This document shows, piece by piece, positions 1 through 64,000 of a stretch of DNA of 64,000 nucleotides. Where the stretch lies: the NCBI GenBank assembly GCA_045807285.1, contig JBJMHR010000033.1, positions 66,792 through 130,791 on the forward strand, in the 5' to 3' direction. The notes beneath the pieces were generated by a model. That model was given only the letters and a program-made list of their open reading frames with translations, did no database searches and had not been told where the DNA came from. Made by a program: the position numbers and the translations under genes. Source of the stretch: Actinomycetes bacterium. GTDB lineage: Bacteria > Actinomycetota > Actinomycetes > JAWWOW01. Position 1 is the stretch's first letter, and the number at the start of each line of letters is the position of its first letter.

Positions 1-1167
1 AGCCTCGCGATCCTGCAGGCGTCGTTCGTCCAGTCTGATCGGTCGAAGGCAATCGGCGCCTGGTCGGGTCTGGGCGGTGTCGCTACCGCCATCGGACCGT
101 TCCTCGGTGGTTGGCTCATCTCAGCGGTGTCGTGGCGGCTCGTGTTCTTCATCAACCTGCCCATCGCGGCTGTCGTTGTCGCGATCGCGGCGCGGCACGT
201 GCCGGAGTCCGCGACGCCGGAGGCCGGCGGCGTCGACGGCAGCGGTGGCGCGGTGATCACGGCCGCGCTGGTGGGTCTGACGTACGGCCTGATCGAAGGA
301 CCGACCAGGGGGTGGACGTCGCCTGCGGTGACCGTAAGCCTCGCGGCGAGTGTGCTCTTGGTGCTCGTCTTCTTGTACGTCGAAGGTCGACGGCGATCGC
401 CACTGCTCCCGCTCGCGATCTTTCAGTCGCGTCAGTTCACCGCCACGAACGCAGTCACGTTCCTTGTGTACGCCGCCCTCGGCGGCGTGCTGTTCCTGCT
501 GCCCGTCGTACTTCAGGAGGTGTCCGGATACAGCCCGCTGGTCGCCGGCTCCGCCTTGCTTCCGGTCACCGCAATCATGCTGCTGCTGTCGGCTCGGTCC
601 GGCGCGCTTGCGGCCCGCATCGGACCGCGCCTACAGCTCAGCGTCGGTCCGCTGGTCATCGCCGCCGGGTTGGTCCTCCTCGTTCGGGTCGATCGCGGTG
701 GCTACGCGGCGCACGTCCTGCCGGCAATGGCCGTGTTCGGACTGGGCCTCGCCATAACCGTCGCGCCGCTGACCTCCACCGTTCTCGCCGCCGCTCCCGA
801 GGACCATTCAGGTATTGCCTCAGCGGTCAACAACGACGTCGCGCGGACCGGGGGTCTCATCGCCGTGGCCGTGCTACCGGCGGCCGCCGGCATCACCGGT
901 GTCACGTTCGGGCATGCTGACGCGCTCGCCCATGGCTTCCACAACGCGGCAGTGATCGCTGCTGCCGCCTGCGTCGTGGCGGCTGGGCTCGCCGCCGTCG
1001 CGATCCGCAATCCCACTCGCACCGAACGACGCGCCCTGCATGCGCATGACGAGGAACGGCACTGCTCGCTCGACGCTCCGCCGCTCCGCGGCGAGCACCA
1101 CTGTCAGAGCGCGGACAACACCTCCGCCGCAGCCCGCTCGCCGGAGCGCACCGCGCCGTCCATGTAG
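1..1167 (+). CDS. MFS transporter (EmrB/QacA-like), 5' partial; 12+ TM helices continue upstream of window
   Basis: Frame 1 is open from base 1 (SLAILQASFVQSDRSKAIGAWSGLGGVATAIGPFLGGWLI...). It is hydrophobic and TM-rich with MFS-like loops. Confidence 0.75.
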   Translation, partial: SLAILQASFVQSDRSKAIGAWSGLGGVATAIGPFLGGWLISAVSWRLVFFINLPIAAVVVAIAARHVPESATPEAGGVDGSGGAVITAALVGLTYGLIEGPTRGWTSPAVTVSLAASVLLVLVFLYVEGRRRSPLLPLAIFQSRQFTATNAVTFLVYAALGGVLFLLPVVLQEVSGYSPLVAGSALLPVTAIMLLLSARSGALAARIGPRLQLSVGPLVIAAGLVLLVRVDRGGYAAHVLPAMAVFGLGLAITVAPLTSTVLAAAPEDHSGIASAVNNDVARTGGLIAVAVLPAAAGITGVTFGHADALAHGFHNAAVIAAAACVVAAGLAAVAIRNPTRTERRALHAHDEERHCSLDAPPLRGEHHCQSADNTSAAARSPERTAPSM

Positions 1168-2603
1168 CCCTGCCAGTACGTGGCCGTCTCCGTACCGGCC
1201 CAGTGGATCCGGCCGATGGGTGCACTGATCGCGGGCCCGTATTCGCTGAGCAGACCTGGACCGCCGATCGCGGTCGGACACCCCCGTGACCACAGTTCAT
1301 CCGCCCAGTTCATGACAACGGTTTCGATCGGGTTCAGCGCACGCGGGCCGAAGTACGTCGCGAAGTTGTCCAGCACTGCACTCAATAGAGCGTCGCTGCG
1401 GCCGGCGTACGCGCGCGCCTCGTCACCGCCGACGAAGCCGAGCAGCCCCCCGACCGACCCATCGGCCGTGGAGACGTCGAACGTGATGCGCGCGGGTCCT
1501 GTGTCACTGACCGCAGCGCCGGTGAGTCCTTCTTCCCGCCACCATGGCTTGTCGTAATACGCGCCGACCTTGATGAGAGCGCCTTGTGCGAAGCGCTGTG
1601 TCAACTGGTCGCGTCCCCACGGCAATGCCGGGGTGTAGTCGATGCGACCGGCGAGTGTCGGTGGCACCGCGACGATGGCCTGCTTCGCGCGCACCCGGGC
1701 GAGATCTGAATGCACGACGACACCGTTCGCGTCCTGGCTGATCGTGCGTGCGGGGCTTGCGAGTACGACGCTGTCTCCGAGCGCGGCCGCTACGCGAAGC
1801 GAGATCTCTTGGGCTCCCTCCACGAAGCGCTTCGCCTGTGCACCACCACGGGTGTTGATCAACCGCTCGAACGTGCCCGGCGCAGAGCCGTTCGTCGCGC
1901 GCGCGACATAAGCCACGGTGAACAACAACGAGAGCTCGCGAGCCTCGGCGCCGACGAGCGCCTCGAGTGCACCCTGCGCGACGCGCAAGGTTTCGTTGTT
2001 GGTCGTGTTCTCGCGCAGCCACGTGTCGAGCGTGATGCGGTCCCATTCGTCGGCGTGCGCGGACTCCCAGGGCCTGCCGACCGGCACCTGCTTCGCCATC
2101 TTGTCGAGAAGCTTCACCACAAGCGCTACGTCCGCGAGGATCGTCGGGTCCGGCGGTGCCGTGCCGAGCGGCCCGGTGTCGCGATAGGTCATCTTGCGAC
2201 CTTGCGCGTAGTAGACCTGCTTGCCATCGTCTGGCTGCGCGAACGCATGGACGCCGACGGAGGTCGCGAGCGCCGCTATCCGGTCTTGGGTCGGACCGAT
2301 CCAGGTGCCGCCGATGTCACCGACATGTCCCCCTGGGAGCGGATGGTTCAGAGTCCGGCCGCCGACGCGGTCGCGGGCTTCGAGCACGACCACGGACTTG
2401 CCGGCCCGCTGGACGTCCCGGGCGGCGGCAAGACCGGCCAACCCGGCGCCGACCACGACCACGTCGGCCTCGCGCCGGCGAGTGGACGTTGCCCGGCTCG
2501 GTCGATCGGCTGCGGTCGCGCTGCCGGCCCCGGCGGCGACGGCAACCCCTGCAGCAGCCGCGCCGCCGAACAGGCTTCTGCGAGACATCCTCATGTCGGC
2601 CAT
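1104..2603 (-). CDS. Flavin-containing amine oxidase with Tat signal peptide
   Basis: N-terminus MSRRSLFGGAAAAGVAVAAG fits a twin-arginine motif. Dinucleotide fold VVVVGAGLAGLAAARDV and VVLEARDRVGGR are typical of the monoamine oxidase family. Convergently overlaps the MFS 3' end by 64 nt. Confidence 0.75.
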   Translation of the reverse strand: MADMRMSRRSLFGGAAAAGVAVAAGAGSATAADRPSRATSTRRREADVVVVGAGLAGLAAARDVQRAGKSVVVLEARDRVGGRTLNHPLPGGHVGDIGGTWIGPTQDRIAALATSVGVHAFAQPDDGKQVYYAQGRKMTYRDTGPLGTAPPDPTILADVALVVKLLDKMAKQVPVGRPWESAHADEWDRITLDTWLRENTTNNETLRVAQGALEALVGAEARELSLLFTVAYVARATNGSAPGTFERLINTRGGAQAKRFVEGAQEISLRVAAALGDSVVLASPARTISQDANGVVVHSDLARVRAKQAIVAVPPTLAGRIDYTPALPWGRDQLTQRFAQGALIKVGAYYDKPWWREEGLTGAAVSDTGPARITFDVSTADGSVGGLLGFVGGDEARAYAGRSDALLSAVLDNFATYFGPRALNPIETVVMNWADELWSRGCPTAIGGPGLLSEYGPAISAPIGRIHWAGTETATYWQGYMDGAVRSGERAAAEVLSAL

Positions 2604-2726
2604 GAGGGGACGTTCTAGCCGACAACGGGATCTCCTGCCGAGTCAGCAACGGGGGCGCCGCGCCAGGCGTCTCGGCGTACGATCCCAATTGATCAAAGAA
2701 GACACTGAGTTCTGGGGCGGGAGTGA

Positions 2727-2954
2727 ATGGCACTCGACGTAGTCGGAAAGCTGGCTCGCGTCACCGCCGACATCACGCCAGAGCATCTCGGTGAGGTCTT
2801 GATCGAAGTGCGGGCCGGCACGGAGCGTTTCCTCGCTCGCGCTGCAGACACGCAAGCGACCATTCGCAAACACACCCAGGTTCTTGTCGTCGGCAGCCTG
2901 GGCGGACGTACCGTCGAGGTCGCGCCGACCGACAGTGTGAGGTTGCCGCGATGA
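2727..2954 (+). CDS. Short NfeD-like OB-fold protein (no TM segment)
   Basis: 75 aa with GGGAG RBS. The stop overlaps the flotillin start (ATGA). Position and size fit the C-terminal OB domain of NfeD partners of SPFH proteins. Confidence 0.45.
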   Translation: MALDVVGKLARVTADITPEHLGEVLIEVRAGTERFLARAADTQATIRKHTQVLVVGSLGGRTVEVAPTDSVRLPR

Positions 2955-4456
2955 GTGCAGTGATCGGCTTGGTGTTCGGTCTCATCCTTGGCGTCATCGT
3001 TCTCGGGGTGGTGGTCTTCCGCATCTCCTGGCGGGTCGCCGAGCCGGACGAGGCGCTGATCATCTCCGGGTTCCGGACCAGCGAACGCCCAGAAGGTGTC
3101 GGCGAGAGCATGGGCTTTCGCATCGTCACCGGCCGCGGCTGTCTCGTGGTGCCGGGGCTGACGAAGGTACGTCGACTCTCGCTCGAAGCGCACGAGAGCC
3201 AGATCTCCGTGCCGTGTGTGAGCCAGCAGAAGATCAGTCTCACCCTGGAGGGTGTCGTCGTCTACAAGGTGGGCGATGACTACCGGTCGATCGCGAACGC
3301 CGCGCGACGGTTCCTCGACCGACCCGCGCAAGAGCTCGAGACGAAAGTGCAGAACGTCTTCGTCGGTCACCTTCGCGCCATCGCCGGTTCCATGACCGTC
3401 GAGGAGATGATCAGCGACCAGGACAAGTTCGCGCAGCAGGTGCGGGACCGCTGCTCCCAAGAGATGGAGTCGTTCGGTCTCGTCATCGACAGCTTCCAGA
3501 TCCAGGCGATCAACAGCGCGTCGAACTACATCGAGAACCTTGCCGTTCCGCATCAGGCAGAGGTCGAGCAGAACGCTCGCATCGCCCGAGCCAAGGCCGA
3601 GCGCGAAGCAGTCGCGCAGGAGCAGGACGCGCAGGCCCTGATCGCCCAGTCGGTGCGAGACACGAACATCAAGAAGGCCGGCTTCCAGGCTGAGGTCGAC
3701 CAGGCAACCCAGGACGCCGCACAGCAGGGCCCGCTCGCCGAGGCGAAGGCGCACCAGGCCGTCGTCGAAGAGCAGACCCGCGTCGCCGAGTTGCAGGCAC
3801 AGCAGAAGGAGCAGCAACTGCAGGTCGACGTGCGTAAGCCCGCCGACGCGGAGGCCTACAAGCAGACCACGCTTGCCACCGCGAGTCGGGACGCGCGCAT
3901 CCGGCAAGCCGAAGCCGAAGCGCAGGAGACGAAACTGCGCGCGGATGCCGCGGCCACACAAACCAAGCTGCAGGCGGATGCGCAAGCCGAGGCGATCAAG
4001 GTCCAGGCGAGCGCTCAAGCCGACGCGACTCGCCTCACCGGCCAGGCCGAGGCCGACGCGATCAAGGCACGTGGTCTCGCCGAGGCCGAGGCGGTGCGGG
4101 CGCGGATGGAAGCCGAGGCTGCGGGCATCGAGCGGCGTGCCGCGGCCATGAGCCAGAACCAGGAAGCGGTCATCGCGCAACAGATCGCCGAGAAGCTGCC
4201 GGAGATCGTCGCGGCAGCGGCCTCGCCGTTCGAGCACGTCGGTCAGTTCACGGTGCTCAACGGTGCCCAAGGTGTGACCGGTGCGCTGGCCGAGATCATC
4301 CAGCAGGCCGGCGCATTGACCGGTCTCGCGCGCGAGTCCCTGCTCCCTGCTGTCACCGCAAGTGGCAACGGCTCACTGAAGGCTGCGCAGGGCAACGGGC
4401 AGGTGCCCGCGAAAGAGCCCAGCGCGACTGAGGACGCACGCGAAGCGACCTCATGA
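2951..4456 (+). CDS. Flotillin-like SPFH/band-7 protein (FloT/YuaG family)
   Basis: N-terminal TM hairpin (VIGLVFGLILGVIVLGVVVF), then an SPFH domain, then a long Ala/Glu/Gln-rich coiled coil with EA-repeats. 501 aa. Confidence 0.8.
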   Translation: MSAVIGLVFGLILGVIVLGVVVFRISWRVAEPDEALIISGFRTSERPEGVGESMGFRIVTGRGCLVVPGLTKVRRLSLEAHESQISVPCVSQQKISLTLEGVVVYKVGDDYRSIANAARRFLDRPAQELETKVQNVFVGHLRAIAGSMTVEEMISDQDKFAQQVRDRCSQEMESFGLVIDSFQIQAINSASNYIENLAVPHQAEVEQNARIARAKAEREAVAQEQDAQALIAQSVRDTNIKKAGFQAEVDQATQDAAQQGPLAEAKAHQAVVEEQTRVAELQAQQKEQQLQVDVRKPADAEAYKQTTLATASRDARIRQAEAEAQETKLRADAAATQTKLQADAQAEAIKVQASAQADATRLTGQAEADAIKARGLAEAEAVRARMEAEAAGIERRAAAMSQNQEAVIAQQIAEKLPEIVAAAASPFEHVGQFTVLNGAQGVTGALAEIIQQAGALTGLARESLLPAVTASGNGSLKAAQGNGQVPAKEPSATEDAREATS

Positions 4457-5661
4457 CGGACACGACCTCCGGAACGCTGAACCTCACGCCGCCTGCGGCG
4501 GTCACCGCTGTCGAGCCCGCCGAGGCGGAGAAAGAGGTCGCGATACCACCCGAGGCTGCCGAGCGCATCGATGCCGTCGTCGGTGACTTCGTCGCGACGA
4601 TCACTGGCCTCGACGTGCACGGCGACGACTACCGGCGGCGGGTCGACGACATCAACGGCATGGCCGACCGTGAGATCCGCGCGACTTCTGACGTCAGCAA
4701 CCGGCTGCTGGACCGCCCCGTGCGCGCGGTCGACGGACTCGGCGACGGCAGGGGTTCGGTCGCGCACAGCCTGCTCGATCTCCGCCGTACCGTCGAAGAC
4801 CTCAACCCCGCGCGGTACGACCTCAGTCGCGGTGGCCGGCGGAAGGTCCTTGGGCTCATTCCGTTCGGTAGCAAGATCCGGGCGTATTTCCAGCGCTACC
4901 AGAAGGCGCAGAGTCACATCCAGGGCGTCGTGGGTGCCTTGCGGGACGGAGCAGCCGAGCTCGACAAAGACAACGCCGCGATCGCACAGGAGCAGAAGGC
5001 CCTGTGGACGCAGATGGAGACGCTGCGCCAGTACGCGTACATGGCCGAACGACTCGACACCGCGCTCGAGGCGCGCATCGTTGCGATCGAAGCCGACGAC
5101 CCGGACCGCGGACGCGTGCTGCGCGAGGACGTGCTGTTCCCGGTGCGGCACCGGCGTCAGGAGATCCTCACGCAACTTGCGGTGTCCGTGCAGGGGTACG
5201 CCGCACTGCGCGTGGTGGAGATGAACAACCGCGAGCTGATCCGCGCCGTACGCACCGCGACGACCACGACTGTTGCAGCGCTACGCACCGCAGTGATGGT
5301 CGCGCAGGCATTGACGAATCAGAAGCTCGTCAGCGAGCAGGTGCGCGCCGTTCACGAAGTGACCAGCACGATGATCGAAGGCACCTCCGGCTTGCTGCGC
5401 GACCAGGCGGCGACTGTCGAGGAACAAGCAACGAGCCCCGGTGTCGACCTGCCGGCGCTGCAGCGCGCGTGGGACAACGTGTTCGCCGCACTCGACCAGA
5501 TCGACACGTACAAGCTGCGCGCGCTCGAGGCCATGAAGGTCACGGTGAACCAGCTCTCCGACCAGGTCGAGCGCTCGCACGCGCAGGTCGAGCGCCTGCA
5601 CGCAGCGGAGACCAAGCAGTCCCCGCTCGCCGCCGCTGGCTCCGGCCTACAACTTCCCTGA
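4453..5661 (+). CDS. TelA-like toxic anion resistance family protein
   Basis: 402 aa, helical and coiled. Size and composition match the TelA/YceH family. The start overlaps the flotillin stop (ATGA). Confidence 0.5.
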   Translation: MTDTTSGTLNLTPPAAVTAVEPAEAEKEVAIPPEAAERIDAVVGDFVATITGLDVHGDDYRRRVDDINGMADREIRATSDVSNRLLDRPVRAVDGLGDGRGSVAHSLLDLRRTVEDLNPARYDLSRGGRRKVLGLIPFGSKIRAYFQRYQKAQSHIQGVVGALRDGAAELDKDNAAIAQEQKALWTQMETLRQYAYMAERLDTALEARIVAIEADDPDRGRVLREDVLFPVRHRRQEILTQLAVSVQGYAALRVVEMNNRELIRAVRTATTTTVAALRTAVMVAQALTNQKLVSEQVRAVHEVTSTMIEGTSGLLRDQAATVEEQATSPGVDLPALQRAWDNVFAALDQIDTYKLRALEAMKVTVNQLSDQVERSHAQVERLHAAETKQSPLAAAGSGLQLP

Positions 5662-5718
5662 CCTGTCAGGCGGTCGGGCGGCTATAGCGCGCCGACGTTC
5701 TGACGAGTCACGTCCCGG

Positions 5719-6267
5719 TCAGTCCTCGGCCGCCTTTTGCAGCGCCGCATATCCGAACTGCAGCGCATCGGCTCCCGCGCGAACGGCAAAGGTCGCAGCC
5801 AGCCAGCGTGTGGCACGCGGTGCTGCGAGCAGCCCGGCCAGGAAGCCGGTGGCGACCCACTGGTCCAGGCAGAACGGGCACGTGATCAGCTCGCCGAGCG
5901 CCTTCTGGACGCCGCTCCCGCGCACCTCCTCCTGGACCTCTCCCGGTCCCGATGCTCCTCGGAACTTCGTGAACGGCGCGCGTACCGGGCTCGTCACCGA
6001 GTCCTTGCTGATCGTCCGGCTGACCTTGTGCGTGGCCACAGCCATCAACGCCAAATCGCCCACTGGGACGCGCTTGGGTAGCCGCACACCGCGGCTGCGG
6101 CCGAGCGCCGCCAGCCCGCCGAGCACGGCGGAGTAAGCCCCGATGACAGCGAGGTAGCCGCCGAGCGGATGGTCCTCGCGGCCGTACTGCTCTGATACCT
6201 GCTGGCCGGCGTTGCACATGTGGTCGCCGACGGTGGTTTCCGTCTGTGTACCGGATCCGTTGCTCAT
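5719..6267 (-). CDS. Hypothetical membrane-associated protein with CPFC motif (possibly DUF1360-like)
   Basis: Internal ATG at 6267 (MSNGSG...) was chosen over the upstream extension. Contains the LITCPFCLDQWVATGF motif and hydrophobic segments. Confidence 0.4.
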   Translation of the reverse strand: MSNGSGTQTETTVGDHMCNAGQQVSEQYGREDHPLGGYLAVIGAYSAVLGGLAALGRSRGVRLPKRVPVGDLALMAVATHKVSRTISKDSVTSPVRAPFTKFRGASGPGEVQEEVRGSGVQKALGELITCPFCLDQWVATGFLAGLLAAPRATRWLAATFAVRAGADALQFGYAALQKAAED

Positions 6268-6403
6268 GACTGCAGCCGTGCCCGCGGCGCGCAGGGTCCA
6301 TGCCGACATATGGCGCAAACCGACGTCGATCCGAGTCGTTAGCAGGACCTCGTCGTTGTCATGGCGAAGTCGGTGCTGTCCCTGTCCCCTCAGGAGATCT
6401 CCT

Positions 6404-8455
6404 GTGCGCGCACTTTTTGTCCGCGGCATCGCTGCCGCGAGTGTTCTTGTTCCGTCGGTGGCACTGGCCGCGGCACCGTCGACGAGCGGCGCCGGCGTGC
6501 ATGCGGCACGCGCGTCCGCGCCGGTCGTGATCACCGGTGCGCAAGTCCCGCTGTGGTCGCGGCTCCCGGCTGAAGGTGTGGCGGAGCCCTACCCGTCCGG
6601 CGCGGCCACGACCGGCGATGGACGGCGTACGGCGCACAACGGCACGTTGGTGGTCCCACCGGACAAGCGGACCGGCGTCGACGTCAACCAGATCGCGGCG
6701 TACCGCTGGACCGGCCGCGCGTGGCAAGAGGTGCCCGTCCAGGTCGACCAGCGGTTCCCGTACTTCCTCGCCAACGGCCGGTCGTCCTTCTCGACGTACT
6801 CCGGTACGGATGAGGAGCTGACCTATGCATGGGCGCCGGACGGCCACGATTTCGGCGAGGAAGCGTGGAAGAAGATCTTCGGTCAGTGCGATGCGCGCTA
6901 CGCGAACTCGACACAAGAGGTGACCGAGGCCGGATCAGCGGTTGCCGGCCTCGGCCCGCAGGAGACGGCTGCGTCGTACGAAGGACCGATGCAGGATCCG
7001 GTGCCGACACTCGATGACGACGACGAGATCGCGGTCATGGCGCGGGACGCAGGAACGCGAGCTCCGAACGGCGTCGTACCACCGGCCGGCACACGCAACG
7101 GACAAGCCGTCACGATCACGGATCCGCTCGACGGTGCCCGCACGTACGTCTACCTGTTCCTCCGTCCGGGCGGTTCGTCGTTCAGTGCCGGCAACAGCCC
7201 CTACGTGCATATGGCGCGCGACGCGAACGCTGACGAGTGGATAGACCGGAACACTTTCGCTGACAGCGACCCGGAAAAGCTCGGCGCGAGCAACACCGGC
7301 TACGGACCGAACATCCCGGGCTCGGTCTGCGACGCCAGCGGCACGGTCCGCACCTCGACGGACCGTTTTCCGCGTGACGGCGTGACCGTGACGACGCCGA
7401 CGTACACCCTGCACGCCAGCGGTCGATGGATGGTGCGTTCGCTTGCGGTGACGCGGCCTCGCTCGACGTTCACCTACGGGCCGGACCTGATCGCGCGCTG
7501 GAAGGGCCGGGCTTTCCAGCAGAGCCCGGACTCGACGATCTCGTTGGTCGGGTTCGAGGACGAACAGGTCAACTGGGAGGCGAACAGCGCCCTGCTCGGC
7601 TGGCGGGCCGGCCCGGTTCGCGCGATCCGCGAGATCTGGGGCGCTGACTCCGGCACGAACGTGACGAAGACGGAGACCTACTACCGCGACGCTGACGTCT
7701 ACGGCTACCACGTGCGCGTTCACCCGATCCCGCCGGACGGCCTGTACACGTCGTGGGACTACAACCCCGGCGCTGTGACGACGTACTACAACCCGCGACA
7801 GCTGAACGGCGTGCCGATCGACGGCATCAACGACGAGAACGTCGGCAACGTCGACCAGGTGCCGGTGTCCAACACACCGGCAGAGTTCGACAGCTGCGAC
7901 CCGACGTTCGACGCGTGCTCCGCGGTCGACCGGCCGGAGGAGGTGGCCGGGCCCAATGGTGGTCTGGTCTACGAGTTCGAGCTGACCGGCGCGACTGCGG
8001 CGGCGGGCAATGTCGCTGCGGTTCCGTACTACCGCGACGACGCTTGCCTCGACGACGGCACCGGTGATGCGCCCGTGCCGCGGCCATGGCCGGGCGAGTC
8101 GTCCACCGACTCCCGTGTCCAGCAGGGGTACGTCGACTACTGGAAGGCGCACGGTGCGCCCAGCACGCTGACCTACGCCGACTTGAAGTGCAACCCGGGC
8201 GCTGACCCGGCAACGACGCCGCCGTGGCAGCGCATGCCGTTCGAAGGCGCGATCGGGCAGCACGGGGTGCACTTCTTCGCGACCCAGGACAGCGACAACG
8301 CGTTCGGTCCGAAGTCGGTCGACGAGCTCGACGGTCAGCAGTGGCGGTTCGAGGTGCCGATGTCGACCCCGAGCAATGTTCTCGTCCGCTACGGCCTCAA
8401 CGTGAGCGCCAAGCTGGCGGCCGCCGCGGCTCCGTTCGAACCGCTGCGCAAGTAG
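6404..8455 (+). CDS. Secreted protein of unknown function (683 aa)
   Basis: GTG start 6 nt after a GGAGA RBS. Signal peptide VRALFVRGIAAASVLVPSVALAAAPS. No recognisable catalytic motifs. Confidence 0.55.
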   Translation: MRALFVRGIAAASVLVPSVALAAAPSTSGAGVHAARASAPVVITGAQVPLWSRLPAEGVAEPYPSGAATTGDGRRTAHNGTLVVPPDKRTGVDVNQIAAYRWTGRAWQEVPVQVDQRFPYFLANGRSSFSTYSGTDEELTYAWAPDGHDFGEEAWKKIFGQCDARYANSTQEVTEAGSAVAGLGPQETAASYEGPMQDPVPTLDDDDEIAVMARDAGTRAPNGVVPPAGTRNGQAVTITDPLDGARTYVYLFLRPGGSSFSAGNSPYVHMARDANADEWIDRNTFADSDPEKLGASNTGYGPNIPGSVCDASGTVRTSTDRFPRDGVTVTTPTYTLHASGRWMVRSLAVTRPRSTFTYGPDLIARWKGRAFQQSPDSTISLVGFEDEQVNWEANSALLGWRAGPVRAIREIWGADSGTNVTKTETYYRDADVYGYHVRVHPIPPDGLYTSWDYNPGAVTTYYNPRQLNGVPIDGINDENVGNVDQVPVSNTPAEFDSCDPTFDACSAVDRPEEVAGPNGGLVYEFELTGATAAAGNVAAVPYYRDDACLDDGTGDAPVPRPWPGESSTDSRVQQGYVDYWKAHGAPSTLTYADLKCNPGADPATTPPWQRMPFEGAIGQHGVHFFATQDSDNAFGPKSVDELDGQQWRFEVPMSTPSNVLVRYGLNVSAKLAAAAAPFEPLRK

Positions 8456-8464
8456 CGCTACCGG

Positions 8465-8842
8465 TCAGCCGGTAGCGGCTTCCGCGGTCTCCGACGTCCA
8501 GCACCGGACGATGTCGCGTACCGACAACATGCCGACGACCTCGTCGCCATCCATGACGACGAGGTGACGGAAGCCGCCGCGGATCATCGCCTGCGCTGCC
8601 TGCTCGAGTGTCCAGTCGGGCGTGGCGAAGACGAGGTCGCTGGTCAGGTGGTCGCCGGCGGCTTCGCGGTCGGGATCCAGGCCCTTGCCGAGGGCGTTCA
8701 GGACGTCCCGTTCGGTCAAGATGCCGACGCCGGAGGTGTCCGGATCGATGACGACGGCGGCACCGACCTTGCGGTCCGCCATCACCCGGGCGGCCTCGCG
8801 CAATGTGTGGGCCGGGCCGATGGTCAGCACCAGCGTGCTCAT
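8465..8842 (-). CDS. CBS-pair domain protein
   Basis: MSTLVLTIGPAHTLREAARVMADRKVGAAVVIDPD...GILTERDVLNAL...VVGMLSVRDIV shows two CBS motifs. Internal start used (M87 of the track ORF). Confidence 0.65.
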   Translation of the reverse strand: MSTLVLTIGPAHTLREAARVMADRKVGAAVVIDPDTSGVGILTERDVLNALGKGLDPDREAAGDHLTSDLVFATPDWTLEQAAQAMIRGGFRHLVVMDGDEVVGMLSVRDIVRCWTSETAEAATG

Positions 8843-8934
8843 TCCGTCACGCACCTGCACGAGGAAGAGCGTCCCATGCGAGATAGGCGGCCGTCGACCG
8901 TCTAGCACTAGCCGATGCCTGCGAAGATGGGCCG

Positions 8935-9711
8935 GTGAGCGCAGAGGCCGGTGTTCTGGCGTCGGCGACGCCGGCTTCCCGCCGAGTTTCCGGCCTGCTC
9001 GTTGCCTCCCGCGCGGACCTCGCGCTGGCGCTGACCGTCGTCGCCTGGGTAGGGGTCGTCCTGCCGCTCGACAACGCCGGCTCGGCACGCGAGCTGGCAC
9101 TCGGTGGCGTGACGTGGGCGTTGCTGCTCACGTTGTTGCGGCGCGAGTCGGCAACCACGCGCGCTCAGGTCGCGGTCGTCGTCGCCTTCGCCACGCTGAT
9201 CGAGTACACGTTCTCCGCCCTTCTCGGTGTGTACGTCTACCGCTTGCACCAGGTGCCCGCCTACGTCCCGCCCGGGCACGGCCTGGTCTATCTCGCCGCG
9301 CTCGCCATCGGCCGATCCGCCGTCGTGACGGCGTACCGCCGCGAGCTCCTGACCGCCACGCTGGTCATTGCCGGCGGCTACGCGACCTGGGGTCTGCTGG
9401 TGTCCGGTCGGCCTGACCTGCTGGGTTTCCTGTGGTTCTGCTGCTTGGTGGTCTGGGTACGCCGGGCCCGCGTGCCCATGGTCTTCGTCGGGGCGTTCCT
9501 GGTCGTGACGTACCTCGAACTGCTCGGCACAGCGCTCGGCACGTGGACATGGAGCCTGCACGATCCGACCGGTCTCGTCGCGATCGGCAACCCGCCGAGT
9601 GGTGCGGCCGGTGGCTACGGCTTCTTCGACGCTGCCGCGCTCGCGTTCGCCCCGCGCATCGTCCGGGGGCTAAGCCGGCGGACGCACAAAGGCAAGAGCG
9701 GTGTCGTGTAA
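8935..9711 (+). CDS. Hypothetical integral membrane protein
   Basis: GTG start. Six or more hydrophobic helices. No known motif. Confidence 0.45.
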   Translation: MSAEAGVLASATPASRRVSGLLVASRADLALALTVVAWVGVVLPLDNAGSARELALGGVTWALLLTLLRRESATTRAQVAVVVAFATLIEYTFSALLGVYVYRLHQVPAYVPPGHGLVYLAALAIGRSAVVTAYRRELLTATLVIAGGYATWGLLVSGRPDLLGFLWFCCLVVWVRRARVPMVFVGAFLVVTYLELLGTALGTWTWSLHDPTGLVAIGNPPSGAAGGYGFFDAAALAFAPRIVRGLSRRTHKGKSGVV

Positions 9712-10470
9712 TAGCCCGTTCGTCGCTAGCGCGCTGCCGCCGTCGGCCCGGCGTACGCCGCTCAGATCAGTGAACGTCCCGCCGGCTTCTTCGACCAGCA
9801 GCAGCAGGGGAGCCAGGTCCCACAGGGAGACCTCGGGCTCGCAGGCGATGTCGACCACGCCTTCGGCGACCATCGCGTAGGACCAGAAGTCCCCGTAGGC
9901 GCGGGTACGCCACACGGTCTGTGTCAACGCCCGAAACCCCTGCTCGGCTCGCTGCCAGCCGCCGAGCCCGGAGTAGGAGAGGAACGCGTCGGTCAATTCG
10001 CCGACGGCCGAAACCTGACAGCGCCGCACGCCGCCATCGATGTCGCGGGTCCAGGAGCCCCCACCTCGGCTGCACCACCACCGACGACCGAGGGCCGGCG
10101 CGGACACCACTCCAACGGTGATGTCAGCGCCGTCCTGCAAAGCGATGAGGGTTGCCCAGACCGGATGGCCGCGCACGAAGTTCTTCGTCCCGTCGATCGG
10201 GTCGATGACCCACCGACGTGGGCCTGCGCCGCTCGCGCCGAACTCTTCGCCGACAACGGCGTCGTCCGGTCGTTCGCGTGCGACATGCTCGCGGATTGCG
10301 TTCTCGGCGGAACGATCCGCCTCTGTCACCGGAGTGAGATCCGGCTTCGACTCGACGACGAGAGTGCCGGACCGGAACCGTGCCGTCGTCACCGCGTCCG
10401 CGCCGTCGGCGAGCGCCAGCGCGAGGTCGAGGTCGCCGGACACGCCCGGCAGACTACGAGGGGTTGACAC
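9670..10470 (-). CDS. Inositol monophosphatase family protein (HisN/ImpA-like)
   Basis: WVIDPIDGTKNFVRG is the IMPase signature, and DLALALADGADAVTTARF is IMPase-like. GTG start at 10470 with GGAAGG 6 nt upstream. Confidence 0.75.
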   Translation of the reverse strand: MSTPRSLPGVSGDLDLALALADGADAVTTARFRSGTLVVESKPDLTPVTEADRSAENAIREHVARERPDDAVVGEEFGASGAGPRRWVIDPIDGTKNFVRGHPVWATLIALQDGADITVGVVSAPALGRRWWCSRGGGSWTRDIDGGVRRCQVSAVGELTDAFLSYSGLGGWQRAEQGFRALTQTVWRTRAYGDFWSYAMVAEGVVDIACEPEVSLWDLAPLLLLVEEAGGTFTDLSGVRRADGGSALATNGLLHDTALAFVRPPA

Positions 10471-10498
10471 GAAGGGCCTTCCTGTAAACCATGGGCAG

Positions 10499-11068
10499 AT
10501 GCCAGCGACCCGGGACGCGCTGCTCGACGCCGCGTACGAGGCGGTCGTCTCCGGCGGCTGGCCCAAGGCCCGGATGGCCGATGTCGCCCAAGCCGCAGGC
10601 GTGTCCCGGCAGACGCTCTACAACGAGTTCGGTAGTAAGGACGCGTTGGCGCAGGCGCTCACATTGCGCGAGGCCGATCGCTTCCTCGACGCGGTCGATG
10701 CGGCGTTGACCGGACATGAAGGCGGTCCGGCCGAGGCGGTCGGTGTCTCCGTCGCGGCGGCTTTGCGGTTGGCCGCTGACAACCCCCTCGTCAAGGCGGT
10801 GCTCACCGACGACACCGACGCCGGTGGGTTGCTGCCTTTCCTGACCACCCGCGCCGAGCCGTTGCTTGCCGCGGCCCGCTCGCGTTTCCTCGCTCGGCTG
10901 CACGAAGACTGGCCGGCGATCGACCCGGTCGAAGCGGAACTCGCCGCGGAGACCGTCGTACGACTGACCGTGTCCTATCTCGTGCTGCCCGCCGAGGCCG
11001 TGGACCTCGTGGCGGCACGCGTCGCCCATCTCGTCGAGAAACTGCTAGCTGCCGGAGCGCGCCCATGA
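10499..11068 (+). CDS. TetR family transcriptional regulator
   Basis: MPATRDALLDAAYEAVVSGGWPKARMADVAQAAGVSRQTLYNEFGSKDAL is a TetR HTH. Stop overlaps the next gene (ATGA). Confidence 0.75.
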   Translation: MPATRDALLDAAYEAVVSGGWPKARMADVAQAAGVSRQTLYNEFGSKDALAQALTLREADRFLDAVDAALTGHEGGPAEAVGVSVAAALRLAADNPLVKAVLTDDTDAGGLLPFLTTRAEPLLAAARSRFLARLHEDWPAIDPVEAELAAETVVRLTVSYLVLPAEAVDLVAARVAHLVEKLLAAGARP

Positions 11069-12162
11069 GCACTTACGACAAGTACACCCGCGACCCTGGC
11101 CGGGAGACCTGGGACCTCACGATGGCGGGCGACACCCGCTTCACGTGGGAGTACGACGACGGCCGGGATCGCCTCTTGTCGCTGTACCAGAAAGGCAAGG
11201 ACAAGCAGTGGGACTCCACCAAGCGAATCGACTGGTCGATCGAGGTCGATCCCGTCAACCCGGCTGGCTTCCCCGATGAGTACAACGCGTTCCACGGCAG
11301 CTCTATCTGGGAGCGCATGAACCAACGCGAGCAGGACCAGCTGCTGCAGCACATCAGCGCCTGGACGTTCAGCCAGTTCCTGCACGGCGAACAAGGCGCG
11401 ATGGTGACCTCGGCGCGCCTGGTCGAAGCGGTCCCGGACCTTGACGCGAAGTTCTATGCCGCGACGCAGACGATGGACGAGGCGCGGCACGTCGAGACAT
11501 TTGCGCGCTTCTTGCAGGAGAAGGTCGGCGTCGTTTACCCGATGAACGACAACCTGGGGTCGCTTCTCTCCGATGCGCTGAGCAGTAGCGACTGGGACTT
11601 CGCGTACCTCGGCATGCAGGTCCTGATCGAAGGGCTGGCGCTGGCTGCGTTCGGCGTCTATCGCGACATCGCGACGAATGCGTTGGCCAAGCAGCTGCTC
11701 GCCTATGTCATGCAGGACGAGGCACGGCACGTCGCGTTCGGTCGGATCGCGTTGCGCGACCACTACGCCGAGCTGTCCGACAAGGAACGCGGCGAGCGCG
11801 AGGACTTTGTCGTCGAAGGTTGCTGGCTGATGCGCAACCGCTTCCTGGCGCAGGACGTCTACGACAACCTCGGGTTGCCGGTGGACGAATGCCTGCAGGT
11901 CGCCGAGCAGTCGCAGCTGCAGCAGTACTTCCGGTCGTTGCTGTTCAGCCGGATCGTCCCGTGCGTCCGCGACATCGGCCTGTGGGGCGAGAAGGTCCAG
12001 AAGTGTTACGCCGACATGGGCGTGCTCGACATGGCTGGCGTGGATCTCGACGCGCTGATGCGCGGCGACGAGGAGCTCGCGGAGAAACTCGACGCCGATC
12101 GCCTCGGCCTGCAACGGCGCGCCGAAGAGGTGCACGAGACGATCGCTGCTGCGGCCGACTGA
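11065..12162 (+). CDS. AurF-like / ferritin-like diiron oxygenase family protein
   Basis: Two DEARH(V) motifs of the E-x2-H type (MDEARHVETF and QDEARHVAFG) within a helical ferritin-like fold. 365 aa. Confidence 0.55.
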   Translation: MSTYDKYTRDPGRETWDLTMAGDTRFTWEYDDGRDRLLSLYQKGKDKQWDSTKRIDWSIEVDPVNPAGFPDEYNAFHGSSIWERMNQREQDQLLQHISAWTFSQFLHGEQGAMVTSARLVEAVPDLDAKFYAATQTMDEARHVETFARFLQEKVGVVYPMNDNLGSLLSDALSSSDWDFAYLGMQVLIEGLALAAFGVYRDIATNALAKQLLAYVMQDEARHVAFGRIALRDHYAELSDKERGEREDFVVEGCWLMRNRFLAQDVYDNLGLPVDECLQVAEQSQLQQYFRSLLFSRIVPCVRDIGLWGEKVQKCYADMGVLDMAGVDLDALMRGDEELAEKLDADRLGLQRRAEEVHETIAAAAD

Positions 12163-12172
12163 TACTGGGTCG

Positions 12173-12448
12173 GTGGTCGACCAGGCCGACATCATCCTGC
12201 AGCGGTTCTTCCGCGACGGCCGCTTGCTGTCGGTACCGCGGCAACGGGCCAAACGCCGCGTCGTACTCGACCATCTCGCTTCGTTCTTCGAACCCGGGGT
12301 GCGGTACACCGAAACCGACGTGAACGACGTGCTGCGCAAGGTGTACGACGACCACGTCGCGTTACGGCGTTACCTCATCGACGAGGGCTTCCTCGCCCGT
12401 GACGCCGGCATTTACTGGCGCATGGGCGGCTCCGTCGACGTGGAATAG
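12173..12448 (+). CDS. DUF2087-like small protein
   Basis: 91 aa. RFFRDGRLLSVPRQRAKRRVVLDHLASFFEPGVRYTETDVNDVL is typical of DUF2087. Confidence 0.4.
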   Translation: MVDQADIILQRFFRDGRLLSVPRQRAKRRVVLDHLASFFEPGVRYTETDVNDVLRKVYDDHVALRRYLIDEGFLARDAGIYWRMGGSVDVE

Positions 12449-12458
12449 ATCTCCCGGA

Positions 12459-13487
12459 CTATTCCGACTCACGTGACGCCAGCAGGCGGCGCAGGGAGTC
12501 GAGGCGGGCGGGGGTTGCCTTCCCGCTGGTGACGTAGGCGTCCAGGGCACACCCCGGTGCGTCCACCGCGTGTGTGCAACCAGGCGGACACTCAGCGGTC
12601 CCGGGAGCGAGATCCGGAAAGGCTTCGACGATCGTCGCCGGCGTCACGTGCGCCAGGCCGAAACTACGGATGCCAGGCGTGTCCACGATCCAGCCGCCGC
12701 CCGGCAGCATCAACGCGACCGCCGAGGACGAGGTGTGTGTTCCCCGTCCCGTGGCGAGGTTGACGGCACCGACGGCCCGCTCCGCCGAGGGCACGAGCCG
12801 GTTCACGATCGTCGACTTGCCCACGCCTGAATGGCCGACAAGCACACTCACCCGTCCGGCCAGGTGCGCCCGCAGCCGGGCGATATCGGCGTCGAGGTGT
12901 GGTCGGCCGGCGACCACCGCTGGCACGCCGAGCGGTGCGTACATCGTGAGCAACGCATTCGGGTCGCCCAGGTCGGACTTGGTCAGGCACAGCAGTGGCT
13001 CGAGATCCGCGTCGTACGCCGCGACGAGACACCGATCGATGAGGCGCGGTCGAGGTGGCGGGTCTGCCAAGGCGGCGACGATCACGAGCTGGTCCGCGTT
13101 GGCGACGATCACCCGCTCGACCGGATCATCGTCGTCCGCAGTACGTCGCAACGCGGACGTTCTCTGATCGACGCGCACGATGCGGGCCAACGCATCGTCG
13201 TCGCCGCTGACGTCGCCGACGATGCGCACCCGGTCGCCGACGACGACACTGCGCCGACCGAGTTCGCGCGCCTGCATCGCAATGACGACGCGGCCGTCGA
13301 CATAGCAGCCGTAGCGCCCGCGGTCGACAGCTGTGACAAGCCCCGGATGCGCGTCATCGTGCACGGGCCGGACGCGAGTGCGTGGCCTCGAGCGACCCGG
13401 TCGCCGGACGCGGACGTCGTCTTCGTCGAGCTCGCGGCGACTCGGACGCGGGGTCAGCTGTGCTCCGCGCCGAGCAGGTCCGCCCAC
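12459..13487 (-). CDS. rsgA: Ribosome small-subunit-dependent GTPase A
   Basis: LVGHSGVGKSTIVNRLVP P-loop, DTPGIRSF, and C-terminal zinc cluster CPPGCTH. The N-terminus (DEDDVRVRRPGRSRPRTR) aligns with mycobacterial RsgA. The start may lie later than 13487. Confidence 0.85.
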   Translation of the reverse strand: MGGPARRGAQLTPRPSRRELDEDDVRVRRPGRSRPRTRVRPVHDDAHPGLVTAVDRGRYGCYVDGRVVIAMQARELGRRSVVVGDRVRIVGDVSGDDDALARIVRVDQRTSALRRTADDDDPVERVIVANADQLVIVAALADPPPRPRLIDRCLVAAYDADLEPLLCLTKSDLGDPNALLTMYAPLGVPAVVAGRPHLDADIARLRAHLAGRVSVLVGHSGVGKSTIVNRLVPSAERAVGAVNLATGRGTHTSSSAVALMLPGGGWIVDTPGIRSFGLAHVTPATIVEAFPDLAPGTAECPPGCTHAVDAPGCALDAYVTSGKATPARLDSLRRLLASRESE

Positions 13488-14728
13488 ATCGTGGCGAAAC
13501 CGGGCAACGTCTTACGTGTCGTCTGTACGTCGTCGAGCACGACCCCTGGAACGACCAGGCCGATGACCGCGCCGGCCATCGCCATCCGGTGGTCGTCGTA
13601 GGTCGCGAAGACGCCGCCGTGCATAGGCCGCGGCTTGATCACCAAGCCGTCCTCGGTTTCCGCCACATCGCTGCCGAGAGCGTTCAACTGCGTCGCGAGT
13701 GCCGCGAGTCGATCGGTCTCGTGGCCGCGAAGATGGCCGATGCCGGACAGGTGGGACGGTGTCGTCGCGAAAGCGGCCAGCGCCGCGATGACCGGTGTTA
13801 GCTCGCCGCAGTCCTGCAGGTCGGCGTCGATGCCCGCGATGTCGTCCGGCCCCGTGACGACGAGTGTGTTTCCCTCGACGCTCGTGCTCGCACCGAAGGC
13901 CCGCAGCAACTCGGGAAGCCGGCCGCCTGGTTGCGTCGTCGTCGCCGGCCAGTCGGCCAGACGCACTTGACCGGTGGTGGCGACCGCCGCGGCGAGAAAC
14001 GGCGCCGCACTCGACAGGTCCGGCTCGATCGTCCACTGCCGCGGCCGGACATCACCGGGTGCCACAACCCACGATGTCCCCGAGGGTGTGTCCACAGTGA
14101 CGCCCGCTTCGCGCAGCATCGCCACGGTCATGTCGAGGTGTGGCCCGCTGGGCACCGGGCCGCCCTCATGGGTGAGGGAAAGCCCTTCGTCGTACCTCGG
14201 CGCTGCCAACAGCAGCGCGCTCAGGAACTGCGAGGAGCTTGATGCGTCGATGGTTACGGCGCCGCCGCGTACCGCCCCCGTCCCGTGCACAGTCGCCGGC
14301 AGGCCGCCGGTGGCGGCCGCGTCCACTCGTACGCCGAGGTCGCGCAGCGCAGTGACCAGCGGTCCCAGGGGCCGGGACCGGATCTGGGCATCGCCGTCGA
14401 GCCGCACCGGTCCGCGGGCGAGCGTCGCAATGGCAAGGACGAAACGTGCCACCGTGCCCGCGTTGCCGACATCGATGACCTCGTCAGGCGCCGCGAACGG
14501 TCGCCCAGTGATCGTCCATTCGCGTTGTCCCACGTGGACCTCGGCGCCGAGCGCACCGAGCGCGGCGGCCATCAGCTCGGTGTCGCGGCTGCGCAGGGGG
14601 TTGTGCACGAACGAGTCGCCGTCCGCGAGCGCGGACAACACCAACGCGCGGTTGGTCATCGACTTCGATCCCGGCACGCGGACATCCGCGTCGACCGGCC
14701 CGGTGGCAACCGGGGCCGGCCAGCGCAT
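13454..14728 (-). CDS. aroA: 3-phosphoshikimate 1-carboxyvinyltransferase (EPSP synthase)
   Basis: MRWPAPVATGPVDADVRVPGSKSMTNRALVLSALA, LRGHETDRLAAL and YDDHRMAMAGAV are AroA signatures. Start at M11 of the track ORF. Confidence 0.9.
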   Translation of the reverse strand: MRWPAPVATGPVDADVRVPGSKSMTNRALVLSALADGDSFVHNPLRSRDTELMAAALGALGAEVHVGQREWTITGRPFAAPDEVIDVGNAGTVARFVLAIATLARGPVRLDGDAQIRSRPLGPLVTALRDLGVRVDAAATGGLPATVHGTGAVRGGAVTIDASSSSQFLSALLLAAPRYDEGLSLTHEGGPVPSGPHLDMTVAMLREAGVTVDTPSGTSWVVAPGDVRPRQWTIEPDLSSAAPFLAAAVATTGQVRLADWPATTTQPGGRLPELLRAFGASTSVEGNTLVVTGPDDIAGIDADLQDCGELTPVIAALAAFATTPSHLSGIGHLRGHETDRLAALATQLNALGSDVAETEDGLVIKPRPMHGGVFATYDDHRMAMAGAVIGLVVPGVVLDDVQTTRKTLPGFATMWADLLGAEHS

Positions 14729-14833
14729 GACAACAGGACGAGCGGCCGTGGTGCTCACTGACCAAGAATCGCGGTCGGGCTGCGGCGGGGGTGGACCGAC
14801 CCGAAGTGCGCAACGGTCAGTGCGGGAACTGTC

Positions 14834-15163
14834 CTAGTGCGTTGCGGACCGGCGACGCCGACCGCTGGCGACGAAGACCGTGCCTGCGCCGATCGCGCCG
14901 ACGCCGACGACCACCATCAGGGCGATCTCACCACCGGTGAACGGCAGCCGCGAGGCATTCGTGCCCTCGACCTGGGTGCCGGGCGGTGTGCTCGGGTTGC
15001 GGGTGGCGTGGGTCGGCAGCACGCTGACCGACGGCGATGGGCACGTGGACGAGTAGGAGTTGCATGTGTCGGCGGGAGCCGCCAATGCAACGCCGGCCGT
15101 CCCGGCCAGGGATCCTGCGACGAGTCCGGCGAGGACCGCCGTCGTTGCGAGGTGCCGGTGCAT
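14834..15163 (-). CDS. Small secreted LPXTG-type (LPFTG) cell-wall anchored protein
   Basis: Signal peptide, then a Cys pair (CNSYSSTC), then LPFTGG, a hydrophobic helix and an RRRR tail. Confidence 0.6.
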   Translation of the reverse strand: MHRHLATTAVLAGLVAGSLAGTAGVALAAPADTCNSYSSTCPSPSVSVLPTHATRNPSTPPGTQVEGTNASRLPFTGGEIALMVVVGVGAIGAGTVFVASGRRRRSATH

Positions 15164-15295
15164 CGATTACCCCCTGCTACGTGGTTGACGGAAGTTTGCT
15201 CCACAGAGTCCGAACAAGCAAGCGACTACGCCTGATCTGACCCGAAATTTGGTGACGCAGCGTGCACTCGGAGTAGCGATAACTAGGCTGCCCGG

Positions 15296-15823
15296 GTGAA
15301 CGGTATGACCGCCATAGCCCGCGTGCTCGCCGCGGTCGTAGTGCTCACCGTAACAGCGGGTTGCTCAGGTTCCTCGGCGCCTCCCTCTGTGGGCCACGCG
15401 CCACCGACCGTGACGCCGTCCCCTTGCCCCGGGCTGCACCAGCCACCGCGGATCGTGACCTGGCCTCGGCCGTTGCCCGCTGACCTTCCCCGGCCGCCGG
15501 GAAGTAACCGCGCCACGATCGCGATCAGCAACGCCACCCTCACGGTGGTCCGCTTCACGGCGCCGGTCTCCTTGCCGGAGGGCGTGCTGTTCGTGCTCGG
15601 CTCGTTCCCGAAGGCGGGCTTCGCGCTCGGCCGGGGCGACGCCGAGCTGAACCAAGCGGACGCACCGTTCGCGCGGCAGGGCCTGTTCGGCCAAGTGCGC
15701 ATCAACGGCCTGGGCGTGTGCACAAGCCAATGGCTTGTCGCCGTCGGCACTCCGGCACGCGGGACGAGCCCGCTGCTGCCCGCCCCTAGCGCCTCGGCAT
15801 CGCCGCTTCCGTTCGGTCCGTGA
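15296..15823 (+). CDS. Lipoprotein of unknown function
   Basis: Lipobox LTVTAGC followed by a Pro-rich mature region. Confidence 0.55.
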   Translation: MNGMTAIARVLAAVVVLTVTAGCSGSSAPPSVGHAPPTVTPSPCPGLHQPPRIVTWPRPLPADLPRPPGSNRATIAISNATLTVVRFTAPVSLPEGVLFVLGSFPKAGFALGRGDAELNQADAPFARQGLFGQVRINGLGVCTSQWLVAVGTPARGTSPLLPAPSASASPLPFGP

Positions 15824-15824
15824 C

Positions 15825-16589
15825 GTGTGCGGGAGATACGCATCGGCGCGTAAGGCCGAAGACATCGCCGCAAGCTTCGGCATCCGACCCGAACGGGTGG
15901 ATGGGTCGCTGGACGCCGACTACAACGTCGCGCCGACCAAGCCGGTGTACGCCGTCGTCGAGCGCGTGCCGCGAGACGAGGACACGACGGAGCCGGTCCG
16001 GCAGCTCCGCGTCGGCAGGTGGGGTCTGGTCCCGTCGTGGGCAAAGGACCCGTCGATGGGTAGCCGGCTGATCAACGCTCGGGTGGAAACGGTCGAAGAC
16101 AAGCCCGCCTTCCGCCGAGCCTTCGCCGTACGGCGTTGCCTGCTGCCTGCCGACGGCTACTACGAATGGTGGGCGGCAACCGGCCTGGACGGAAAGCCGG
16201 TGAAGCAGCCCGTCTTCATCCGCCCTCGGAACGGCTCGGTGCTGGCGATGGCCGGGCTTTACGAGTTCTGGCGTGACCCGGCCGCCGCCGGCGAGGAGGA
16301 CGCCTGGATCTTCTCGGTGACGATCCTGACGACAACGGCCGAGGACGCCGTCGGCCATGTGCACGACCGGATGCCACTGATGGTGGACCCTGCTGGCTGG
16401 TCGGCGTGGCTTGACCCGCGGCGCGACGACCCAGCCGCTGTGCGCGATCTGCTCGTCCCGGCGCGGCCTGGGCTGCTCGAGGCCTATCCGGTCTCACGCG
16501 CGGTCAATGACGTCCGCAACGAGGGACCGCACCTGCTCGAACCGATCGCGGCCGAGGAGATCCCGGCGGACGCGCCGACGTTGTTCTGA
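15825..16589 (+). CDS. SOS response-associated peptidase (SRAP/YedK, DUF159)
   Basis: GTG then Cys2 (VCGRYA), RWGLVPSWAKD, INARVETV, FRRAF..RCLLPADGYYEW and HDRMPLMV. Starts 1 nt after the lipoprotein stop. Confidence 0.8.
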   Translation: MCGRYASARKAEDIAASFGIRPERVDGSLDADYNVAPTKPVYAVVERVPRDEDTTEPVRQLRVGRWGLVPSWAKDPSMGSRLINARVETVEDKPAFRRAFAVRRCLLPADGYYEWWAATGLDGKPVKQPVFIRPRNGSVLAMAGLYEFWRDPAAAGEEDAWIFSVTILTTTAEDAVGHVHDRMPLMVDPAGWSAWLDPRRDDPAAVRDLLVPARPGLLEAYPVSRAVNDVRNEGPHLLEPIAAEEIPADAPTLF

Positions 16590-16656
16590 CCGACCCGCCT
16601 TGTTGGGCGCCTTCTGAGCGGATAGGAAGGGACGCCCGTGCATCGAAGGAGGACCC

Positions 16657-17004
16657 GTGGACACCGCAACGGCGCGACAGCGGCTCGAGCAGTTGCTGAC
16701 CGACGTCGACCGATCGATCGCGACGTTGGAAGCCGAAAGCGGACGGCCGTCCTCCAGCCTGCGCCCCGATGTGGACACCGCCGATCCCGGCACCGCGCTC
16801 AGTGACGCCGACCGGGAGGCCGCCGCCCTCGAGACCTTGTCGAGCCACCGCGCGCACCTCACCGAGGCGCTGGCGCGCGTCGACGCCGGAAGCTACGGCA
16901 AATGCCTGGACTGCGGCGCCGGCTTGCCGGACGAGCGACTCGAGGCGCGGCCGGAAGCAGCGCGCTGCGTCAGCTGCCAGGCGCGGGCCGAAAACGGGCG
17001 CTAG
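16657..17004 (+). CDS. DksA/TraR family C4 zinc-finger protein
   Basis: C-terminal CLDCGAGLPDERLEARPEAARCVSC has C-x2-C-x17-C-x2-C spacing. Confidence 0.7.
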   Translation: MDTATARQRLEQLLTDVDRSIATLEAESGRPSSSLRPDVDTADPGTALSDADREAAALETLSSHRAHLTEALARVDAGSYGKCLDCGAGLPDERLEARPEAARCVSCQARAENGR

Positions 17005-17014
17005 GCAAGCCACC

Positions 17015-17635
17015 GTTGCCGTCGAGACCTCGGTCGGGACGGCCGGGGTCGTCCTCGAACGGCCGACCAGTGCCGCCCGCGGGTTGTTGGTCCTGGGACA
17101 CGGGGCCGGCGGCGGCATCGACGCTGCTGACCTGACCGTCGCGACCCGCGCGGCACTCGCTGCGCGCTGGTGCGTCGCTCGTGTGCTTCAGCCGTACCGG
17201 ATGGCGGGTCGGCGAGCGCCGGCACCGGCGGCCCGGCTCGACGCGGCCTGGCTCGACGTGGTCGCCGATCTCCGCAACCGGCGCGAGCTGCGTGGGCTGC
17301 CCACCGTCGTCGGCGGTCGTTCCAGCGGCGCCCGGGTCGCTTGTCGCACTGCGGGCGCGACCAGCGCAGGGGCGATCGTTGGCCTTGCCTTCCCGCTTCA
17401 TCCGCCCGGTCGTCCGGAGCGCTCCCGTGCCGAGGAGCTGCGGTCAGCGGCGGCTCCGGTGTACGTCGTACAAGGAGAGCGCGATGCCTTTGGTTCGGCG
17501 GCCGACCTCGTTGCGCTGCGGATCGGCAACGTTCGGGTGTGTGCCGTCGCGGGGGCGGATCACGCCTTGCGCGGACCGGCCGCCGCTGCTGCGGTAGCCG
17601 ATGTCGTGACCGAGGTGCTCGGGTCAGTCGGCTGA
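17015..17635 (+). CDS. Alpha/beta hydrolase (COG3571-like); start codon unresolved
   Basis: GLLVLGHGAGGG motif, GGRSSGARVA nucleophile elbow and C-terminal GADH. No ATG or GTG lies between the dksA-like stop and the motif, only TTG at 17084 and 17087. Confidence 0.45.
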   Translation, partial: VAVETSVGTAGVVLERPTSAARGLLVLGHGAGGGIDAADLTVATRAALAARWCVARVLQPYRMAGRRAPAPAARLDAAWLDVVADLRNRRELRGLPTVVGGRSSGARVACRTAGATSAGAIVGLAFPLHPPGRPERSRAEELRSAAAPVYVVQGERDAFGSAADLVALRIGNVRVCAVAGADHALRGPAAAAAVADVVTEVLGSVG

Positions 17636-18313
17636 TGCGACGTACACGCGACCGGCGACGCGGCCAGGGACAGCGGAGATGCCGTGCGACGTCTCGACGG
17701 TCAGCCGACCACGACCGCTGTCGACGACCGTCACCGCGCAGCCCGGGACCAGCCCTGCCTCTTCGAGCAGCAACATGCTTTCGGCGTCCGCTTCGATCTC
17801 CTCGCTGACACGGCGCACCTCCGCTTTGCCACCGGCGGGCACGTCCGCCAGTGGTTGCAGCGGATCGCTGGGCACGGGGTTGGCCGAGCCCGGGATCGGA
17901 TTGCCGTGTGGGCAGGTGGCTGGGTCGCCGAGCAACCGGACGAGGTGCGCTTCGAGGTTGGCGCTGATCGCGTGCTCGAGGCGGCCGGCCTCTTCGTGCA
18001 CCTGATGCCACGGGACGTGCAGTACGTCGACGAGGAGGCGCTCGGCCAGGCGGTGCCGGCGCATGATCGAGGTCGCGTAGCCGCGGCCTTCGTCGGTGAG
18101 GTGCACGACGCGGTGGTCGTCGAGGGTGACGTAGCCCTCGCGCGCCAGCCGGCCGACCGTTTCGGAGACGGCCGGAGCGGACACGCCGAGCCGTTCGACC
18201 AAGCGGGCGCGCATCGGGGGGATGCCGGATTCTTCGAGCTCGAGGATCGTCTCGAGGTACTCCTCGACCGCAGGGTGGTGGCCGGGCGCCGGCGTCGCCG
18301 TGCGCGGCTCCAT
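17624..18313 (-). CDS. ideR: Iron-dependent repressor IdeR (DtxR family)
   Basis: VEEYLETILELEESG...RRHRLAERLLVDVLHVPWHQVHEEAGRLEHAIS plus an SH3-like C-terminal domain. 229 aa from M8 of the track ORF. Confidence 0.85.
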   Translation of the reverse strand: MEPRTATPAPGHHPAVEEYLETILELEESGIPPMRARLVERLGVSAPAVSETVGRLAREGYVTLDDHRVVHLTDEGRGYATSIMRRHRLAERLLVDVLHVPWHQVHEEAGRLEHAISANLEAHLVRLLGDPATCPHGNPIPGSANPVPSDPLQPLADVPAGGKAEVRRVSEEIEADAESMLLLEEAGLVPGCAVTVVDSGRGRLTVETSHGISAVPGRVAGRVYVASAD

Positions 18314-18390
18314 TCCCGCTGGGCTCGGCGGCATGTGGCCATGCTAGGTGCCGAGTGAGGTGCCGGCAGGGGCCCGTCGCGGGCAGCCGC

Positions 18391-18418
18391 GGGAATCATC
18401 ATCGGGGTCTCATCTGTT
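18391..18418 (+). promoter_or_regulatory. Putative SigH/SigR-type ECF promoter (GGGAAT-N19-GTT) upstream of sigH
   Basis: GGGAAT at 18391-18396 and GTT at 18416-18418. Same architecture as the hsp20 promoter at 20593-20620. Confidence 0.4.
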
Positions 18419-18592
18419 CAAGCGCATATGGGCCCGCTCACGACCGGCGTACGACGCACGGCGTCGGCCCGGCGCTGCAGCCGGGCACCCGCGCGGCCAG
18501 GAGTGGGCTCGCGGCGGCGGTCGCGTCCGGGCGCGCGGGTATTGTCCGCGACGACGAGCAACGGACAGCCTGCTGATGAGACGTGGGCCGCA

Positions 18593-19237
18593 GTGAAGGC
18601 GGTGAGTGCGGTCGAGGAGACCAGCGAGCAGCGCGCCGCGCGGTTCGAACGCGACGCGATGCCGTTCCTCGACCAGCTGTACTCCGCAGCGTTGCGGATG
18701 ACGCGCAACCCGGCCGACGCCGAGGACCTCGTACAGGAGACGTTCGTCAAGGCGTTCGCGGCGTTCCATCAGTTCGAGGAAGGCACCAACCTCAAGGCGT
18801 GGCTCTACCGCATCCTGACGAACACCTTCATCAACAACTACCGCAAGGCCCAACGGCAGCCCCTGCAGAGCCCAACTGAGCAGATCGAGGACTGGCAGCT
18901 CGCCGCGGCCGAGGAGCACAGCAGCACCGGCTTGCGCAGCGCCGAGATGGAAGCACTCGACCATCTGCCCGACAGCGACATCAAAGAGGCGTTGCAGTCG
19001 CTGCCCGAAGAGTTCCGGCTCGCGGTCTACCTCGCTGATGTCGAGGGCTTCGCCTACAAAGAGATCGCCGACATCATGGGCACGCCGATCGGCACCGTGA
19101 TGTCGCGGCTGCACCGTGGCCGACGTGGCTTGCGCAAGGCTCTGCAGGGCTACGCCGAGGAGCGCGGGCTCGTGCGCGCCGCGACTGCGACGGATTCCGA
19201 AACTCGTGCCGGCACGGACGGGGAGGGCGGGAAATGA
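18593..19237 (+). CDS. sigH: ECF sigma factor SigH (SigR/SigE-like)
   Basis: Near-collinear with mycobacterial SigH: [40 protein letters not shown]...[20 protein letters not shown]...[15 protein letters not shown] start at 18593, with 18602 as an alternative. Confidence 0.85.
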
Positions 19238-19518
19238 GCTGCGGCGACCCGCACGAGGTGGACTGCCGTGAGGTGCTCGAGCGCGTGTACTTCTACCTCG
19301 ACGGCGAGATCGATGACGACGACTGCGCGCGGATCCGCGATCATCTCGACGAGTGCGCGCCATGCCTGCGCGAGTTCGGTATCGAGCAAGAGGTGAAGGC
19401 CCTCGTCGCGCGTTCGTGTGGATGCGAGACCGCTCCCGAGACGCTCCGCGAGCGCGTCATGCTGCGCATCCAGTCCGTGCGCATCGAGATCGACCACCGC
19501 GAGTTCCGCGCCGACTGA
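19234..19518 (+). CDS. rshA: Anti-sigma factor RshA/RsrA (ZAS family)
   Basis: [38 protein letters not shown] is a zinc-associated anti-sigma H-x3-C-x2-C. Overlaps the sigH stop (ATGA). Confidence 0.8.
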
Positions 19519-19519
19519 C

Positions 19520-20500
19520 ATGACCTCTTGGCTCGTGACCGGCGGTGCCGGCTATATCGGCGCTCACGTCGTTCGCGCGCTCCTCGACGAAGGTGAACGC
19601 GTTGTCGTCATCGACGATCTCTCGACCGGAGCGACCGGTCGTACCGGTACCGCGGCGTTGGTCAACGGCAGCATCCTCGACGAAGATCTGGTTCGTACGA
19701 CGCTGAAGGAACACGCCGTCCAAGGGATCGTGCACATCGCAGCCAAGAAACAGGTGGGGGAGTCGGTCGCCGACCCGCTGTTCTACTACCGCGAGAACGT
19801 CGGCGGTTTGGTCAGTCTCCTGCGCGCGTCCGTCGACGCGGGCGTCGACGCCTTCGTGTTCTCCAGCAGCGCTGCGACGTATGGTCTGCCGCAAACCGCG
19901 GAAGTGACCGAGGACTCGCCGACCATCCCGATCAGTCCATACGGCGAGACGAAGGTGATCGGCGAATGGATCGCGCGTGACGTCGCCAACATCACGAGCA
20001 TGCGCGCGGTCTCACTTCGCTATTTCAACGTCGCGGGGTGCATGGGCCCTGAGCTGGGCGACCCCGGGGTGTTCAACCTCATACCGCTGGTCTTTCAGTC
20101 GCTCGCGAACGGTGAACCGCCACAGGTGTTCGGCGACGACTACCCGACCCATGACGGCACCTGCATTCGCGACTACATCCACGTCGGCGACATCGCGGAC
20201 GCGCACGTTGCGGCGCTCCGCCACCTCGCGGCCGGCGGCGCGTCCGCGACGTACAACATCGGCCGCGGCGAGGGCGTCAGCGTGTACGAGGTGTTGCGAA
20301 CCGTCGAGGACGTCACCGGCATCCCGGTCCGGCCGAAGGTCGTCGCGCGGCGTCCGGGGGACCCGGCGCATGTGGTTGCCGTCGTCGACAAGATCAAGGC
20401 CGAGCTGGGTTGGCAGGCGCGCTACGACCTGCGTGACATGGTCGAGTCTGCGTGGACTGCCTGGGTCGCCCGGCATGGCCGGCCGGCGACCGCCTCTTAA
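19520..20500 (+). CDS. galE: UDP-glucose 4-epimerase
   Basis: MTSWLVTGGAGYIGAHVV Rossmann fold, a YxxxK short-chain dehydrogenase region, and SAATYG. Confidence 0.85.
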   Translation: MTSWLVTGGAGYIGAHVVRALLDEGERVVVIDDLSTGATGRTGTAALVNGSILDEDLVRTTLKEHAVQGIVHIAAKKQVGESVADPLFYYRENVGGLVSLLRASVDAGVDAFVFSSSAATYGLPQTAEVTEDSPTIPISPYGETKVIGEWIARDVANITSMRAVSLRYFNVAGCMGPELGDPGVFNLIPLVFQSLANGEPPQVFGDDYPTHDGTCIRDYIHVGDIADAHVAALRHLAAGGASATYNIGRGEGVSVYEVLRTVEDVTGIPVRPKVVARRPGDPAHVVAVVDKIKAELGWQARYDLRDMVESAWTAWVARHGRPATAS

Positions 20501-20571
20501 GCGTTCGGCCGCTTGCCGTGGTTGGCCTTGCTCTTCTTGCGGGCCTTGCGCTTGCGGGACTTCTTCGCCAT
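20497..20571 (-). CDS. 24-aa highly basic peptide (MAKKSRKRKARKKSKANHGKRPNA); resembles actinobacterial ribosomal protein bL37
   Basis: ATG preceded by GGAG 6 nt upstream. The TAA overlaps the galE stop. The KANHGKRPNA C-terminus matches, from memory, the 24-residue mycobacterial bL37. Below the ORF-track size cutoff. Confidence 0.45.
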   Translation of the reverse strand: MAKKSRKRKARKKSKANHGKRPNA

Positions 20572-20592
20572 CTGCAGCTCCTGCCTCTTGAC

Positions 20593-20620
20593 GGGAATTG
20601 AGTCGAGCGCTATCAATGTT
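20593..20620 (+). promoter_or_regulatory. Putative SigH/SigR-type ECF promoter (GGGAAT-N19-GTT) upstream of hsp20
   Basis: GGGAAT at 20593-20598 and GTT at 20618-20620, about 66 nt upstream of the hsp20 start. Confidence 0.4.
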
Positions 20621-20685
20621 CTTGGTGGTGCAGCCAGCAAGTCGCCCGCTCTGGGAGCCGGGCCCGTCTACCTGGGAGGAGTCAG

Positions 20686-21207
20686 ATGGAGCTGTATCGC
20701 TGGGACCCGTTCACCGCGTTGGAACGTCTGGACCGGCAGTTCGACGACATCGTACGGAAGACATGGGGCCGCTCGGGTGCCGCGCCCGCGGCGGCGGCCA
20801 CCGGGGCCGGCTTCGTCCCGGCCGTGGAGATGGCGCAGGACGGCAGCGACGTCCTCATCAAGCTCGAGTTGCCCGGCATCGACCCGGCGACCGACGTCGA
20901 CGTCTCCGTTCACGAGGGCCGACTGATCGTCAGCGGCGAGCGGCGCGATGTCCGCACCGAAGAGGGCCGCACGACCCTCGTCCGTGAGCTGCGCTACGGC
21001 TCGTTCCGCCGCGAGTTCGCGCTACCGGAGGGCGTCACCCCGGATGACATCGACGCGGGCTACGACAAGGGCCTGCTCGAGCTGCGGCTGAAGAACGTCA
21101 TCAAGCCCGCCGAGCAGCCGCGCAAGATCTCCGTCGCCGTGCGCGGGAACGACACCCCCAAGCAGGTGGAAGGCGAGGTCGAAACGCCCGCGCACAACGC
21201 GAGCTGA
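20686..21207 (+). CDS. Hsp20/alpha-crystallin family small heat-shock protein
   Basis: MELYRWDPFTALERLDRQFDD, the alpha-crystallin domain (GRLIVSGERRD...) and the AGYDKGLLELRL motif. Confidence 0.85.
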   Translation: MELYRWDPFTALERLDRQFDDIVRKTWGRSGAAPAAAATGAGFVPAVEMAQDGSDVLIKLELPGIDPATDVDVSVHEGRLIVSGERRDVRTEEGRTTLVRELRYGSFRREFALPEGVTPDDIDAGYDKGLLELRLKNVIKPAEQPRKISVAVRGNDTPKQVEGEVETPAHNAS

Positions 21208-21222
21208 CGCTTCGCACACTGC

Positions 21223-21248
21223 GAGGGCTCCGGTTCGCCGGGGCCCTC
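21223..21248. terminator. GC-rich hairpin between convergent hsp20 and the downstream hypothetical gene
   Basis: GAGGGCTCCGG-ttcg-CCGGGGCCCTC: an 11-bp stem with one G-U pair, a tetraloop and no U-tract. Confidence 0.3.
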
Positions 21249-21268
21249 GTTGCGCTTGTGGCCTAGCG

Positions 21269-21913
21269 CTAGCCGGCGAGGCGCCGGTTGAGGGCATCGA
21301 GGACGCAGCGCGCGAGCGCGTCGACCTCGTCACTGCGGATCAGTGCACTACCGGTCATGAGCTGTTCGCCTTGCCGAGGGACGGCCAACGTCAGCACGCA
21401 CACCGCGACTGAGCGCCCACCGACCTGTACGACGGCCGCGTGGTCGAGCTCGGCCGGCGTACCGAGCAACTCGCGCAACGCCTCGAGTGTGGCCTGCGCA
21501 ACGAGTCGAGGTCGTGCGGACACGGACGACGACCCCGCCGCCGTGCCCTCGAAGGTCGTGCCGGCGAGTGTCACTGCGATCGTGGTCTCGGCCGCGTCGC
21601 CCGTCGTACGAACGGTGATGCTGGAGACAACGGGGCGCGGTGGTGAGATCTCGCCGTCAGTGCTCGAGTCCTCCGGCTCATCGAACTGCACGACGCTGAC
21701 GATCCGGTGATCGAGGTCGAGGCCATATCGCGCCATCGCCAGCGACTGGATGTCGCGCACGATCTGCTTGGCAGGCTTGCCGGTGCCGGCGAGCACGTGC
21801 ACCTCGGTCGGCACGGCATCGGGTGACGTGACGACGCTGGCCGCTTTGATACCCGGGATCTGGCGCAGCGCATCCTCGAGATCGGGGAGCAGCCGCAGAG
21901 CCGCCATCGTCAC
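21269..21913 (-). CDS. Hypothetical two-domain protein
   Basis: GTG start with GGAAGG 5 nt upstream (ATG at 21907 is the alternative). Begins VTMAALRLLPDLEDALRQIPGIKAASVV. No confident family. Confidence 0.4.
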   Translation of the reverse strand: MTMAALRLLPDLEDALRQIPGIKAASVVTSPDAVPTEVHVLAGTGKPAKQIVRDIQSLAMARYGLDLDHRIVSVVQFDEPEDSSTDGEISPPRPVVSSITVRTTGDAAETTIAVTLAGTTFEGTAAGSSSVSARPRLVAQATLEALRELLGTPAELDHAAVVQVGGRSVAVCVLTLAVPRQGEQLMTGSALIRSDEVDALARCVLDALNRRLAG

Positions 21914-22743
21914 CTGCGTCCTTCCCCACATTCGAAGCTTGCGTGCGTCGCTGGCTCGGTCACGGAGACCCAACCCGCGCGAAGTATCGAGCCCCGCGAG
22001 CCCGAGGACGGGCAGACGGTACGCGCATTGATGTCCCCCCGTGCAATGCCCGGCATCGCGGCATTGTTGTCGTCGGCGTCAAGTCGGCATTCTGGAGCCA
22101 CCCCGCGGCGGAGTGAGGATGCCCCATCCGGCTGGCCAAAGTCACACGCTCCGTAGTCGGCGCCGGTCGCGCGCCGACCGGCTCAATCGCGGCTTCGGAG
22201 CATTCTGCAGATGGACTGCGGCCGTTGGCAGTCATCTGAGCCGCGTTGCTCAATCGGACATCCAAACCCCAGAAGTTCTTTGTTTTGTCAGGGTAGCGGC
22301 GCATTGGCCGCGGCGCCGAATCGGGCATTCGCTTAGTTGCGTGTCGGAAGTTGGCGTTCTCACGCAAGGTCTGACGAAGGGCGTTAATCTTTGTAACAGT
22401 TGAGGCCTCAAGCGTTCCGAGGACTACGACGATGTGAGGGTGATCTTGCGACACGCATGTGGTCACGATTCGTTATGACACTTGACGCGCGTTGACCACA
22501 ACGGTTCACTCCCTTTGCAGGGTTGTGCGGAGCGCACACGAGTCGCTACAGCAGAGCTGGCGGCTTCTCCGTAGCCCAAGGGAACCAAGCCGGTCGCGGG
22601 GTCGGCGCACGTTGACAACTGCAGACGGGTAGATCGGGACCGGCAGGAACTTCTACGGCTTCTCACCAAACCTGAGCGGAGCGGATCCGCGCGAGCGTAG
22701 CGGTGCTCGTGACTTCAGATCCGTTGGGGGGCGATTAGCCAAC

Positions 22744-22809
22744 ATGAAGAAGCTTGCCGCGGTTATCGAACACATCTTTTCCGCCGGTGCCGGCTGGGGC
22801 TGGGGCTGA
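22744..22809 (+). CDS. Candidate 21-codon Trp-rich small ORF (MKKLAAVIEHIFSAGAGWGWG) in the HD-GYP leader
   Basis: ATG...TGA ORF 71 nt upstream of the HD-GYP start. Only a distant G-run could serve as an SD. Confidence 0.2.
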   Translation: MKKLAAVIEHIFSAGAGWGWG

Positions 22810-22880
22810 GCCCCGTCCCGCGTCGGTAGGGCAAATCCCCTGCCGGTCCCGGTCTCCCCGTCTCTTCCCTCAGGAGATCC

Positions 22881-24257
22881 GTGGTGCCCCGCAAGCAGGC
22901 AAGCGTCATCGCGTTCGTCGCGGTGCTGTTTGCGCTGGCGATAACCGGTCTGTTGTTGACCGCCACCCGCTCTGTCCCGTGGTCATCGGTTGCCGCGTTC
23001 ACTGCGCTGTTCTGGCTGTGCGCGTCATTCACGACACGCGTACGCGGTCACATAACGGTGTCGACCAGTTTCGTCGTTGGGCTCGCCGCTGTCTTGGTGG
23101 TTGGCCCCTTCGGCGCTGGCTTGGTGGGTCTGTCCGACGGACTGAAGCACCTGCCAGGAATGCGGCCCATACAACGGCTGTTCAACGCGGCACAAATGAG
23201 CTTGGCGGGGGTGCTGTCGGGGTTAGTTGTACGAGCTTCCTTCAGCGACAACAAGCGCCTACTGCATGCGGGTGCGAGCAGCGCAGCGTTGATCGCCGCC
23301 ACCATTCTTATTGTCTGTGTGTTCCATCTCGTTAACACGTCCCTTGTTGCTGCGGTCGTCTCGCTCGACGAAGGACTGCCCATTCACCGCGTCTGGCGCG
23401 GTAGTCAGTCCTGGGGAAGCGCGGCGTACCTCGCATACGGATTGCTCGGGCTGCTGATGGCCGTTCTCTGGGTGCGGGTCTCGCTGCTAGCGGGCGTCTT
23501 CGTCTTGATCCCGATCCTGGTTGCGCGCCAGACGTTCGCTCAGTACGCAGCCGAGCGTGAGGAGTATGACGCGACGGTGCGTGCCTTGATCCAATCGGTG
23601 GAGACCAAGGACTACTACACGCGTGGGCACTCCGAACGGGTGTCTCGAGCGACAGTTCTGATCGCGCGCGAATGGGGACTGCGCGAAGACCGGGTGAACG
23701 TCATCCGGTACGCCGGTCTCCTGCATGACGTGGGGAAGCTCGGCGTACCGACCAAGGTGTTGCAAAAGCAGGGCAAGCTGAACGACGCGGAGTTCGACGC
23801 GATCAAGCTGCACCCGATGCGCGGCTACGAGATGCTGCGCGAGATCAGGTTTCTTGAAGAAGCGCTGACCGGCGTCGTACACCATCACGAGCGGATGGAT
23901 GGCAAGGGTTATCCGATGGGTCTGGTGGCCGAGGAGATCCCAGAGTTCGCGCGCATCATCATGGTCGCCGACGCTTTCGACTCCATGACGTCGACGCGTT
24001 CATACCGTGCCGCGAAGAACGTCGAGGAAGCGATCACCGAACTGCGCAAGTGGCAGGGCCAACAGTTCGACCCGTACGCCGTCGAGGCGTTGGTACGCGC
24101 GCTCGAGAAGAACGAGTGGGAGCCACACCCCGAGCCCTTCCACGGCGAACTTGTCGCACGCGATGGCTCATTGCTGCCACGTCCAAGCGGCGCGCCGAAC
24201 TCCGAACGGCGGCAGAGAGATACTGCGCCGGGCTCCGAGCCGCGGCAGGTGTCATGA
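22881..24257 (+). CDS. 7TM-receptor HD-GYP phosphohydrolase (likely c-di-GMP phosphodiesterase)
   Basis: N-terminal multi-TM domain. Intact HD-GYP: GHSERVS, LLHDVGK, HHHERMDGKGYP, DAFDSMTSTRSYR. GGAGA RBS. Lower GC and rare codons (ata, tta, att) compared with its neighbours. Confidence 0.8.
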   Translation: MVPRKQASVIAFVAVLFALAITGLLLTATRSVPWSSVAAFTALFWLCASFTTRVRGHITVSTSFVVGLAAVLVVGPFGAGLVGLSDGLKHLPGMRPIQRLFNAAQMSLAGVLSGLVVRASFSDNKRLLHAGASSAALIAATILIVCVFHLVNTSLVAAVVSLDEGLPIHRVWRGSQSWGSAAYLAYGLLGLLMAVLWVRVSLLAGVFVLIPILVARQTFAQYAAEREEYDATVRALIQSVETKDYYTRGHSERVSRATVLIAREWGLREDRVNVIRYAGLLHDVGKLGVPTKVLQKQGKLNDAEFDAIKLHPMRGYEMLREIRFLEEALTGVVHHHERMDGKGYPMGLVAEEIPEFARIIMVADAFDSMTSTRSYRAAKNVEEAITELRKWQGQQFDPYAVEALVRALEKNEWEPHPEPFHGELVARDGSLLPRPSGAPNSERRQRDTAPGSEPRQVS

Positions 24258-25558
24258 CGCAGGTAGATCCACGCGCGTTGCTGCCTATGCGGCGACGTGG
24301 CGACCTCGACCATCCAGGTGCTGGACCACTTACGGCTGTCGCGGCCTTGTTGTCGGTGGCCGCGGTTGCGGAGACGGCAAGCCGCGGGCTCGTGCAGCCG
24401 AGGATCGGCCTCGCGTTCGCGGCGCTCATCGTCGTCGGCGAGATCGTTCGGGTGCGGCTTCCCGGCGATCGCGAACTTGCTCCGGTCGGCGTCGCGGCCG
24501 CCCTTGCCTACGCATTGGTTCTCGACGTCGGCCGGGAGAAAGCCCAGCACAGCGCGTGGCAAGTCGTCGCCGTCACAGCATTCGCAGTGACACTCGGCAG
24601 CCTGCCGCATCTCGCGGCTGGCCGTTCGGCACGTCTTGACGACCTCGCTCGACGCGTGCTGCTCGCGGGCGTCGCCGCGGCGGTATTCCGACCGTTCGCT
24701 AGCCATCTGCGCGGCAACTCGACCACGTTGATCCTCGCCATGCTGGGCGCGGCACTTGTCGCATCCGCAGTCGATGTCGCACTCGCCAGCGTCGTACGCG
24801 CGGCCGGTCAGTTCCGTCGACTGGTCACCGCTGCGCATGACGAGGTGCGCGCAGCAGCGGGCATCGGCCTCGCTATCGGCGCTACTGGAGTGCTCATTGC
24901 GCTGGCCGCGCGCCCGCTCGGTTTGTGGGCGCTACCCGTATTCACTGTGCCGCTGTTGGTGACGCAGATCTCAGTACGCCGGTACGCAGCAATTCGCGCG
25001 ACGTCCCTGCAGACGATTCGCGCCCTGTCGCGGGTGACGGAGGTCGGCGGTTACGTCGAACCCGGCCACTCGCGACGCGTGAGCGCGGTCGCCGTCGCAC
25101 TTGGTCGCGAGTTCGCGCTCAACGAGTCCGACCTCTTGGATCTCGAGTACGCCGCTCTGATGCACGACATCGGCCAACTGTCGTTCAGCGATCCGATTCC
25201 GGGTGGCGCCACACTCGTCGTTGCACCGCCGGAGCGGCGGCGCATCGCCGAGCTCGGTGCCGAAATCATCCGCACGACGGGAACGCTCGAGCGTGTTGCG
25301 GAGATCGTCGAACGACAGGCTGATGCCTATCGCCTCCCCGGAGCGGGAGCAGACGCCGGGCTGCCGTTGTCGAGCCGCATCATCAAGGTTGCGAACGCCT
25401 ACGACGACCTCGTCGGCGACCGCATCGATCGGGCCACGACCGAGGCCGCACTCGAACGGCTCCGGCTCGGCTCGATCTCGGAGTACGACCCACGCGTCGT
25501 CGAGGCACTCGACCGCGTGCTACGCCGCAGCGGTCTCGCGCTGACGCTGATCAGCTAA
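24254..25558 (+). CDS. Degenerate 7TM-HD paralog (HD retained, HHE/GYP motifs lost)
   Basis: Coupled to the upstream gene (ATGA). Has GHSRRVS and ALMHDIGQ, but QADAYRLPGAGADAGLP replaces HHExxDGxGYP. Confidence 0.7.
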   Translation: MTQVDPRALLPMRRRGDLDHPGAGPLTAVAALLSVAAVAETASRGLVQPRIGLAFAALIVVGEIVRVRLPGDRELAPVGVAAALAYALVLDVGREKAQHSAWQVVAVTAFAVTLGSLPHLAAGRSARLDDLARRVLLAGVAAAVFRPFASHLRGNSTTLILAMLGAALVASAVDVALASVVRAAGQFRRLVTAAHDEVRAAAGIGLAIGATGVLIALAARPLGLWALPVFTVPLLVTQISVRRYAAIRATSLQTIRALSRVTEVGGYVEPGHSRRVSAVAVALGREFALNESDLLDLEYAALMHDIGQLSFSDPIPGGATLVVAPPERRRIAELGAEIIRTTGTLERVAEIVERQADAYRLPGAGADAGLPLSSRIIKVANAYDDLVGDRIDRATTEAALERLRLGSISEYDPRVVEALDRVLRRSGLALTLIS

Positions 25559-26116
25559 CTCCGTCTCGTCGCTCGCGCGGCGACGATGCATCCCGGAGAC
25601 GATCAACAACGCGACACCCGACACGATGAGGATGTCGCCGACACTCACGATCTCGGGCCGGCCAGGCAGCGGCACGGGAACAACGTCACTGAACGCGCGT
25701 AACCGCGTATGGCTGTCGGCGATTTCGTGCGTGCTGTCCTCGGCCCGCAGGAGCGAGCCCGCAGGAACGCCCGCGCGGGACTCGGCGTACAACGACACGG
25801 GCATCACGCCATTCGCCGCGATGACAGCGGCGTTGAGCAGAAGCCCGGCTGCCAAGAGCGGTACACCTTCGACGGCGCGGTTGCGCGTGAGCACCGTCAA
25901 CACGCATACCGCAGCCGCGAGCGGACCTCCAACCGCTGCGGCGTAGCCAGCGGCGCCGCCGATCGTCGACAGCATGGCGCCGGCGACGACAGCTGCGATC
26001 GCGACCAATACAACCCGCCATCCACGCATGGGCACGTCCGCGAGTCGCTCCAGCCGCCCGCCGGTTGCCCAGCCGACGAGGATCGCGCCGACGGTGACAG
26101 AGAGCAGAAGAGCCAC
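25520..26116 (-). CDS. Hypothetical membrane protein
   Basis: Multiple hydrophobic helices. Converges on the HD paralog with a 39-nt overlap. Start uncertain. Confidence 0.4.
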   Translation of the reverse strand: MALLLSVTVGAILVGWATGGRLERLADVPMRGWRVVLVAIAAVVAGAMLSTIGGAAGYAAAVGGPLAAAVCVLTVLTRNRAVEGVPLLAAGLLLNAAVIAANGVMPVSLYAESRAGVPAGSLLRAEDSTHEIADSHTRLRAFSDVVPVPLPGRPEIVSVGDILIVSGVALLIVSGMHRRRASDETELADQRQRETAAA

Positions 26117-26133
26117 GTCGGTAGTGTGCGCTG

Positions 26134-27474
26134 GTGTTCGAGTCGCTGCTGGTAGCGAATCGCGGTGAGATCGCGCGTCGCGTCATTCGCAGCGCACAAC
26201 GCGTCGGGCTGCGCGCCATTGCGGTGTACTCCGAGGCTGATGCCGACTTGCCGTACGTCGCCGAGGCGGACGAGGCGATCCTGCTCGGGCCGGCGCCGCC
26301 CGCGGAGAGTTATCTCGACATCGCGAAGCTGCTCGAAGCAGCCGGGCAGGCGCGGGCCGAGGCGATCCACCCCGGGTACGGCTTCCTCGCCGAAAGTGCA
26401 GAGTTCGCTGCGGCGGTGATCGACGCGGGCTTGACATGGGTCGGCCCGGGAGCCGATGCAATCGCCGCGATGGGCGACAAAGTGAAGGCACGCAACGTCA
26501 TGGCCGATGCCGGCGTACCGGTGGCGAGCGGGACTCGCGACCCGGTCCCGGACGCTGACGCCGCGGTCGCTGCCGCCGCGCGGATCGGTTATCCCGTGAT
26601 GGTGAAAGCTGCTGCCGGTGGTGGTGGCATCGGCATGGGCGTGGCTGCAGATGATGGCGCACTGCGGGCAGCGTTCGATACTGCGCGCAGTCGCGCCGAA
26701 CGGTTCTTCAGCAGCCCCGCGATCTTCCTGGAGCGCTACATACCCGGCGCCCGCCACGTCGAGGTCCAGATCCTTGGGCTGGCCGACGGTCGCGTCGTCG
26801 CTCTCGGCGAGCGCGATTGCTCAGTGCAGCGGCGGCATCAGAAGGTCGCGGAAGAGACACCGTCCCCCGGTATCACCGACGAACTGCGCCAGACAATGCT
26901 CGCTGCGGCAGTGCGCGCCGGCGAGGCTGTTGGTTACCGCAACGCCGGCACCGTCGAGTGTCTTGTTGATCCAGCAGCGCAGACGTTCGTGTTTCTCGAG
27001 ATGAACACCCGCCTTCAGGTCGAGCATCCCGTGACGGAACTCGTCACTGGCATCGACGTCGTCGAGCAGCAGCTTCGCATCGCTGCCAACGAGGACGTGA
27101 CCTTCGACGTCGACGCGGTGCAGCCGCGCGGGCATGCACTCGAGCTTCGGGTGTACGCCGAAGATCCGAAGCGCTTCCTGCCGTCACCAGGCCACATCGA
27201 CGAGTGGCAGGAGCCGAACGGTGACGGCATCCGCGTTGACAGCGGATACTCCGCAGGCAACACCGTCACGCCGCACTACGACCCGTTGTTGGCCAAGCTG
27301 TGTGTGTACGGCGCGGATCGCGAGCACGTTCTGGAACGAGCGCGCGTCGCCGTCGCCGAGTTCAACATCACCGGCGTGAAGACGAATCTCCCGTTCTTCG
27401 CCGAGCTGCTGCAGGACGCCAGCTTTGTGTCCGGCGCATACGACACCGGTCTCGTCGACAGGATGCGCTCATGA
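26134..27474 (+). CDS. accC: Biotin carboxylase subunit (stand-alone BC)
   Basis: MFESLLVANRGEIARRVIRS, the ATP-grasp motifs and EMNTRLQVEHPVTE. 446 aa with no fused BCCP. Confidence 0.85.
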   Translation: MFESLLVANRGEIARRVIRSAQRVGLRAIAVYSEADADLPYVAEADEAILLGPAPPAESYLDIAKLLEAAGQARAEAIHPGYGFLAESAEFAAAVIDAGLTWVGPGADAIAAMGDKVKARNVMADAGVPVASGTRDPVPDADAAVAAAARIGYPVMVKAAAGGGGIGMGVAADDGALRAAFDTARSRAERFFSSPAIFLERYIPGARHVEVQILGLADGRVVALGERDCSVQRRHQKVAEETPSPGITDELRQTMLAAAVRAGEAVGYRNAGTVECLVDPAAQTFVFLEMNTRLQVEHPVTELVTGIDVVEQQLRIAANEDVTFDVDAVQPRGHALELRVYAEDPKRFLPSPGHIDEWQEPNGDGIRVDSGYSAGNTVTPHYDPLLAKLCVYGADREHVLERARVAVAEFNITGVKTNLPFFAELLQDASFVSGAYDTGLVDRMRS

Positions 27475-28247
27475 GCGATTTGCGTGTCACCGGAGACGGC
27501 GCCGTACTTTCCCTGCTCATCGACCGCGAGGACAAGCGCAACGCCCTGTCGGGTGAGGTCCTGCGAGGGATGCTCGATGCTGTCCGGACTGTTGACGCCG
27601 GCGGCGATGTGCGTGTGGTGGTCGTCTCGTCTGCGGGGCAGAAGGTCTTCTGCTCGGGTGCAGACCTGGGCGTGATGACGAACGACGCGACCGGGCTCGA
27701 ACAGCACGAGGGGCGCGGTCTGCTGCGCGACGTCGTCCTCGCATTTCGGGCCTGTCCGGTGCCTGTGCTTGCGCGCGTTCAGGGCCTCTGCCTCGCCGGT
27801 GGCGTCGGGCTGGCGCTCGGTTGCGACATCGTGCTCGCGTCGACGGCGGCGCAGTTCGGGCTGCCGGAGGTCGGTCTTGGGTTGTGGCCCTTCATGGTGA
27901 GCGCGTTGCTCGCCCGCCACGTCTCACCGAAGCACGCCATGCACCTGATGGTGTCCGCGGAACGCATCGACGCGGAGGCGGCATACGGCATGGGCTTGGT
28001 CAGCCGCGTGCTGCCCGCGGAAACCTTCGACGCGGACGTGGACGCCTACGTGCAGCGACTGGCCGCCGCGCCACCGGTCGCCGTACGGCTCGGCAAGGCG
28101 GCCTGGGTGACCGCTCAGGAGGCACCGCTGGGGCCGGCGCTCGAGGCCATGCAGGCCCAGCTGTCGCTGCTGACGACGACGCGCGACGCGGCCGAGGGCG
28201 TCGCTGCGTTCTTCGAGAAGCGAGCACCGAACTACACCGGGCGCTGA
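27471..28247 (+). CDS. Enoyl-CoA hydratase/isomerase (crotonase) family protein
   Basis: VVVVSSAGQKVFCSGADLG with catalytic Glu regions. Coupled to accC (ATGA). Confidence 0.8.
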   Translation: MSDLRVTGDGAVLSLLIDREDKRNALSGEVLRGMLDAVRTVDAGGDVRVVVVSSAGQKVFCSGADLGVMTNDATGLEQHEGRGLLRDVVLAFRACPVPVLARVQGLCLAGGVGLALGCDIVLASTAAQFGLPEVGLGLWPFMVSALLARHVSPKHAMHLMVSAERIDAEAAYGMGLVSRVLPAETFDADVDAYVQRLAAAPPVAVRLGKAAWVTAQEAPLGPALEAMQAQLSLLTTTRDAAEGVAAFFEKRAPNYTGR

Positions 28248-28272
28248 CCCGGCCCAACGAGAGGAGATCCGG

Positions 28273-28488
28273 GTGGCGACAGAGGTGCGCGCTGAGATGG
28301 TCGCGAACGTCTGGAAGGTCGTGGTCGGGGAGGGCGCGTCGGTCAAGGACGGCGACACTCTGGTGATCTTGGAATCCATGAAGATGGAGATTCCCGTGGT
28401 CGCCGAGGGGGCGGGGAAGGTCACCTCGCTCCGGGTGAATGAGGGCGACGTCGTCCAGGAGGGCGACGTCATCGCGGTCATCGAGTAG
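28273..28488 (+). CDS. Small biotinyl-domain protein (BCCP-like, cf. mycobacterial TB7.3)
   Basis: 71 aa. LVILESMKMEIPVVA is a biotinyl-lysine motif. GAGGAGA RBS. Confidence 0.7.
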   Translation: MATEVRAEMVANVWKVVVGEGASVKDGDTLVILESMKMEIPVVAEGAGKVTSLRVNEGDVVQEGDVIAVIE

Positions 28489-28532
28489 CCGGGAGGGGTC
28501 GTCGACCCTGATTTCGGGCATCTCGGCCCCGC

Positions 28533-29657
28533 TTGAGGGTCAAGGCTGGCCCGAAGTACGCCGAGACAGACTTCGTGAGCGCGCCGACGATCGAGCCATT
28601 CCTCCGCGCCCTCGTCGAGTGTGGGGGCTCCGACTTGCACTGCAAGGTCGGTTCGCCGCCGCGTGTCCGGATCGACGGCCGCCTGCGGAAGCTCCAGACG
28701 CGCGACCTCACGGCCGCGGACACCGAGGAGATGGTCACCGAGGTGCTGCGCTCCGACCTCGTGGAGGAGTTCCGGCGCAAGAACGAGGCGGACTTCGCGT
28801 ACTCGCTTTCGGGAGTCGGCCGGTTCCGGGTCAACGCCTTCCGGTCGCGTGGCAGCGCCGGTCTCGTCTTCCGCCGCGTCGCCGTCGGTGCGATCCCGCT
28901 CGAGGAGCTCGGCCTTCCGCCGGTGCTGGCCTCGCTCGCGCTCGAACCTCGCGGTCTCGTCCTCGTGACCGGCCCGACCGGCTCCGGTAAGACGACGACC
29001 CTCGCCGGCATGATCGACCACGTCAACAACAACCGCGAAGTGCACGTCGTCACGATCGAGGACCCCATCGAGGTCCTGCACTTCGACAAGCTCGCGATGA
29101 TCAACCAGCGTGAGGTCCGCGTCGACACCGACGACTTCTCCGCCGCCCTTCGGGCAGCAATGCGGCAGGACCCCGACGTGATCCTCGTCGGCGAGATGCG
29201 TGACGTCGAAACGGTGCGCGCTGCGTTGGCGGCCGCGGAGACCGGTCACTTCGTCATGTCGACGCTGCACACCACGGATGCGCAGGAAACGATCAACCGC
29301 GTGATCGACTTCTTCCCGGTGCACGAGCAGAAGCAGGTTCGGCTGTCACTCGCTGCGGCGCTGCGCGGCATCATCTGCCAGCGGCTCGTTCCGCGCGCCG
29401 ATGGCGAAGGCCGCTGCGTCGCCATGGAGGTCTGCATCAACACGGGCCGTATCGCCGATGCGATCGCGGACCCCGACAAGACGTCGACGATGACCTCGCT
29501 CATCGCCGAAGGCGCGTACTACGGAATGCAGAGCTTCGACCAGCATCTGGTCTCGCTCATCCGCGACGGAGTCATCACGCTCGAAGCAGCGATGGCTGCG
29601 TCCACGAGCCCGCACGACCTCACGGTCGAGCTGCGCCGGCTCGGCCTCGTCGCCTGA
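28533..29657 (+). CDS. pilT: PilT/PilU-family type IV pilus retraction ATPase
   Basis: Walker A GPTGSGKTTT, IEDPIEVLH, VILVGEMRDVETVRAALAAAETGHFVMSTLHTTDAQETINRVIDFF. No other pilus genes in the window. Confidence 0.8.
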   Translation: MRVKAGPKYAETDFVSAPTIEPFLRALVECGGSDLHCKVGSPPRVRIDGRLRKLQTRDLTAADTEEMVTEVLRSDLVEEFRRKNEADFAYSLSGVGRFRVNAFRSRGSAGLVFRRVAVGAIPLEELGLPPVLASLALEPRGLVLVTGPTGSGKTTTLAGMIDHVNNNREVHVVTIEDPIEVLHFDKLAMINQREVRVDTDDFSAALRAAMRQDPDVILVGEMRDVETVRAALAAAETGHFVMSTLHTTDAQETINRVIDFFPVHEQKQVRLSLAAALRGIICQRLVPRADGEGRCVAMEVCINTGRIADAIADPDKTSTMTSLIAEGAYYGMQSFDQHLVSLIRDGVITLEAAMAASTSPHDLTVELRRLGLVA

Positions 29658-29740
29658 CCCACCCCTCCCGCTCGCGATCTAGGCGCTGGTCCGGTGACGC
29701 GCCGGCATGTCGACCGCCTCAGTCCTCGATCACCGGGGCG

Positions 29741-29926
29741 TCACCGCGTCGTGGCGCGCCGGATGCCGTGCACCGAGCAACGCGCGGTCCATCCCGTGGG
29801 TGTCACCTGCACGACCATCCGCCGGCTGCACTCGCTGCAGTAGCGAGGTGGTTCGAGTGCACTGTGCCGTCGGCAGCCGCTGTGGTCCGCGGTCGAGCCA
29901 TCGCGTCCGCACTGCGCGCAGAACAC
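29741..29926 (-). CDS. Small zinc-ribbon protein downstream of bioB (possible BsaP-like auxiliary protein)
   Basis: 61 aa with FCAQCG...CSEC cysteine pairs. Only 2 nt separate it from the bioB stop. Position matches the small gene that follows mycobacterial bioB. Confidence 0.35.
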   Translation of the reverse strand: MFCAQCGRDGSTADHSGCRRHSALEPPRYCSECSRRMVVQVTPTGWTARCSVHGIRRATTR

Positions 29927-29928
29927 GG

Positions 29929-30924
29929 CTAGATCGTCTGGGACAGCGCTTTGAGCGGCATACCGAGGTCCGTCAGCATCGAGAGGTCCTCGTCGGCCGG
30001 GCGGCCCAACGTGGTGAGGTAGTTGCCGACGATCACGGCGTTGATGCCGCCCAGCATGCCCGCCGCGGTCAGGTCGCCCAACGTCAGCTCGCGGCCGCCG
30101 GCGTACCGCAGTATGGTCCGCGGCAACGTGAGCCGGAAGGTCGCAATCGCGCGTAACGCGTCGTTGCCGTCGACGAGGCTCAGCTCGGCGAACGGCGTAC
30201 CCGGGCGCGGGTTCAGGAAGTTCAGCGGCACCTCGTCGGGTTCGAGGGCCGCGAGCTGTACGGCGAACTCCGCCCGCTGCTCGAGTGACTCACCGAGGCC
30301 GAGAATCCCACCGCAGCAGACCTCCATGCCAGCGTCCCGAACCATCTGCAACGTCTCCCAGCGCTCCTCCCACGAATGCGTCGTCACGACATTCGGGAAG
30401 TACGACCGGGCGGTTTCGAGGTTGTGGTTGTAGCGGTGTACGCCGAGCGCGGCGAGCTCGCCAACCTGTTCCTGGCTGAGCATCCCCAGTGAGCAGGCGA
30501 TATTGATGTCGACGGCGGCATTGATCGCGGCCACCCCATCTCGAACCTGCTGCATGAGGCGCTCATCGGGCCCACGGACGGCAGCGACGATGCAGAACTC
30601 GGTCGCGCCTGTTGCCGCGGTCTCTTTGGCCGCGAGCACGAGTGACGGGATGTCGAGCCATGCCGCGCGAACTGGCGAGTCGAACCGGCCCGACTGTGAG
30701 CAGAAGTGACAGTCCTCAGGGCAACCACCGGTCTTCACACTGACGATGCCCTCGACCTCGACCTCCGGGCCGCACCAGCGGAGCCGCACGTCATGCGCCA
30801 ACGCGAGCAGCTGGGGCAACGCCGCGTCGGGAAGACGCAAGCACTCCAGAGCCTGCTCTTCATCCAGCCCGATCCCACGCTCGAGGACCTGGTCCCTGGC
30901 TTCGACGAGCACTGCGTCGCTCAC
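29929..30924 (-). CDS. bioB: Biotin synthase
   Basis: Radical-SAM [11 protein letters not shown] and [11 protein letters not shown] start with GGAAGG upstream. Confidence 0.9.
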
Positions 30925-31661
30925 CGTTGGCCTTCCTGTTTCGGTTCGTTGCGGCGACGGAAGTCTGCCGCATCGAACGCACCGCCGTATGCCGGGCCGA
31001 GTGCGGCGCGAGCTGCCGACAGGAACGCGTCCGGATCCAACGACCCCGCACCGGCCGGGACCGCACCCGCCAGTGGCCGCGCGGCAAGCGTTTCCAGATC
31101 GCGGATGTTCGACCGCGCGGCGAGGTCTGGCACTTCGGGCCACGAACCGATGACGACGCCGGACAGCTCCAATCCGCGGTTCGCGAGCGCTTCCAACGTC
31201 AGCGCAGTGGCGTTCAACGTGCCCAGCCCGGCTCGCGTCACGACAAGCACCGGCGCGTCGAGTTGGTGTGCAAGGTCGGCGAGCGTCGTGCCTTCGTCGT
31301 CGTACCGCACGAGCAGGCCACCCGCGCCTTCGACGAGGACCAGCCGTCGCTCCACCGCGAGTGACGCGACGCGATTGACCGCGTTCGAGATGTCCAAGGG
31401 CGGCTGACCTGACAGTCGCGCAGCAGCGGCCGGTGCGAGCGGATCGGCAAAACGTGCGAACTCATGCAGATCGTTCGGCGCCAGCGCAGCGAGTTGTCGT
31501 ACGACGTCGAGGTCACCGTGCCCGTGCGGTACAACTCCGGTCTGTGCTGGTTTGACGACCGCGAGCGACGATCCGCGTGCGCGGGCGAGCGCTGCTATCG
31601 CCGCGACCACGACCGTCTTACCGACCTCGGTGTCGGTACCGGTGACGACGAGCACGCTCAT
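30921..31661 (-). CDS. bioD: Dethiobiotin synthetase
   Basis: [17 protein letters not shown]-loop. Overlaps the bioB start (GTGA). Confidence 0.85.
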
Positions 31662-31674
31662 GTGGCGAGGTTGA

Positions 31675-32817
31675 TCAGGCCGCGTCGTAACCAACGACGC
31701 GGAGGACCTCAGCGGCGCGCTCGAACTCTGCGTCGCTGAGGTTCGCGCGTGCCGTCAACCGGATGCGGGACAGGCCGTCGGGCACCGACGGCGGCCGGAA
31801 GCAACCGACCCGAAGGCCGCGAGCAGCGCAATGCGCAGCGACGTCGGCAGCGACCGCCGGCTCGCCGACCACCACACTCACGACCGCAGCCGGCGGCTGA
31901 GGGCGGCCCACGAGCGCCGCAAGCCGACCCGCGTTGCGCCGTGCGGCCGTTGCCAGCTCGGGATCAGCGTGGAGAATGCGCAGGCTTGCCAGCGCCGCGC
32001 CCACACATGCCGGTGACAACGCAGTGTCGAAGACAAAGGTGCGTGCAGTGTTGACGAGGTAGTCGATGACGTCGCGTGCACCGAGCACCGCCCCGCCTTG
32101 GCTGCCTAACGACTTCGACAGCGTGACCGTGCGGACGACGTCGGGCTCGTGCCCGAGTCCGGCTGCGGCCACCATGCCTTCGCCGTGCGACCCCACGACG
32201 CCCAGCGAGTGCGCCTCATCGACGACGAGCAGGCCACTGTGCCGGCGGACGACGTCATGCAGGTCGGCGATCCGGGCGGCGTCACCGTCGACCGAGAAGA
32301 TCGCATCGGTGACGACAACCGCAAACGGTTCAGCGCGTGCGCCGAGCGCGGCATCGACGGCGTGCACATCGTTGTGCGGTACGACTTGGACTCTTGCGCG
32401 GGCGAGCCGGCAGCCATCAATAACGGAGGCGTGGTTGTGCGCATCCGAGACAACCAGCACGTCCGGTCCGGCGAGTGCGGCGATCGTCCCGATGTTCGCG
32501 AGGTAACCGGACGAAAAAACGAGCGCCGCTTCGGCACCGCAGTGCGAGGCGAGGTCGACCTCCAACTCTTCGTGCAGCTCGGTGGACCCGGTGACCAGGC
32601 GCGACCCGGTCGCGCCAACGCCCCAGACGCGCAGCGCATCGGCAGCGGCGGCTGCGATCCGGGGATCGCGCGCCAGCCCGAGGTAGTCGTTGCTGGCCAG
32701 GTCGATGACGCGGTCGTGAGCCGCTCGCGGCTGCAGCCGCCGCAGCAGCCCACCGGCGGCGCGTTCGGCCAGGCGCGCGCGCAGTCGGGCCATCGGGTCG
32801 GCGAGGACGTGGGTCAT
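31675..32817 (-). CDS. bioF: 8-amino-7-oxononanoate synthase
   Basis: PLP-dependent alpha-oxoamine synthase motifs (DEAHSLGVVG, TLSKSLGSQGG). Sits between bioD and bioA. Confidence 0.85.
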   Translation of the reverse strand: MTHVLADPMARLRARLAERAAGGLLRRLQPRAAHDRVIDLASNDYLGLARDPRIAAAAADALRVWGVGATGSRLVTGSTELHEELEVDLASHCGAEAALVFSSGYLANIGTIAALAGPDVLVVSDAHNHASVIDGCRLARARVQVVPHNDVHAVDAALGARAEPFAVVVTDAIFSVDGDAARIADLHDVVRRHSGLLVVDEAHSLGVVGSHGEGMVAAAGLGHEPDVVRTVTLSKSLGSQGGAVLGARDVIDYLVNTARTFVFDTALSPACVGAALASLRILHADPELATAARRNAGRLAALVGRPQPPAAVVSVVVGEPAVAADVAAHCAARGLRVGCFRPPSVPDGLSRIRLTARANLSDAEFERAAEVLRVVGYDAA

Positions 32818-34142
32818 GTCGCCACGACAGCGCGCACACAGTCGGCGACCGTCGTCACCAGCTCGTTGAGGTCGTCGTCGCCGATGGCAAGCGGGGGCAT
32901 CAGTACGACGACGTCGCCCAGTGGCCGGACGAGGACGCCGCGCTCGCGAGCCTGCCGGCAGATCCGGAAGCCGGTGCGCTCACCGCGGGCCGCGACCTCG
33001 ATGCCGGTCATCGTCCCGCACCGGCGTACCTCGACCACGCCGTCGACCTCGGCCAGGTCGGCGAGCATCTCGCCGATCCGATCGCCGACCTTTGCCGCGT
33101 GGTCGACCGTCCCGTGCTCGTGCATCAGTCGGAGGTTGGCCCGGGCCGCGGCGCACGCGAGCGGGTTAGCGGTGTAGGTGTGGCCGTGGAAGAACGTGCG
33201 GTTGGTTTCCGGAGCGCCGAGGAACGCGTCGTACACCGCTTCGGTTGCGAACACCGCCGACAGCGGCAGGTAGCCACCCGTCAGCCCCTTGCCGCACGTG
33301 AGCAGGTCCGGGCTCACGTCCGCGTGCTCTACCGCCCACATCCGGCCGGTCCTACCCAAGCCGGTGGCCACCTCGTCCGCCAGCATGAGCGCGCCGTGCT
33401 CATCGCAGAGCCGGCGTACGCCGCGAACGAACAGCGGATCGTGGACGAGCATCCCGCCGGCGGCCTGCACCATCGGTTCGATCACGACAGCGGACACCCG
33501 ATCTCCGACGTCCGCGAGCAGGTGCGCCAGCTCGTCAAGCACTTGTCCGGCGCGGTCTTCGAGCGACTGCTCGGGCGTCTGGCGCAGGCCCGGTGACCCG
33601 ACCGCTCGGGTCTCCAGCAGGATCGGCCGATAGGTCGCGTGGAACAGCTCGACACCGCCGACACTGACGGCGCCCAGCGTGTCACCGTGGTAGCCCTCGG
33701 CGACGTGCACGAACAACGGCCGGTGCTCACCCCGCTGCGCGGCCGACTGGTAGGCCATCTTGAGCGCGGCCTCGACCGCCGACGACCCGTCACCCGCATA
33801 GAAGACCCGAGTGAGGCCGGTCGGCGCGGTGGCGACGAGCTCCTCCGCGAGCGCGATCCCGGGCTCGTGGGTCAAGCCGAGGAACGTGGAATGCGCCAGC
33901 ACCTCGAGCTGCGAGCGGATCGCCTCGTCGATCGCCTCGACCCCGTGGCCGTGTACCGAGACCCAGAGCGACGAGACACCGTCCAAGTAGCGGCGACCGT
34001 CCGCATCGATGAGGTGCATGCCGTCGGCACCTGCGATGACGAGCGGATCGTCCTCAGGCCAGACCGCGTGTTGGGTGAACGGGTGCCATACGTGCGCCAG
34101 GTCCGCCGCGATGAGCTCGGCAGCGGTACGGCGTGACGGCAC
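32814..34142 (-). CDS. bioA: Adenosylmethionine-8-amino-7-oxononanoate aminotransferase
   Basis: LAHVWHPFTQ...HGHGV...DEVATGLGRTG..CGKGLTGGY class-III aminotransferase motifs. GTG start at 34142. Confidence 0.85.
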   Translation of the reverse strand: MPSRRTAAELIAADLAHVWHPFTQHAVWPEDDPLVIAGADGMHLIDADGRRYLDGVSSLWVSVHGHGVEAIDEAIRSQLEVLAHSTFLGLTHEPGIALAEELVATAPTGLTRVFYAGDGSSAVEAALKMAYQSAAQRGEHRPLFVHVAEGYHGDTLGAVSVGGVELFHATYRPILLETRAVGSPGLRQTPEQSLEDRAGQVLDELAHLLADVGDRVSAVVIEPMVQAAGGMLVHDPLFVRGVRRLCDEHGALMLADEVATGLGRTGRMWAVEHADVSPDLLTCGKGLTGGYLPLSAVFATEAVYDAFLGAPETNRTFFHGHTYTANPLACAAARANLRLMHEHGTVDHAAKVGDRIGEMLADLAEVDGVVEVRRCGTMTGIEVAARGERTGFRICRQARERGVLVRPLGDVVVLMPPLAIGDDDLNELVTTVADCVRAVVAT

Positions 34143-34193
34143 GCGCGCATCCTCGCAGGGGGAGCGGCGCAGGCCGCGCCTACCCTGGACGAG

Positions 34194-35684
34194 GTGATCA
34201 GCGGTTTCGCGGAGATGCTGCAACGGCTCTCCGATCTCGCGCCGGCTGACCGCGACCACCTGCAGATGCTCGTGGCTGACTGGCACATGCTGGCCGACCT
34301 CTCCTTCGCCGACCTCGTTCTCTACGTGCCGAGGCGTGGGGACGACGCCGGCGCGGCCGGGTTCGTGGCGGTGGCGCAGGTCCGTCCATCGACCGGTCCG
34401 ACGAGCCTGCCTGACGACGTTGTCGGGACCGAGGTGGAGCGCGGGGAGCGTCCGCTGCTGGATGCGGCGTACGACGAGAACCGCATCTGCCGGGAAGGCG
34501 ACCCCGTGTGGCACGAGGACGTGCCGGTGCGCGAGGAGACCATCCCGATCAGTGGGAGCGCCGGGCGGCCCATTGCCGTCGTCGCACGGCACACGAACCT
34601 CGCGGCCGCCCGTGCGCCGTCGCGCCTCGAGCTGGCCTACCTCACGAGTGCGGACGAGCTAGCGCAGATGGTCTGCGAAGGCAGCTTCCCGTTTCCCGGC
34701 GCACCGGTGCTGCCCGATGCCAACGTGCGGGTCGGAGACGGTCTGATGCGCCTCGACGGCTCGGGGAATGTCAGCTATGCGAGCCCCAATGCGCTCTCGG
34801 CGTACCGTCGGCTCGGGCTGACCAGCGACCTCGTTGGCGAGCATCTCGCGACAGTGACCGCGGGGTTCGCTGACCGCCGTGACCCGGTCGACGAGTCGGT
34901 CGTGACAACCCTGTCCGGTCGCGCGCCGAACGTCGGCGAGGTCGCCGCGGCAGGGGCCGCCGTGCGGTTCCGCGCGATCCCGCTGCTCCTGTCCGGCGAG
35001 CGGATCGGTGTGTTGGTGCTCGTGCGCGACGTGACCGACCTGCGGCACCGCGACCGGCAGCTGCTCAGCAAGGACGCGACGATCCGGGAGATCCACCATC
35101 GGGTGAAGAACAACCTGCAGACCGTGGCGGCGTTGTTGCGCCTGCAGGCCCGCCGGTTGCGGTCCGAAGACGGCCGGCTCGCACTAGAGGAAGCAGTACG
35201 CCGCGTCGGCTCTATCGCGCTCGTGCACGAAACGCTGGCGCTCACGCTCGACAGCGCTGTGGCCTTCGACGAGATCGCCGACAGTGTGCTCACGATGGTG
35301 AGCGATGTGGCCGGCGACGCAGGGGCGCGCGTCGAACGACGGGGGACCTTCGGCATGCTGCCGGCGGCCGTGGCAACGCCGCTCGCCATGGTGCTCACCG
35401 AGCTCGTGCAGAACGCGATCGAGCATGGACTCGGCGGCGGCCCGGGCTACGTCGAGGTGAGCGCTGCCCGATGCGACGGCCGGCTCGATGTCACGGTGGC
35501 CGACGACGGCCGCGGCTTGCCCGCCGGGTTCGTGCTCGAGGACTCGACCCGTCTTGGCCTGCAGATCGTGCGCACGCTGGTCGGCGGCGAGCTCGACGGG
35601 AGCCTCGAGCTGCGGGGCCGCGAAGGCGGTGGAACGAAGGCGGTGCTCGCAATCCCGCTGGTGGCCGAGTCGACTACGCCGTAA
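34194..35684 (+). CDS. pdtaS: Cytoplasmic GAF/PAS sensor histidine kinase PdtaS (HisKA_2 type)
   Basis: End-to-end similarity to mycobacterial PdtaS, including RDVTDLRHRDRQLLSKDATIREIHHRVKNNLQTVAALLRLQARR. Confidence 0.8.
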   Translation: MISGFAEMLQRLSDLAPADRDHLQMLVADWHMLADLSFADLVLYVPRRGDDAGAAGFVAVAQVRPSTGPTSLPDDVVGTEVERGERPLLDAAYDENRICREGDPVWHEDVPVREETIPISGSAGRPIAVVARHTNLAAARAPSRLELAYLTSADELAQMVCEGSFPFPGAPVLPDANVRVGDGLMRLDGSGNVSYASPNALSAYRRLGLTSDLVGEHLATVTAGFADRRDPVDESVVTTLSGRAPNVGEVAAAGAAVRFRAIPLLLSGERIGVLVLVRDVTDLRHRDRQLLSKDATIREIHHRVKNNLQTVAALLRLQARRLRSEDGRLALEEAVRRVGSIALVHETLALTLDSAVAFDEIADSVLTMVSDVAGDAGARVERRGTFGMLPAAVATPLAMVLTELVQNAIEHGLGGGPGYVEVSAARCDGRLDVTVADDGRGLPAGFVLEDSTRLGLQIVRTLVGGELDGSLELRGREGGGTKAVLAIPLVAESTTP

Positions 35685-35916
35685 CCGAGTGAACGGTCGC
35701 GTGCGCAGGCAAGGTGCCGAACGTCGGGTTCTGCTCGGTGTTGATCAGGTGCCTGGCGATGTAGAGAACCACCAGAGCTAGCGCGGCGACGATGATCAGT
35801 GCAACCAGTCGAAACCGCCAGGCCGCGGCAGGGCGCGACGGAGGCTCGTGCGCGAACAGCGGCGGACGCACATAGCGGTCGGCCTTGCGTTTGGTTCGCC
35901 CGCTGCGCTGGGCCAC
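35674..35916 (-). CDS. Small hypothetical membrane protein
   Basis: 80 aa with a basic N-terminus and a single TM helix. Lies downstream of whiB1 on the same strand. Confidence 0.3.
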   Translation of the reverse strand: MAQRSGRTKRKADRYVRPPLFAHEPPSRPAAAWRFRLVALIIVAALALVVLYIARHLINTEQNPTFGTLPAHATVHSVTA

Positions 35917-35920
35917 CGGG

Positions 35921-36166
35921 TCAGGCGATGTGTGCGCGCACGCCGCGGCGCTTCACCGCGCGGCGCTCGTCCTCGGACAGTCCGCCCCAGACTCCGGCAT
36001 CCTGACCGGTCTCGAGTGCCCAGACCAGGCACTCCTCGGTCACCGAGCAGCTGCGGCAGACGGCCTTGGCCTCGTCGATCTGAAGGAGCGCGGGGCCGGT
36101 GTTGCCGATGGGGAAGAACAACTCGGGATCCTCGTCACGGCAGGCTGCTTCGTGACGCCAGTCCAT
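35921..36166 (-). CDS. whiB1: WhiB-family [4Fe-4S] transcription factor (WhiB1-like)
   Basis: Four Cys (C..C..C..C), GVWGG turn and C-terminal KRRG. 81 aa, next to pdtaS as in mycobacteria. Confidence 0.8.
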   Translation of the reverse strand: MDWRHEAACRDEDPELFFPIGNTGPALLQIDEAKAVCRSCSVTEECLVWALETGQDAGVWGGLSEDERRAVKRRGVRAHIA

Positions 36167-36271
36167 GCGGGTCTCACTCTCTTCGCATCAACGCGGGCGG
36201 GGGCCCGGCTACCTCGCGGTGACCTGGCTGGCCACCTCGCGTCCACGTCGTACCGTCGGCCAGGCCGACCT

Positions 36272-36287
36272 TGTGAACACTTTCACG
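36272..36287. promoter_or_regulatory. CRP/GlxR-like palindrome TGTGA-N6-TCACG upstream of whiB1
   Basis: TGTGAACACTTTCACG, about 106-121 bp upstream of the whiB1 start. Confidence 0.4.
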
Positions 36288-36510
36288 AACGGACTCGCTT
36301 GGCCAGGGCGTTTGCTCAGGCTGCCCCGGGGGTGGCGGGTCGATCTGTTCGCACGCTAGTGCCTGGTACCACCGGTGGTCCAGACCCATGCGCGTCCGAC
36401 CCTGACACCCTGTGGCTACTTTTGCAAGCACTCTGCTAGCGCTTTGCCCCGATTCGCGGCGAGCTGTTGCGTTTGTCACAGGCGGCCGGCCGAACGGCCG
36501 CAGCCTGTTA

Positions 36511-37521
36511 CTAGACGATCACGGAGAGCCCGCGCGGGACTGACGCCAGGTGCATCGCCTCGCGCTCCCCGATGTACTCCCCGTCGACCTGCACCGCGAG
36601 CGGCCGGCTCGCGGTCAGCGTGAGAGCGGACAGGTCGTGGCGGGTGAGCGTGTTCTTGCCGTGCGGCAGTTTTCCGCCGCTGGCCAGGATCTGGCGTACG
36701 CCGCGCAGGGTCGTCATCGTGCGGAGCTTTCGTAACGCGAACAGGTCGAGCCCCGCGTCGAAGTCCGCGAGCGGGGTCGGCAGGATCGGCCGCCGACCGA
36801 GGTAGGTCCACGGCGCGCTGTTGGAGACAATCGTGAAAGAGACCTCCTCGACCGTGTCCTCGTCGGGCAGGTGCACGGTGATGGCCGGGTGGCGGCGATC
36901 CGTTCCCGTGAAGAAGTGCTGCAAAGCCGTCGTGACGAAGAGCCTGGGTGTCGAGCGGCGGCCCTTGTGCCGGCGCACCTCGACCTCACGAACCACCTCG
37001 GCGTCGAGACCGAAGCCGGCGCAGAACGTGAACCAGCGCCGGGTGTGCGGATCGCTCGGCTGTTCCGGATCGGTCAGCAGGCCGAGCCCGATGACGCGTC
37101 GGCTACCCGTGCGCAGCGCGTCGAGGATCTCGCCGGTGGCCTCGACCGGCTCCCGCGAAAGACCGAGCGTGCGGGTGAACACGTTGGTGCTGCCGCCGGG
37201 GACGACGGCCAGCGAGGGCACGTCCGGGCCGGGACCGGCGTACAGCAGGCCATTGACGACTTCGTTGACTGTGCCGTCGCCGCCGAGTGCGACGACGACG
37301 TCCATCCGGTCGCTCGCGGCTTCCCTGGCGAGGTCACGTGCGTGGCCGCGGCGAAGTGTCTCGGCGACGTCGAGCTTGAGATCGCTGCCGAGGGCGCGGA
37401 CCAGGACCTCGCGCGTCCGGGTGGTCGTCGCGGTGGCCTTCGGGTTAGCAATGAGCAGCCCACGCACCAACCCAAGGTAGCCGAGCACGGCCTGGCTAGG
37501 GTCCGCGGTGATGTCTGACAC
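36511..37521 (-). CDS. Diacylglycerol-kinase-catalytic-domain lipid kinase (YegS-like)
   Basis: VVALGGDGTVNEVVNGLL and GGSTNVFTRTLG motifs. Confidence 0.75.
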   Translation of the reverse strand: MSDITADPSQAVLGYLGLVRGLLIANPKATATTTRTREVLVRALGSDLKLDVAETLRRGHARDLAREAASDRMDVVVALGGDGTVNEVVNGLLYAGPGPDVPSLAVVPGGSTNVFTRTLGLSREPVEATGEILDALRTGSRRVIGLGLLTDPEQPSDPHTRRWFTFCAGFGLDAEVVREVEVRRHKGRRSTPRLFVTTALQHFFTGTDRRHPAITVHLPDEDTVEEVSFTIVSNSAPWTYLGRRPILPTPLADFDAGLDLFALRKLRTMTTLRGVRQILASGGKLPHGKNTLTRHDLSALTLTASRPLAVQVDGEYIGEREAMHLASVPRGLSVIV

Positions 37522-37900
37522 GGCCGCGCGCTCTCGTGTCCTCGTCGTTGCGGCCGGGATCGTCGCGGCGGAGGGCGTGGCTTTGGTCGGTTTGTCGTTG
37601 TCGTACGTCGGTTTGATCCTCGCCGGTCATCCGCACAACCGGGGGCTCGCGCTGTTCGGCGCCGGCATCGGCCTGTTGTTCGGTGCCGGGCTCATCGTCG
37701 CGAGCCGCGCGTTGCGCGTTTCGCGGCGCGCGGCGTACTCACCGATCCTGCTGGCGCAGTTGATCGCGATCCCCGTTGGCATCGGACTCGTGCAGGGCGG
37801 CCGGACGCCTGTCGCGATCGCCGTCCTGGTGCCGAGTGCCGTCGTCCTCGCGCTGCTTGTCTTCACCCCCAGCGGACGCGCCGTCGTGTCGGGAGAGTGA
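37508..37900 (+). CDS. Hypothetical membrane protein
   Basis: 130 aa, four predicted TM helices. Confidence 0.4.
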   Translation: MMSDTAARSRVLVVAAGIVAAEGVALVGLSLSYVGLILAGHPHNRGLALFGAGIGLLFGAGLIVASRALRVSRRAAYSPILLAQLIAIPVGIGLVQGGRTPVAIAVLVPSAVVLALLVFTPSGRAVVSGE

Positions 37901-37902
37901 GC

Positions 37903-38754
37903 TCAGTCCTCGCGGAGGAGTCCCTCACGCAGCTGAGCGAGTGTGCGTGCAAGCAGGCGCGACACGTGCATCTGCGAGATGCCCAGTTGCGTCGCGATCT
38001 GTGACTGCGTCATGTTGCCGAAGAAACGCAGCATCAAGATCTTCTTCTCGCGCACCGGCAGCTCGTCGAGCAGTGGTTTGAGCGCCTCGCGGTACTCGAC
38101 CCGATCGAGCGCTTCGTCGTACTCGCCAAGAGTGTCGGAGACGGCGCCGCCGCCTTCGTCCGTGCCTTCCGGCGCGTCCAGCGAGACGGCCGCATAGGCG
38201 TTCGCGGACTCCAAGCCCTCGAGGACTTCTTCCTCGCTCATGCCGAGCCGTTCCGCGAGCTCGGCAACCGTCGGCGACCGGCCGAGCTGTTGTGAGAGCT
38301 CACCGGTGGTCTTGGTGAGTGCGAGCTTCAGCTCCTGCAGCCGGCGCGGCACCCGGATGGCCCAGCCCTTGTCGCGGAAGTGCCGTTTGATCTCGCCGAC
38401 GATCGTCGGCGTGGCGTAGGTCGAGAACTCGACGCCGCGCTCGGTGTCGAAGCGGTCGATCGACTTGATCAGACCGATCGTCGCGACCTGCACCAGATCG
38501 TCGAGTGGTTCGCCACGGTTGCGGAACCGGCGGGCGAGATACTCGACGAGCGGCATGTGCATGGCCACGAGCTCGTCCCGCATCCGCGCGCGCGTCGGAT
38601 CGCCTTCCGGCCTGTTTGCGAGCTCGACGAACAGCTCGCGGGCGTGCGCCCGGTCCGGCGACGTGCGCGTCGCCACGGCCTCGACATCGATCTCGACTTC
38701 CTTGGCCGGGGCCTCAGCGGGCTCGCCGCTACGCGGGGTGGGACTTTCGCTCAT
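37903..38754 (-). CDS. sigF: Group-3 sigma factor (SigF/SigB-like)
   Basis: Regions 2-4 present: LVEYLARRF, DLVQVATIGLIKSIDRFD and C-terminal HTH QSQIATQLGISQMHVSRL. Confidence 0.8.
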   Translation of the reverse strand: MSESPTPRSGEPAEAPAKEVEIDVEAVATRTSPDRAHARELFVELANRPEGDPTRARMRDELVAMHMPLVEYLARRFRNRGEPLDDLVQVATIGLIKSIDRFDTERGVEFSTYATPTIVGEIKRHFRDKGWAIRVPRRLQELKLALTKTTGELSQQLGRSPTVAELAERLGMSEEEVLEGLESANAYAAVSLDAPEGTDEGGGAVSDTLGEYDEALDRVEYREALKPLLDELPVREKKILMLRFFGNMTQSQIATQLGISQMHVSRLLARTLAQLREGLLRED

Positions 38755-39185
38755 GTCTCACCCGGGGGTTCGCCGTTCGCACCGCCACGCTGCTTGTGAA
38801 GCTCGATCGTCACCCGGTTCTCCGCGTCGACGTGTGCGTCAACGCCACCGGCGAGGGCGGTCAGGACTGTCCACGCGAAGGTGTCGCGCCGTGGCAGTAC
38901 GCCGTCGCGGCTCGCGACGGTGACCGCGATGCGCAACCCGTCGCCGTCGAGCTCGAAAGCACACGTGAGATCACTACCCGCCAAGGCACCAGCGAGGAGC
39001 AGGGCGCAGGCCTCGTCGACGGCCATACGCAAGTCCTCGATCTCGTCCAACGTGAAGTCGAGGCGGGCGGCAAGGCCGGCTGTCGCGGTCCGGAGAACGG
39101 CAAGGTAGGCGCCATTCGCCGGGATTCGCACGGTCACGACATCACGCAACGGCACGTCGAGTTCCGTCGCGGCATCGTGCGTCAT
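38751..39185 (-). CDS. Anti-sigma factor (RsbW/UsfX-type HATPase)
   Basis: 144 aa. GHKL-like IEDLRMAVDEACALLL. GGAGG RBS. Overlaps the sigF start (ATGA). Confidence 0.7.
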   Translation of the reverse strand: MTHDAATELDVPLRDVVTVRIPANGAYLAVLRTATAGLAARLDFTLDEIEDLRMAVDEACALLLAGALAGSDLTCAFELDGDGLRIAVTVASRDGVLPRRDTFAWTVLTALAGGVDAHVDAENRVTIELHKQRGGANGEPPGET

Positions 39186-39298
39186 CGAGCCTCCATGGGG
39201 GAGTGGCCACCCGCGGTTCCGGCGCGTCGCCCTGGCTACGAAACTATCTTGTGTCCGGGAACCGGCCATCTGGCCCTGTTGCGGTTCGGAGGTTTGCG

Positions 39299-41287
39299 AT
39301 GGCCGATCAGGGTTCCGGACCGTCTCGTCGGACGGTGCTACGCGCGACAGCACTCGGTGGCGCGGTCGTCGGGTTGGATGCCTTTCCCGCGCGGCGCGCC
39401 CTCGCCGCGCCGGGCCCGGCTGCACCGCAAGACACGACTCTCGCGCAGATCTTCTTCCACGAGGCGCGAGTCACCGCCAACAAGGGTTACGCGCGGATCG
39501 TCACCGAAGGCGGTGAAGCCACCTTTGTTCGGACCGACCTGGGCGCCAAGGCACACAAGGGGCGGGAGTCTCGCCGCCGCGCCCTGGTCGCGTTCGCGCA
39601 GCTGACCGACGTACACGTTGTTGACGCGCAGTCCCCCGGTCGGGTCGAGTTCCTTGACCGCTACAGCGACCAGCAGAACGCCAGCCCCGGCAACCTGTTC
39701 ACGGCTGCGTATCGCCCGCAGGAAATGCTGACGGCGCACGTCGCGGACGCAATCGTGCGGCGTATCAACGCAGTCAAGGTCGGCCCCGTGACGGGCCGCC
39801 GACTGACGTTCGCGATCTCCACCGGTGACAACGTCGACAACACGCAGCACAACGAGCTGCGATGGCTGATCGACGTCCTTGACGGTGGTCGCGTCGTGCC
39901 CGACTCGGGTGACCGGACGAAGTTCGAGGGTGTATGCGACGGGAACCCATCGTCGTACGACCTGCAGTACTGGCACCCGGATGGTCGGCCCGCGGGTCAG
40001 TCGCAAGACGACTACCCGCACGCGCAGTTCGGATATCCCAGGATCGCCGGCTTGCTCGACGCCTGCCGCCGGCCGTTCAACGCTGCCGGCCTGAACATCC
40101 CGTGGTACTCGGTCTTCGGCAACCATGACGGCCTGATCCAGGGCAACTTCCCGCGCACGCCGGGAATCGCGGCGACCCCGACCGGCTCGGTCAAGGTCAC
40201 CGGCATCACCACCGGCGAAGCCCAGTTGGAGAAGGCGTTGTTGAGCGGAGATCCCGCCGCGCTGGCAGCTGCCATGACGCCCGGCCCGGAGCGGACCGTC
40301 AGGGTGGTCAGCAGCGATCCGGACCGGCGTTTTCTCGACCGGGAGCAGACGATCCAGGAGCACTTCAAGACAACGAGCCATCCGGTGGGGCACGGTTTCA
40401 CCCAGCGCAATCTCGACGGCGGTGTCGCGTACTACACGTTCGACCTGCCGGGGAGCGCCGTGCCGATCCTCGGGATCGTGCTCGACACGGTGAACCCGAA
40501 CGGTTACTCGGAAGGCTCTCTCGACCAGACGCAGTTCGCGTGGCTCGAGCGCCAACTCGTCGCCGCGCATTCGCAGTATCTCGACGACAGCGGCAACATC
40601 GTGCGCGGTGGTGCCCGACAGGATCGCCTCGTGGTGTTGTTCAGTCACCACGCGATTCACTCGCTGAGCAACCCGATTCCGGGGCCGTTCGAGACCGGCG
40701 CTCGCGTGCAGGGTCCGGAAGTGCAAGCGCTCTTGTTGCGCTTCCCGAACGTCGTGCTGTGGGTCAACGGTCACAGTCACGTCAACGCGATCTACGCCCA
40801 TCCCCAGGCGAAGTCCGCGAAGCTTGGCGGCGGTTTCTGGGAGGCCAACACGGCGTCACATATCGACTGGCCGCAGCAGGCGCGGCTCGTGGAGATCGTC
40901 GACAACCGCGACGGCACGCTGTCGGTTTTCGGCACCATCATCGACTCCGCAGCTCCTGCGTCGTACGCCGGCCGGCTCGACGACACGACGCACCTGGCGG
41001 CACTGTCGCGGGAGCTCGCCGCGAACGACTGGCAGGAGCGTGACAACCATGACGCCCGGCGGGGAACTCTCGCCGATCGCAACGTCGAGTTGCTGGTGGC
41101 TGCGCCGTTCGACGTGTCTCGTTCCACGTCCGGCCATGACTCGACCGGTTCGCACGGCAGCACACTTGCGGCGACCGGTGGCGGGCGGCGCGAGGCGCTT
41201 GTCGGCGCCACACTCCTCGCCGGCGCGACCGTCGCAGGGATTGCTTCTCGCGGTGGTGCGGGCGGGCACCGAGCGTCGACGGAGTGA
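39299..41287 (+). CDS. Tat-secreted calcineurin-like metallophosphoesterase
   Basis: SRRTVLRATALGGAVVG Tat motif. Phosphoesterase metal ligands include TGDNVDN, GNHD and GHSH. Confidence 0.65.
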   Translation: MADQGSGPSRRTVLRATALGGAVVGLDAFPARRALAAPGPAAPQDTTLAQIFFHEARVTANKGYARIVTEGGEATFVRTDLGAKAHKGRESRRRALVAFAQLTDVHVVDAQSPGRVEFLDRYSDQQNASPGNLFTAAYRPQEMLTAHVADAIVRRINAVKVGPVTGRRLTFAISTGDNVDNTQHNELRWLIDVLDGGRVVPDSGDRTKFEGVCDGNPSSYDLQYWHPDGRPAGQSQDDYPHAQFGYPRIAGLLDACRRPFNAAGLNIPWYSVFGNHDGLIQGNFPRTPGIAATPTGSVKVTGITTGEAQLEKALLSGDPAALAAAMTPGPERTVRVVSSDPDRRFLDREQTIQEHFKTTSHPVGHGFTQRNLDGGVAYYTFDLPGSAVPILGIVLDTVNPNGYSEGSLDQTQFAWLERQLVAAHSQYLDDSGNIVRGGARQDRLVVLFSHHAIHSLSNPIPGPFETGARVQGPEVQALLLRFPNVVLWVNGHSHVNAIYAHPQAKSAKLGGGFWEANTASHIDWPQQARLVEIVDNRDGTLSVFGTIIDSAAPASYAGRLDDTTHLAALSRELAANDWQERDNHDARRGTLADRNVELLVAAPFDVSRSTSGHDSTGSHGSTLAATGGGRREALVGATLLAGATVAGIASRGGAGGHRASTE

Positions 41288-41733
41288 CCGCAGCGCATCC
41301 GTCTGCAGATCAGGGCCTTCGGCTTAGACGCCACGTTGTCCCGCCGGGTGCGATTGCTGCCGTAGCGGTCGGGGGTGCGCTGGGTGCGCCCGCGCGTTAC
41401 GTGCTCGGACGGGCTCTGCGCCCCGTGGCCGGCTTCCCTTTGGCCACGCTGGCGGTCAACCTGTCGGGTGCGCTGATCCTCGGCCTGCTCGTCGTGTTGC
41501 TCGGTGAGCGGATCACGCCGCGGCACTACGTGCGCCAGTTCTTCGGTACCGGTGTGCTGGGAGCGTTCACGACGTACTCGACGTTCGCCGTGGAAACGGA
41601 CCTTTTGGTGCGCCACGCGCACATCGGTGTTGCTGTCGGATACGTCGTCGCAACGATCGTCGGTGGCTTCGCCTGCGCAGCGGTTGGCGCGTGGGTAGCA
41701 CGGGTGATCCCGTTGCGTGGACGGGCCCGATGA
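41284..41733 (+). CDS. crcB: Fluoride ion channel CrcB/FEX subunit 1
   Basis: Small four-TM protein with AVGGALGAPARY and GAFTTYSTFAVE motifs. GTGA overlap with the upstream gene. Confidence 0.75.
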   Translation: MTAAHPSADQGLRLRRHVVPPGAIAAVAVGGALGAPARYVLGRALRPVAGFPLATLAVNLSGALILGLLVVLLGERITPRHYVRQFFGTGVLGAFTTYSTFAVETDLLVRHAHIGVAVGYVVATIVGGFACAAVGAWVARVIPLRGRAR

Positions 41734-42098
41734 CCGTCGTCTGGATCGCGCTTGCAGGTGCCGTTGGTGCACCCCTGCGCTACGTCGTCGACGCGCACGT
41801 CAACGAGACGATCCAGTCGAGGTTTCCGTGGGGGACCTTTGCCGTCAACGTGATGGGTTCGTTGGCGTTCGGGCTGCTCGTGGGGTTGCAGCACGACGGT
41901 CACCTCGCACCGCGAGCCGTCACGATCGCAGGCACCGGTTTATGCGGCGCGTTCACGACCTTCTCCACGCACGCCGTTGAATCCGTCTTGCTGGTCGAGG
42001 ACGGCGAGCGTCGGCTCGCGGCGTACAACATCGTCAGCACACTGCTGACGTGCTTGTGCGCGGCGGCGGTGGGATTCGGGCTGGCTGCTCTCGGCTGA
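41730..42098 (+). CDS. crcB: Fluoride ion channel CrcB/FEX subunit 2
   Basis: AGAVGAPLRY and GAFTTFSTHAVE motifs. ATGA overlap with crcB1. Confidence 0.75.
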   Translation: MTVVWIALAGAVGAPLRYVVDAHVNETIQSRFPWGTFAVNVMGSLAFGLLVGLQHDGHLAPRAVTIAGTGLCGAFTTFSTHAVESVLLVEDGERRLAAYNIVSTLLTCLCAAAVGFGLAALG

Positions 42099-42100
42099 GG

Positions 42101-42922
42101 TCAGGTCGGGAGCCATGACACGTGGCCGACCAGCTCGACGTACCCGACGAACGCGACGGCGTCGATCAGTGTGTGGGCGATGATCAGCGGCATCACGCGG
42201 CCCCATCGCTGGTAGAGCCAACCGAAGACAACGCCGAGTACGGCGTTGCCCAGGAAGCCTCCGAAGCCTTGGTAGAGGTGGTAGGAACCGCGGAGCCCCG
42301 CTGACAGCGCGAGTGCCTTGTTATTGCTCCAGCCGAGCTGGCGAAGCCGATGCAGAAGGTACGCCGCCACTACGACCTCTTCGAGGATCGCGTTCTGCGC
42401 AGCCGACAGAACCAGGATCGGATCCCGCCACCACACCGGCGCCAAGTTGGACACCACAACCGTCAAAGCGATGCCCAGTGCGTGCGCGATCAGGTAGAGC
42501 GCGAGGCCGGCGCCGCCGATGACAGCGGCGAGGAGGGCGCCGGAACTGATGTCGAAACGCGGCTGGCGACCGTCGAGCCCGATGGTGCGGTTCGACTCAC
42601 CGGACCGGAACAGCAAGTAGACGACCAACGCGGCCGGCATCACGCCACTGATGACGTCGAGAATCTGATAGGCGAGATCGACCCACGGCCGGCTCGAATG
42701 AGATCCGACCAGCGCTCCGGTGGCTTGGTGGTTGAGCGCAACGTGCCTGGTCAGGTCGGCGACGATGTCGACGTACGCATACAGCGCCGACATGCCGAGT
42801 GACAGCCCGAGGACAACGAAGATCTCTGCCTTGAGCAACCGTCGGTTGACGGTGGGCAGCTGGGTCAGGGCGATCCCGCGAGCGCGCGCAAGGCCGGCCC
42901 GGAAACCCGATGAACTGTCCAT
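42101..42922 (-). CDS. CPBP (CAAX/Abi) family intramembrane metalloprotease
   Basis: EEVVVAAY and H..ID motifs on TM helices. Start uncertain: 42922 would overlap the upstream GNAT gene by 58 nt. Confidence 0.6.
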   Translation of the reverse strand: MDSSSGFRAGLARARGIALTQLPTVNRRLLKAEIFVVLGLSLGMSALYAYVDIVADLTRHVALNHQATGALVGSHSSRPWVDLAYQILDVISGVMPAALVVYLLFRSGESNRTIGLDGRQPRFDISSGALLAAVIGGAGLALYLIAHALGIALTVVVSNLAPVWWRDPILVLSAAQNAILEEVVVAAYLLHRLRQLGWSNNKALALSAGLRGSYHLYQGFGGFLGNAVLGVVFGWLYQRWGRVMPLIIAHTLIDAVAFVGYVELVGHVSWLPT

Positions 42923-43338
42923 TCGTCCTGTGCGACGGCGCCGATTGATTGGTAGAAGGCTATGGCTGGCTCGTTCCAGTCGAGCACGGCCCACTCCAAC
43001 CGGCCGTAGCCGCGGTCGACACACACGCGCGCGAGTGTCTCGAGCAACGCGCGACCAATGCCAGCGCGGCGTTGCTCCGGCCGGACGTAGAGGTCCTCGA
43101 GGTAGACACCGTGCACGCCGAGCCAGGTCGAGAAGTTCACGAACCACAGCGCCATACCGACGACCTCACCGTCGACTTCGGCGACGTGGCAGAACGCAGC
43201 AGGCGACGCTCCGAAGAGTGCCGCCTGCAGTCGTTCCGGTGTCAGCTGCACTTTGTCAGCCGCGCGTTCGTACGTCGCGAGCTCGTGGACGAGCCCGACG
43301 ATCGCTGTCACGTCTTCCGGCTCGGCGAAACGGATCAC
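42865..43338 (-). CDS. GNAT family N-acetyltransferase
   Basis: The RRAGIGRALLE acetyl-CoA motif within a GNAT fold. Confidence 0.65.
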   Translation of the reverse strand: MIRFAEPEDVTAIVGLVHELATYERAADKVQLTPERLQAALFGASPAAFCHVAEVDGEVVGMALWFVNFSTWLGVHGVYLEDLYVRPEQRRAGIGRALLETLARVCVDRGYGRLEWAVLDWNEPAIAFYQSIGAVAQDEWTVHRVSGPALRALAGSP

Positions 43339-43354
43339 GATCGGCGAAGGAAGG

Positions 43355-43750
43355 TCAGCCCTTCTTCGTCTCCCAGAAGATTTTCGCGATCTCGTCGATC
43401 TGGTCGAGCAGCTTCTGCACGTCGCCGGGGTCGACACTGCCCTTGCCGCCGGCCGCGCCCGCGGCCTTGGTCGCGTCGTTGAAGAGCTGGTGCAGCTGGG
43501 GGTACTTCTCGAAGTGCGGGGGCTTGAAGTAGTCGGTCCACAGCACCCACAGGTGGTGCTTGACCAGCTCAGCCCGCTGCTCCTTGATGAGCAGGGCTCG
43601 CGTCCGGAACACCGGGTCCTCATTGCCCTGGTACTTCTCGCAGATCGCCTTGACCGACTCAGCCTCGATACGGGCTTGTGCAGGGTCGTAGACGCCGCAC
43701 GGCAGGTCACAGTGTGCGTGGGCAACCGTCTTCGGGTGCAACAGGCTCAT
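43355..43750 (-). CDS. sodN: Nickel superoxide dismutase precursor
   Basis: MSLLHPKTVAHA leader followed by the Ni-hook HCDLPCGVYDP. AAAGGA RBS. Confidence 0.9.
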   Translation of the reverse strand: MSLLHPKTVAHAHCDLPCGVYDPAQARIEAESVKAICEKYQGNEDPVFRTRALLIKEQRAELVKHHLWVLWTDYFKPPHFEKYPQLHQLFNDATKAAGAAGGKGSVDPGDVQKLLDQIDEIAKIFWETKKG

Positions 43751-43778
43751 CAGGGTCCTTTCGGTCGTCGGTTCCGCA

Positions 43779-44126
43779 ATGCATAGATCCGTGTCGGACA
43801 CTACCCCCGTGTCGCTTCCGCTCACCGTGGCCGTCGTGGCCGGTGCCTCCATGCAACCGCACCTGTACGCCGGCGACTGCGTGTTGGTTCGGCGTGGAAG
43901 GCGGGCCCGAGTTGGCGACGTCGTACTCCTGCGACGACCGGACCATCCTGACCTGCTCGTGGTGAAGCGGGTACGGTAGGTGATGAGTGACGGCCGGCTG
44001 TGGTTGGCCGGTGACAACCCGTCGGCCAGCGACGACAGCCGGCTCTTCGGGGCGGTGCCCGTGACCGCGGTCGAAGGCCGCGTCCTCTGGCGCTACTCGC
44101 CGCTCTTCCGCGCCGGCCGTGGCTAG
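43779..44126 (+). pseudogene. sodX: NiSOD maturation peptidase SodX (S26 signal-peptidase family) interrupted by an in-frame TAG
   Basis: Catalytic Ser box GASMQP and Lys box VVKRV precede the TAG at 43977-43979. In the same frame downstream come GDNPSASDDSRLFG (S26 box E) and a TAG at 44124-44126. Confidence 0.6.
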
Positions 44127-44136
44127 TCCGGGCTGC

Positions 44137-44901
44137 TCAGAGCACCTTCGACAGGAACGCCTTCGTGCGTTCGTGCCGGGGGCTGGTCAGGACTTCGCGT
44201 GGATGGCCGGCTTCGACGACCAGGCCGAGGTCCATGAACACCAGCCGGTCGCCGACTTCGCGAGCGAAGCCCATCTCGTGCGTGACCACGATCATCGTCA
44301 TGCCGTCATTCGCAAGGCCGCGCATGACATCGAGCACGTCGCCGACGAGCTCAGGGTCTAGTGCTGATGTCGGTTCGTCGAAAAGCATGAGTTTTGGTTG
44401 CATGGCGAGCGCGCGCGCGATCGCGACTCGTTGCTGCTCACCGCCGGAGAGCTGGTTCGGGTGCGCCGTCGCCTTGTGCGCGAGCCCAGTGCGTTCCAGC
44501 ATCGCCAGCGCGCGTGTGCGGACAGCGTCTTTGCTCTCCCGGCGTACGCGGACCGGCGCCTCCATGACGTTCTCCAGGGCCGTCATGTGCGGGAACAGGT
44601 TGAACCGCTGGAACACCATCCCGATCTCGGCGCGCTTGCGGGCCACTTCGCTGTCGCGAAGCTCATAGAGCTTGCCGCCCTGCTGCCGGTAGCCGACGAG
44701 CTCGCCGTCGACGTACAGGCGCCCGGCAGTGACTTTCTCCAGGTGGTTGATGCACCGGAGGAACGTGCTCTTACCGGACCCGGACGGCCCGATGATGCAC
44801 ATGACCTCACCCGGCTGGACATCGAGGTCGATGCCGCGGAGCGCGTCGTACCTACCGAAGCGCTTGCGGACACCTTCGGCTTTCACCATCGGCTGCGTCA
44901 T
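44137..44901 (-). CDS. glnQ: Polar amino acid ABC transporter ATP-binding protein (GlnQ-like)
   Basis: GPSGSGKST Walker [16 protein letters not shown], and [10 protein letters not shown]. Confidence 0.85.
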
Positions 44902-45872
44902 CGGTGTTCCTGCCCGAGTGACAACAGAGTCGACGCTGAAATCTCTGTGGGTCGGCCGCGTAGTCGGGCACGCAGTCGCTGCATCGGAGTCGGCGGCAGC
45001 TCCCGGGTTGTGCCACGCGCGAAGCGGCGCTCGAGGAAGTACTGCCCCACGGTCAGCACTGACGTCATGAACAGGTACCACAGGCTGGCGACGATCAGCA
45101 GTGGGATCGTCTCGAACGTGCGGGCGTAGATGATCTGCGTCGTCGTGAGCAGCTCGCTGTACCCGATGGCGAAGACGAGTGAGGTCGTCTTCAGCATCGA
45201 GATCGTCTCGTTGCCCGTCGGCGGGATGATCACGCGCATCGCCTGCGGCAGCACGATCCGGCGCATGGTGAGCAGCCGGGACATTCCGAGCGCAGCCGCC
45301 GCTTCGGTCTGCCCTTCGTCGACCGACAAGATCCCGGCGCGCGCGATCTCCGCCATGTACGCCGCTTCGTTGAGGCCGAGCCCCAGGGCTGCCGCGATGA
45401 ACTGTGTGATCAGGGTCTTCGGGTCGGTGTGGAACCACGAAGGTCCGAAGGGCACACCCAGCGAAACCGACTTCAACACTGTTGGCAGGAAGAACCAGAA
45501 CAGCACCTGGACGAGCACCGGCGTACCGCGGAAGAACCAGATGTAGACCCAGGCGACTGCCGACAAGACCGGGTTCGGCGAGAGTCGCATGACGGCGAGC
45601 ACCAAACCGAGCGTGATGCCGATAGCCATGGAGATCGCTGTGAGGATCAGCGTGCTGGTTACGCCGCGAAGGATCGCGCTATCGAACAGGTAGTGCCCGA
45701 CGGTGCGCCAATGCAATGCGGGTGTCGCGACGATCCAGTGGGCGAACATCGCGACGAGCACGAGCACGATGAGGGCAGCAACCCATCGGCCCGGATGCCG
45801 GACCTGTACCGCCTCGATCGACGCGGCGGCGTCGCGGTGGATCTCGTCGCCGGTCGCGGCCTTCCCGGGCAC
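44898..45872 (-). CDS. Amino acid ABC transporter permease
   Basis: The EAA-like loop ([32 protein letters not shown]) within TM segments. ATGA overlap with glnQ. Confidence 0.8.
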
Positions 45873-45882
45873 GGGTTGCTCG

Positions 45883-46809
45883 TTAGCTCACGGCACCGTT
45901 GATGACCGGGTTACTGATGGCGCCCGCCTGGATGCCCCACTTGGTGAGGATCTGCTGGTACGTCCCGTCGGCCATGAGCTTTTTGAGCGCGTCCAGGACG
46001 GCTTTGTCGAGCCCGGTGTACGACGCGCCCTTCGGCACAGCGATCCCGTACGGCGCAGTGCCATATTTCGGGCCGGCCAGCTTGAACTGACCGTTCGACT
46101 TCTTCACGAGGTAGTCGTTGACGGGGCTGTCCGCGAGCAGGACGTTCGCGCGGCCGCTGGACAAGGCAAGGTTCACGCCGTTCTCGTCCGGATAGGGCTG
46201 CACCGTGACCTTCTTCTTGCCGGCCTGCGTGCACTTCGCGCTCTGGGCTGTCGCGTCATCGAGCTGGGTCGTGCCTTTCTCGACCGCAACGCTGAGCCCG
46301 CACAAGCTGTCGAGCCCAGTGATGGTGACCTTGCTGGACGACTGGACCACGAACGAAGTGGCGGCGGAGAAGTAGGTCACCATGCTGACCTGCTGCTCGC
46401 GCTTCTTGTTGTCCGTGAACGAGGACATGCCGAGGTCGTAGCGGCTGCCGAGGTTGGGGATGATGCTGTCGAAGCTGACGTTCGCGAACGTGAACGGGAG
46501 GCCGAGCACCTGCCCGAGTGAATGCCCAAGATCGGCGTCCATGCCGACAATCGTCTTGTTGTCGGGGCCGAAGAACTCGTTGGGTGGGTATGACGCGTCC
46601 GTGGCGACGGTCAGCTGGCCCTTCGAGCGCAGGGCAGACGGCACTTCTGCCGCGATGGTCGCGTCCTTGGCCGAGGACGCTGACGGCGTCGTGCTCGCAC
46701 CGGAACTGCCGCCGCCGCTCCTGCCGCAGGCGGTGACCAGAGTCAGTGCCACGGCAGCGCTCAGCGCCCCGACGGTTGCTCGCCTGGCTCGACCGGTCCG
46801 TCCCGACAT
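45883..46809 (-). CDS. Amino acid ABC transporter substrate-binding lipoprotein
   Basis: Signal and lipobox (LTLVTACG). Periplasmic binding fold. GGAGG RBS. Confidence 0.75.
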   Translation of the reverse strand: MSGRTGRARRATVGALSAAVALTLVTACGRSGGGSSGASTTPSASSAKDATIAAEVPSALRSKGQLTVATDASYPPNEFFGPDNKTIVGMDADLGHSLGQVLGLPFTFANVSFDSIIPNLGSRYDLGMSSFTDNKKREQQVSMVTYFSAATSFVVQSSSKVTITGLDSLCGLSVAVEKGTTQLDDATAQSAKCTQAGKKKVTVQPYPDENGVNLALSSGRANVLLADSPVNDYLVKKSNGQFKLAGPKYGTAPYGIAVPKGASYTGLDKAVLDALKKLMADGTYQQILTKWGIQAGAISNPVINGAVS

Positions 46810-46979
46810 GCAGTCCTCCTCCGCGTTCAAGCAGCCACATCCTGCACTTATGCGATCATGTCGGGGCGGGAGACCCCCGAGCAGACGCGCCGTGTCGCGT
46901 GACCACAGCCGAAACCCTGCTGTCCGCAACGACCCCTGGCTGCACCCGTTCATTGCTGCTGTCGAGGAGACCGCCCCAA

Positions 46980-48158
46980 ATGGCCGCTGACCCGCTTCCC
47001 CCGCTGGCCGACGACCCTGTGTTCGCGCTGCACCGTGGCGGCAAGGTCGCTGTCACGGCAACGGTTCCACTGCGGGACCGTAGTGATCTGTCACTTGCTT
47101 ACACGCCGGGCGTCGCACGTGTCTGTACGGCGATCGCCGAGGACCCGGACCTCGTCTACGACTACACATGGAAGGCCTCGAGCGTCGCGATTGTCACGGA
47201 CGGCACAGCGGTCCTGGGTCTCGGCGACATCGGGCCGGCAGCGGCGCTTCCGGTGATGGAAGGCAAGGCGCTGCTGTTCAAGCATTTCGGCGACGTCGAC
47301 GCCGTGCCTATCTGCTTGGACTGCACCGACGTCGACGAGATCGTCGAGACAGTGGTCCGGCTCGCCCCGGCGTTCGGCGGCATCAACCTCGAGGACATCT
47401 CGGCACCGCGCTGCTTCGAGATCGAACGGCAGCTTCAGCAGCGGCTCGACATACCCGTCTTCCACGACGACCAGCACGGCACCGCGATCGTTGTTCTTGC
47501 CGCATTGCGCAACGCGGCACGGATCACCGGCCGGGCGCTGCCTGATCTTCGCGTCGTCGTCTCCGGCGCGGGTGCGGCCGGGGTAGCAGTCACGCGCATC
47601 CTGCTCGAAGCCGGTATCGGCGACATCGCCGTGGCCGACAGTCGCGGCATCGTGCATCCGGCTCGGGACGGCCTGACCGAGGTCAAGCGCCACCTGGCGC
47701 AGACGACGAACAGATCCGCGTTCACCGGCAGCCTTGTCGGTGCGCTCGCCGGAGCCGACGTCTTCGTCGGCGTCTCCACCGGGCTCGTGCCCGAAGCCGC
47801 GGTCGCCGCGATGGCCCCGGACGCGATTGTGTTTGCACTCGCCAACCCCGAACCAGAGGTCCACCCGGACATCGCCCGCCGCTATGCGCGCGTCGTGGCG
47901 ACCGGCCGCAGTGACTACCCGAACCAGATCAACAACGTGCTCGCCTTCCCTGGTGTCTTTCAGGGCGCCTTGCAGGTGCGCGCGCGGGCCGTCACCGAGG
48001 GCATGAAACTGGCGGCAGCCACAGCGTTGGCCGACGTCATCGCAGGCGAACTGACGGAGGACTGCGTCATCCCCAGCGTGTTCGACGAGCGCGTCGCCCC
48101 GGCTGTCGCCGAAGCCGTGGCCGCAGCAGCGCGCAATGAAGGCGTGGCACGTCGGTAG
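46980..48158 (+). CDS. NAD(P)-dependent malic enzyme
   Basis: [27 protein letters not shown] and GAGAAG are malic enzyme motifs. 392 aa. Confidence 0.8.
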
Positions 48159-48181
48159 CGAGCACTGACCGTTGACCTAAA

Positions 48182-49153
48182 GTGCCGCGCATGCTTGCTG
48201 CCGCTGCTGTGCGCACTGACGCCGACGACCCGCTGAGCTGTCTGGAGATCGGTGACCGGCCGGCGCCCGAGGTGCCTGACGGCTGGACGACCGTGACGGT
48301 CAAGGCCGCGTCGTTGAACCATCACGATCTCTGGAGCCTGCGCGGTGTCGGGCTACCCGACGATCGGCTGCCGATGATTCTCGGATGCGACGCGGCCGGT
48401 GTTGACGCCGAGGGAAACGACGTCATCGTGCACGCGGTCATCGCCGATCCCAGTGGCGGTGACGAGACGCTCGACCCCGGCCGCTCCCTGTTGTCGGAGA
48501 AGCACCAAGGCACGTTCGCCGAACAGGTCGCGGTGCCGCGTCGCAACGTCGTACCGAAGCCGGCGGCGTTGTCGTGGGAAGAGGCCGCGTGTCTGCCGAC
48601 CGCGTGGCTCACGGCGTACCGGATGTTGTTCACGCGTTCCGGCGCGCGTCCCGGTGACACCGTTCTCGTACAAGGTGCCGGGGGCGGGGTCAGTACGGCG
48701 CTGCTGCTGATCGGTCACGCTGCGGGCTTCCGCATGTGGGTCACGAGCCGCGACGAGACGAAGCGCAAGCAGGCGGTCGAGCTCGGTGCTGACGCGGCGT
48801 TCGAATCCGGCGCGCGGCTGCCCGGCCGAGTCGACGCCGTCATGGAGACAGTCGGCGCCGCGACCTGGTCGCACTCGTTGAAGAGCCTGCGTCCCGGGGG
48901 TGTCGTTGTCGTCGCCGGTGCAACGAGCGGCTTCGCTCCGCCCGCGGAGCTCAACCGCGTCTTCTTCCTCCAGCTCTCCGTCGTCGGCTCGACGATGGGA
49001 ACCCTCGACGAGCTCCGCCGGCTCGTGCAGCTTCTCGACGTCACTGGGGTGCGGCCGCCCATCGACGAGGTGGTCCCGCTGCAGGATGCCGCTCGAGGGT
49101 TTTCGCGAATGGCGGACGGCGAACAGTTCGGAAAGATCGTGTTCACGGTTTAG
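48182..49153 (+). CDS. Zinc-type alcohol dehydrogenase / quinone oxidoreductase family protein
   Basis: AASLNHHDLW, a GAGGGVS cofactor loop and a GroES-like N-terminus. Confidence 0.7.
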   Translation: MPRMLAAAAVRTDADDPLSCLEIGDRPAPEVPDGWTTVTVKAASLNHHDLWSLRGVGLPDDRLPMILGCDAAGVDAEGNDVIVHAVIADPSGGDETLDPGRSLLSEKHQGTFAEQVAVPRRNVVPKPAALSWEEAACLPTAWLTAYRMLFTRSGARPGDTVLVQGAGGGVSTALLLIGHAAGFRMWVTSRDETKRKQAVELGADAAFESGARLPGRVDAVMETVGAATWSHSLKSLRPGGVVVVAGATSGFAPPAELNRVFFLQLSVVGSTMGTLDELRRLVQLLDVTGVRPPIDEVVPLQDAARGFSRMADGEQFGKIVFTV

Positions 49154-49162
49154 ACCGACGCG

Positions 49163-50320
49163 ATGCGTATCGCGGTGATCACCGGCCCAGCCCCGGGGCA
49201 TTCGTTTCCCGCGGCCGCTCTCGCGGTTGCACTGCGGGAGCGCGGTCACGTCGTGGCGGTGCTGTCGGGGCCGGAGTGGGCGAGTGCGCTCGAACGTGAC
49301 GGGGTTGAGTCGCTGGACCTCCCGTTGCTCTCGCACGACTTTGACAGCGGTGACATAGGTCATCGGCTGTACGGCCGAGCCGCTGAGATGGCGCCGCCAT
49401 GTGCGGAGATGCTCAGGGGTTGGCGTGCTGACGCCGTCGTGAGTGACACGTTGGTGACCTGCGGCGGCTGGGCGGCGGCGTTGTGCGATCTGCCGTGGGT
49501 CGAGCTCGTCCCGCACGCGCTGCAGGACCTGTCGCGTGATCTGCCACCGCCGGGCACTGCGTTGTCCGCAGGCCGCACCCTGGTCGGCCGCGGACGTGAC
49601 GCGGTGCTCCGCCGGCTGACCGAACGCTCGCTGCGGTTGGCTGGAACACAACGCGCTGCGGCGCGCCGGTCCATCGGGCTGGACACAGATGCGCCGCCGG
49701 TGTTGCGTCTCGTGGCGACCCTGCCCGCTCTGGAGCCGCCGCGCTCGGACTGGCCCGCGCGCACCCATATCGTCGGCCCGCTCGTATGGGATCCAGCGGG
49801 CGTCGACCTCGAGCCGCCGACCGGCGATGCACCGCTGGTGTTCGTGTCCGCGTCGACCGTTCCGGGGCGAGCGCTCGGCGTACTCGAAACAGCAGTCGCC
49901 GGGTTGCGCGATGTGCAGCTTGTCTGCACGACGCTGACGTCGTACGACGCGCCCTTGCCACCATGGGCACGGGTGGGTATCGGGCGACAGCAACCGTTGC
50001 TGGATGTTGCAGATGTCCTTGTCTCGGGCGCAGGCAATGGCATCGTGTGCAAGGGGCTGTCCGCCGGACTGCCGATGGTGCTGGTGCCGGGTTGGGGTGA
50101 CCAGAAGGAGAACGCCGCTCGCGCGGGTCGTCTCGGTGCAGCAGTGGTCATCCCTCCGCAGCGGCTCACAGTCGACCGGCTACGGCACGCGGTGAACCGC
50201 GCCCTCAATGAGCCGACGATGCGCACGAAGTCAGCACAAGCAGGAGCCACCGGCGACGGACTAGGGCCGAGCTACGCGGCTGACCTCGTCACGCGGACGC
50301 TCTCGCCATCGCTTGGGTGA
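49163..50320 (+). CDS. GT1-family glycosyltransferase (MGT/UDP-glycosyltransferase-like)
   Basis: N-terminal MRIAVITGPAPGHSFP and a C-terminal donor-binding region (GAGNGIVCKGLSAGLPMVLVPGWGDQ). Confidence 0.75.
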   Translation: MRIAVITGPAPGHSFPAAALAVALRERGHVVAVLSGPEWASALERDGVESLDLPLLSHDFDSGDIGHRLYGRAAEMAPPCAEMLRGWRADAVVSDTLVTCGGWAAALCDLPWVELVPHALQDLSRDLPPPGTALSAGRTLVGRGRDAVLRRLTERSLRLAGTQRAAARRSIGLDTDAPPVLRLVATLPALEPPRSDWPARTHIVGPLVWDPAGVDLEPPTGDAPLVFVSASTVPGRALGVLETAVAGLRDVQLVCTTLTSYDAPLPPWARVGIGRQQPLLDVADVLVSGAGNGIVCKGLSAGLPMVLVPGWGDQKENAARAGRLGAAVVIPPQRLTVDRLRHAVNRALNEPTMRTKSAQAGATGDGLGPSYAADLVTRTLSPSLG

Positions 50321-50375
50321 TGCCGAGCGGCAGAACGGGGTACGGCGGTGCCGCGCCCTGATCGGCAGGTGGCGC

Positions 50376-53300
50376 TTAGCTGAGTTTCAACGCTTCCCGC
50401 ACGAGTGAGGATTGCTCGGCGTCGTGCATGGAGGAAGAACCACCCGCTGGAGCCGCGCTCGACGGACGGCTCACATGTCCGAGCGCACGACCGCCAAGCT
50501 GCTCCGGCAGATGCAACGCCATGAACGGCCAAGCGCCCTGGTTCGCCGGCTCCTCCTGCACCCAGACGACGTCTTCAACGTTCGGGTAGCGGTCGAGCGA
50601 GGCCTGCAGCTCGGCAGCCGGCAGCGGATAGACCTGCTCGACCCGCAGGATGGCCACGTCGTCGACGTTGTTCTTCGCCCGCGCGGCGCGCAGGTCGTAG
50701 TAGACCTTGCCGCTGCAGAGCACGACTCGGCGTACGCCGCCAGCATCAGGACCATCTGGGTCGGCGAGCACCTTCTGCCAGCTGCCGTCCGTGAACTCCT
50801 CGAGCCGGGACGTCGCGGCGCGCAGCCGGAGCATCGACTTCGGCGTGAACACGATCAACGGGCGGTGTTCGTCGTCGAGAACGTGGTGACGCAACAGGTG
50901 GAAATAGTTGCCCGGCGTCGTCGGTACGGCGATTGTCATGTTGTCCTGGGCGGCAAGGCTGAGATAGCGCTCGATCCGTCCGGAGGAGTGATCCGGCCCT
51001 TGGCCTTCGTAACCGTGCGGCAGCAGCAGTACGACGCCGGAGAGCTGGCCCCACTTCGCCTCGCCGGAGCTGATGAACTCGTCAACGATCGACTGCGCGC
51101 CGTTCGCGAAGTCGCCGAATTGCGCCTCCCAGCAGACCAGGGCATCCGGGCGAGCGAGTGAGTAGCCGTACTCGAAGCCCATCGCTGCGAACTCGGACAA
51201 CAACGAGTCGTAGACGTAGAACGTCGCCTGGTCGTCGGACAGGTGCGCGAGGGGTGTGTACTCCGCGCCGGTCTTGCGGTCGACCAGGACGGAGTGCCGC
51301 TGCCCGAACGTGCCGCGACGCGAGTCCTGCCCGGCGAGCCGCACAGGCCGGCCTTGTAAGAGAAGTGCGCCGAACGCGATCGACTCGCCCGTTGCCCAGT
51401 CGATCGTGTCGTCGGAGACCATCGCGGAGCGCTTCTCTAGCAGGGGGAGCAACCGAGGATGCACGGTGAACCCGTCCGGCACAGAGAGATAGGCGTCGAC
51501 GATCTGCTTGACCGCCTCGGCCGTTGTCGCGGTCGACACCTGCTGCTCGGAACGCGCCGGTTGCGCGATCATCGGCTCGGGTGGGGCCTGGTCGGCCTCG
51601 CGGGTCTCGATGAAGACCTTCTCGAGTTGTTCCTGGAAGTCGCGTAGCGCCTGCTCGGCCTCCTCCACCGTGATGTCGCCACGGCCGATCAACGCCTCGG
51701 TGTAGAGCTTGCGGACCGAGCGTTTGGCGTCCACGAGGTCGTACATGAGCGGTTGGGTGAACGACGGCTCGTCGACCTCGGAGTGCCCGCGCCGGCGGTA
51801 ACAGACCATGTCGACGACGACGTCCTTCTTGAACGTCTGGCGAAAGGCGAACGCGAGCTCAGCGACGCGGACACACGCCTCCGGGTCGTCGCCGTTCACG
51901 TGGAAGATCGGTGCCTGGATCATCCGGGCGACGTCCGTGGCGTAGACGCTCGAGCGGCCGGCGGTCGGCGACGTCGTGAAGCCGAGCTGGTTGTTCACGA
52001 CTACGTGCACTGTGCCGCCGGTGCGGTAGCCACGCAGCTGCGACAGGTTCAACGTCTCGGCAACGACGCCCTGGCCGGCGAACGCGGCGTCGCCGTGGAT
52101 CATCAACGGCAACACTGTGAAGCCGGCTTCACCACGACCGATGAGGTCCTGCTTCGCTCGTACGACGCCTTCGAGAACGGGGTCGACGGCTTCGAGGTGG
52201 CTCGGGTTCGACACGAGCGAGACCGTGACATCGGTGCCGTCAGCGGATCGGAAGCGACCTTCGGCGCCCAGGTGGTACTTCACGTCGCCGGAACCATGTG
52301 CGGTACGCGGGTCGAGGTTGCCCTCGAACTCACGGAAGATCTGCGCGTAGCTCTTGCCGACGATGTTCGCGAGCACGTTGAGCCGGCCCCGGTGCGCCAT
52401 GCCGATGACGACCTCGTCGAGGTTGCGGCGCGACGCGGCGCGCAGGATCGCGTCGAGCAGCGGGATGACCGACTCGCCGCCTTCGAGTGAGAACCGCTTC
52501 TGCCCCACGAACTTCGTCTGCAGGAACGTCTCGAACGCCTCGGCAGCGTTGAGCCGGCCGAGGATGTGCAGCTGCTCTTCACGGTCGAGGTTTGCGTGCG
52601 GCCGCTCGACGCGGTCCTGGATCCAGCGTCGCTGCTCGGGGTCCTGGATGTGCATGTACTCGACGCCGACGGTCCGGCAGTACGAGTCGCGGAGGACGCC
52701 GAGGATCTCCCGGAGCTTCGCGATCTGCTTGCCGCCGAAGCCACCCGTGGGGAATTCCCGGTCGAGGTCCCACAACGTCAAACCGTGCGTGACGACGTCG
52801 AGGTCGGGATGGCTGCGCTGCTTGTAGTCGAGCGGGTCGGTGTCGGCCATCAGGTGACCGCGCACGCGGTAGGCGTGGATGAGCTCCAGCACCCGGGCTT
52901 GCTTCGTGACCTCGTCCTCATGCGTGGACGAGATGTCGGTCACCCATCGAATCGGCTCATAGGGGATTCGCAGGGCGCGGAAGAGCTCGTCGTAGAAATC
53001 GTCAGCGCCGAGCAACAGCTCGTGCATGCGCTTCAGGAAGTCGCCGGACTGCGCGCCCTGGATGATGCGGTGGTCGTAGGTTGACGTGAGCGTGAGCACC
53101 TTGCTCACCGCAAGCCGCGCGAGCGTCTCCTCGGAAGCGCCTTGGTACTCGGCGGGGTACTCCATCGCGCCGACGCCGACAATGCAGCCCTGCCCGGCCA
53201 TGAGGCGCGGCACCGAGTGAACGGTGCCGATGGTTCCCGGGTTCGTGAGGCTGATCGTCGTACCGGCGAAGTCGTCCGCGGTGAGCTTGTTGTTACGTGC

Positions 53301-53996
53301 CCGCCGGACGATGTCCTCGTACGCCGTCCAGAACCCCGCGAAGTCCAGCGTCTCCGCGGACTTCACGGACGGGACCACCAGCTGGCGGGTGCCGTCGTCC
53401 TTGGCGAGGTCGATCGCCAGACCGATGTTGACGTGCTCGGGTACGACGAGCATCGGCTTGCCGGCGTCGTCCTCGGCGTACGCGTTGTTCATCTCCGGGA
53501 AGTCGAGCAGCGCCTTCACCATCGCGTAGCCGATGAGGTGGGTGTAGGAAGCCTTCCCGCCGCGACCCCGCTTCAGGTGGTTGTTGATCACGGTGCGGTT
53601 GTCGACGAGCAACTTGGCGGGTACGGCGCGCACGCTCGTCGCCGTTGGTACGGCGAGGCTCGCTTCCATGTTCGCGACGACGCGCGACGCCGCACCGCGC
53701 AGCGGCCGGCGCTCGCCGGGTGGGGCCGGCGCTGTCTTCGGCTCGGGGGCCGGCGCCGGGGGAGCGGGGGGCGGCGGAGCAGCCGCAGTGGGCACGGACG
53801 CGGCTGCGGGGCTGGCAGCGGGGGCGGACGGCGTTGCGCCGTTGCGGGACCCCGGCACGTAGTCCGCGAGGAACTCCTGCCAGACCGGGTCGACCGAGGC
53901 TGGGTTCTCCAAGTAGTTCTGGTAGATCTCCTGGACCAGCCACTCGTTGGCGCCGAAGCCGGCCAGGGGATCGGATTGCGGCGGTTGGGAAGTCAC
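50376..53996 (-). CDS. kgd: Multifunctional 2-oxoglutarate dehydrogenase E1 with N-terminal E2-like domain (Kgd/OdhA type)
   Basis: 1206 aa. Pro/Ala-rich linker, an E2-like succinyltransferase segment, then the E1 TPP domain. Confidence 0.9.
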
Positions 53997-54037
53997 ACGT
54001 TCAGGCTACGCGGAACGGCAACCACCGTAGGGCGGTG

Positions 54038-55204
54038 TCACAGGCCGATGGCGCGGCTGATCACGAGTCGCTGCACCTCACTCGCACCTTCGACGACGCG
54101 CAACATGCGCAGATGCCGGAGCACGTGCTCCATCGGACCTTCCTTGAGCAGTCCGGTGCCACCGAAGACCTGCAGGCAGCGGTCTGCCACGGCGTACCCG
54201 CGTTCGGTGTCGTAGAGCTTGACGATCGACGCATCGAGCATCGGTGACTCGCCGGCGTCGACCGCCCAGGCGAGGTGGTAGGTGAGCCAGCGCATTGCCT
54301 CGATGTCCGCCTTGCAGTCGGCGAGTGGGAAGGCCACGCCTTGGTTGCGGGCCAGCGGCTTGCCGAATGCCGTGCGCGACCTGGCGTGCTCGATGGCCGT
54401 GTCGAGCGCATACTCCGCGAGGCCGAGGCACTGCGCGCCGATGTAGGCCCGGCCGGCGTTCAGGAAGCCCATTGCCGCGAAGAAGCCACGGCCTACTTCA
54501 CCCACGACGTGGTCCGCCGGCACGCGTGCACCGTCGAAGAACAGCTCCGCGGGGTGCGTGTCGGCCATCGTCCACTGCGTCTTCCCCACCCGGAACTGGC
54601 TCTTCGGCACGACGAACGCGGTGATGCCACCCGCTGCGCGCTTCTCCGCATCCGTGACAGCGAAGACGAGGGCGAAGTCGGCGCGCGCCGCGTTGGTGAT
54701 GAAGTGCTTGTGACCGTCGATCACCCACTCGTTGCCCTCTTGGCGAGCGCTAGTACGAATGGACTGCGCGTCACTTCCTGCCTCGGGCTCGGTCAGCGCG
54801 AAACACATCGTCTGCTCACCGCGCACCAGGGGGCGCACGTAGCTGTCCCACAGATGTTCGGGGAGCTCCATCAGCAACGGCGTCGGGCCCTCGGGGTTGG
54901 GCGGAGCGATCGCTGCCATCGCGAGCCGCAGGCCGGAGCTCGCGGCGTCCTCGACGAGCAGCGTCGTACCAAGCGTGGACAGACCCCAGCCTCCGACGGA
55001 CTCCGGCAGGTGTGCGGCGTAGAAGCCTTCGCGTGCCGACCGCGCCTTGACCTCGTCAGCAGCGATTCGGATTGCCGCGACGTCCGGGCTCATTGACCAG
55101 AACTGCTCACGCAGCTGCTCGTCGATCGGCCGCACCTCGCGGTCGAGGAACGACGCGAAGCTCTTCCGCAGCGCTGTCAGCTCATCCGGTACGGCGAAGT
55201 CCAT
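54038..55204 (-). CDS. Acyl-CoA dehydrogenase
   Basis: ACAD N-terminal, middle and C-terminal domains, with catalytic-base region YVRPLVRGEQ and FGGTG...EGASEVQ. Confidence 0.85.
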   Translation of the reverse strand: MDFAVPDELTALRKSFASFLDREVRPIDEQLREQFWSMSPDVAAIRIAADEVKARSAREGFYAAHLPESVGGWGLSTLGTTLLVEDAASSGLRLAMAAIAPPNPEGPTPLLMELPEHLWDSYVRPLVRGEQTMCFALTEPEAGSDAQSIRTSARQEGNEWVIDGHKHFITNAARADFALVFAVTDAEKRAAGGITAFVVPKSQFRVGKTQWTMADTHPAELFFDGARVPADHVVGEVGRGFFAAMGFLNAGRAYIGAQCLGLAEYALDTAIEHARSRTAFGKPLARNQGVAFPLADCKADIEAMRWLTYHLAWAVDAGESPMLDASIVKLYDTERGYAVADRCLQVFGGTGLLKEGPMEHVLRHLRMLRVVEGASEVQRLVISRAIGL

Positions 55205-55216
55205 GCGCGGATCTTG

Positions 55217-56785
55217 TCAGCGAGCGGACGGAAGCCCGAGATCGGCAAGAACGCGTTGCGCGGCATTGTGCCCGGCGGCGCCGATGACGGACCCGGCCGG
55301 ATGACACCCGGCGCTGGCGGCGTATAGCCCGGGCAGCCATGAGTACGGCACGCGGTCGGCGAACGCGAACGCGTTGTCGACGTGGTGGATGTGTCCGCCG
55401 GTGATACCGAAGCGGCGTTCGATCTCCGGCGGTGGCAACGCCAGCACGTCGGCCACGCACGAGTTCGTGTCGGGTGCGAAGCGGTCACAGATCGCCAGCA
55501 GCTTGTCGACGTACGACGACAGTGCGTGGGTCCACGTCGTACCAGTGGGTGTGTGCGGGACCGACTGCACGAACAGCGCACTCGAGTGGTGACCGCGGTC
55601 GTCTTGCAGGCTCGGGTCGACCGTCGTGTGGACGTACCACTCCATCGTCGGGAAGTCGGGCAGCCGGCCGGCTTCTACGTCGGTCCACATGTCGCGGACG
55701 GCGTCGAGCACGTCTGGTTCTTCCGGGAGCAGGTGGATGGTCGCGCCGAACGGCGACGTCGCTCCCTCCGGCAGGCAGGTGAACGTCGGCAGTTTTCGTA
55801 AGGCGAGGTTGACCTTCAATGTGGTGCCTGGGAGGCGCACGTCGTCCAGACGACGCGAGATCTGATCGGGCACGACGTCGCCGACGAGGTCCGCGAGCCG
55901 GAACGGGTCGCACCCGCCGACGACGACGAGGGCCTGGATCTCGTGCCCGTCAGCCAAGGTCACGCCGGCCACCGCGCCGGCATCGGTGCGAACGGATGCG
56001 ACCGGCGAGCTCGTCATCAGCTGCGCGCCCGCACGCCGCGCCGCGTCCGCAATCTGCGCTGTCACCGTGCCCATGCCCCCGCGCACGATCATCCAGGTGC
56101 CGCCGGCGTCCGGCAGGCGGCACATGTTGTGCACGAGGAAGTTGTGTCCGGAGCCGGGTGTGTCCGGTCCGGCGTGCAAGCCCGACAACCCGTCGGTGAC
56201 GACGTACATCGCGATGAGCAAGTCGCTCGTGAAGCCGAAGCGATCGAGGTAGGCCGCCACGGATCCTCGGCACAGGTCAACGAATGTTTCGCGCAGCTCG
56301 GGCCGGACGTACTTCTCGGCGGTGTCCTCGACGGAGAGGGGCTCGGCTAACCACGACGGCGCGATGTCCTCCCGCAGCGCGGCGAGCTCGGCTGCCAGAG
56401 CGTCATCGGCCTTCGCGTTCTCCTCGCCGAATGTCGTGGCGATTGCTTGGCGGTTCACAGCGGCGTCGGCACCGAGCAGGAGGTACTGGTCACCGGTCGT
56501 TGGAAGGAAGTAGTGCGGGTCGCGGCGCAGAACCGGGATATTCACGCCGAGCAGCTGGATCAGCTCGGGCGGCATCAGGCCGAGCAGATAGGCACCGGTC
56601 GACTGCCGCAGCCCCGGCACGCGTTCGAACGGCGCCTCTGTCCTTGCCGCGCCGCCGAGAACGCCGGAGCGCTCGCAGACGACAACTCGCAACCCAGCCC
56701 GGGCCAGGAGCGTCGCAGCAACCAGGCCGTTGTGGCCCGCGCCGACGACGACGACGTCGGCGCTCGTTGGCACCGCCTCCGTCAT
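55217..56785 (-). CDS. FAD-dependent oxidoreductase (phytoene-desaturase/CrtI-like)
   Basis: DVVVVGAGHNGLVAATLLARAGLRVVVCE is a dinucleotide fold. 522 aa. Start at M143 of the track ORF. Confidence 0.7.
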   Translation of the reverse strand: MTEAVPTSADVVVVGAGHNGLVAATLLARAGLRVVVCERSGVLGGAARTEAPFERVPGLRQSTGAYLLGLMPPELIQLLGVNIPVLRRDPHYFLPTTGDQYLLLGADAAVNRQAIATTFGEENAKADDALAAELAALREDIAPSWLAEPLSVEDTAEKYVRPELRETFVDLCRGSVAAYLDRFGFTSDLLIAMYVVTDGLSGLHAGPDTPGSGHNFLVHNMCRLPDAGGTWMIVRGGMGTVTAQIADAARRAGAQLMTSSPVASVRTDAGAVAGVTLADGHEIQALVVVGGCDPFRLADLVGDVVPDQISRRLDDVRLPGTTLKVNLALRKLPTFTCLPEGATSPFGATIHLLPEEPDVLDAVRDMWTDVEAGRLPDFPTMEWYVHTTVDPSLQDDRGHHSSALFVQSVPHTPTGTTWTHALSSYVDKLLAICDRFAPDTNSCVADVLALPPPEIERRFGITGGHIHHVDNAFAFADRVPYSWLPGLYAASAGCHPAGSVIGAAGHNAAQRVLADLGLPSAR

Positions 56786-57183
56786 CGGTCCCGCAACCGT
56801 CGCACGAACTTCAGTCCCGACCACGTGTCGTCGATCGCGCAGACCTTCACGTCGACGAGCCCGGCACCTAGCCCGACATCGCGTACGACGTTCTCGTTGA
56901 GATCCGTGCGCACTCCACTCGCCTTCTTGGGCCAGGCGATCCACAGCGCGCCCGCTGTCGTCATCGTCCCGTCCAGCTGGGCGAACCGGCGTACCAGCTG
57001 AGCATTGTCCTTGCAGAACGCGACCGCCACGTCGTACGGCGGGCGGCTGGGCCGGCGGAGCACTTCGACGGCGCCATCGACGTCGAGCTCGAAAGCCGGG
57101 GGAGCTCCGGCAAGCAGCACGCGGTGACCGTCCTTGATACCGAGCTTCTTGGGCAGCGGAGTGCCGGAGTAGCCGGCCATCAC
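56782..57183 (-). CDS. DUF3052-like small protein
   Basis: GTG start. MAGYSGTPLPKKLGIKDGHRVLL. Overlaps neighbouring genes on both sides. Confidence 0.45.
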   Translation of the reverse strand: MMAGYSGTPLPKKLGIKDGHRVLLAGAPPAFELDVDGAVEVLRRPSRPPYDVAVAFCKDNAQLVRRFAQLDGTMTTAGALWIAWPKKASGVRTDLNENVVRDVGLGAGLVDVKVCAIDDTWSGLKFVRRLRDR

Positions 57184-57869
57184 GCCACCGCTCGATGGAG
57201 GAGCTCGTCATAGATCGAGGGATCGTCTTTCTCGATGACCAGAAACCCCCGTCCCTGTTCCTTCGTCCACTTCATCGAAATCCCAGGGTTGTGAAAGTCC
57301 GACCCGTCCGGGCAGAACAGATGCGGGCTTCCTTTCACGTCGTTCCGCTCGGCGAAGTCGTGTTGCTCCACGACCGCTCGCAGTCCCGCTCCCGACAGCA
57401 TCACCTCGGTCAACGCGTCGGTGTCGAGTCCCGAGCACGACATGGCGACTTCGAAGACCTCGGTCCACTGGCCGATCGGTCTGCTGTCGCGGTAGAACGC
57501 TTTGCGAAGTGCGTGATCAATCTCCTCGCTCGCGCGCAGACCGCCGACGGACTCGTCTTTCGCTGCTTGGACAGCACTGAGCGCGATCAACACGCTGGAC
57601 GGGTACTCGTCCACCCGGCGCTGCCAGGACTGCCAGGCCAGTGCCGGCTCGTGTGCGCCGATTGCCGCGACCTCTGCGTCGATCGTGCGCTTCGGCGTAC
57701 ACCGGCCGTTGACGAGCTCGAGCGGAAAGGCGCGCAAGTCGATGCGCACCTGATCGTCGAGACCGAGCCGGGTGCGCGCAGCGTGTAGTCGGTGCACAGC
57801 GAGCGATGCCCAGGGGCAGGCGATGTCACCCCAGACGGCGACGGTGCCCGGCAGCGTCGTTTGGGCCAT
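57180..57869 (-). CDS. DsbA-family thiol:disulfide oxidoreductase (FrnE-like)
   Basis: VAVWGDIACPWASL CxxC motif within a thioredoxin fold. Internal ATG used so the CDS does not overlap the tRNA. Confidence 0.65.
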   Translation of the reverse strand: MAQTTLPGTVAVWGDIACPWASLAVHRLHAARTRLGLDDQVRIDLRAFPLELVNGRCTPKRTIDAEVAAIGAHEPALAWQSWQRRVDEYPSSVLIALSAVQAAKDESVGGLRASEEIDHALRKAFYRDSRPIGQWTEVFEVAMSCSGLDTDALTEVMLSGAGLRAVVEQHDFAERNDVKGSPHLFCPDGSDFHNPGISMKWTKEQGRGFLVIEKDDPSIYDELLHRAVA

Positions 57870-57958
57870 CGGGCGACCGTACGCCGCTCGCAGCTTGGCT
57901 CTGAACGGGCGGCGAGCAGTCGCGCTGCCGGTTGGGGCCGGCGTCGCCATCACGAGGG

Positions 57959-58030
57959 CGCCCCCGGCAGGATTCGAACCTGCGCACCCGCCTCCGGAGG
58001 GCGGTGCTCTATCCCCTGAGCTACGAGGGC
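57959..58030 (-). tRNA. tRNA-Arg (anticodon CCG)
   Basis: GCCCTCGTAGCTCAGGGGATAGAGCACCGCCCTCCGGAGGCGGGTGCGCAGGTTCGAATCCTGCCGGGGGCG. The 7-bp acceptor includes one U-G pair. Anticodon loop CUCCGGA. Followed by CCC, so CCA is not encoded. Confidence 0.85.
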
Positions 58031-58094
58031 CAGGCGCGGTCGAGGCTAGCAAGCGCTGCGTGGCTCGTTACCTGCGTCGGCTAGCCTCGAAAAA

Positions 58095-58478
58095 GTGAGC
58101 ACCGGGCCGGGACGTGTTCTCGTCGTCGACGACGATGAGGTGATCCGGCAACTCATCACGGTGAACCTCGAGCTCGAAGGCTTCGACGTGCACAACGCCT
58201 TCGACGGCCAGGACTGCCTCGACAAGATCAAGGACGTCACGCCCGATGTCGTGACCCTCGACGTGATGATGCCCCGGCTGGACGGCTGGGAGACAGCCGC
58301 GCGCATTCGCAGCGACGACTCGCTTTCCTACGTGCGCATTGTGTTGCTGTCCGCGCGCGCTCAGGAGGCGGATATCGAACGCGGCGACAAGATCGGTGTC
58401 GATGCGTACCTCACCAAGCCGTTTGATCCAGACGATCTCGTCGAGACGGTTCGCCGACTGGCAGGTGGCGAGGCCTGA
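58095..58478 (+). CDS. Stand-alone response-regulator receiver domain protein
   Basis: VVDDDEVIRQ, DVMMPRLDG (phospho-acceptor Asp) and YLTKPF. 127 aa with no output domain. Confidence 0.75.
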   Translation: MSTGPGRVLVVDDDEVIRQLITVNLELEGFDVHNAFDGQDCLDKIKDVTPDVVTLDVMMPRLDGWETAARIRSDDSLSYVRIVLLSARAQEADIERGDKIGVDAYLTKPFDPDDLVETVRRLAGGEA

Positions 58479-58541
58479 TCCTCGCGGCGGTGTGCGTTTT
58501 CTCCGCCGGAGTTGATCATGTTCTGCGATAGCCTCGCTTGC

Positions 58542-60197
58542 GTGACGCCGCTCGAAATCGCTGACGCCGTGCGCAATGCGGTTGCTGCCGCCGTCGACGC
58601 CGGCGACGTTGCGGTGGTGGTGCCGGAGCAGGTCACGGTGGAGCGTCCACGGCATCGCGAGCACGGTGACTACGCGACCAACGTTGCGATGCAGCTGGCC
58701 AAACAGGCAGGCCGCCCGCCACGCGATGTCGCCGAGCTGATCGCCACGCGGTTGCGGGAGAGCCCGGGCATCGCAGGCGTCGACGTGGCCGGGCCTGGCT
58801 TCCTCAACATCAAGCTCGACGGTGCGACGGCGGGCGCACTCGCCGGCGCGATTGTGGGCTCGGGTGCGTACTTCGGCAGCACCGACGTGCTCGCAAAGCA
58901 GAAGGTCAACCTCGAGTTCGTCTCCGCCAACCCGACCGGCCCGCTCCACCTCGGTGGCACGCGCTGGGCTGCGGTCGGCGACTCACTTGCCCGACTGCTC
59001 GAGGCTTCCGGCGCTGACGTGACGCGCGAGTACTACTTCAACGACCACGGAGCTCAGATCGACCGGTTCGCGCAGTCATTGCTGGCTCGGGCGCGCGGCA
59101 ACCCGACTCCGGAAGACGGCTACGGCGGCGACTACATCGACGAGATCGCCGCACGCGTCGTCCCCGAGCACCCGGACGTGCTCGCGTTGCCTGACGACCA
59201 GGCGCAGGAGGTCTTCCGCGCCGACGGCGTCGAGCTGATGTTCGCGGAGATCAAGCGGAGCCTGCATGAGTTCGGTGTCGACTTCGACGTCTACTTCCAT
59301 GAGAACTCACTGCACGAGTCCGGCGCGGTCCAGCACGCGATCGACCGGTTGCGTGAGCAGGGACACGTGTACGACGACGGCGGTGCAATCTGGCTGCGCA
59401 CTACCGACTTCGGTGACGACAAGGACCGCGTCCTCATCAAGAGCGACGGTTCACCGACGTACTTCGCCGCTGACGCGGCCTACTACATCAACAAGCGGGA
59501 GCGTGGGTTCGACCGCTGCCTCTACATGCTCGGCGCCGACCACCATGGCTACGTCGGCCGGCTCAAGACCATCGCAGCGTGCGCGGGTGATGAGCCGAGC
59601 GAGCACATCGAGGTTCTGATCGGGCAGTTCGTCAACTTGATCCGCAACGGTGAGCCGGTCCGCATGAGCAAGCGCGCGGGCACAATCCTGACGCTAAACG
59701 ACCTGGTCGACGCGATCGGTGTCGACGCAGCGCGTTACGCGCTCGCTCGCTACAGCGTCGACTCCGCGATCGACATCGACCTCGACTTGTGGGCCAAGCG
59801 CACGAGCGACAACCCGGTCTTCTACGTGCAATACGCGCACGCCCGGCTGGCTTCGTTACGTCGCAATGCGGCCGACCTCGGTGTCGAGCGTGGCGACTCG
59901 TATGACCCATCCCTGTTGACGCACGAGCGCGAAAGCGACCTGCTCGGCCAGCTGGGTGAGTTTCCGCGCGTCGTCGCGTCGGCGGCCGAGCTGCGCGAGC
60001 CACATCGTGTGGCGCGTTACCTCGAGGCCCTCGCCGGGACGTACCACAAGTTCTACGAGGCCTGCCGTGTGCTGCCCATGGGCGATGAACCGGCGACCGA
60101 GGTCAACCGTGCGCGGCTCTGGCTGTGCGAGGCCACGCGCATCGTGCTCGGCAACGGTCTCGGGCTGCTCGGGGTGAGTGCACCCGAGCGGATGTGA
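58542..60197 (+). CDS. argS: Arginine--tRNA ligase
   Basis: Collinear with mycobacterial ArgS ([34 protein letters not shown]-terminal VSAPERM). GTG start within the longer track ORF. Confidence 0.9.
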
Positions 60198-60201
60198 TCC
60201 T

Positions 60202-61527
60202 TTGACGACCACCGAAACCGTGAGCGCGCTCGAGCCGGCGATCTGGCCGCGGACCGCGCGGCGCTCCGACGGTGTTCTCACCATCGGTGGCGTTGACTGC
60301 ATCGAGCTCGCCGAGCGCTTCGGCACTCCGGCGTACATCCTCGACGAAGCAGATCTCTTGAGCCGCTGCGCGGAGTGGCGGACCGCGTTCGCAGACGGTG
60401 ACGTCTATTACGCGGGCAAGGCGTTTCTCTGTGTCGCCGTTGCACGATGGATTATCGACGCCGGCCTCGGCTTGGACGTGTGTACCGGGGGTGAGCTGGC
60501 CGTCGCGCAGCGAGCCGAGGTGCCACCGGAGCGCATCGTCTTCCACGGCAACAACAAGTCCACGGGTGAGCTCGAACGCGCACTGGACTATGGCGTCGGG
60601 CGCGTGGTCGTCGACTCGTTCGAAGAGCTCGCGCGGCTGGCGTTCCTCGCGGAGCGCAGCGATGTGCGCCAGCGCATCCTGCTTCGGGTGACGCCGGGGG
60701 TGGAGGCGCACACTCACGAATACGTCGCCACCGGGCAAGAGGACCAGAAGTTCGGTTTCTCGCTCGCGTCCGGCGCCGCCGCTGAAGCCGTCCGCCGCGC
60801 GCTCCGCTTGTCCAGCGTCGAACTCGTCGGCGTACATGCGCATATCGGGTCGCAGATCTTCGAGACGCAAGGCTTCGCACTAGCTGCGCACCGAATGCTC
60901 GCCCTGCTCGCCGAGGTCAAGCGTGAACACGGCGTCGAGTTGGGTGAGCTCAACCTCGGCGGTGGCCTCGGGATCGCCTACACCGAAGCCGACCTGCCGA
61001 TGGACGTCACCGAAGCCGCCGAGCGACTGCGCGACATCGTGCGGCGGGAGTGTGACAGCGCGGGACTCACGGTGCCGCGCCTCGCTGTGGAGCCGGGCCG
61101 AGCGATTGTCGGACCCAGCACGATCACGCTGTACGAGATCGGCACGGTCAAGCAGCTACCCGGACTGCGCACGTACGTCAGTGTCGACGGCGGCATGAGC
61201 GACAACATCCGCACCGCGTTGTACGACGCGCACTACACTGCAACTCTTGCCTCGCGCACATCGACAGCGAAGCCGGCGCATGTGACGGTGTGCGGCAAGC
61301 ATTGTGAGTCCGGCGACATCGTCGTCAAAGACGTGGCGCTACCTGAGGACCTCGCGCCCGGTGACCTCATCGCTGTGCCGGCGTCCGGCGCCTACCACCG
61401 GTCGATGGCGAACAACTACAACCACATGCCCCGCCCCCCGGTGATTGCCGTACGCGATGGACAGGCCCGCGTGATCGTCCGCAGGGAGACCGAGGACGAC
61501 CTGCTCCGGCTGGACGTCGAGCCGTGA
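60202..61527 (+). CDS. lysA: Diaminopimelate decarboxylase
   Basis: YAGKAF, CTGGELAVA, GGGLGI and CESGD. The TTG start (GTG at 60220 is the alternative) follows the argS stop. Confidence 0.9.
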   Translation: MTTTETVSALEPAIWPRTARRSDGVLTIGGVDCIELAERFGTPAYILDEADLLSRCAEWRTAFADGDVYYAGKAFLCVAVARWIIDAGLGLDVCTGGELAVAQRAEVPPERIVFHGNNKSTGELERALDYGVGRVVVDSFEELARLAFLAERSDVRQRILLRVTPGVEAHTHEYVATGQEDQKFGFSLASGAAAEAVRRALRLSSVELVGVHAHIGSQIFETQGFALAAHRMLALLAEVKREHGVELGELNLGGGLGIAYTEADLPMDVTEAAERLRDIVRRECDSAGLTVPRLAVEPGRAIVGPSTITLYEIGTVKQLPGLRTYVSVDGGMSDNIRTALYDAHYTATLASRTSTAKPAHVTVCGKHCESGDIVVKDVALPEDLAPGDLIAVPASGAYHRSMANNYNHMPRPPVIAVRDGQARVIVRRETEDDLLRLDVEP

Positions 61528-62819
61528 CCGCACCGCTCAAGGTCGCCCTCCTCGGCTGCGGCGTCGTCGGCAGTGAGGTCGTCCGTCTTCTGCACGACCA
61601 CCGCGCCGACCTCACCTCTCGCGTCGGCGCTCCCGTGGAGCTCGTCGGCATCGCCGTACGTCGTCCCGACCGCATGCGCGACCTCCCCGTCGACTCGTCG
61701 CTGTTCACCTCGGACGCCGCGGGGCTGGTCGCACGTGATGACGTGGAAGTCGTTGTCGAGGTGATCGGTGGCATTGAGCCCGCGCGAGCGCTCTTGCTCA
61801 GTGCGTTGCAACGTGGCGCATCGGTCGTTACGGCAAACAAGGCCCTGCTCGCGGAAGACGGCGCGACGTTGTACGACGCCGCCCGCGCGACGAATGCGGA
61901 CCTGTACTTCGAGGCGAGCGTCGCGGGCGCAATACCGCTGCTACGTCCGTTGCGCGACTCGCTCGCCGGCGACCGAATCCATCGCGTGCTCGGCATCGTC
62001 AACGGCACCACCAACTTCGTTCTGTCTCGCATGGACGAGACCGGGGCCGGTTTCGCAGAAGCGCTCGAAGAGGCGACCGCGCTCGGTTACGCGGAGGCCG
62101 ATCCCTCTGCCGACATCGACGGCTTCGACGCGGCGGCGAAGGCCGCGATCCTCGCGAGCCTCGCGTTCCACACCCGCGTTACTGCGGCGGACGTGCACCG
62201 CGAGGGAATTGCCGACGTCACGGCCGCCGACGTCGCGAGCGCGAAGCGCATGGGCTGCGTCGTGAAGCTGCTGGCGATCGCAGAGGTTGCGGTCGACGGC
62301 AGAGCCGTCGGTGTCCGCGTCCACCCGGCAATGATCCCGCGCAGCCACCCCCTTGCCGGCGTGCGCGACGCGTACAACGCGGTCTTCGTCGAAGCGCAGG
62401 CAGCGGGCCAGCTGATGTTCTACGGCAAGGGTGCCGGCGGCGCACCAACAGCGAGTGCTGTTCTTGGTGACCTCGTAGCTGCCGCGCGCAACCGGTTGTC
62501 TGGTGCGCGCGGGTTCGGTGAGTCGGCGTACGCCGATCTGCGCATCTCACCGATGGGTGAGACGGTGACCCGGTGCCACGTGAGCCTCGAGGTCGCCGAC
62601 AAGGCCGGTGTGCTCGCCCACGTCGCGGAAGCCTTCGCCCGTCACGATGTCTCCATCCGAACCGTGCACCAGGAAGGACACGGCGACGACGCGACACTCG
62701 TCCTGGTCACCCACCAGGCGACCGACGCTGCGTTGGCAAGCACGGTCGACGAGCTACGCGGTCTCGACGTCGTGCGCGCGGTCGCGAGTGTCATGCGGGT
62801 CGAGGGCGAGGCGGGATGA
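61524..62819 (+). CDS. hom: Homoserine dehydrogenase
   Basis: [28 protein letters not shown] and a C-terminal ACT domain. Confidence 0.9.
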
Positions 62820-63898
62820 CCACGGCTGTCGGCCACGCCCGTCCTTGGCGTGGCGTGATCGAGGAGTATCGCGAACGGCTTCCGGTCAGTGAGCGCACTC
62901 CGGTCGTGACGTTGCTCGAAGGTGGCACGCCGCTGCTGCCGGCGCTCGAGCTGTCGAAACTGACGGACTGTGAAGTGTGGCTCAAGGTCGAAGGCGCCAA
63001 CCCGACCGGTTCGTTCAAGGACCGCGGCATGACTGTCGCGATCAGCAAGGCAGCCGAAGAAGGAGCGCGTGCCGTCATCTGCGCGAGCACGGGTAATACG
63101 AGCGCGAGTGCAGCGGCGTACGCCGTCCGCGCAGGCATGATCTGCGCAGTGCTCGTCCCGACCGGGAAGATCGCGCTCGGCAAGCTCGCTCAAGCGCTCG
63201 TGCACGGGGCACGGCTGCTCGAGGTCGACGGCAACTTCGACGACTGTCTGACGTTGGCGCGCGATCTCGCAGACGGTTACCCCGTGTCGCTCGTCAACTC
63301 GGTCAATGCCTTTCGCATCGAAGGCCAGAAGACCGCATCATTCGAGATCGTTGATGTGCTCGGTGACGCACCCGACGTGCATTGCCTGCCGGTCGGCAAC
63401 GCCGGCAACATCACGGCGTACTGGCGCGGTTACACCGAAGAAGCCGACGCCGGTCGCATCACGCATCGGCCGGTCATGCGCGGCTTTCAGGCATCCGGCG
63501 CCGCACCGATCGTGCTCGGCGCGCCGGTTGCGAAACCAACGACCATCGCGACGGCGATCCGCATCGGCAACCCGGCGTCATGGCAGCAAGCACTCGCAGC
63601 ACGCGACGAGTCCGGCGGCGCGATCGACGCGGTCACCGACCGGCAGATCCTCGAGGCGTACCGACTGCTCGCTCGTTCCGAAGGTGTCTTCGTCGAACCG
63701 TCGTCGGCCGCGAGCGTCGCCGGCCTCTTGCAGGCGCGCGCTGACGATTCGCTCGAAGCCGGGCATCGCGTGGTCTGCACGGTTACCGGCAACGGTCTGA
63801 AAGATCCCGACTGGGCGATTGCGGGCGCTCCGAAACCGGTCACGATTGCAGCGGACGCGAAAGCCGCTGCGGACGCACTCGGGCTGGTGATGGGCTGA
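62816..63898 (+). CDS. thrC: Threonine synthase
   Basis: PLP Lys motif [10 protein letters not shown]. 360 aa. ATGA overlap with hom. Confidence 0.9.
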
Positions 63899-64000
63899 AT
63901 GGCTCGTCCCGCTTTCCGCGCAGGTCCGCTACGGGTGCGCGTGCCCGCATCCAGTGCGAACCTCGGACCTGGCTTCGACGCGTTCGGTCTCGCCCTGTCT
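63899..64000 (+). CDS. thrB: Homoserine kinase (5' fragment, continues beyond window)
   Basis: MARPAFRAGPLRVRVPASSANLGPGFDAFGLALS contains the PxSSANLGPGFD motif. Confidence 0.8.
   Translation, partial: MARPAFRAGPLRVRVPASSANLGPGFDAFGLALS

Follow-up and report, generated by a model that had tools for sequence, protein, structure and literature searches.

Among described systems, the hdgA-hdgB operon of Streptomyces venezuelae (vnz24090/vnz24095) comes closest to the locus presented here. HdgA is a 6TM MASE9-HD-GYP enzyme encoded in an operon with the degenerate HdgB, and it is among the least expressed of the c-di-GMP enzymes, no activating signal being known for it (PMC6205966). In the one organism studied, no phenotype was attributable to HdgA-type enzymes, which led the authors to suspect that an activating signal is missing (PMC6205966). 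The MASE9 domain is thought to bind a ligand within the membrane (10.1101/2021.11.05.467447). The window analysed here, a stretch of 64,000 nucleotides from an Actinomycetes bacterium, resembles the S. venezuelae locus in that a 6TM HD-GYP gene is followed by a degenerate HD-GYP gene. For the region upstream of hdgA-hdgB, the two papers mention neither a leader RNA nor a micro-ORF (PMC6205966; 10.1101/2021.11.05.467447). The folded RNA that wraps a 21-codon gene at this position in the window is previously undescribed and widely conserved, and has no match in Rfam 15, Pfam or NCBIfam. The features of the locus, in window coordinates, are as follows.

21272-21907, minus strand: p212, gene for a conserved 212-aa protein that always adjoins the RNA element
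21910-22328, minus strand: pseudogene remnant of a 168-192 aa gene (core RTLRWWQRESVRGVRDHL, C-terminus EGRR-stop), with the conserved core deleted and the remaining pieces out of frame
22290-22295, minus strand: -10-like TACCCT (TANNNT), invariant in six aligned relatives within variable surroundings
22329-22611, no strand assigned: probable divergent promoter/operator spacer, GC minimum, 58.3%
22421-22443, no strand assigned: conserved block GGACTACGACGATGnGAGGGTGA, from the alignment of the window, L004, L005, L010, L048 and L001
22461-22513, no strand assigned: conserved block GGTCACGATTCGTTATGACACTTGACGcgcgTTGACCACAACGGTTCACTCC, from the same six aligned sequences
22463-22475, no strand assigned: BldD-box-like TCACgattcGTTA, fitting a loose TNAC-N5-GTNA and kept in four of six close relatives
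22589-22622, plus strand: conserved 5' flank of the element, GCCGGTCGCGGGGTCGGCGCACGTTGACAACTGC
22612-22880, plus strand: structured leader, running into the hdgA-like HD-GYP gene
22623-22647, plus strand: 5' strand of helix P1, AGACGGGTAGATCGGGACCGGCAGG
22669-22749, plus strand: conserved RNA core of 81 nt, comprising AGCGGAGCGGA, P2, GUGAC, a ribosome-binding site and AUG
22675-22685, plus strand: invariant AGCGGAGCGGA, an unpaired motif of the core
22690-22711, plus strand: P2 hairpin, CGCGAGC / GCTCGTG with the loop GUAGCGGU (UAGCGG)
22726-22731, plus strand: G-rich ribosome-binding site of the micro-ORF, whose AUG lies at 22744
22744-22809, plus strand: 21-codon ORF MKKLAAVIEHIFSAGAGWGWG and stop, the micro-protein gene
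22839-22863, plus strand: 3' strand of helix P1, CCTGCCGGTCCCGGTCTCCCCGTCT
22864-22883, plus strand: start region of the hdgA-like gene, a pyrimidine-rich linker with AGGAG (22872-22876) and GTG (22881 or 22884)
22881-24257, plus strand: hdgA-like membrane HD-GYP gene (Pfam HD_5 and HD; MASE9 and HD_5 in relatives)
ending at 25558, after the hdgA-like gene: second, degenerate HD gene
25520-26116, minus strand: DUF5317 gene

Layout of the interval upstream of the HD-GYP gene

From the ATG of the minus-strand 212-aa gene (at 21907) to the GTG that opens the HD-GYP gene (at 22881), the gap spans 971 bp (21908-22880), in agreement with the gap of about 0.97 kb reported in the preliminary description. 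The NCBI product of 457 aa implies an HD-GYP start at 22884 instead of the GTG at 22881. The interval is probably a composite of a dead gene, a shared control region and a leader enclosing a micro-ORF. Its base composition departs less from its surroundings than had been described, with a measured GC content of 62.7% (21914-22880) against a window mean of 67.7%, where about 52% against about 70% had been given; positions 22201-22550, at about 55%, hold the lowest 300-nt value of the whole window. The reported stop codons in all frames (4-10 per frame) are present, as are the TTGAC motifs at 22482, 22492 and 22612, the two copies of GCTCAATCG (22181 and 22248) and the near-palindromic hairpin GCCGGTCG-cgcgc-CGACCGGC (22162-22182). 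GGCATTC, said to occur three times, is found twice (22086 and 22324), the supposed third copy reading merely GCATTC (22200). Short repeats are near the chance level, with 8 repeated 9-mers compared with a mean of 3.0 and a maximum of 13 in shuffled sequences. The short repeats and the palindrome both lie inside the decaying pseudogene.

Judged by its homology to a gene that is intact in relatives, its lost segments and its broken frame, 21910-22328 is a pseudogene. The intact counterpart in L001, L004 and L005 lies directly upstream of the 212-aa gene and overlaps it. In tblastn comparisons the C-terminal third of the intact gene matches 22119-21913 (39% identity, E 7.7e-6) and the N-terminal part matches 22328-22143 in another frame, while the conserved core region with RTLRWWQRESVRGVRDHL is absent from the window remnant; about 120 columns are missing from the window in alignment A4. 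The closest relatives have decayed as well, L010 by a frameshift and L048 by loss of the core. A 168-aa minus-strand ORF at 21960-22466 was rejected as a real gene, as it fuses out-of-frame remnants and has a low GC3 (0.65 vs 0.82 and 0.77 in the flanking genes). The earlier proposal of an insertion remnant was wrong in kind, the left 420 bp being what is left of a resident gene.

Within the same composite reading, 22329-22611 probably serves as a control region shared by two divergent transcription units. A scan for consensus sigma-70 promoters found no site, and the sole terminator-like site returned by a terminator scan lies inside hdgA. By its consensus, TACCCT at 22290-22295 may be the -10-like element of the minus-strand operon. 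The match of TCACgattcGTTA to TNAC-N5-GTNA, a loose form of the BldD consensus, is a lead only, and is at chance level on its own because only six bases are specified. In the 5' flank of the element, (TT)GACAACU precedes the helix core by a fixed 19-20 nt in almost all loci. If the conserved TTGACA at 22612 were a -35 box, the transcript would start inside P1 and leave out the P1 5' strand; there is no -10-like hexamer 16-18 nt after it. A Sigma-WhiG-like -10 (GCCGAT) in the 3' strand of P1 was considered and dropped, as there is no TAAA -35 at the right spacing. Nucleotides 22589-22598 could alternatively pair with 22635-22644 (10 nt, 90%).

A long structured 5' leader or riboswitch had been proposed for the interval, and this description fits the last ~270 bp (22612-22880) only. 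That segment contains two strongly covarying helices, the longer of which stops 16 nt short of the HD-GYP start, along with unpaired motifs that do not vary. Part of it codes for a conserved micro-ORF: the earlier statement that the interval is non-coding and holds no credible protein fails at 22744-22809, where a 21-codon ORF is conserved as coding in about 70 related loci. As a caution for annotation, a seemingly empty 1-kb gap here holds the remains of one gene, a probable regulatory spacer, a structured RNA and a second, very small gene.

Helices P1 and P2, the RNA core and its synteny

The most striking feature of the interval, absent from the preliminary description, is a 25-nt inverted repeat (22623-22647 / 22839-22863). 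Its arms, 92% complementary and 191 nt apart, are the strands of P1, which pairs sequence 121 nt upstream of the 21-codon ORF with sequence 29 nt downstream of it; as the arms flank both, P1 encloses the 81-nt core and the ORF. The minimum free energy of 22620-22885 is -133.7 kcal/mol on the plus strand (z = -4.05), with z = -3.05 for the minus strand. An equivalent helix of 20-33 bp, different in sequence, flanks the ORF in nearly every locus, and in 66 of 72 loci it beats 20 of 20 shuffles.

Covariation shows that P1 and P2 exist in evolution. In 41 sequences, 98.1% of the cells in the two helices are paired, compared with 36-45% when the partners are slid, and compensatory changes occur in 20 of the 29 pairs (138 cells); none of 500 shuffles reached the observed values. 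The helix cells contain 54 G.U but 5 A.C combinations, and the helices are therefore assigned to the plus-strand RNA. The A5 alignment was fitted to the model and so favours structure, and a global MAFFT alignment of the untrimmed elements was set aside as too gappy. Beyond P1 and P2, a search of the whole alignment returned merely scattered covarying pairs. P2 taken separately has compensatory changes in six of its seven pairs and 99% of cells paired in alignment A2, and in 82 distinct sequences including those of Clostridia it is 92.3% paired, compared with 28-51% when slid. A K-turn reading of the P2 internal loop was dropped, the non-bulged strand having no GA.

The core is under tighter conservation than the peptide that follows it. 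The short motif AGCGG occurs three times, and the length from AGCG to the AUG is nearly constant at 75-87 nt. Low-GC versions have a helix of 8 bp over the stretch that separates the ribosome-binding site from the AUG; in high-GC versions a further helix, P2a, would tie the core to the ribosome-binding site, and is weak at 4.45 bp vs 3.75 bp in shuffled sequences. The covariance model R1 has a single match in the window (63.6 bits, E 2.9e-12), which is itself a training member, and scores of up to 82 bits on held-out loci. One copy per locus was found in 86 of 100 sources, held-out Clostridia-type loci included, and every held-out RNA match is followed by a peptide of the micro-ORF family, transmembrane-like in many lineages.

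Among the loci retrieved from Actinomycetota and Clostridia, about 90 have core, ORF and P1 together beside homologues of both flanking genes; the core, the ORF, P1, p212 and the HD-GYP gene travel together across these groups. The module is also present in the sequences of the Acidothermaceae B102 isolate and of Caproiciproducens faecalis, two cultivable carriers. In all loci examined the ORF precedes the HD-GYP gene and is read in the same direction. The arrangement CUUCCCC-AGGAG of the linker recurs in 55 loci, at a median of 28 nt after P1. The AlphaFold model of p212 (pLDDT 84) has a C-terminal half that resembles the LeuA regulatory domain, which is the only supported match; a double-stranded RNA-binding role was not credible, with Foldseek dsRBD matches at TM ~0.2. 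Genes of the sigH/rshA type lie near the window locus, a further likeness to the hdgA-hdgB operon of S. venezuelae.

Database searches recovered no described relative of the element. With Rfam 15, cmscan of 20000-25000 at E<=1 gave nothing but a chance COG2908 match inside hdgA, one tRNA was the sole result for the whole window at gathering score, and five related loci gave no match at the element. Six members of the peptide family had nothing credible in Pfam and NCBIfam, none of eight member peptides was present on exact look-up in 15 billion proteins, and no description of the structured element with its micro-ORF was found in the literature searched. With its very strong covariation, the element would represent a structured RNA family that has so far gone undescribed.

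The micro-ORF, its proposed role and the alternatives

As judged from 72 distinct coding sequences, the ORF at 22744-22809 is shown to evolve as a protein. Its start codons are ATG (65), GTG (4) and TTG (3), all three stop codons are in use, and lengths range from 19 to 27 codons with indels in frame. Differences per codon position are 0.36, 0.29 and 0.46, the third being the most variable, and the synonymous fraction is 0.23 in frame compared with 0.13-0.16 in shifted frames. The products form an unannotated peptide family of 20-31 aa that gene callers have missed. Homologues elsewhere look like single transmembrane helices, and Clostridia-type and some high-GC members have ~18 hydrophobic residues and an AGGA motif. 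In the window and its clade the peptide is amphipathic and Glu9 does not vary; with Glu and His among its 21 aa, the window peptide would be a poor transmembrane helix alone.

The element is most likely a cis-regulatory leader together with a micro-protein that is co-expressed with the membrane HD-GYP enzyme. For its regulatory logic the mechanism that we favour, tentatively as a whole, is a path from a sensor core through micro-ORF translation and the state of P1 to hdgA-hdgB expression, with the peptide acting on MASE9. The core would be the sensor, its invariant AGCGGAGCGGA and UAGCGG nucleotides binding a small ligand or the neighbouring p212, and this binding would expose or hide the translation start of the micro-ORF (ribosome-binding site and AUG). 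How much of the micro-ORF is translated and the state of P1, which might be a clamp, an RNase III target or a terminator-like helix directly before the hdgA ribosome-binding site, would together set hdgA-hdgB expression. A simple version, with P1 melted by the ribosome that terminates on the micro-ORF, cannot hold everywhere, as across loci the ORF stop lies anywhere from 1 to 90 nt from the P1 3' strand (29 nt in the window). The peptide would be made along with the enzyme, insert in or at the membrane and act on the MASE9 domain of HdgA; a Lys-rich N-terminus, a hydrophobic or amphipathic helix, a small-residue AGGA/SGAG motif and a C-terminal Trp would be its membrane-peptide features.

A bolder form of this proposal, which we regard as speculative, is that the core is the sensor of a new and ancient class of RNA switch common to Actinomycetota and Clostridia, gating the translation of a membrane micro-protein that would serve the MASE9 HD-GYP phosphodiesterase as subunit or activator. 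The sensor would then bind a ligand-loaded p212 or a small ligand, e.g., one of the dinucleotides, cyclic or linear, that the HD-GYP enzyme handles, and would, if true, supply the missing activating signal of HdgA-type enzymes. The RNA structure and the micro-protein before the gene are testable candidates for the control of the widespread HdgA-type MASE9 HD-GYP enzymes.

Several other explanations have been weighed against a leader with a co-expressed micro-protein. The element is unlikely to be an independent small gene, i.e., a stable, possibly dual-function RNA of ~240 nt with termini marked by P1, which would encode the micro-protein, might act in trans and would be merely adjacent to hdgA. 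A closing helix formed from paired ends is typical of stable small RNAs and P1 has this form, the core is the better conserved part, and in Clostridia-type loci, the only ones with U-tracts after P1, the P1 3' strand leads into a U-tract in the manner of an intrinsic terminator. However, the HD-GYP start codon follows P1 at a median distance of 28 nt (16 nt in the window), with the ribosome-binding site of hdgA in between, which leaves no room for a separate promoter. In addition, the P1 5' strand of Clostridia begins ~24 nt after the p212 stop, giving the element an intercistronic look, and synteny is strict with one copy per locus.

More doubtful again is a regulatory leader peptide and nothing else, i.e., an attenuator or arrest peptide of the trpL or TnaC type, in which C-terminal Trp codons or W-x-W would sense tRNA-Trp charging or stall the ribosome and thereby control P1 and hdgA. 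W18 and W20 are the best conserved residues and stand just before the stop, and ~45% of loci have no more than 15 nt between the stop and the P1 3' strand, a distance that a terminating ribosome can span. Trp codons adjoin the stop in the majority of actinobacterial members; in many other members they do not, and many homologues have no W-x-W, with a Lys-rich start, a hydrophobic helix of ~18 residues, AGGA and an aromatic-basic end (e.g., MKKIWASVLTLLMSLISLLLAGGALFSFR), a physico-chemical conservation typical of a membrane peptide. The stop can be as far as 90 nt from P1, and the loci show no apparent link to Trp metabolism.

A type I toxin-antitoxin-like module, with the mRNA of a hydrophobic peptide kept untranslatable by a 5'-3' fold-back as in hok, is very improbable. 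The short peptide, hydrophobic in many lineages, the long-range helix around the cistron and the structure near the ribosome-binding site would suit such a module, but type I loci are mobile and multi-copy, whereas in two phyla the element occurs once per locus, in strict synteny with p212 and hdgA. No antisense RNA feature was seen. The plus strand is favoured by the z scores and by the excess of G.U over A.C, and in Actinobacteria the peptides are amphipathic, with Glu, Gln and Ser among their residues.

Still more remote are the two readings raised in the preliminary description, a spacer that is AT-rich and inert, or foreign DNA serving as an Lsr2-type silencer platform. The GC minimum of the window at 22201-22550 is the feature that would suit this explanation. 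The interval as a whole is just 5 points under the window mean, and the alignment across related genomes proposed earlier places it in orthologous, syntenic and conserved DNA, alignable at 63-80% identity; the conservation of its right third across phyla excludes an inert spacer, and the small GC dip in a region that is not foreign makes a xenogeneic silencer unlikely. Least probable of all is a DNA-level element in which the 25-bp inverted repeats around a ~190 bp segment just upstream of a gene are recombination sites of an invertible promoter switch or a miniature-transposon remnant, as the orientation relative to hdgA is identical in all >70 loci examined, the arms tolerate G.U and not A.C as fits RNA pairing and not DNA identity, they differ between species yet stay complementary at the orthologous site, and no recombinase was called in the listed neighbourhoods.

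Comparison with known systems

Ms1 and 6S RNA share with the element the form of a structured RNA of a few hundred nucleotides in a long actinobacterial intergenic region. The synteny of Ms1 is with a HAD-IB hydrolase and an oxidoreductase (PMC9130861). Identity with Ms1 or 6S RNA was rejected, as the flanks here are the HD-GYP gene and p212, Rfam gave no 6S match and a translated-looking ORF lies inside. The fold-back of hok and the RNase III stems that flank rRNA or lie in the pnp leader are similar to P1 as 5'-3' duplexes of ~25 bp around a functional unit. Unlike hok, the element is chromosomal and syntenic, with no antisense partner seen.

The trpL and tnaC attenuators likewise combine a short leader ORF, Trp by the stop and a strong helix before the structural gene. 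They differ in that the helix partner here lies 5' of the ORF and does not overlap it, and the peptide family is membrane-helix-like; no overlapping terminator/antiterminator alternatives were identified at the element. With translational riboswitches and protein-binding leaders, such as the TRAP and HutP sites with their repeated motifs, the element shares a covarying core, invariant unpaired nucleotides 5' of the ribosome-binding site and a fixed distance to the AUG. The threefold AGCGG and the predicted amino-acid-sensor-like fold of the co-occurring p212 extend the likeness to TRAP and HutP leaders. In contrast to all of these, the gene under direct control of the element would be the 21-codon ORF, inside a 25-bp helix, and there is no Rfam match.

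The small proteins KdpF (kdpFABC), CydX and MgrB (MgrB-PhoQ) have no sequence relationship to the micro-ORF peptide, and their genes are not known to be enclosed by a conserved RNA structure. The peptide family nevertheless resembles them in its length of 20-31 aa, basic N-terminus, hydrophobic helix and aromatic end, and in the position of its gene, which directly precedes that of a polytopic membrane sensor enzyme in the same orientation; a partnership with HdgA would be a prediction from the strict co-location with the MASE9-HD-GYP gene.

The conserved right end of the gap

The gap between the minus-strand gene for the 212-aa protein p212 (ATG at 21907) and the plus-strand gene for a membrane HD-GYP protein resembling HdgA (GTG at 22881, or 22884 going by the 457-aa NCBI product) is real, and its anatomy can be assigned with high confidence. 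The preliminary description of an AT-rich, non-coding island was right in its coordinates and in several details, including stop codons in all six frames (4-10 per frame), the TTGAC sites (22482, 22492 and 22612) and the placing of two GCTCAATCG copies, and wrong on composition and on the absence of a credible protein. The gap has a computed GC content of 62.7% where the window averages 67.7%, in place of the stated 52% and 70%, and it falls to about 55%, the window's lowest 300-nt value, solely in 22201-22550. GGCATTC, said to occur three times, was counted twice, and the number of repeated 9-mers in the gap lies inside the shuffle range. When 22300-22880 was compared by BLAST with every fetched locus, 22670-22810 aligned in more than 50 genomes, with an identity of 62-76% as against just 50-60% for the flanking proteins of these genomes. 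This conservation is explained by a micro-ORF, a 25-nt inverted repeat and an 81-nt core, arranged as follows.

22623-22647 with 22839-22863: helix P1, a 25-nt inverted repeat, 92% complementary, arms 191 nt apart, bracketing the micro-ORF
22669-22749: RNA core of 81 nt with, in order, AGCGGAGCGGA, P2, GUGAC, a G-rich ribosome-binding site and AUG
22690-22696 with 22705-22711: hairpin P2, loop GUAGCGGU
22744-22809, plus strand: 21-codon micro-ORF, MKKLAAVIEHIFSAGAGWGWG

Homologues of the micro-ORF (75 loci, 72 distinct coding sequences, 64 distinct peptides) start with ATG (65), GTG (4) or TTG (3), use all three stop codons near-equally and vary from 19 to 27 codons in length, with 12-nt indels that keep the frame. 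Variability is highest at third codon positions (0.46 versus 0.36 and 0.29), the synonymous fraction is 0.23 in frame versus 0.13-0.16 in shifted frames, and K3, V8, E9, L12, W18 and W20 are almost invariant in the actinobacterial class of the peptide. By these comparative signatures, the micro-ORF inside the RNA structure is demonstrably protein-coding. Pfam and NCBIfam contain no family for the peptide, and eight peptide sequences were absent from a collection of 15 billion proteins. The conservation of an antisense ORF (MCSITAASFF...) just mirrors that of the sense micro-ORF. At L086 (2685-2763) and L049 (3315-3389), two of the loci fetched from relatives, the core is intact and the micro-ORF has lost its usual stop through a frameshift or stop loss; either sequencing error or natural knock-out may account for this.

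The 266-nt stretch closed by P1 has a folding energy of -133.7 kcal/mol (z = -4.05), the minus strand folding more poorly (z = -3.05). An equivalent 20-33 bp helix with a different outer sequence is present in nearly all loci and outdoes all shuffles in 66 of 72, and the AGCG-to-AUG spacing is constant at 75-87 nt. Both P1 and P2 were recovered by RNAalifold from an alignment of 41 elements, in which 98.1% of cells are paired versus 36-45% with partners slid by 1-3 columns. Changes on both sides affect 20 of 29 pairs (138 cells), none of 500 shuffles attained any observed covariation measure, and compensation is textbook-like (columns 21-386: GC 15, AU 14, UA 10; columns 30-377: UA 20, CG 13, UG 7). 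The excess of G.U cells (54) over A.C cells (5) indicates that the helices are those of plus-strand RNA, not of DNA or the minus strand. Taken together, the alignments establish selection on a plus-strand RNA structure. The earlier guess of a structured leader holds for only the last 270 bp of the gap; Rfam 15 gave no match in the window or related loci.

The left and middle parts of the gap

Comparison with relatives identifies 21910-22328 as a pseudogene. An intact gene of 168-192 aa, with RTLRWWQRESVRGVRDHL as its conserved core and EGRR* as its C-terminus, lies directly upstream of and overlaps p212 in L001/L002, L004 and L005. Window positions 22119-21913 match the C-terminal third of this gene (39% identity, E 7.7e-6) and 22328-22143 weakly match its N-terminus in a different frame; the conserved core is missing from the remnant, and about 120 columns of the DNA alignment with relatives are lacking in the window. 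Damage is also seen in the closest pair of relatives, which come from other samples (L010 frameshifted, L048 without the core), so this reflects lineage-level decay rather than assembly error. The palindrome noted previously, confirmed at 22162-22182, and the short repeats fall within the remnant. A 168-aa ORF at 21960-22466 from a mechanical scan was rejected as a chimera of out-of-frame remnants; its GC3 is 0.65 versus 0.82 and 0.77 in real neighbour genes.

The interval 22329-22611 is a putative control region, whose conserved blocks, judged among six close relatives, do not prove function. The following features lie in or next to it.

22290-22295, minus strand: TACCCT, -10-like, conserved among the six
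22421-22443: GGACTACGACGATGnGAGGGTGA, block conserved among the six
22461-22513: 53-bp block conserved among the six, including two of the TTGAC motifs
22463-22475: TCACgattcGTTA, TNAC-N5-GTNA match within the 53-bp block, kept in four of the six
22612-22620: (TT)GACAACU, conserved in about 55 loci at a constant distance (19-20 nt) upstream of the P1 core

A consensus scan for promoters gave none. TCACgattcGTTA fits the loose BldD-box pattern, a match that is at chance level taken alone; if it were a BldD box, the operon would be tied to c-di-GMP/BldD control. (TT)GACAACU may belong to the RNA itself, or serve as a processing site or a -35 box, and no conserved -10 occurs on either side of it in the approximately 55 loci. 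GCCGGTCGCG (22589-22598) resembles the P1 3′ strand and can pair with the P1 5′ strand core at 22635-22644 (10 nt, 90%), which may form an alternative, anti-P1 helix; this pairing is weaker in close relatives.

Distribution and genomic neighbourhood

R1, a covariance model built on the 81-nt core, found a sole site in the 64-kb window (63.6 bits, the window itself being a training member) and, in 86 of 100 sources, a single site in each locus, with many matches outside the training set, up to 82 bits. Low-GC loci score 30-48 bits and belong to Clostridia (Caproiciproducens, Oscillospiraceae, Lachnoclostridium, Carboxydocella). In held-out matches the sequence past the AUG always encodes a member of this peptide family, many of which are plainly transmembrane-like (e.g., MKKIWASVLTLLMSLISLLLAGGALFSFR, MAKVVSVLLSLMALVLAGGAGWSWK), and a long-range helix flanks most of them. 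P2 is 92.3% paired in this wider set versus 28-51% when slid, in an alignment that had been fitted to the model.

The p212 gene (21272-21907, minus strand) is found in at least 589 species genomes, has no Pfam family and always adjoins the RNA element, even in Clostridia, where the order is p212, RNA/ORF, HD-GYP, with p212 directly upstream on the same strand. The distance from P1 to the HD-GYP start, which is preceded by CUUCCCC-AGGAG, has a median of 28 nt over all lineages and is 16 nt in the window. Synteny establishes an obligatory association of p212 and the MASE9 HD-GYP gene with the element over a very long evolutionary distance. The AlphaFold model of p212 (pLDDT 84) has two beta-beta-beta-alpha repeats like those of the LeuA/citramalate-synthase allosteric domain, and its predicted C-terminal half resembles the amino-acid-binding regulatory domain of these enzymes.

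The two flanking proteins are 100% identical to those of an 'Actinomycetes bacterium' metagenome-assembled genome, and the relatives belong to Frankiales, Acidothermaceae, Nanopelagicales, Sporichthyaceae and Motilibacteraceae. The neighbourhood matches the Streptomyces venezuelae hdgA-hdgB operon, with sigH/rshA-like genes, galE, Hsp20 and then p212 on one side of the gap; across it lie the 6TM HD-GYP gene, a second HD gene that is degenerate, and DUF5317.

18428-19518: SigH/SigR-type ECF sigma factor and zf-HC2 anti-sigma factor (RshA/RsrA-like, HxxxCxxC)
20500-20571, minus strand: 24-codon ORF MAKKSRKRKARKKSKANHGKRPNA, within the mechanically listed 47-aa ORF 20497-20640
24254-25558: hdgB-like degenerate second HD gene, overlapping the HD-GYP gene end
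25520-26116: DUF5317 membrane protein, convergent on the hdgB-like gene

The HD-GYP, degenerate HD and DUF5317 trio is also present in L001 and L004. The sigma/anti-sigma pair lies two genes away from the RNA element; in S. coelicolor, sigR-rsrA likewise adjoins an HD-GYP gene. The 24-codon ORF, which resembles the tiny actinobacterial ribosomal protein bL37, is a second easily overlooked micro-gene of the window. A weak COG2908 RNA match at 24133-24168, within the HD-GYP coding sequence, reaches 18.7 bits where the gathering score is 58.7 (E 0.27) and was put down to chance.

Possible regulatory logic and comparison with known systems

The regulatory logic that we infer is the likeliest mechanism in our view, at fairly low confidence. 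The core would control ribosome entry to the micro-ORF; low-GC versions form an 8-bp helix over the spacer from the ribosome-binding site to the AUG, the high-GC equivalent of which is weak. P1 would clamp the unit immediately before the hdgA ribosome-binding site, possibly as an RNase III site or terminator-like helix, and U-tracts follow P1 in Clostridia. The peptide would act on the MASE9 domain, and the triple AGCGG motif is a candidate target for p212 acting in trans. Four main rivals compete with this gated and clamped leader: a separate RNA, small or dual-function; a leader peptide that serves purely as an attenuator; a module like those of type I toxins; and a switch by DNA inversion. 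Fixed synteny and orientation, together with the G.U asymmetry, contradict the latter two.

The RNA/ORF element appears to be undescribed so far. Ms1 RNA differs from it in synteny (PMC9130861). HdgA is reported to sit in the membrane, to rank with the most weakly expressed of the c-di-GMP enzymes and to show no phenotype (PMC6205966), and MASE9 has been suggested to sense something within the membrane, probably (10.1101/2021.11.05.467447); neither of these two papers mentions a leader or upstream ORF. The element is composed of known kinds, a leader RNA and a micro-protein, in an unusual architecture, where an aptamer-like core precedes a cistron and a long-range helix of 25 bp locks the cistron in.

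Follow-up and report, generated by a model that had tools for sequence, protein, structure and literature searches.

Results

The hdgA-hdgB locus and its neighbourhood

In silico analysis of the window, a 64,000-nucleotide stretch of DNA from a source labelled only as "Actinomycetes bacterium" (GCA_045807285.1, JBJMHR010000033.1:66792-130791), established that two genes specifying membrane-anchored proteins of the HD-GYP family lie in tandem on one strand (Table 1), and that this pair is the ortholog of the hdgA-hdgB operon of Streptomyces, whose gene names are used here. The two genes are joined as an earlier note on this DNA had read them, with the ATG of hdgB at 24254 lying inside the stop of hdgA (...GTG TCA TGA) and producing a 4-nt ATGA overlap. 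The 434-aa protein initiated at this ATG has the same sequence as P0001, the protein called by NCBI, and in the NCBI annotation HdgA is given as 457 aa, its start being placed one GTG later than that of the 458-aa ORF. The nearest named relatives are Frankiales/Frankiaceae MAGs, and the attribution to mycolic-acid actinobacteria in the earlier note finds no footing in this placement, as to our knowledge Frankiales/Frankiaceae make no mycolic acids. A scan for sigma-70 promoters gave no match, terminator-like matches were present only at chance level, and no ORF with a GGDEF motif was found in the window, which leaves the pair with no local cyclase partner.

Table 1. Features of the hdgA-hdgB region, with positions counted from the first nucleotide of the window
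Feature	Position	Strand	Description
ECF sigma factor	18428-19237	+	Pfam Sigma70_r2/r4; SigR/SigH-like
zf-HC2 anti-sigma factor	19234-19518	+	Pfam zf-HC2; RsrA/RshA-like
Structured 5′ leader of operon	22616..22880	+	P1 helix, internal hairpin, box and micro-ORF
Micro-ORF MKKLAAVIEHIFSAGAGWGWG	22744..22809	+	21 codons, inside leader, ends 71 nt before hdgA start
Gene 1 (hdgA ortholog)	22881..24257	+	458 aa, predicted membrane-anchored HD-GYP phosphodiesterase
Catalytic HD-GYP domain of gene 1	23556..24110	+	aa 226-410, binuclear subclass
Gene 2 (hdgB ortholog)	24254..25558	+	434 aa, membrane-anchored pseudo-HD-GYP paralog
Degenerate HD domain of gene 2	25004..25528	+	aa 251-425
DUF5317 membrane protein	25520..26116	-	Pfam DUF5317 E 2e-23; link to pair uncertain

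The sigma/anti-sigma pair upstream of the operon immediately precedes hdgA-hdgB in Streptomyces sp. WZ-12, where the RsrA-like gene adjoins it; unlike in Streptomyces, a galE-like gene, hsp20 and an unknown gene lie between the anti-sigma gene and hdgA of the window. The same pair also precedes the fused hdgAB genes described below, and in L089, a close relative, it is located three annotated genes from hdgA. SCO5218 is the HD-GYP protein of S. coelicolor, in which SCO5216 is sigR and SCO5217 is rsrA. Judged by gene order, the sigR-rsrA-like pair and hdgAB have an ancestral neighbourhood in common. On the other side of the operon, the DUF5317 gene is convergent with hdgB and overlaps its 3′ end by 39 nt; a DUF5317 gene follows hdgB in 8 of the 80 loci and in L089, all of them from the clade to which the window belongs. 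A 168-aa ORF at 21960-22466 on the minus strand was rejected as a gene, as none of the loci conserves it at the protein level and its GC3 is only 0.65; JGI calls a 165-aa gene at the corresponding position in L089.

HdgA carries a complete HD-GYP site

HdgA comprises a transmembrane (TM) sensor region (approximately aa 1-207), a stalk helix (~209-246), the HD-GYP domain (~226-410) and a disordered tail (~420-458). It matches the Pfam families HD_5 (E 5.7e-39) and HD (E 1.5e-20), as well as the sequences of solved HD-GYP enzymes in the PDB (E 1e-36 to 1e-42). Catalytic residues were assigned by residue-by-residue alignment to PmGH (4MCW), in which the di-metal ligands are H189, H221, D222, H250, H276, H277 and D305 (H..HD..H..HH..D). 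All seven have their counterparts in HdgA (H250, H282, D283, H311, H335, H336 and D364), and six of these are present in 77/77 aligned orthologs and the first His in 75/77, the other two being gapped. The remainder of the catalytic set is likewise in place (K286, E337, D340, G343-Y344-P345 and D367), the HHExxDGxGYP motif reading HHERMDGKGYP at aa 335-345, and the c-di-GMP contacts are kept as K296, equivalent to the lid residue Lys235 of PmGH, and as R373-S-Y375-R376 (RxY[K/R]). The description of this protein in the earlier note, as an HD-GYP with every catalytic motif behind a multi-TM sensor, is thereby borne out. Glu185 of PmGH, which binds the third metal, is represented by Tyr246 (Tyr in 75/77 orthologs, two gapped), and owing to the absence of this Glu HdgA was assigned to the binuclear subclass, as are PA4781 and V-cGAP3. 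From its sequence, HdgA is a protein of the inner membrane, with a cytoplasmic HD-GYP domain in which the binuclear metal site is complete and no c-di-GMP contact is missing. Sequence similarity does not single out a substrate, as the best PDB match is the cGAMP-specific V-cGAP3 (E 2.9e-42, versus 1.3e-36 for PmGH).

HdgB is a degenerate paralog

HdgB matches HD_5 with an E value of 1.1e-14, and careful alignment to PmGH retains just three of its seven di-metal ligands, H272, H304 and D305, the others being replaced by I331 (third His), Q355 and A356 (the HH pair) and N381 (last metal Asp); D384 is also retained. The Lys of HDxGK is Q308 and the lid Lys is G318, and the GYP loop has been lost or exchanged for other residues, with QADAYRLPGAGADAGLP present. 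This agrees with the earlier note, according to which the first His and the HD were kept and HHExxDGxGYP was replaced; retention of all metal ligands, named there as grounds for refutation, is not observed. Nucleotide contacts are lost as well, Tyr316 of PmGH corresponding to Asp392, and the position of Arg314 being occupied by Ser in 77/80 orthologs, albeit by Arg390 in the window. These changes are fixed in the 80 orthologs, namely K to Q, K to G, H to I, D to N and deletion of GYP, and likewise HH to Q plus C, S or A, and they are accompanied by fixed motifs specific to the family (HDIGQLS, DPIPGGAT, ERQADxYR and ANAYDD).

An HD-GYP fold is nevertheless indicated by the AF2 model of HdgB (pLDDT 82.7), for which the top Foldseek matches were DvhD, PmGH, V-cGAP3 and Bd1817, with E values of 1e-4 to DvhD and 6e-4 to PmGH. 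When HdgA and HdgB were compared with hhalign, the paralogs aligned through the stalk helix (probability 99.7%, E 3e-26). HdgB is an ancient paralog of HdgA, with homology that begins in the last TM helices and extends over the stalk and the HD domain, and its residues cannot build the di-metal site.

Conservation of the pair

The comparative set consisted of 80 genome loci, from which 80 HdgB and 77 HdgA orthologs were aligned. HdgA was directly upstream of HdgB, in the same order, in every one of the 80 loci, and the 4-nt (NTGA) overlap recurred in 56 of them; as both proteins also have thousands of homologs, the pair is not a chance arrangement. HdgB is as conserved as the enzyme, with a mean distance of 0.52 versus 0.57 for HdgA and a mean column identity of 60% versus 62%, which points to purifying selection on the dead copy. 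The pairwise distances of the two proteins correlate (r = 0.974; partial r 0.93 when controlling for the neighbouring biotin carboxylase), a result that is suggestive only, as shared membrane-signalling constraints or a shared tree could also produce it. In one lineage HdgA and HdgB are fused into a single protein, represented by two diverged clusters of 950 and 979 aa that are intact from six samples.

A profile search with HdgB matched proteins of Streptomyces, Kitasatospora and Embleya over their full length, the Streptomyces cluster representatives at E ~1e-119. In Streptomyces sp. WZ-12 the HdgB-like gene follows, with a 4-nt overlap and on the same strand, a gene for a 468-aa HD-GYP protein. 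BLASTP comparison with this pair gave 56% identity over 250 aa for HdgA and 44% identity over 441 aa for HdgB, the best match of each window protein within the pair being its own counterpart.

The membrane sensor domains

The earlier note had ascribed a 7TM architecture to both proteins; the structure models give approximately six TM helices and a short intramembrane hairpin, and not clearly seven helices. The membrane domain of HdgA gave a weak match to MASE9 (PF20972), whose reference is the membrane sensor domain of T. maritima TM1467, below the Pfam cut-off (16.6 bits versus 24.3, E 0.0076), and most HdgA orthologs carry a precomputed PF20972 match. For HdgB, no member of alignment A1 matched MASE9, and hhalign aligns its last TM helices with those of HdgA. 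As modelled, the six-TM domain adopts a fold like that of the S-component of ECF transporters. The window proteins gave no Pfam or NCBIfam match to S-component sequence families, and no genes for an ECF T/A (EcfT/EcfA) module were found flanking the pair; the likeness would accordingly be a resemblance of fold only.

A structured leader with a micro-ORF precedes hdgA

The region upstream of hdgA can form a long-range helix, P1, from a 25-nt inverted repeat that is 92% complementary, its arms at 22623-22647 and 22839-22863 enclosing a covarying hairpin, an invariant AGCGGAGCGGA box at 22675-22685 and the micro-ORF, with the Shine-Dalgarno sequence of hdgA (GGAG) approximately 10 nt past the 3′ arm. 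The leader has an MFE of -149 kcal/mol (z -3.4). Among the ten sequences of alignment A3, P1 comprises 23 pairs, nine of which have compensatory changes, and the hairpin eight pairs, six of them compensatory; 96.7% of the alignment cells are paired, as compared to 37-48% with slid partners, and 0 of 500 shuffles reached the observed value. A search of metagenomes with a loose leader pattern returned mostly chance sites, both helix arms being present in only 5 of 120; these five copies occur in the same context, with hdgA present in all that reach far enough. A riboswitch was rejected, as no Rfam family matched in the leader at E<=1, the sole Rfam match being a chance-level COG2908 located inside hdgA.

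The micro-ORF is intact in 14 copies, most of which maintain the ATG, a length of 20-25 codons, the frame and a C-terminal W-x-W, the consensus being MKKIxxAVExFLxxxAxWxW; L089 and L080 carry variants (...NQWG and ...LGWS). The frame of a fifteenth copy (L071) is open only if a 1-nt shift is allowed, and the copy of L053 is cut by the end of the locus. Across the three codon positions the nucleotide entropy is 0.71/0.53/1.00, third positions being the most variable. The micro-ORF is not called as a gene in L089, and in the fused lineage it contains WWWHP repeats.

Discussion

The earlier note regarded the pair as a plausible novel signalling unit, a view that does not survive comparison with the literature, as adjacent genes for a 6TM-HD-GYP protein and a 6TM protein with a degenerate HD-GYP domain, forming one operon, were named hdgA-hdgB in S. 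venezuelae in 2018 (PMC6205966), and were discussed again in bioRxiv 10.1101/2021.11.05.467447 (2021, published 2022) and in 2026. What can be added is that the pair is conserved across the class Actinomycetes and is far older than Streptomyces. HdgA (vnz24090) and HdgB (vnz24095) of S. venezuelae have the same architecture as the window proteins, a multi-TM region with HD-GYP being followed by a multi-TM region with an HD lacking GYP; the sequences compared here are those of WZ-12, and the link to the named genes is made through the statement that the Streptomyces pan-genome contains just these two membrane HD-GYP orthogroups (PMC6205966). Gene order and the sigR-rsrA-like neighbourhood are common to the window and Streptomyces, whereas the Streptomyces locus has a 195-nt gap in which neither the AGCGGAGCGGA box nor the structured leader and micro-ORF of the window was found. 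The specificity motif also differs, being RSYR in the window, while S. venezuelae HdgA is reported with Ser as the last residue of this motif (Galperin and Chou).

We propose that hdgA-hdgB specifies a heteromeric unit composed of a c-di-GMP-hydrolysing HdgA and a non-catalytic, regulatory or sensory HdgB, a reading which we consider to be, on balance, probable. HdgA would hydrolyse c-di-GMP, probably mainly to pGpG owing to the absence of the third-metal Glu, and hydrolysis of c-di-GMP by S. venezuelae HdgA has been cited as a personal communication (Galperin and Chou, bioRxiv 10.1101/2021.11.05.467447). The two proteins would be produced together from one mRNA by means of translational coupling and would assemble through the stalk helix and the HD-domain interface, in the manner in which HD-GYP proteins dimerise, stalk-mediated dimerisation having been described for HD-GYP domains (PMC13090378). 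HdgB would thereby bring a second membrane sensor domain and tune the activity of HdgA. Such an arrangement of a dead and a live HD-GYP resembles V-cGAP3 of Vibrio cholerae (PDB 5Z7C), the best sequence match of both window proteins, in which a degenerate N-terminal domain (LDEHWNGQGRP, AQVFD) sits beside an active one (HHEKLDGTGYP, ADIFD). V-cGAP3 is, however, one soluble and cGAMP-specific chain with the dead domain first, whereas HdgA and HdgB are separate membrane proteins, the live enzyme being encoded first, and are fused in one lineage only. Dead HD-GYPs have been proposed to work by protein-protein interactions in HnoD of Shewanella oneidensis and in degenerate members of the RpfG family, though these HnoD-type proteins are soluble REC-HD-GYP response regulators that are not part of an operon paralog pair and that have HD changed to SE and HHE to QLE. 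HdgA for its part has the full catalytic residue set in common with PA4781 (4R8Z) and PmGH (4MCW), and the absence of the third-metal Glu with PA4781, both of these enzymes having soluble REC or GAF sensors in place of a membrane domain. Counting against the heteromer are the silent single deletions of hdgA and of hdgB in S. venezuelae, neither of which has a developmental phenotype (PMC6205966; 2026 paper), and the apparent presence of a lone gene in a few Streptomyces strains (76 versus 79 of 93; PMC6205966).

The earlier note had left open whether the second protein is an inactive receptor or a regulator; regulator is the best reading of the present data and receptor is doubtful. HdgB as a stand-alone receptor of a cyclic dinucleotide (c-di-GMP or cGAMP), comparable to DvhD or LapD and linked to HdgA by co-expression only, would be in keeping with the frequent use of degenerate HD-GYP, EAL and GGDEF domains as receptors (Galperin and Chou, bioRxiv 10.1101/2021.11.05.467447) and with the self-interaction of HdgB in a two-hybrid assay, the sole published interaction datum, an HdgA-HdgB interaction not being reported (2026 paper). 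DvhD of Desulfovibrio vulgaris (PDB 9RBZ/9RC0), like HdgB a membrane-anchored, non-catalytic HD-GYP protein and one that dimerises via stalk helices, moreover ranks first among the structural matches for both models. Yet the pattern of loss is opposite in the two proteins, as DvhD, which binds c-di-GMP, lost HD and HH and kept GK, the lid Lys, GYP and RxYR, whereas HdgB kept HD but has Gly at the position of the lid Lys, lacks the GYP Tyr through deletion, and has Ser for the RxYK Arg in 77/80 orthologs and Asp or Glu for the RxYK Tyr. DvhD further differs from HdgB in carrying dCache and PAS domains and in lacking a partner enzyme. Loss of the residues that contact c-di-GMP makes a receptor role less likely, the fusions and the fixed overlap would be left unexplained, and we judge this reading to be unlikely. 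The fixed motifs DPIPGGAT and ERQADxYR could instead form a ligand site of HdgB's own. In this vein, HdgB may not be dead, a single-metal His/His-Asp site (with Glu269/Asn381) and the new motifs serving another ligand or reaction, for instance that of a metal or redox sensor or of another phosphoester hydrolase acting in the HdgA pathway and not as a subunit. H272, H304, D305, D384 and Y359 are indeed invariant, E269, N381, R354, Q355 and R360 are nearly so across orders, and the ancestral neighbourhood of the operon is common with the thiol-stress pair SigR-RsrA. We know of no HD hydrolase that uses such a ligand set, the Asp that would complete a classical H..HD..D site is Asn in 78/80 orthologs, and none of the database matches suggests a ligand, so a single-metal HdgB appears improbable.

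A different question is whether HdgA is a phosphodiesterase for 3′3′-cGAMP, or a mixed one, which concerns the substrate only and would be compatible with any role of HdgB. The ranking of V-cGAP3 above PmGH points in this direction, and certain HD-GYPs do hydrolyse cGAMP (Galperin and Chou, bioRxiv 10.1101/2021.11.05.467447). The RSYR motif of HdgA is nonetheless the canonical RxY[K/R] and not the cGAMP-linked RxxQ or RxxN, the activity reported for S. venezuelae HdgA is on c-di-GMP, and a scan of the window that covered GGDEF/EAL-type motifs only, and that is consequently a weak argument, detected no cGAMP synthase; we regard a cGAMP substrate as very unlikely. That hdgB is a decaying, functionless duplicate might be supposed from the loss of its catalytic residues and the lack of a deletion phenotype of S. 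venezuelae on standard medium. This was rejected, as the frame is intact in 80/80 loci across several orders and the replacements are fixed; HdgB furthermore evolves no faster than HdgA and comprises 436 representative clusters at E<=1e-30, and in S. venezuelae it is expressed and, like HdgA, present in the membrane fraction (PMC6205966). Conservation of the predicted protein can be said to effectively refute decay, to which we attach a negligible probability.

The leader with its micro-ORF and the S-component-like fold are more novel observations than the pair itself, albeit peripheral to it. A fuller version of the heteromeric unit, in which an obligate membrane phosphodiesterase would have a fixed pseudoenzyme subunit and two S-component-like domains as intramembrane sensors of small molecules and, in the window's clade, a previously undescribed leader RNA with a translated W-x-W leader peptide would additionally gate its synthesis, can be put forward only tentatively.

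As the ortholog of a described operon, the locus itself adds little. The class-wide occurrence of the pair, the constraint on a dead subunit, the lost nucleotide contacts and the fusion together render the model of a heteromeric enzyme plus pseudoenzyme directly testable, and the possible S-component-like fold, the SigR/RsrA thiol-stress neighbourhood and, in one clade, the covarying leader and micro-ORF may provide hints to the signal and phenotype of HdgAB.

Gene pair and active-site residues

The two genes meet at the junction ...GGT GTC ATG ACG..., where the last two bases of the gene 2 ATG fall within the TGA stop of gene 1; the 434-aa product is identical to the NCBI protein call on the source contig, and its start methionine is common to its closest homologs. 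Both products match Pfam HD_5 (E 5.7e-39 for gene 1, 1.1e-14 for gene 2) as well as solved HD-GYP proteins, and gene 1 has a sub-threshold match to MASE9. AF2 models of the two (pLDDT 83.6 and 82.7, respectively) agree in layout: the first two TM helices are followed by a short hairpin and four to five further helices, after which a long stalk helix leads into the HD domain. The two families are paralogs. In a profile-profile comparison (probability 99.7%, E 3e-26, 289 columns) the aligned part begins at the last TM helices, takes in the stalk helix and runs to the end of the HD domain. An Rfam match to COG2908 RNA at 24133-24168 (+), at the 3' end of gene 1, was judged to be due to chance (18.7 bits against a gathering threshold of 58.7, E 0.29).

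Both proteins were aligned, together with 77 gene 1 orthologs and 80 gene 2 orthologs, to the HD-GYP domain of PmGH (4MCW), for which residue roles are known from the literature. Gene 1 has 7 of 7 di-metal site ligands, HHERMDGKGYP, the lid Lys and RSYR, and lacks only the third-metal Glu, which is Tyr246 here; it thus belongs with PA4781 and other enzymes of the binuclear type. Gene 2 retains the first His and the HD, and in the ADxFD box it keeps the second Asp; the Lys of HDxGK is replaced by Gln, the lid Lys by Gly, the third His by Ile, His-His by Gln-Ala and the last metal Asp by Asn, and GYP is missing. The alignment shows an intact binuclear HD-GYP site in gene 1, and a gene 2 that cannot form one. 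It thus bears out the earlier note, which had described a complete motif set in gene 1 and a gene 2 keeping the His and HD without GYP; a full set of metal ligands in gene 2 was not found.

Coordinates of features in the window and in related loci (L083-L088, loci with the fused gene; L081, a fetched locus; L089, a close relative of the window)
Feature	Position	Strand	Remarks
aroA, SRAP, SigR/SigH-like ECF sigma and RsrA/RshA-like zf-HC2 anti-sigma genes	window 13454-19518; L081 1-4403; L089 1-3095		near hdgA-hdgB
Conserved protein without Pfam family	21269-21973	-	46-57% identity in 7/80 genome loci and 4 metagenome loci
Leader RNA	22616-22880		upstream of hdgA; covarying, conserved, unannotated
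Inverted repeat	22623-22647 / 22839-22863		leader helix; 25 nt, spanning 191 nt
Invariant box AGCGGAGCGGA			in leader; 11-mer
Hairpin			in leader; covarying
Micro-ORF MKKLAAVIEHIFSAGAGWGWG	22744-22809		21 codons; ends 71 nt before hdgA
Gene 1 (hdgA)	22881-24257	same as gene 2	458 aa, counted from first of two adjacent GTGs
Gene 2 (hdgB)	ORF 24050-25558; ATG at 24254	same as gene 1	434 aa
DUF5317 membrane protein	25520-26116	-	convergent with hdgB; 39-nt overlap with its 3' end
Biotin carboxylase, enoyl-CoA hydratase, PilT-type ATPase	window 26134-29657; L089 9855-15275		downstream of pair
Small biotinyl carrier protein, bioB, bioD-like gene	L089 9855-15275		additional in L089
Fused hdgA-hdgB gene	L083 5001-7940; L086 1853-4705		979 aa and 950 aa; intact ORFs
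53-aa WWWHP ORF	L083 4691-4852; L086 1463-1624; also L084, L085, L087, L088		between rsrA-like gene and fused gene

Orthology with hdgA-hdgB and genomic context

[quoted passage not shown] 2018, PMC6205966, where both genes were named). Hydrolysis of c-di-GMP by HdgA is cited as a personal communication by Galperin and Chou (bioRxiv 10.1101/2021.11.05.467447), and self-interaction of HdgB in a two-hybrid assay was described in a 2026 paper. Our link to the S. venezuelae pair is indirect, being made through other Streptomyces sequences. Representative matches to the HdgB profile include clusters named from Embleya, Kitasatospora, Streptomyces sp. WZ-12 and the S. malaysiensis group. The complete genome of WZ-12 encodes a 439-aa HdgB-like protein with HDIGQ, ERQADPYR and VNAYED and without HHE or GYP, whose gene overlaps by 4 nt the end of the gene for a 468-aa complete HD-GYP protein. 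Identity of the window proteins to the WZ-12 pair is 56% (HdgA) and 44% (HdgB), and each has its own counterpart as best match. Upstream of the WZ-12 HD-GYP gene are genes for an ECF sigma factor and for an anti-sigma factor; the latter protein begins MSCGEPHEKDCSEVLDHLYEYLD and is taken here to be RsrA. The S. coelicolor HD-GYP protein is SCO5218 (domain at aa 226-393); SCO5216 and SCO5217 are sigR and rsrA, in agreement with this neighbourhood.

Relatives of gene 2 number in the thousands (54-60% identity) across Frankiales, Streptosporangiales, Kitasatosporales, Nanopelagicales and other Actinomycetes, with 436 clusters at E<=1e-30 in a profile search of 1.84 billion representatives. Among 80 fetched genome loci, each with a gene 2 relative, a gene 1 ortholog lay directly upstream on the same strand in every case (44-69% identity in the best aligned segment), the NTGA overlap, an in-frame start codon on the upstream stop, was present in 56, and most had a galE-like gene upstream and biotin carboxylase downstream. 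The aroA/SRAP/sigma/anti-sigma neighbourhood of the pair is deeply conserved. In the window, AroA, SRAP, a dksA-type zinc-finger protein, an IdeR-like repressor, ECF sigma and zf-HC2 anti-sigma are encoded at 13.4-19.5 kb, followed by galE, hsp20, a gene of unknown function and hdgA-hdgB; the sigma and anti-sigma genes are beside hdgA in Streptomyces, and in the window these three genes intervene. hdgA-hdgB may be linked to thiol stress or heat stress. Within the window's clade (8 of the 80 loci, and L089) the PilT gene is retained near the pair, and only there does the DUF5317 gene, of which no mention was found in the literature searched, lie downstream of hdgB.

On these sequence comparisons the window pair is assigned as the ortholog of the hdgA-hdgB operon. 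Given this orthology and the neighbourhood shared with the Streptomyces pair, it does not represent a novel signalling unit as the earlier note had proposed, nor was any tie to mycolic-acid producers found, the nearest named relatives being Frankiales/Frankiaceae MAGs. The observation of that note therefore stood and its reading was right in part, while its claims of novelty and taxonomy were not supported.

HdgB as a maintained pseudoenzyme

The replacement residues of HdgB are fixed in 80 orthologs from several orders, and its rate of evolution does not exceed that of HdgA (mean distance 0.52 versus 0.57). Together with the loss of the di-metal site, this makes HdgB a pseudoenzyme that is maintained, not a copy in decay. 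Pairwise distances of HdgA and HdgB correlate at r = 0.974, each at approximately 0.80 with the neighbouring biotin carboxylase (partial correlation 0.93), which is suggestive only as the sequence pairs share a tree. Fused proteins with an HdgA-like half (HHERxDGxGYP) and an HdgB-like half (HDxGQ, ANAYDD) form two diverged clusters of 950 and 979 aa, with intact ORFs from six samples, and their genes also lie in sigma/anti-sigma context. HD-GYP domains dimerise via the stalk helix (PMC13090378), and this helix is the best-conserved segment common to the two paralogs. The invariant adjacency, the mostly kept overlap, the distance correlation, the fusions and stalk dimerisation together suggest that the two proteins act together, and V-cGAP3, a single chain that combines a dead HD-GYP domain with a live one, offers a precedent.

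As a degenerate HD-GYP protein, HdgB could serve as a ligand-binding receptor; however, the proven non-catalytic receptor DvhD has lost the HD and kept the lid Lys, GYP and RxYR, the reverse of HdgB, making this the weaker reading. HdgB may have a site for a new ligand or for a single metal, as DPIPGGAT and ERQADxYR are nearly invariant. The favoured interpretation is a heteromer in which HdgB would be a regulatory or sensory subunit: HdgA and HdgB would assemble and HdgB would regulate HdgA, although what signal is sensed, and in which direction the regulation would run, are conjectural.

Leader upstream of hdgA

The gap between the divergent gene of unknown function and hdgA is approximately 900 nt and of lower G+C. 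Conservation in the window's clade covers its final 265 nt, which form the leader; the approximately 640 nt before the leader are of lower GC. A single long ORF is present in the gap, at 21960-22466 (-; 168 aa), and is probably not a gene, having no protein-level conservation and a GC3 of 0.65; JGI calls a 165-aa gene at this position in L089. In an alignment of 10 genome sequences, 9 of the 23 pairs of the long helix and 6 of the 8 hairpin pairs had compensatory changes; 96.7% of cells were paired as compared to 37-48% with slid partners, and 0/500 shuffles reached the observed values. The 11-mer box was confined to leader loci in 1.14 Mb of fetched DNA, save one other site, in locus L057, taken as chance, and an Rfam search of the leader gave no family match. 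A metagenome scan added 5 copies with both arms, to give 15 in genomes and metagenomes, all lying between the divergent gene and hdgA as far as the contigs extend. The divergent gene co-occurs with the leader and is always divergent from it and hdgA.

The ATG, length and frame of the micro-ORF are kept in 14 intact copies, most with W-x-W at the end, and third codon positions vary most (entropy 0.71/0.53/1.00). The element is read as a putative translated leader controlling hdgAB expression; that stalling would depend on Trp is only a guess from the Trp motifs. Loci with the fused gene have, ahead of it, a different ORF, of 53 aa and with two WWWHP(K/H) motifs (for example MNNTPRTPAPAAARTWWWHPKPGVAADQMSGLDSAAAGTWWWHPKPVAADTIA), which may encode a Trp-rich leader peptide or the precursor of a small peptide.

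Membrane domain and significance

The membrane domain of HdgA, in a model built from 35 sequences, appears to resemble S components in fold only. The intramembrane binding of small molecules by S components agrees with the published guess of ligand binding within the membrane by MASE9, a domain defined by Galperin and Chou with HdgA as its sole studied member (bioRxiv 10.1101/2021.11.05.467447), the only relevant paper mentioning MASE9 found in our literature search. The pair is already known as the hdgA-hdgB operon, to which the window adds another member, and the interest of the locus accordingly lies in the role of HdgB and in the side observations on the leader and the fold.
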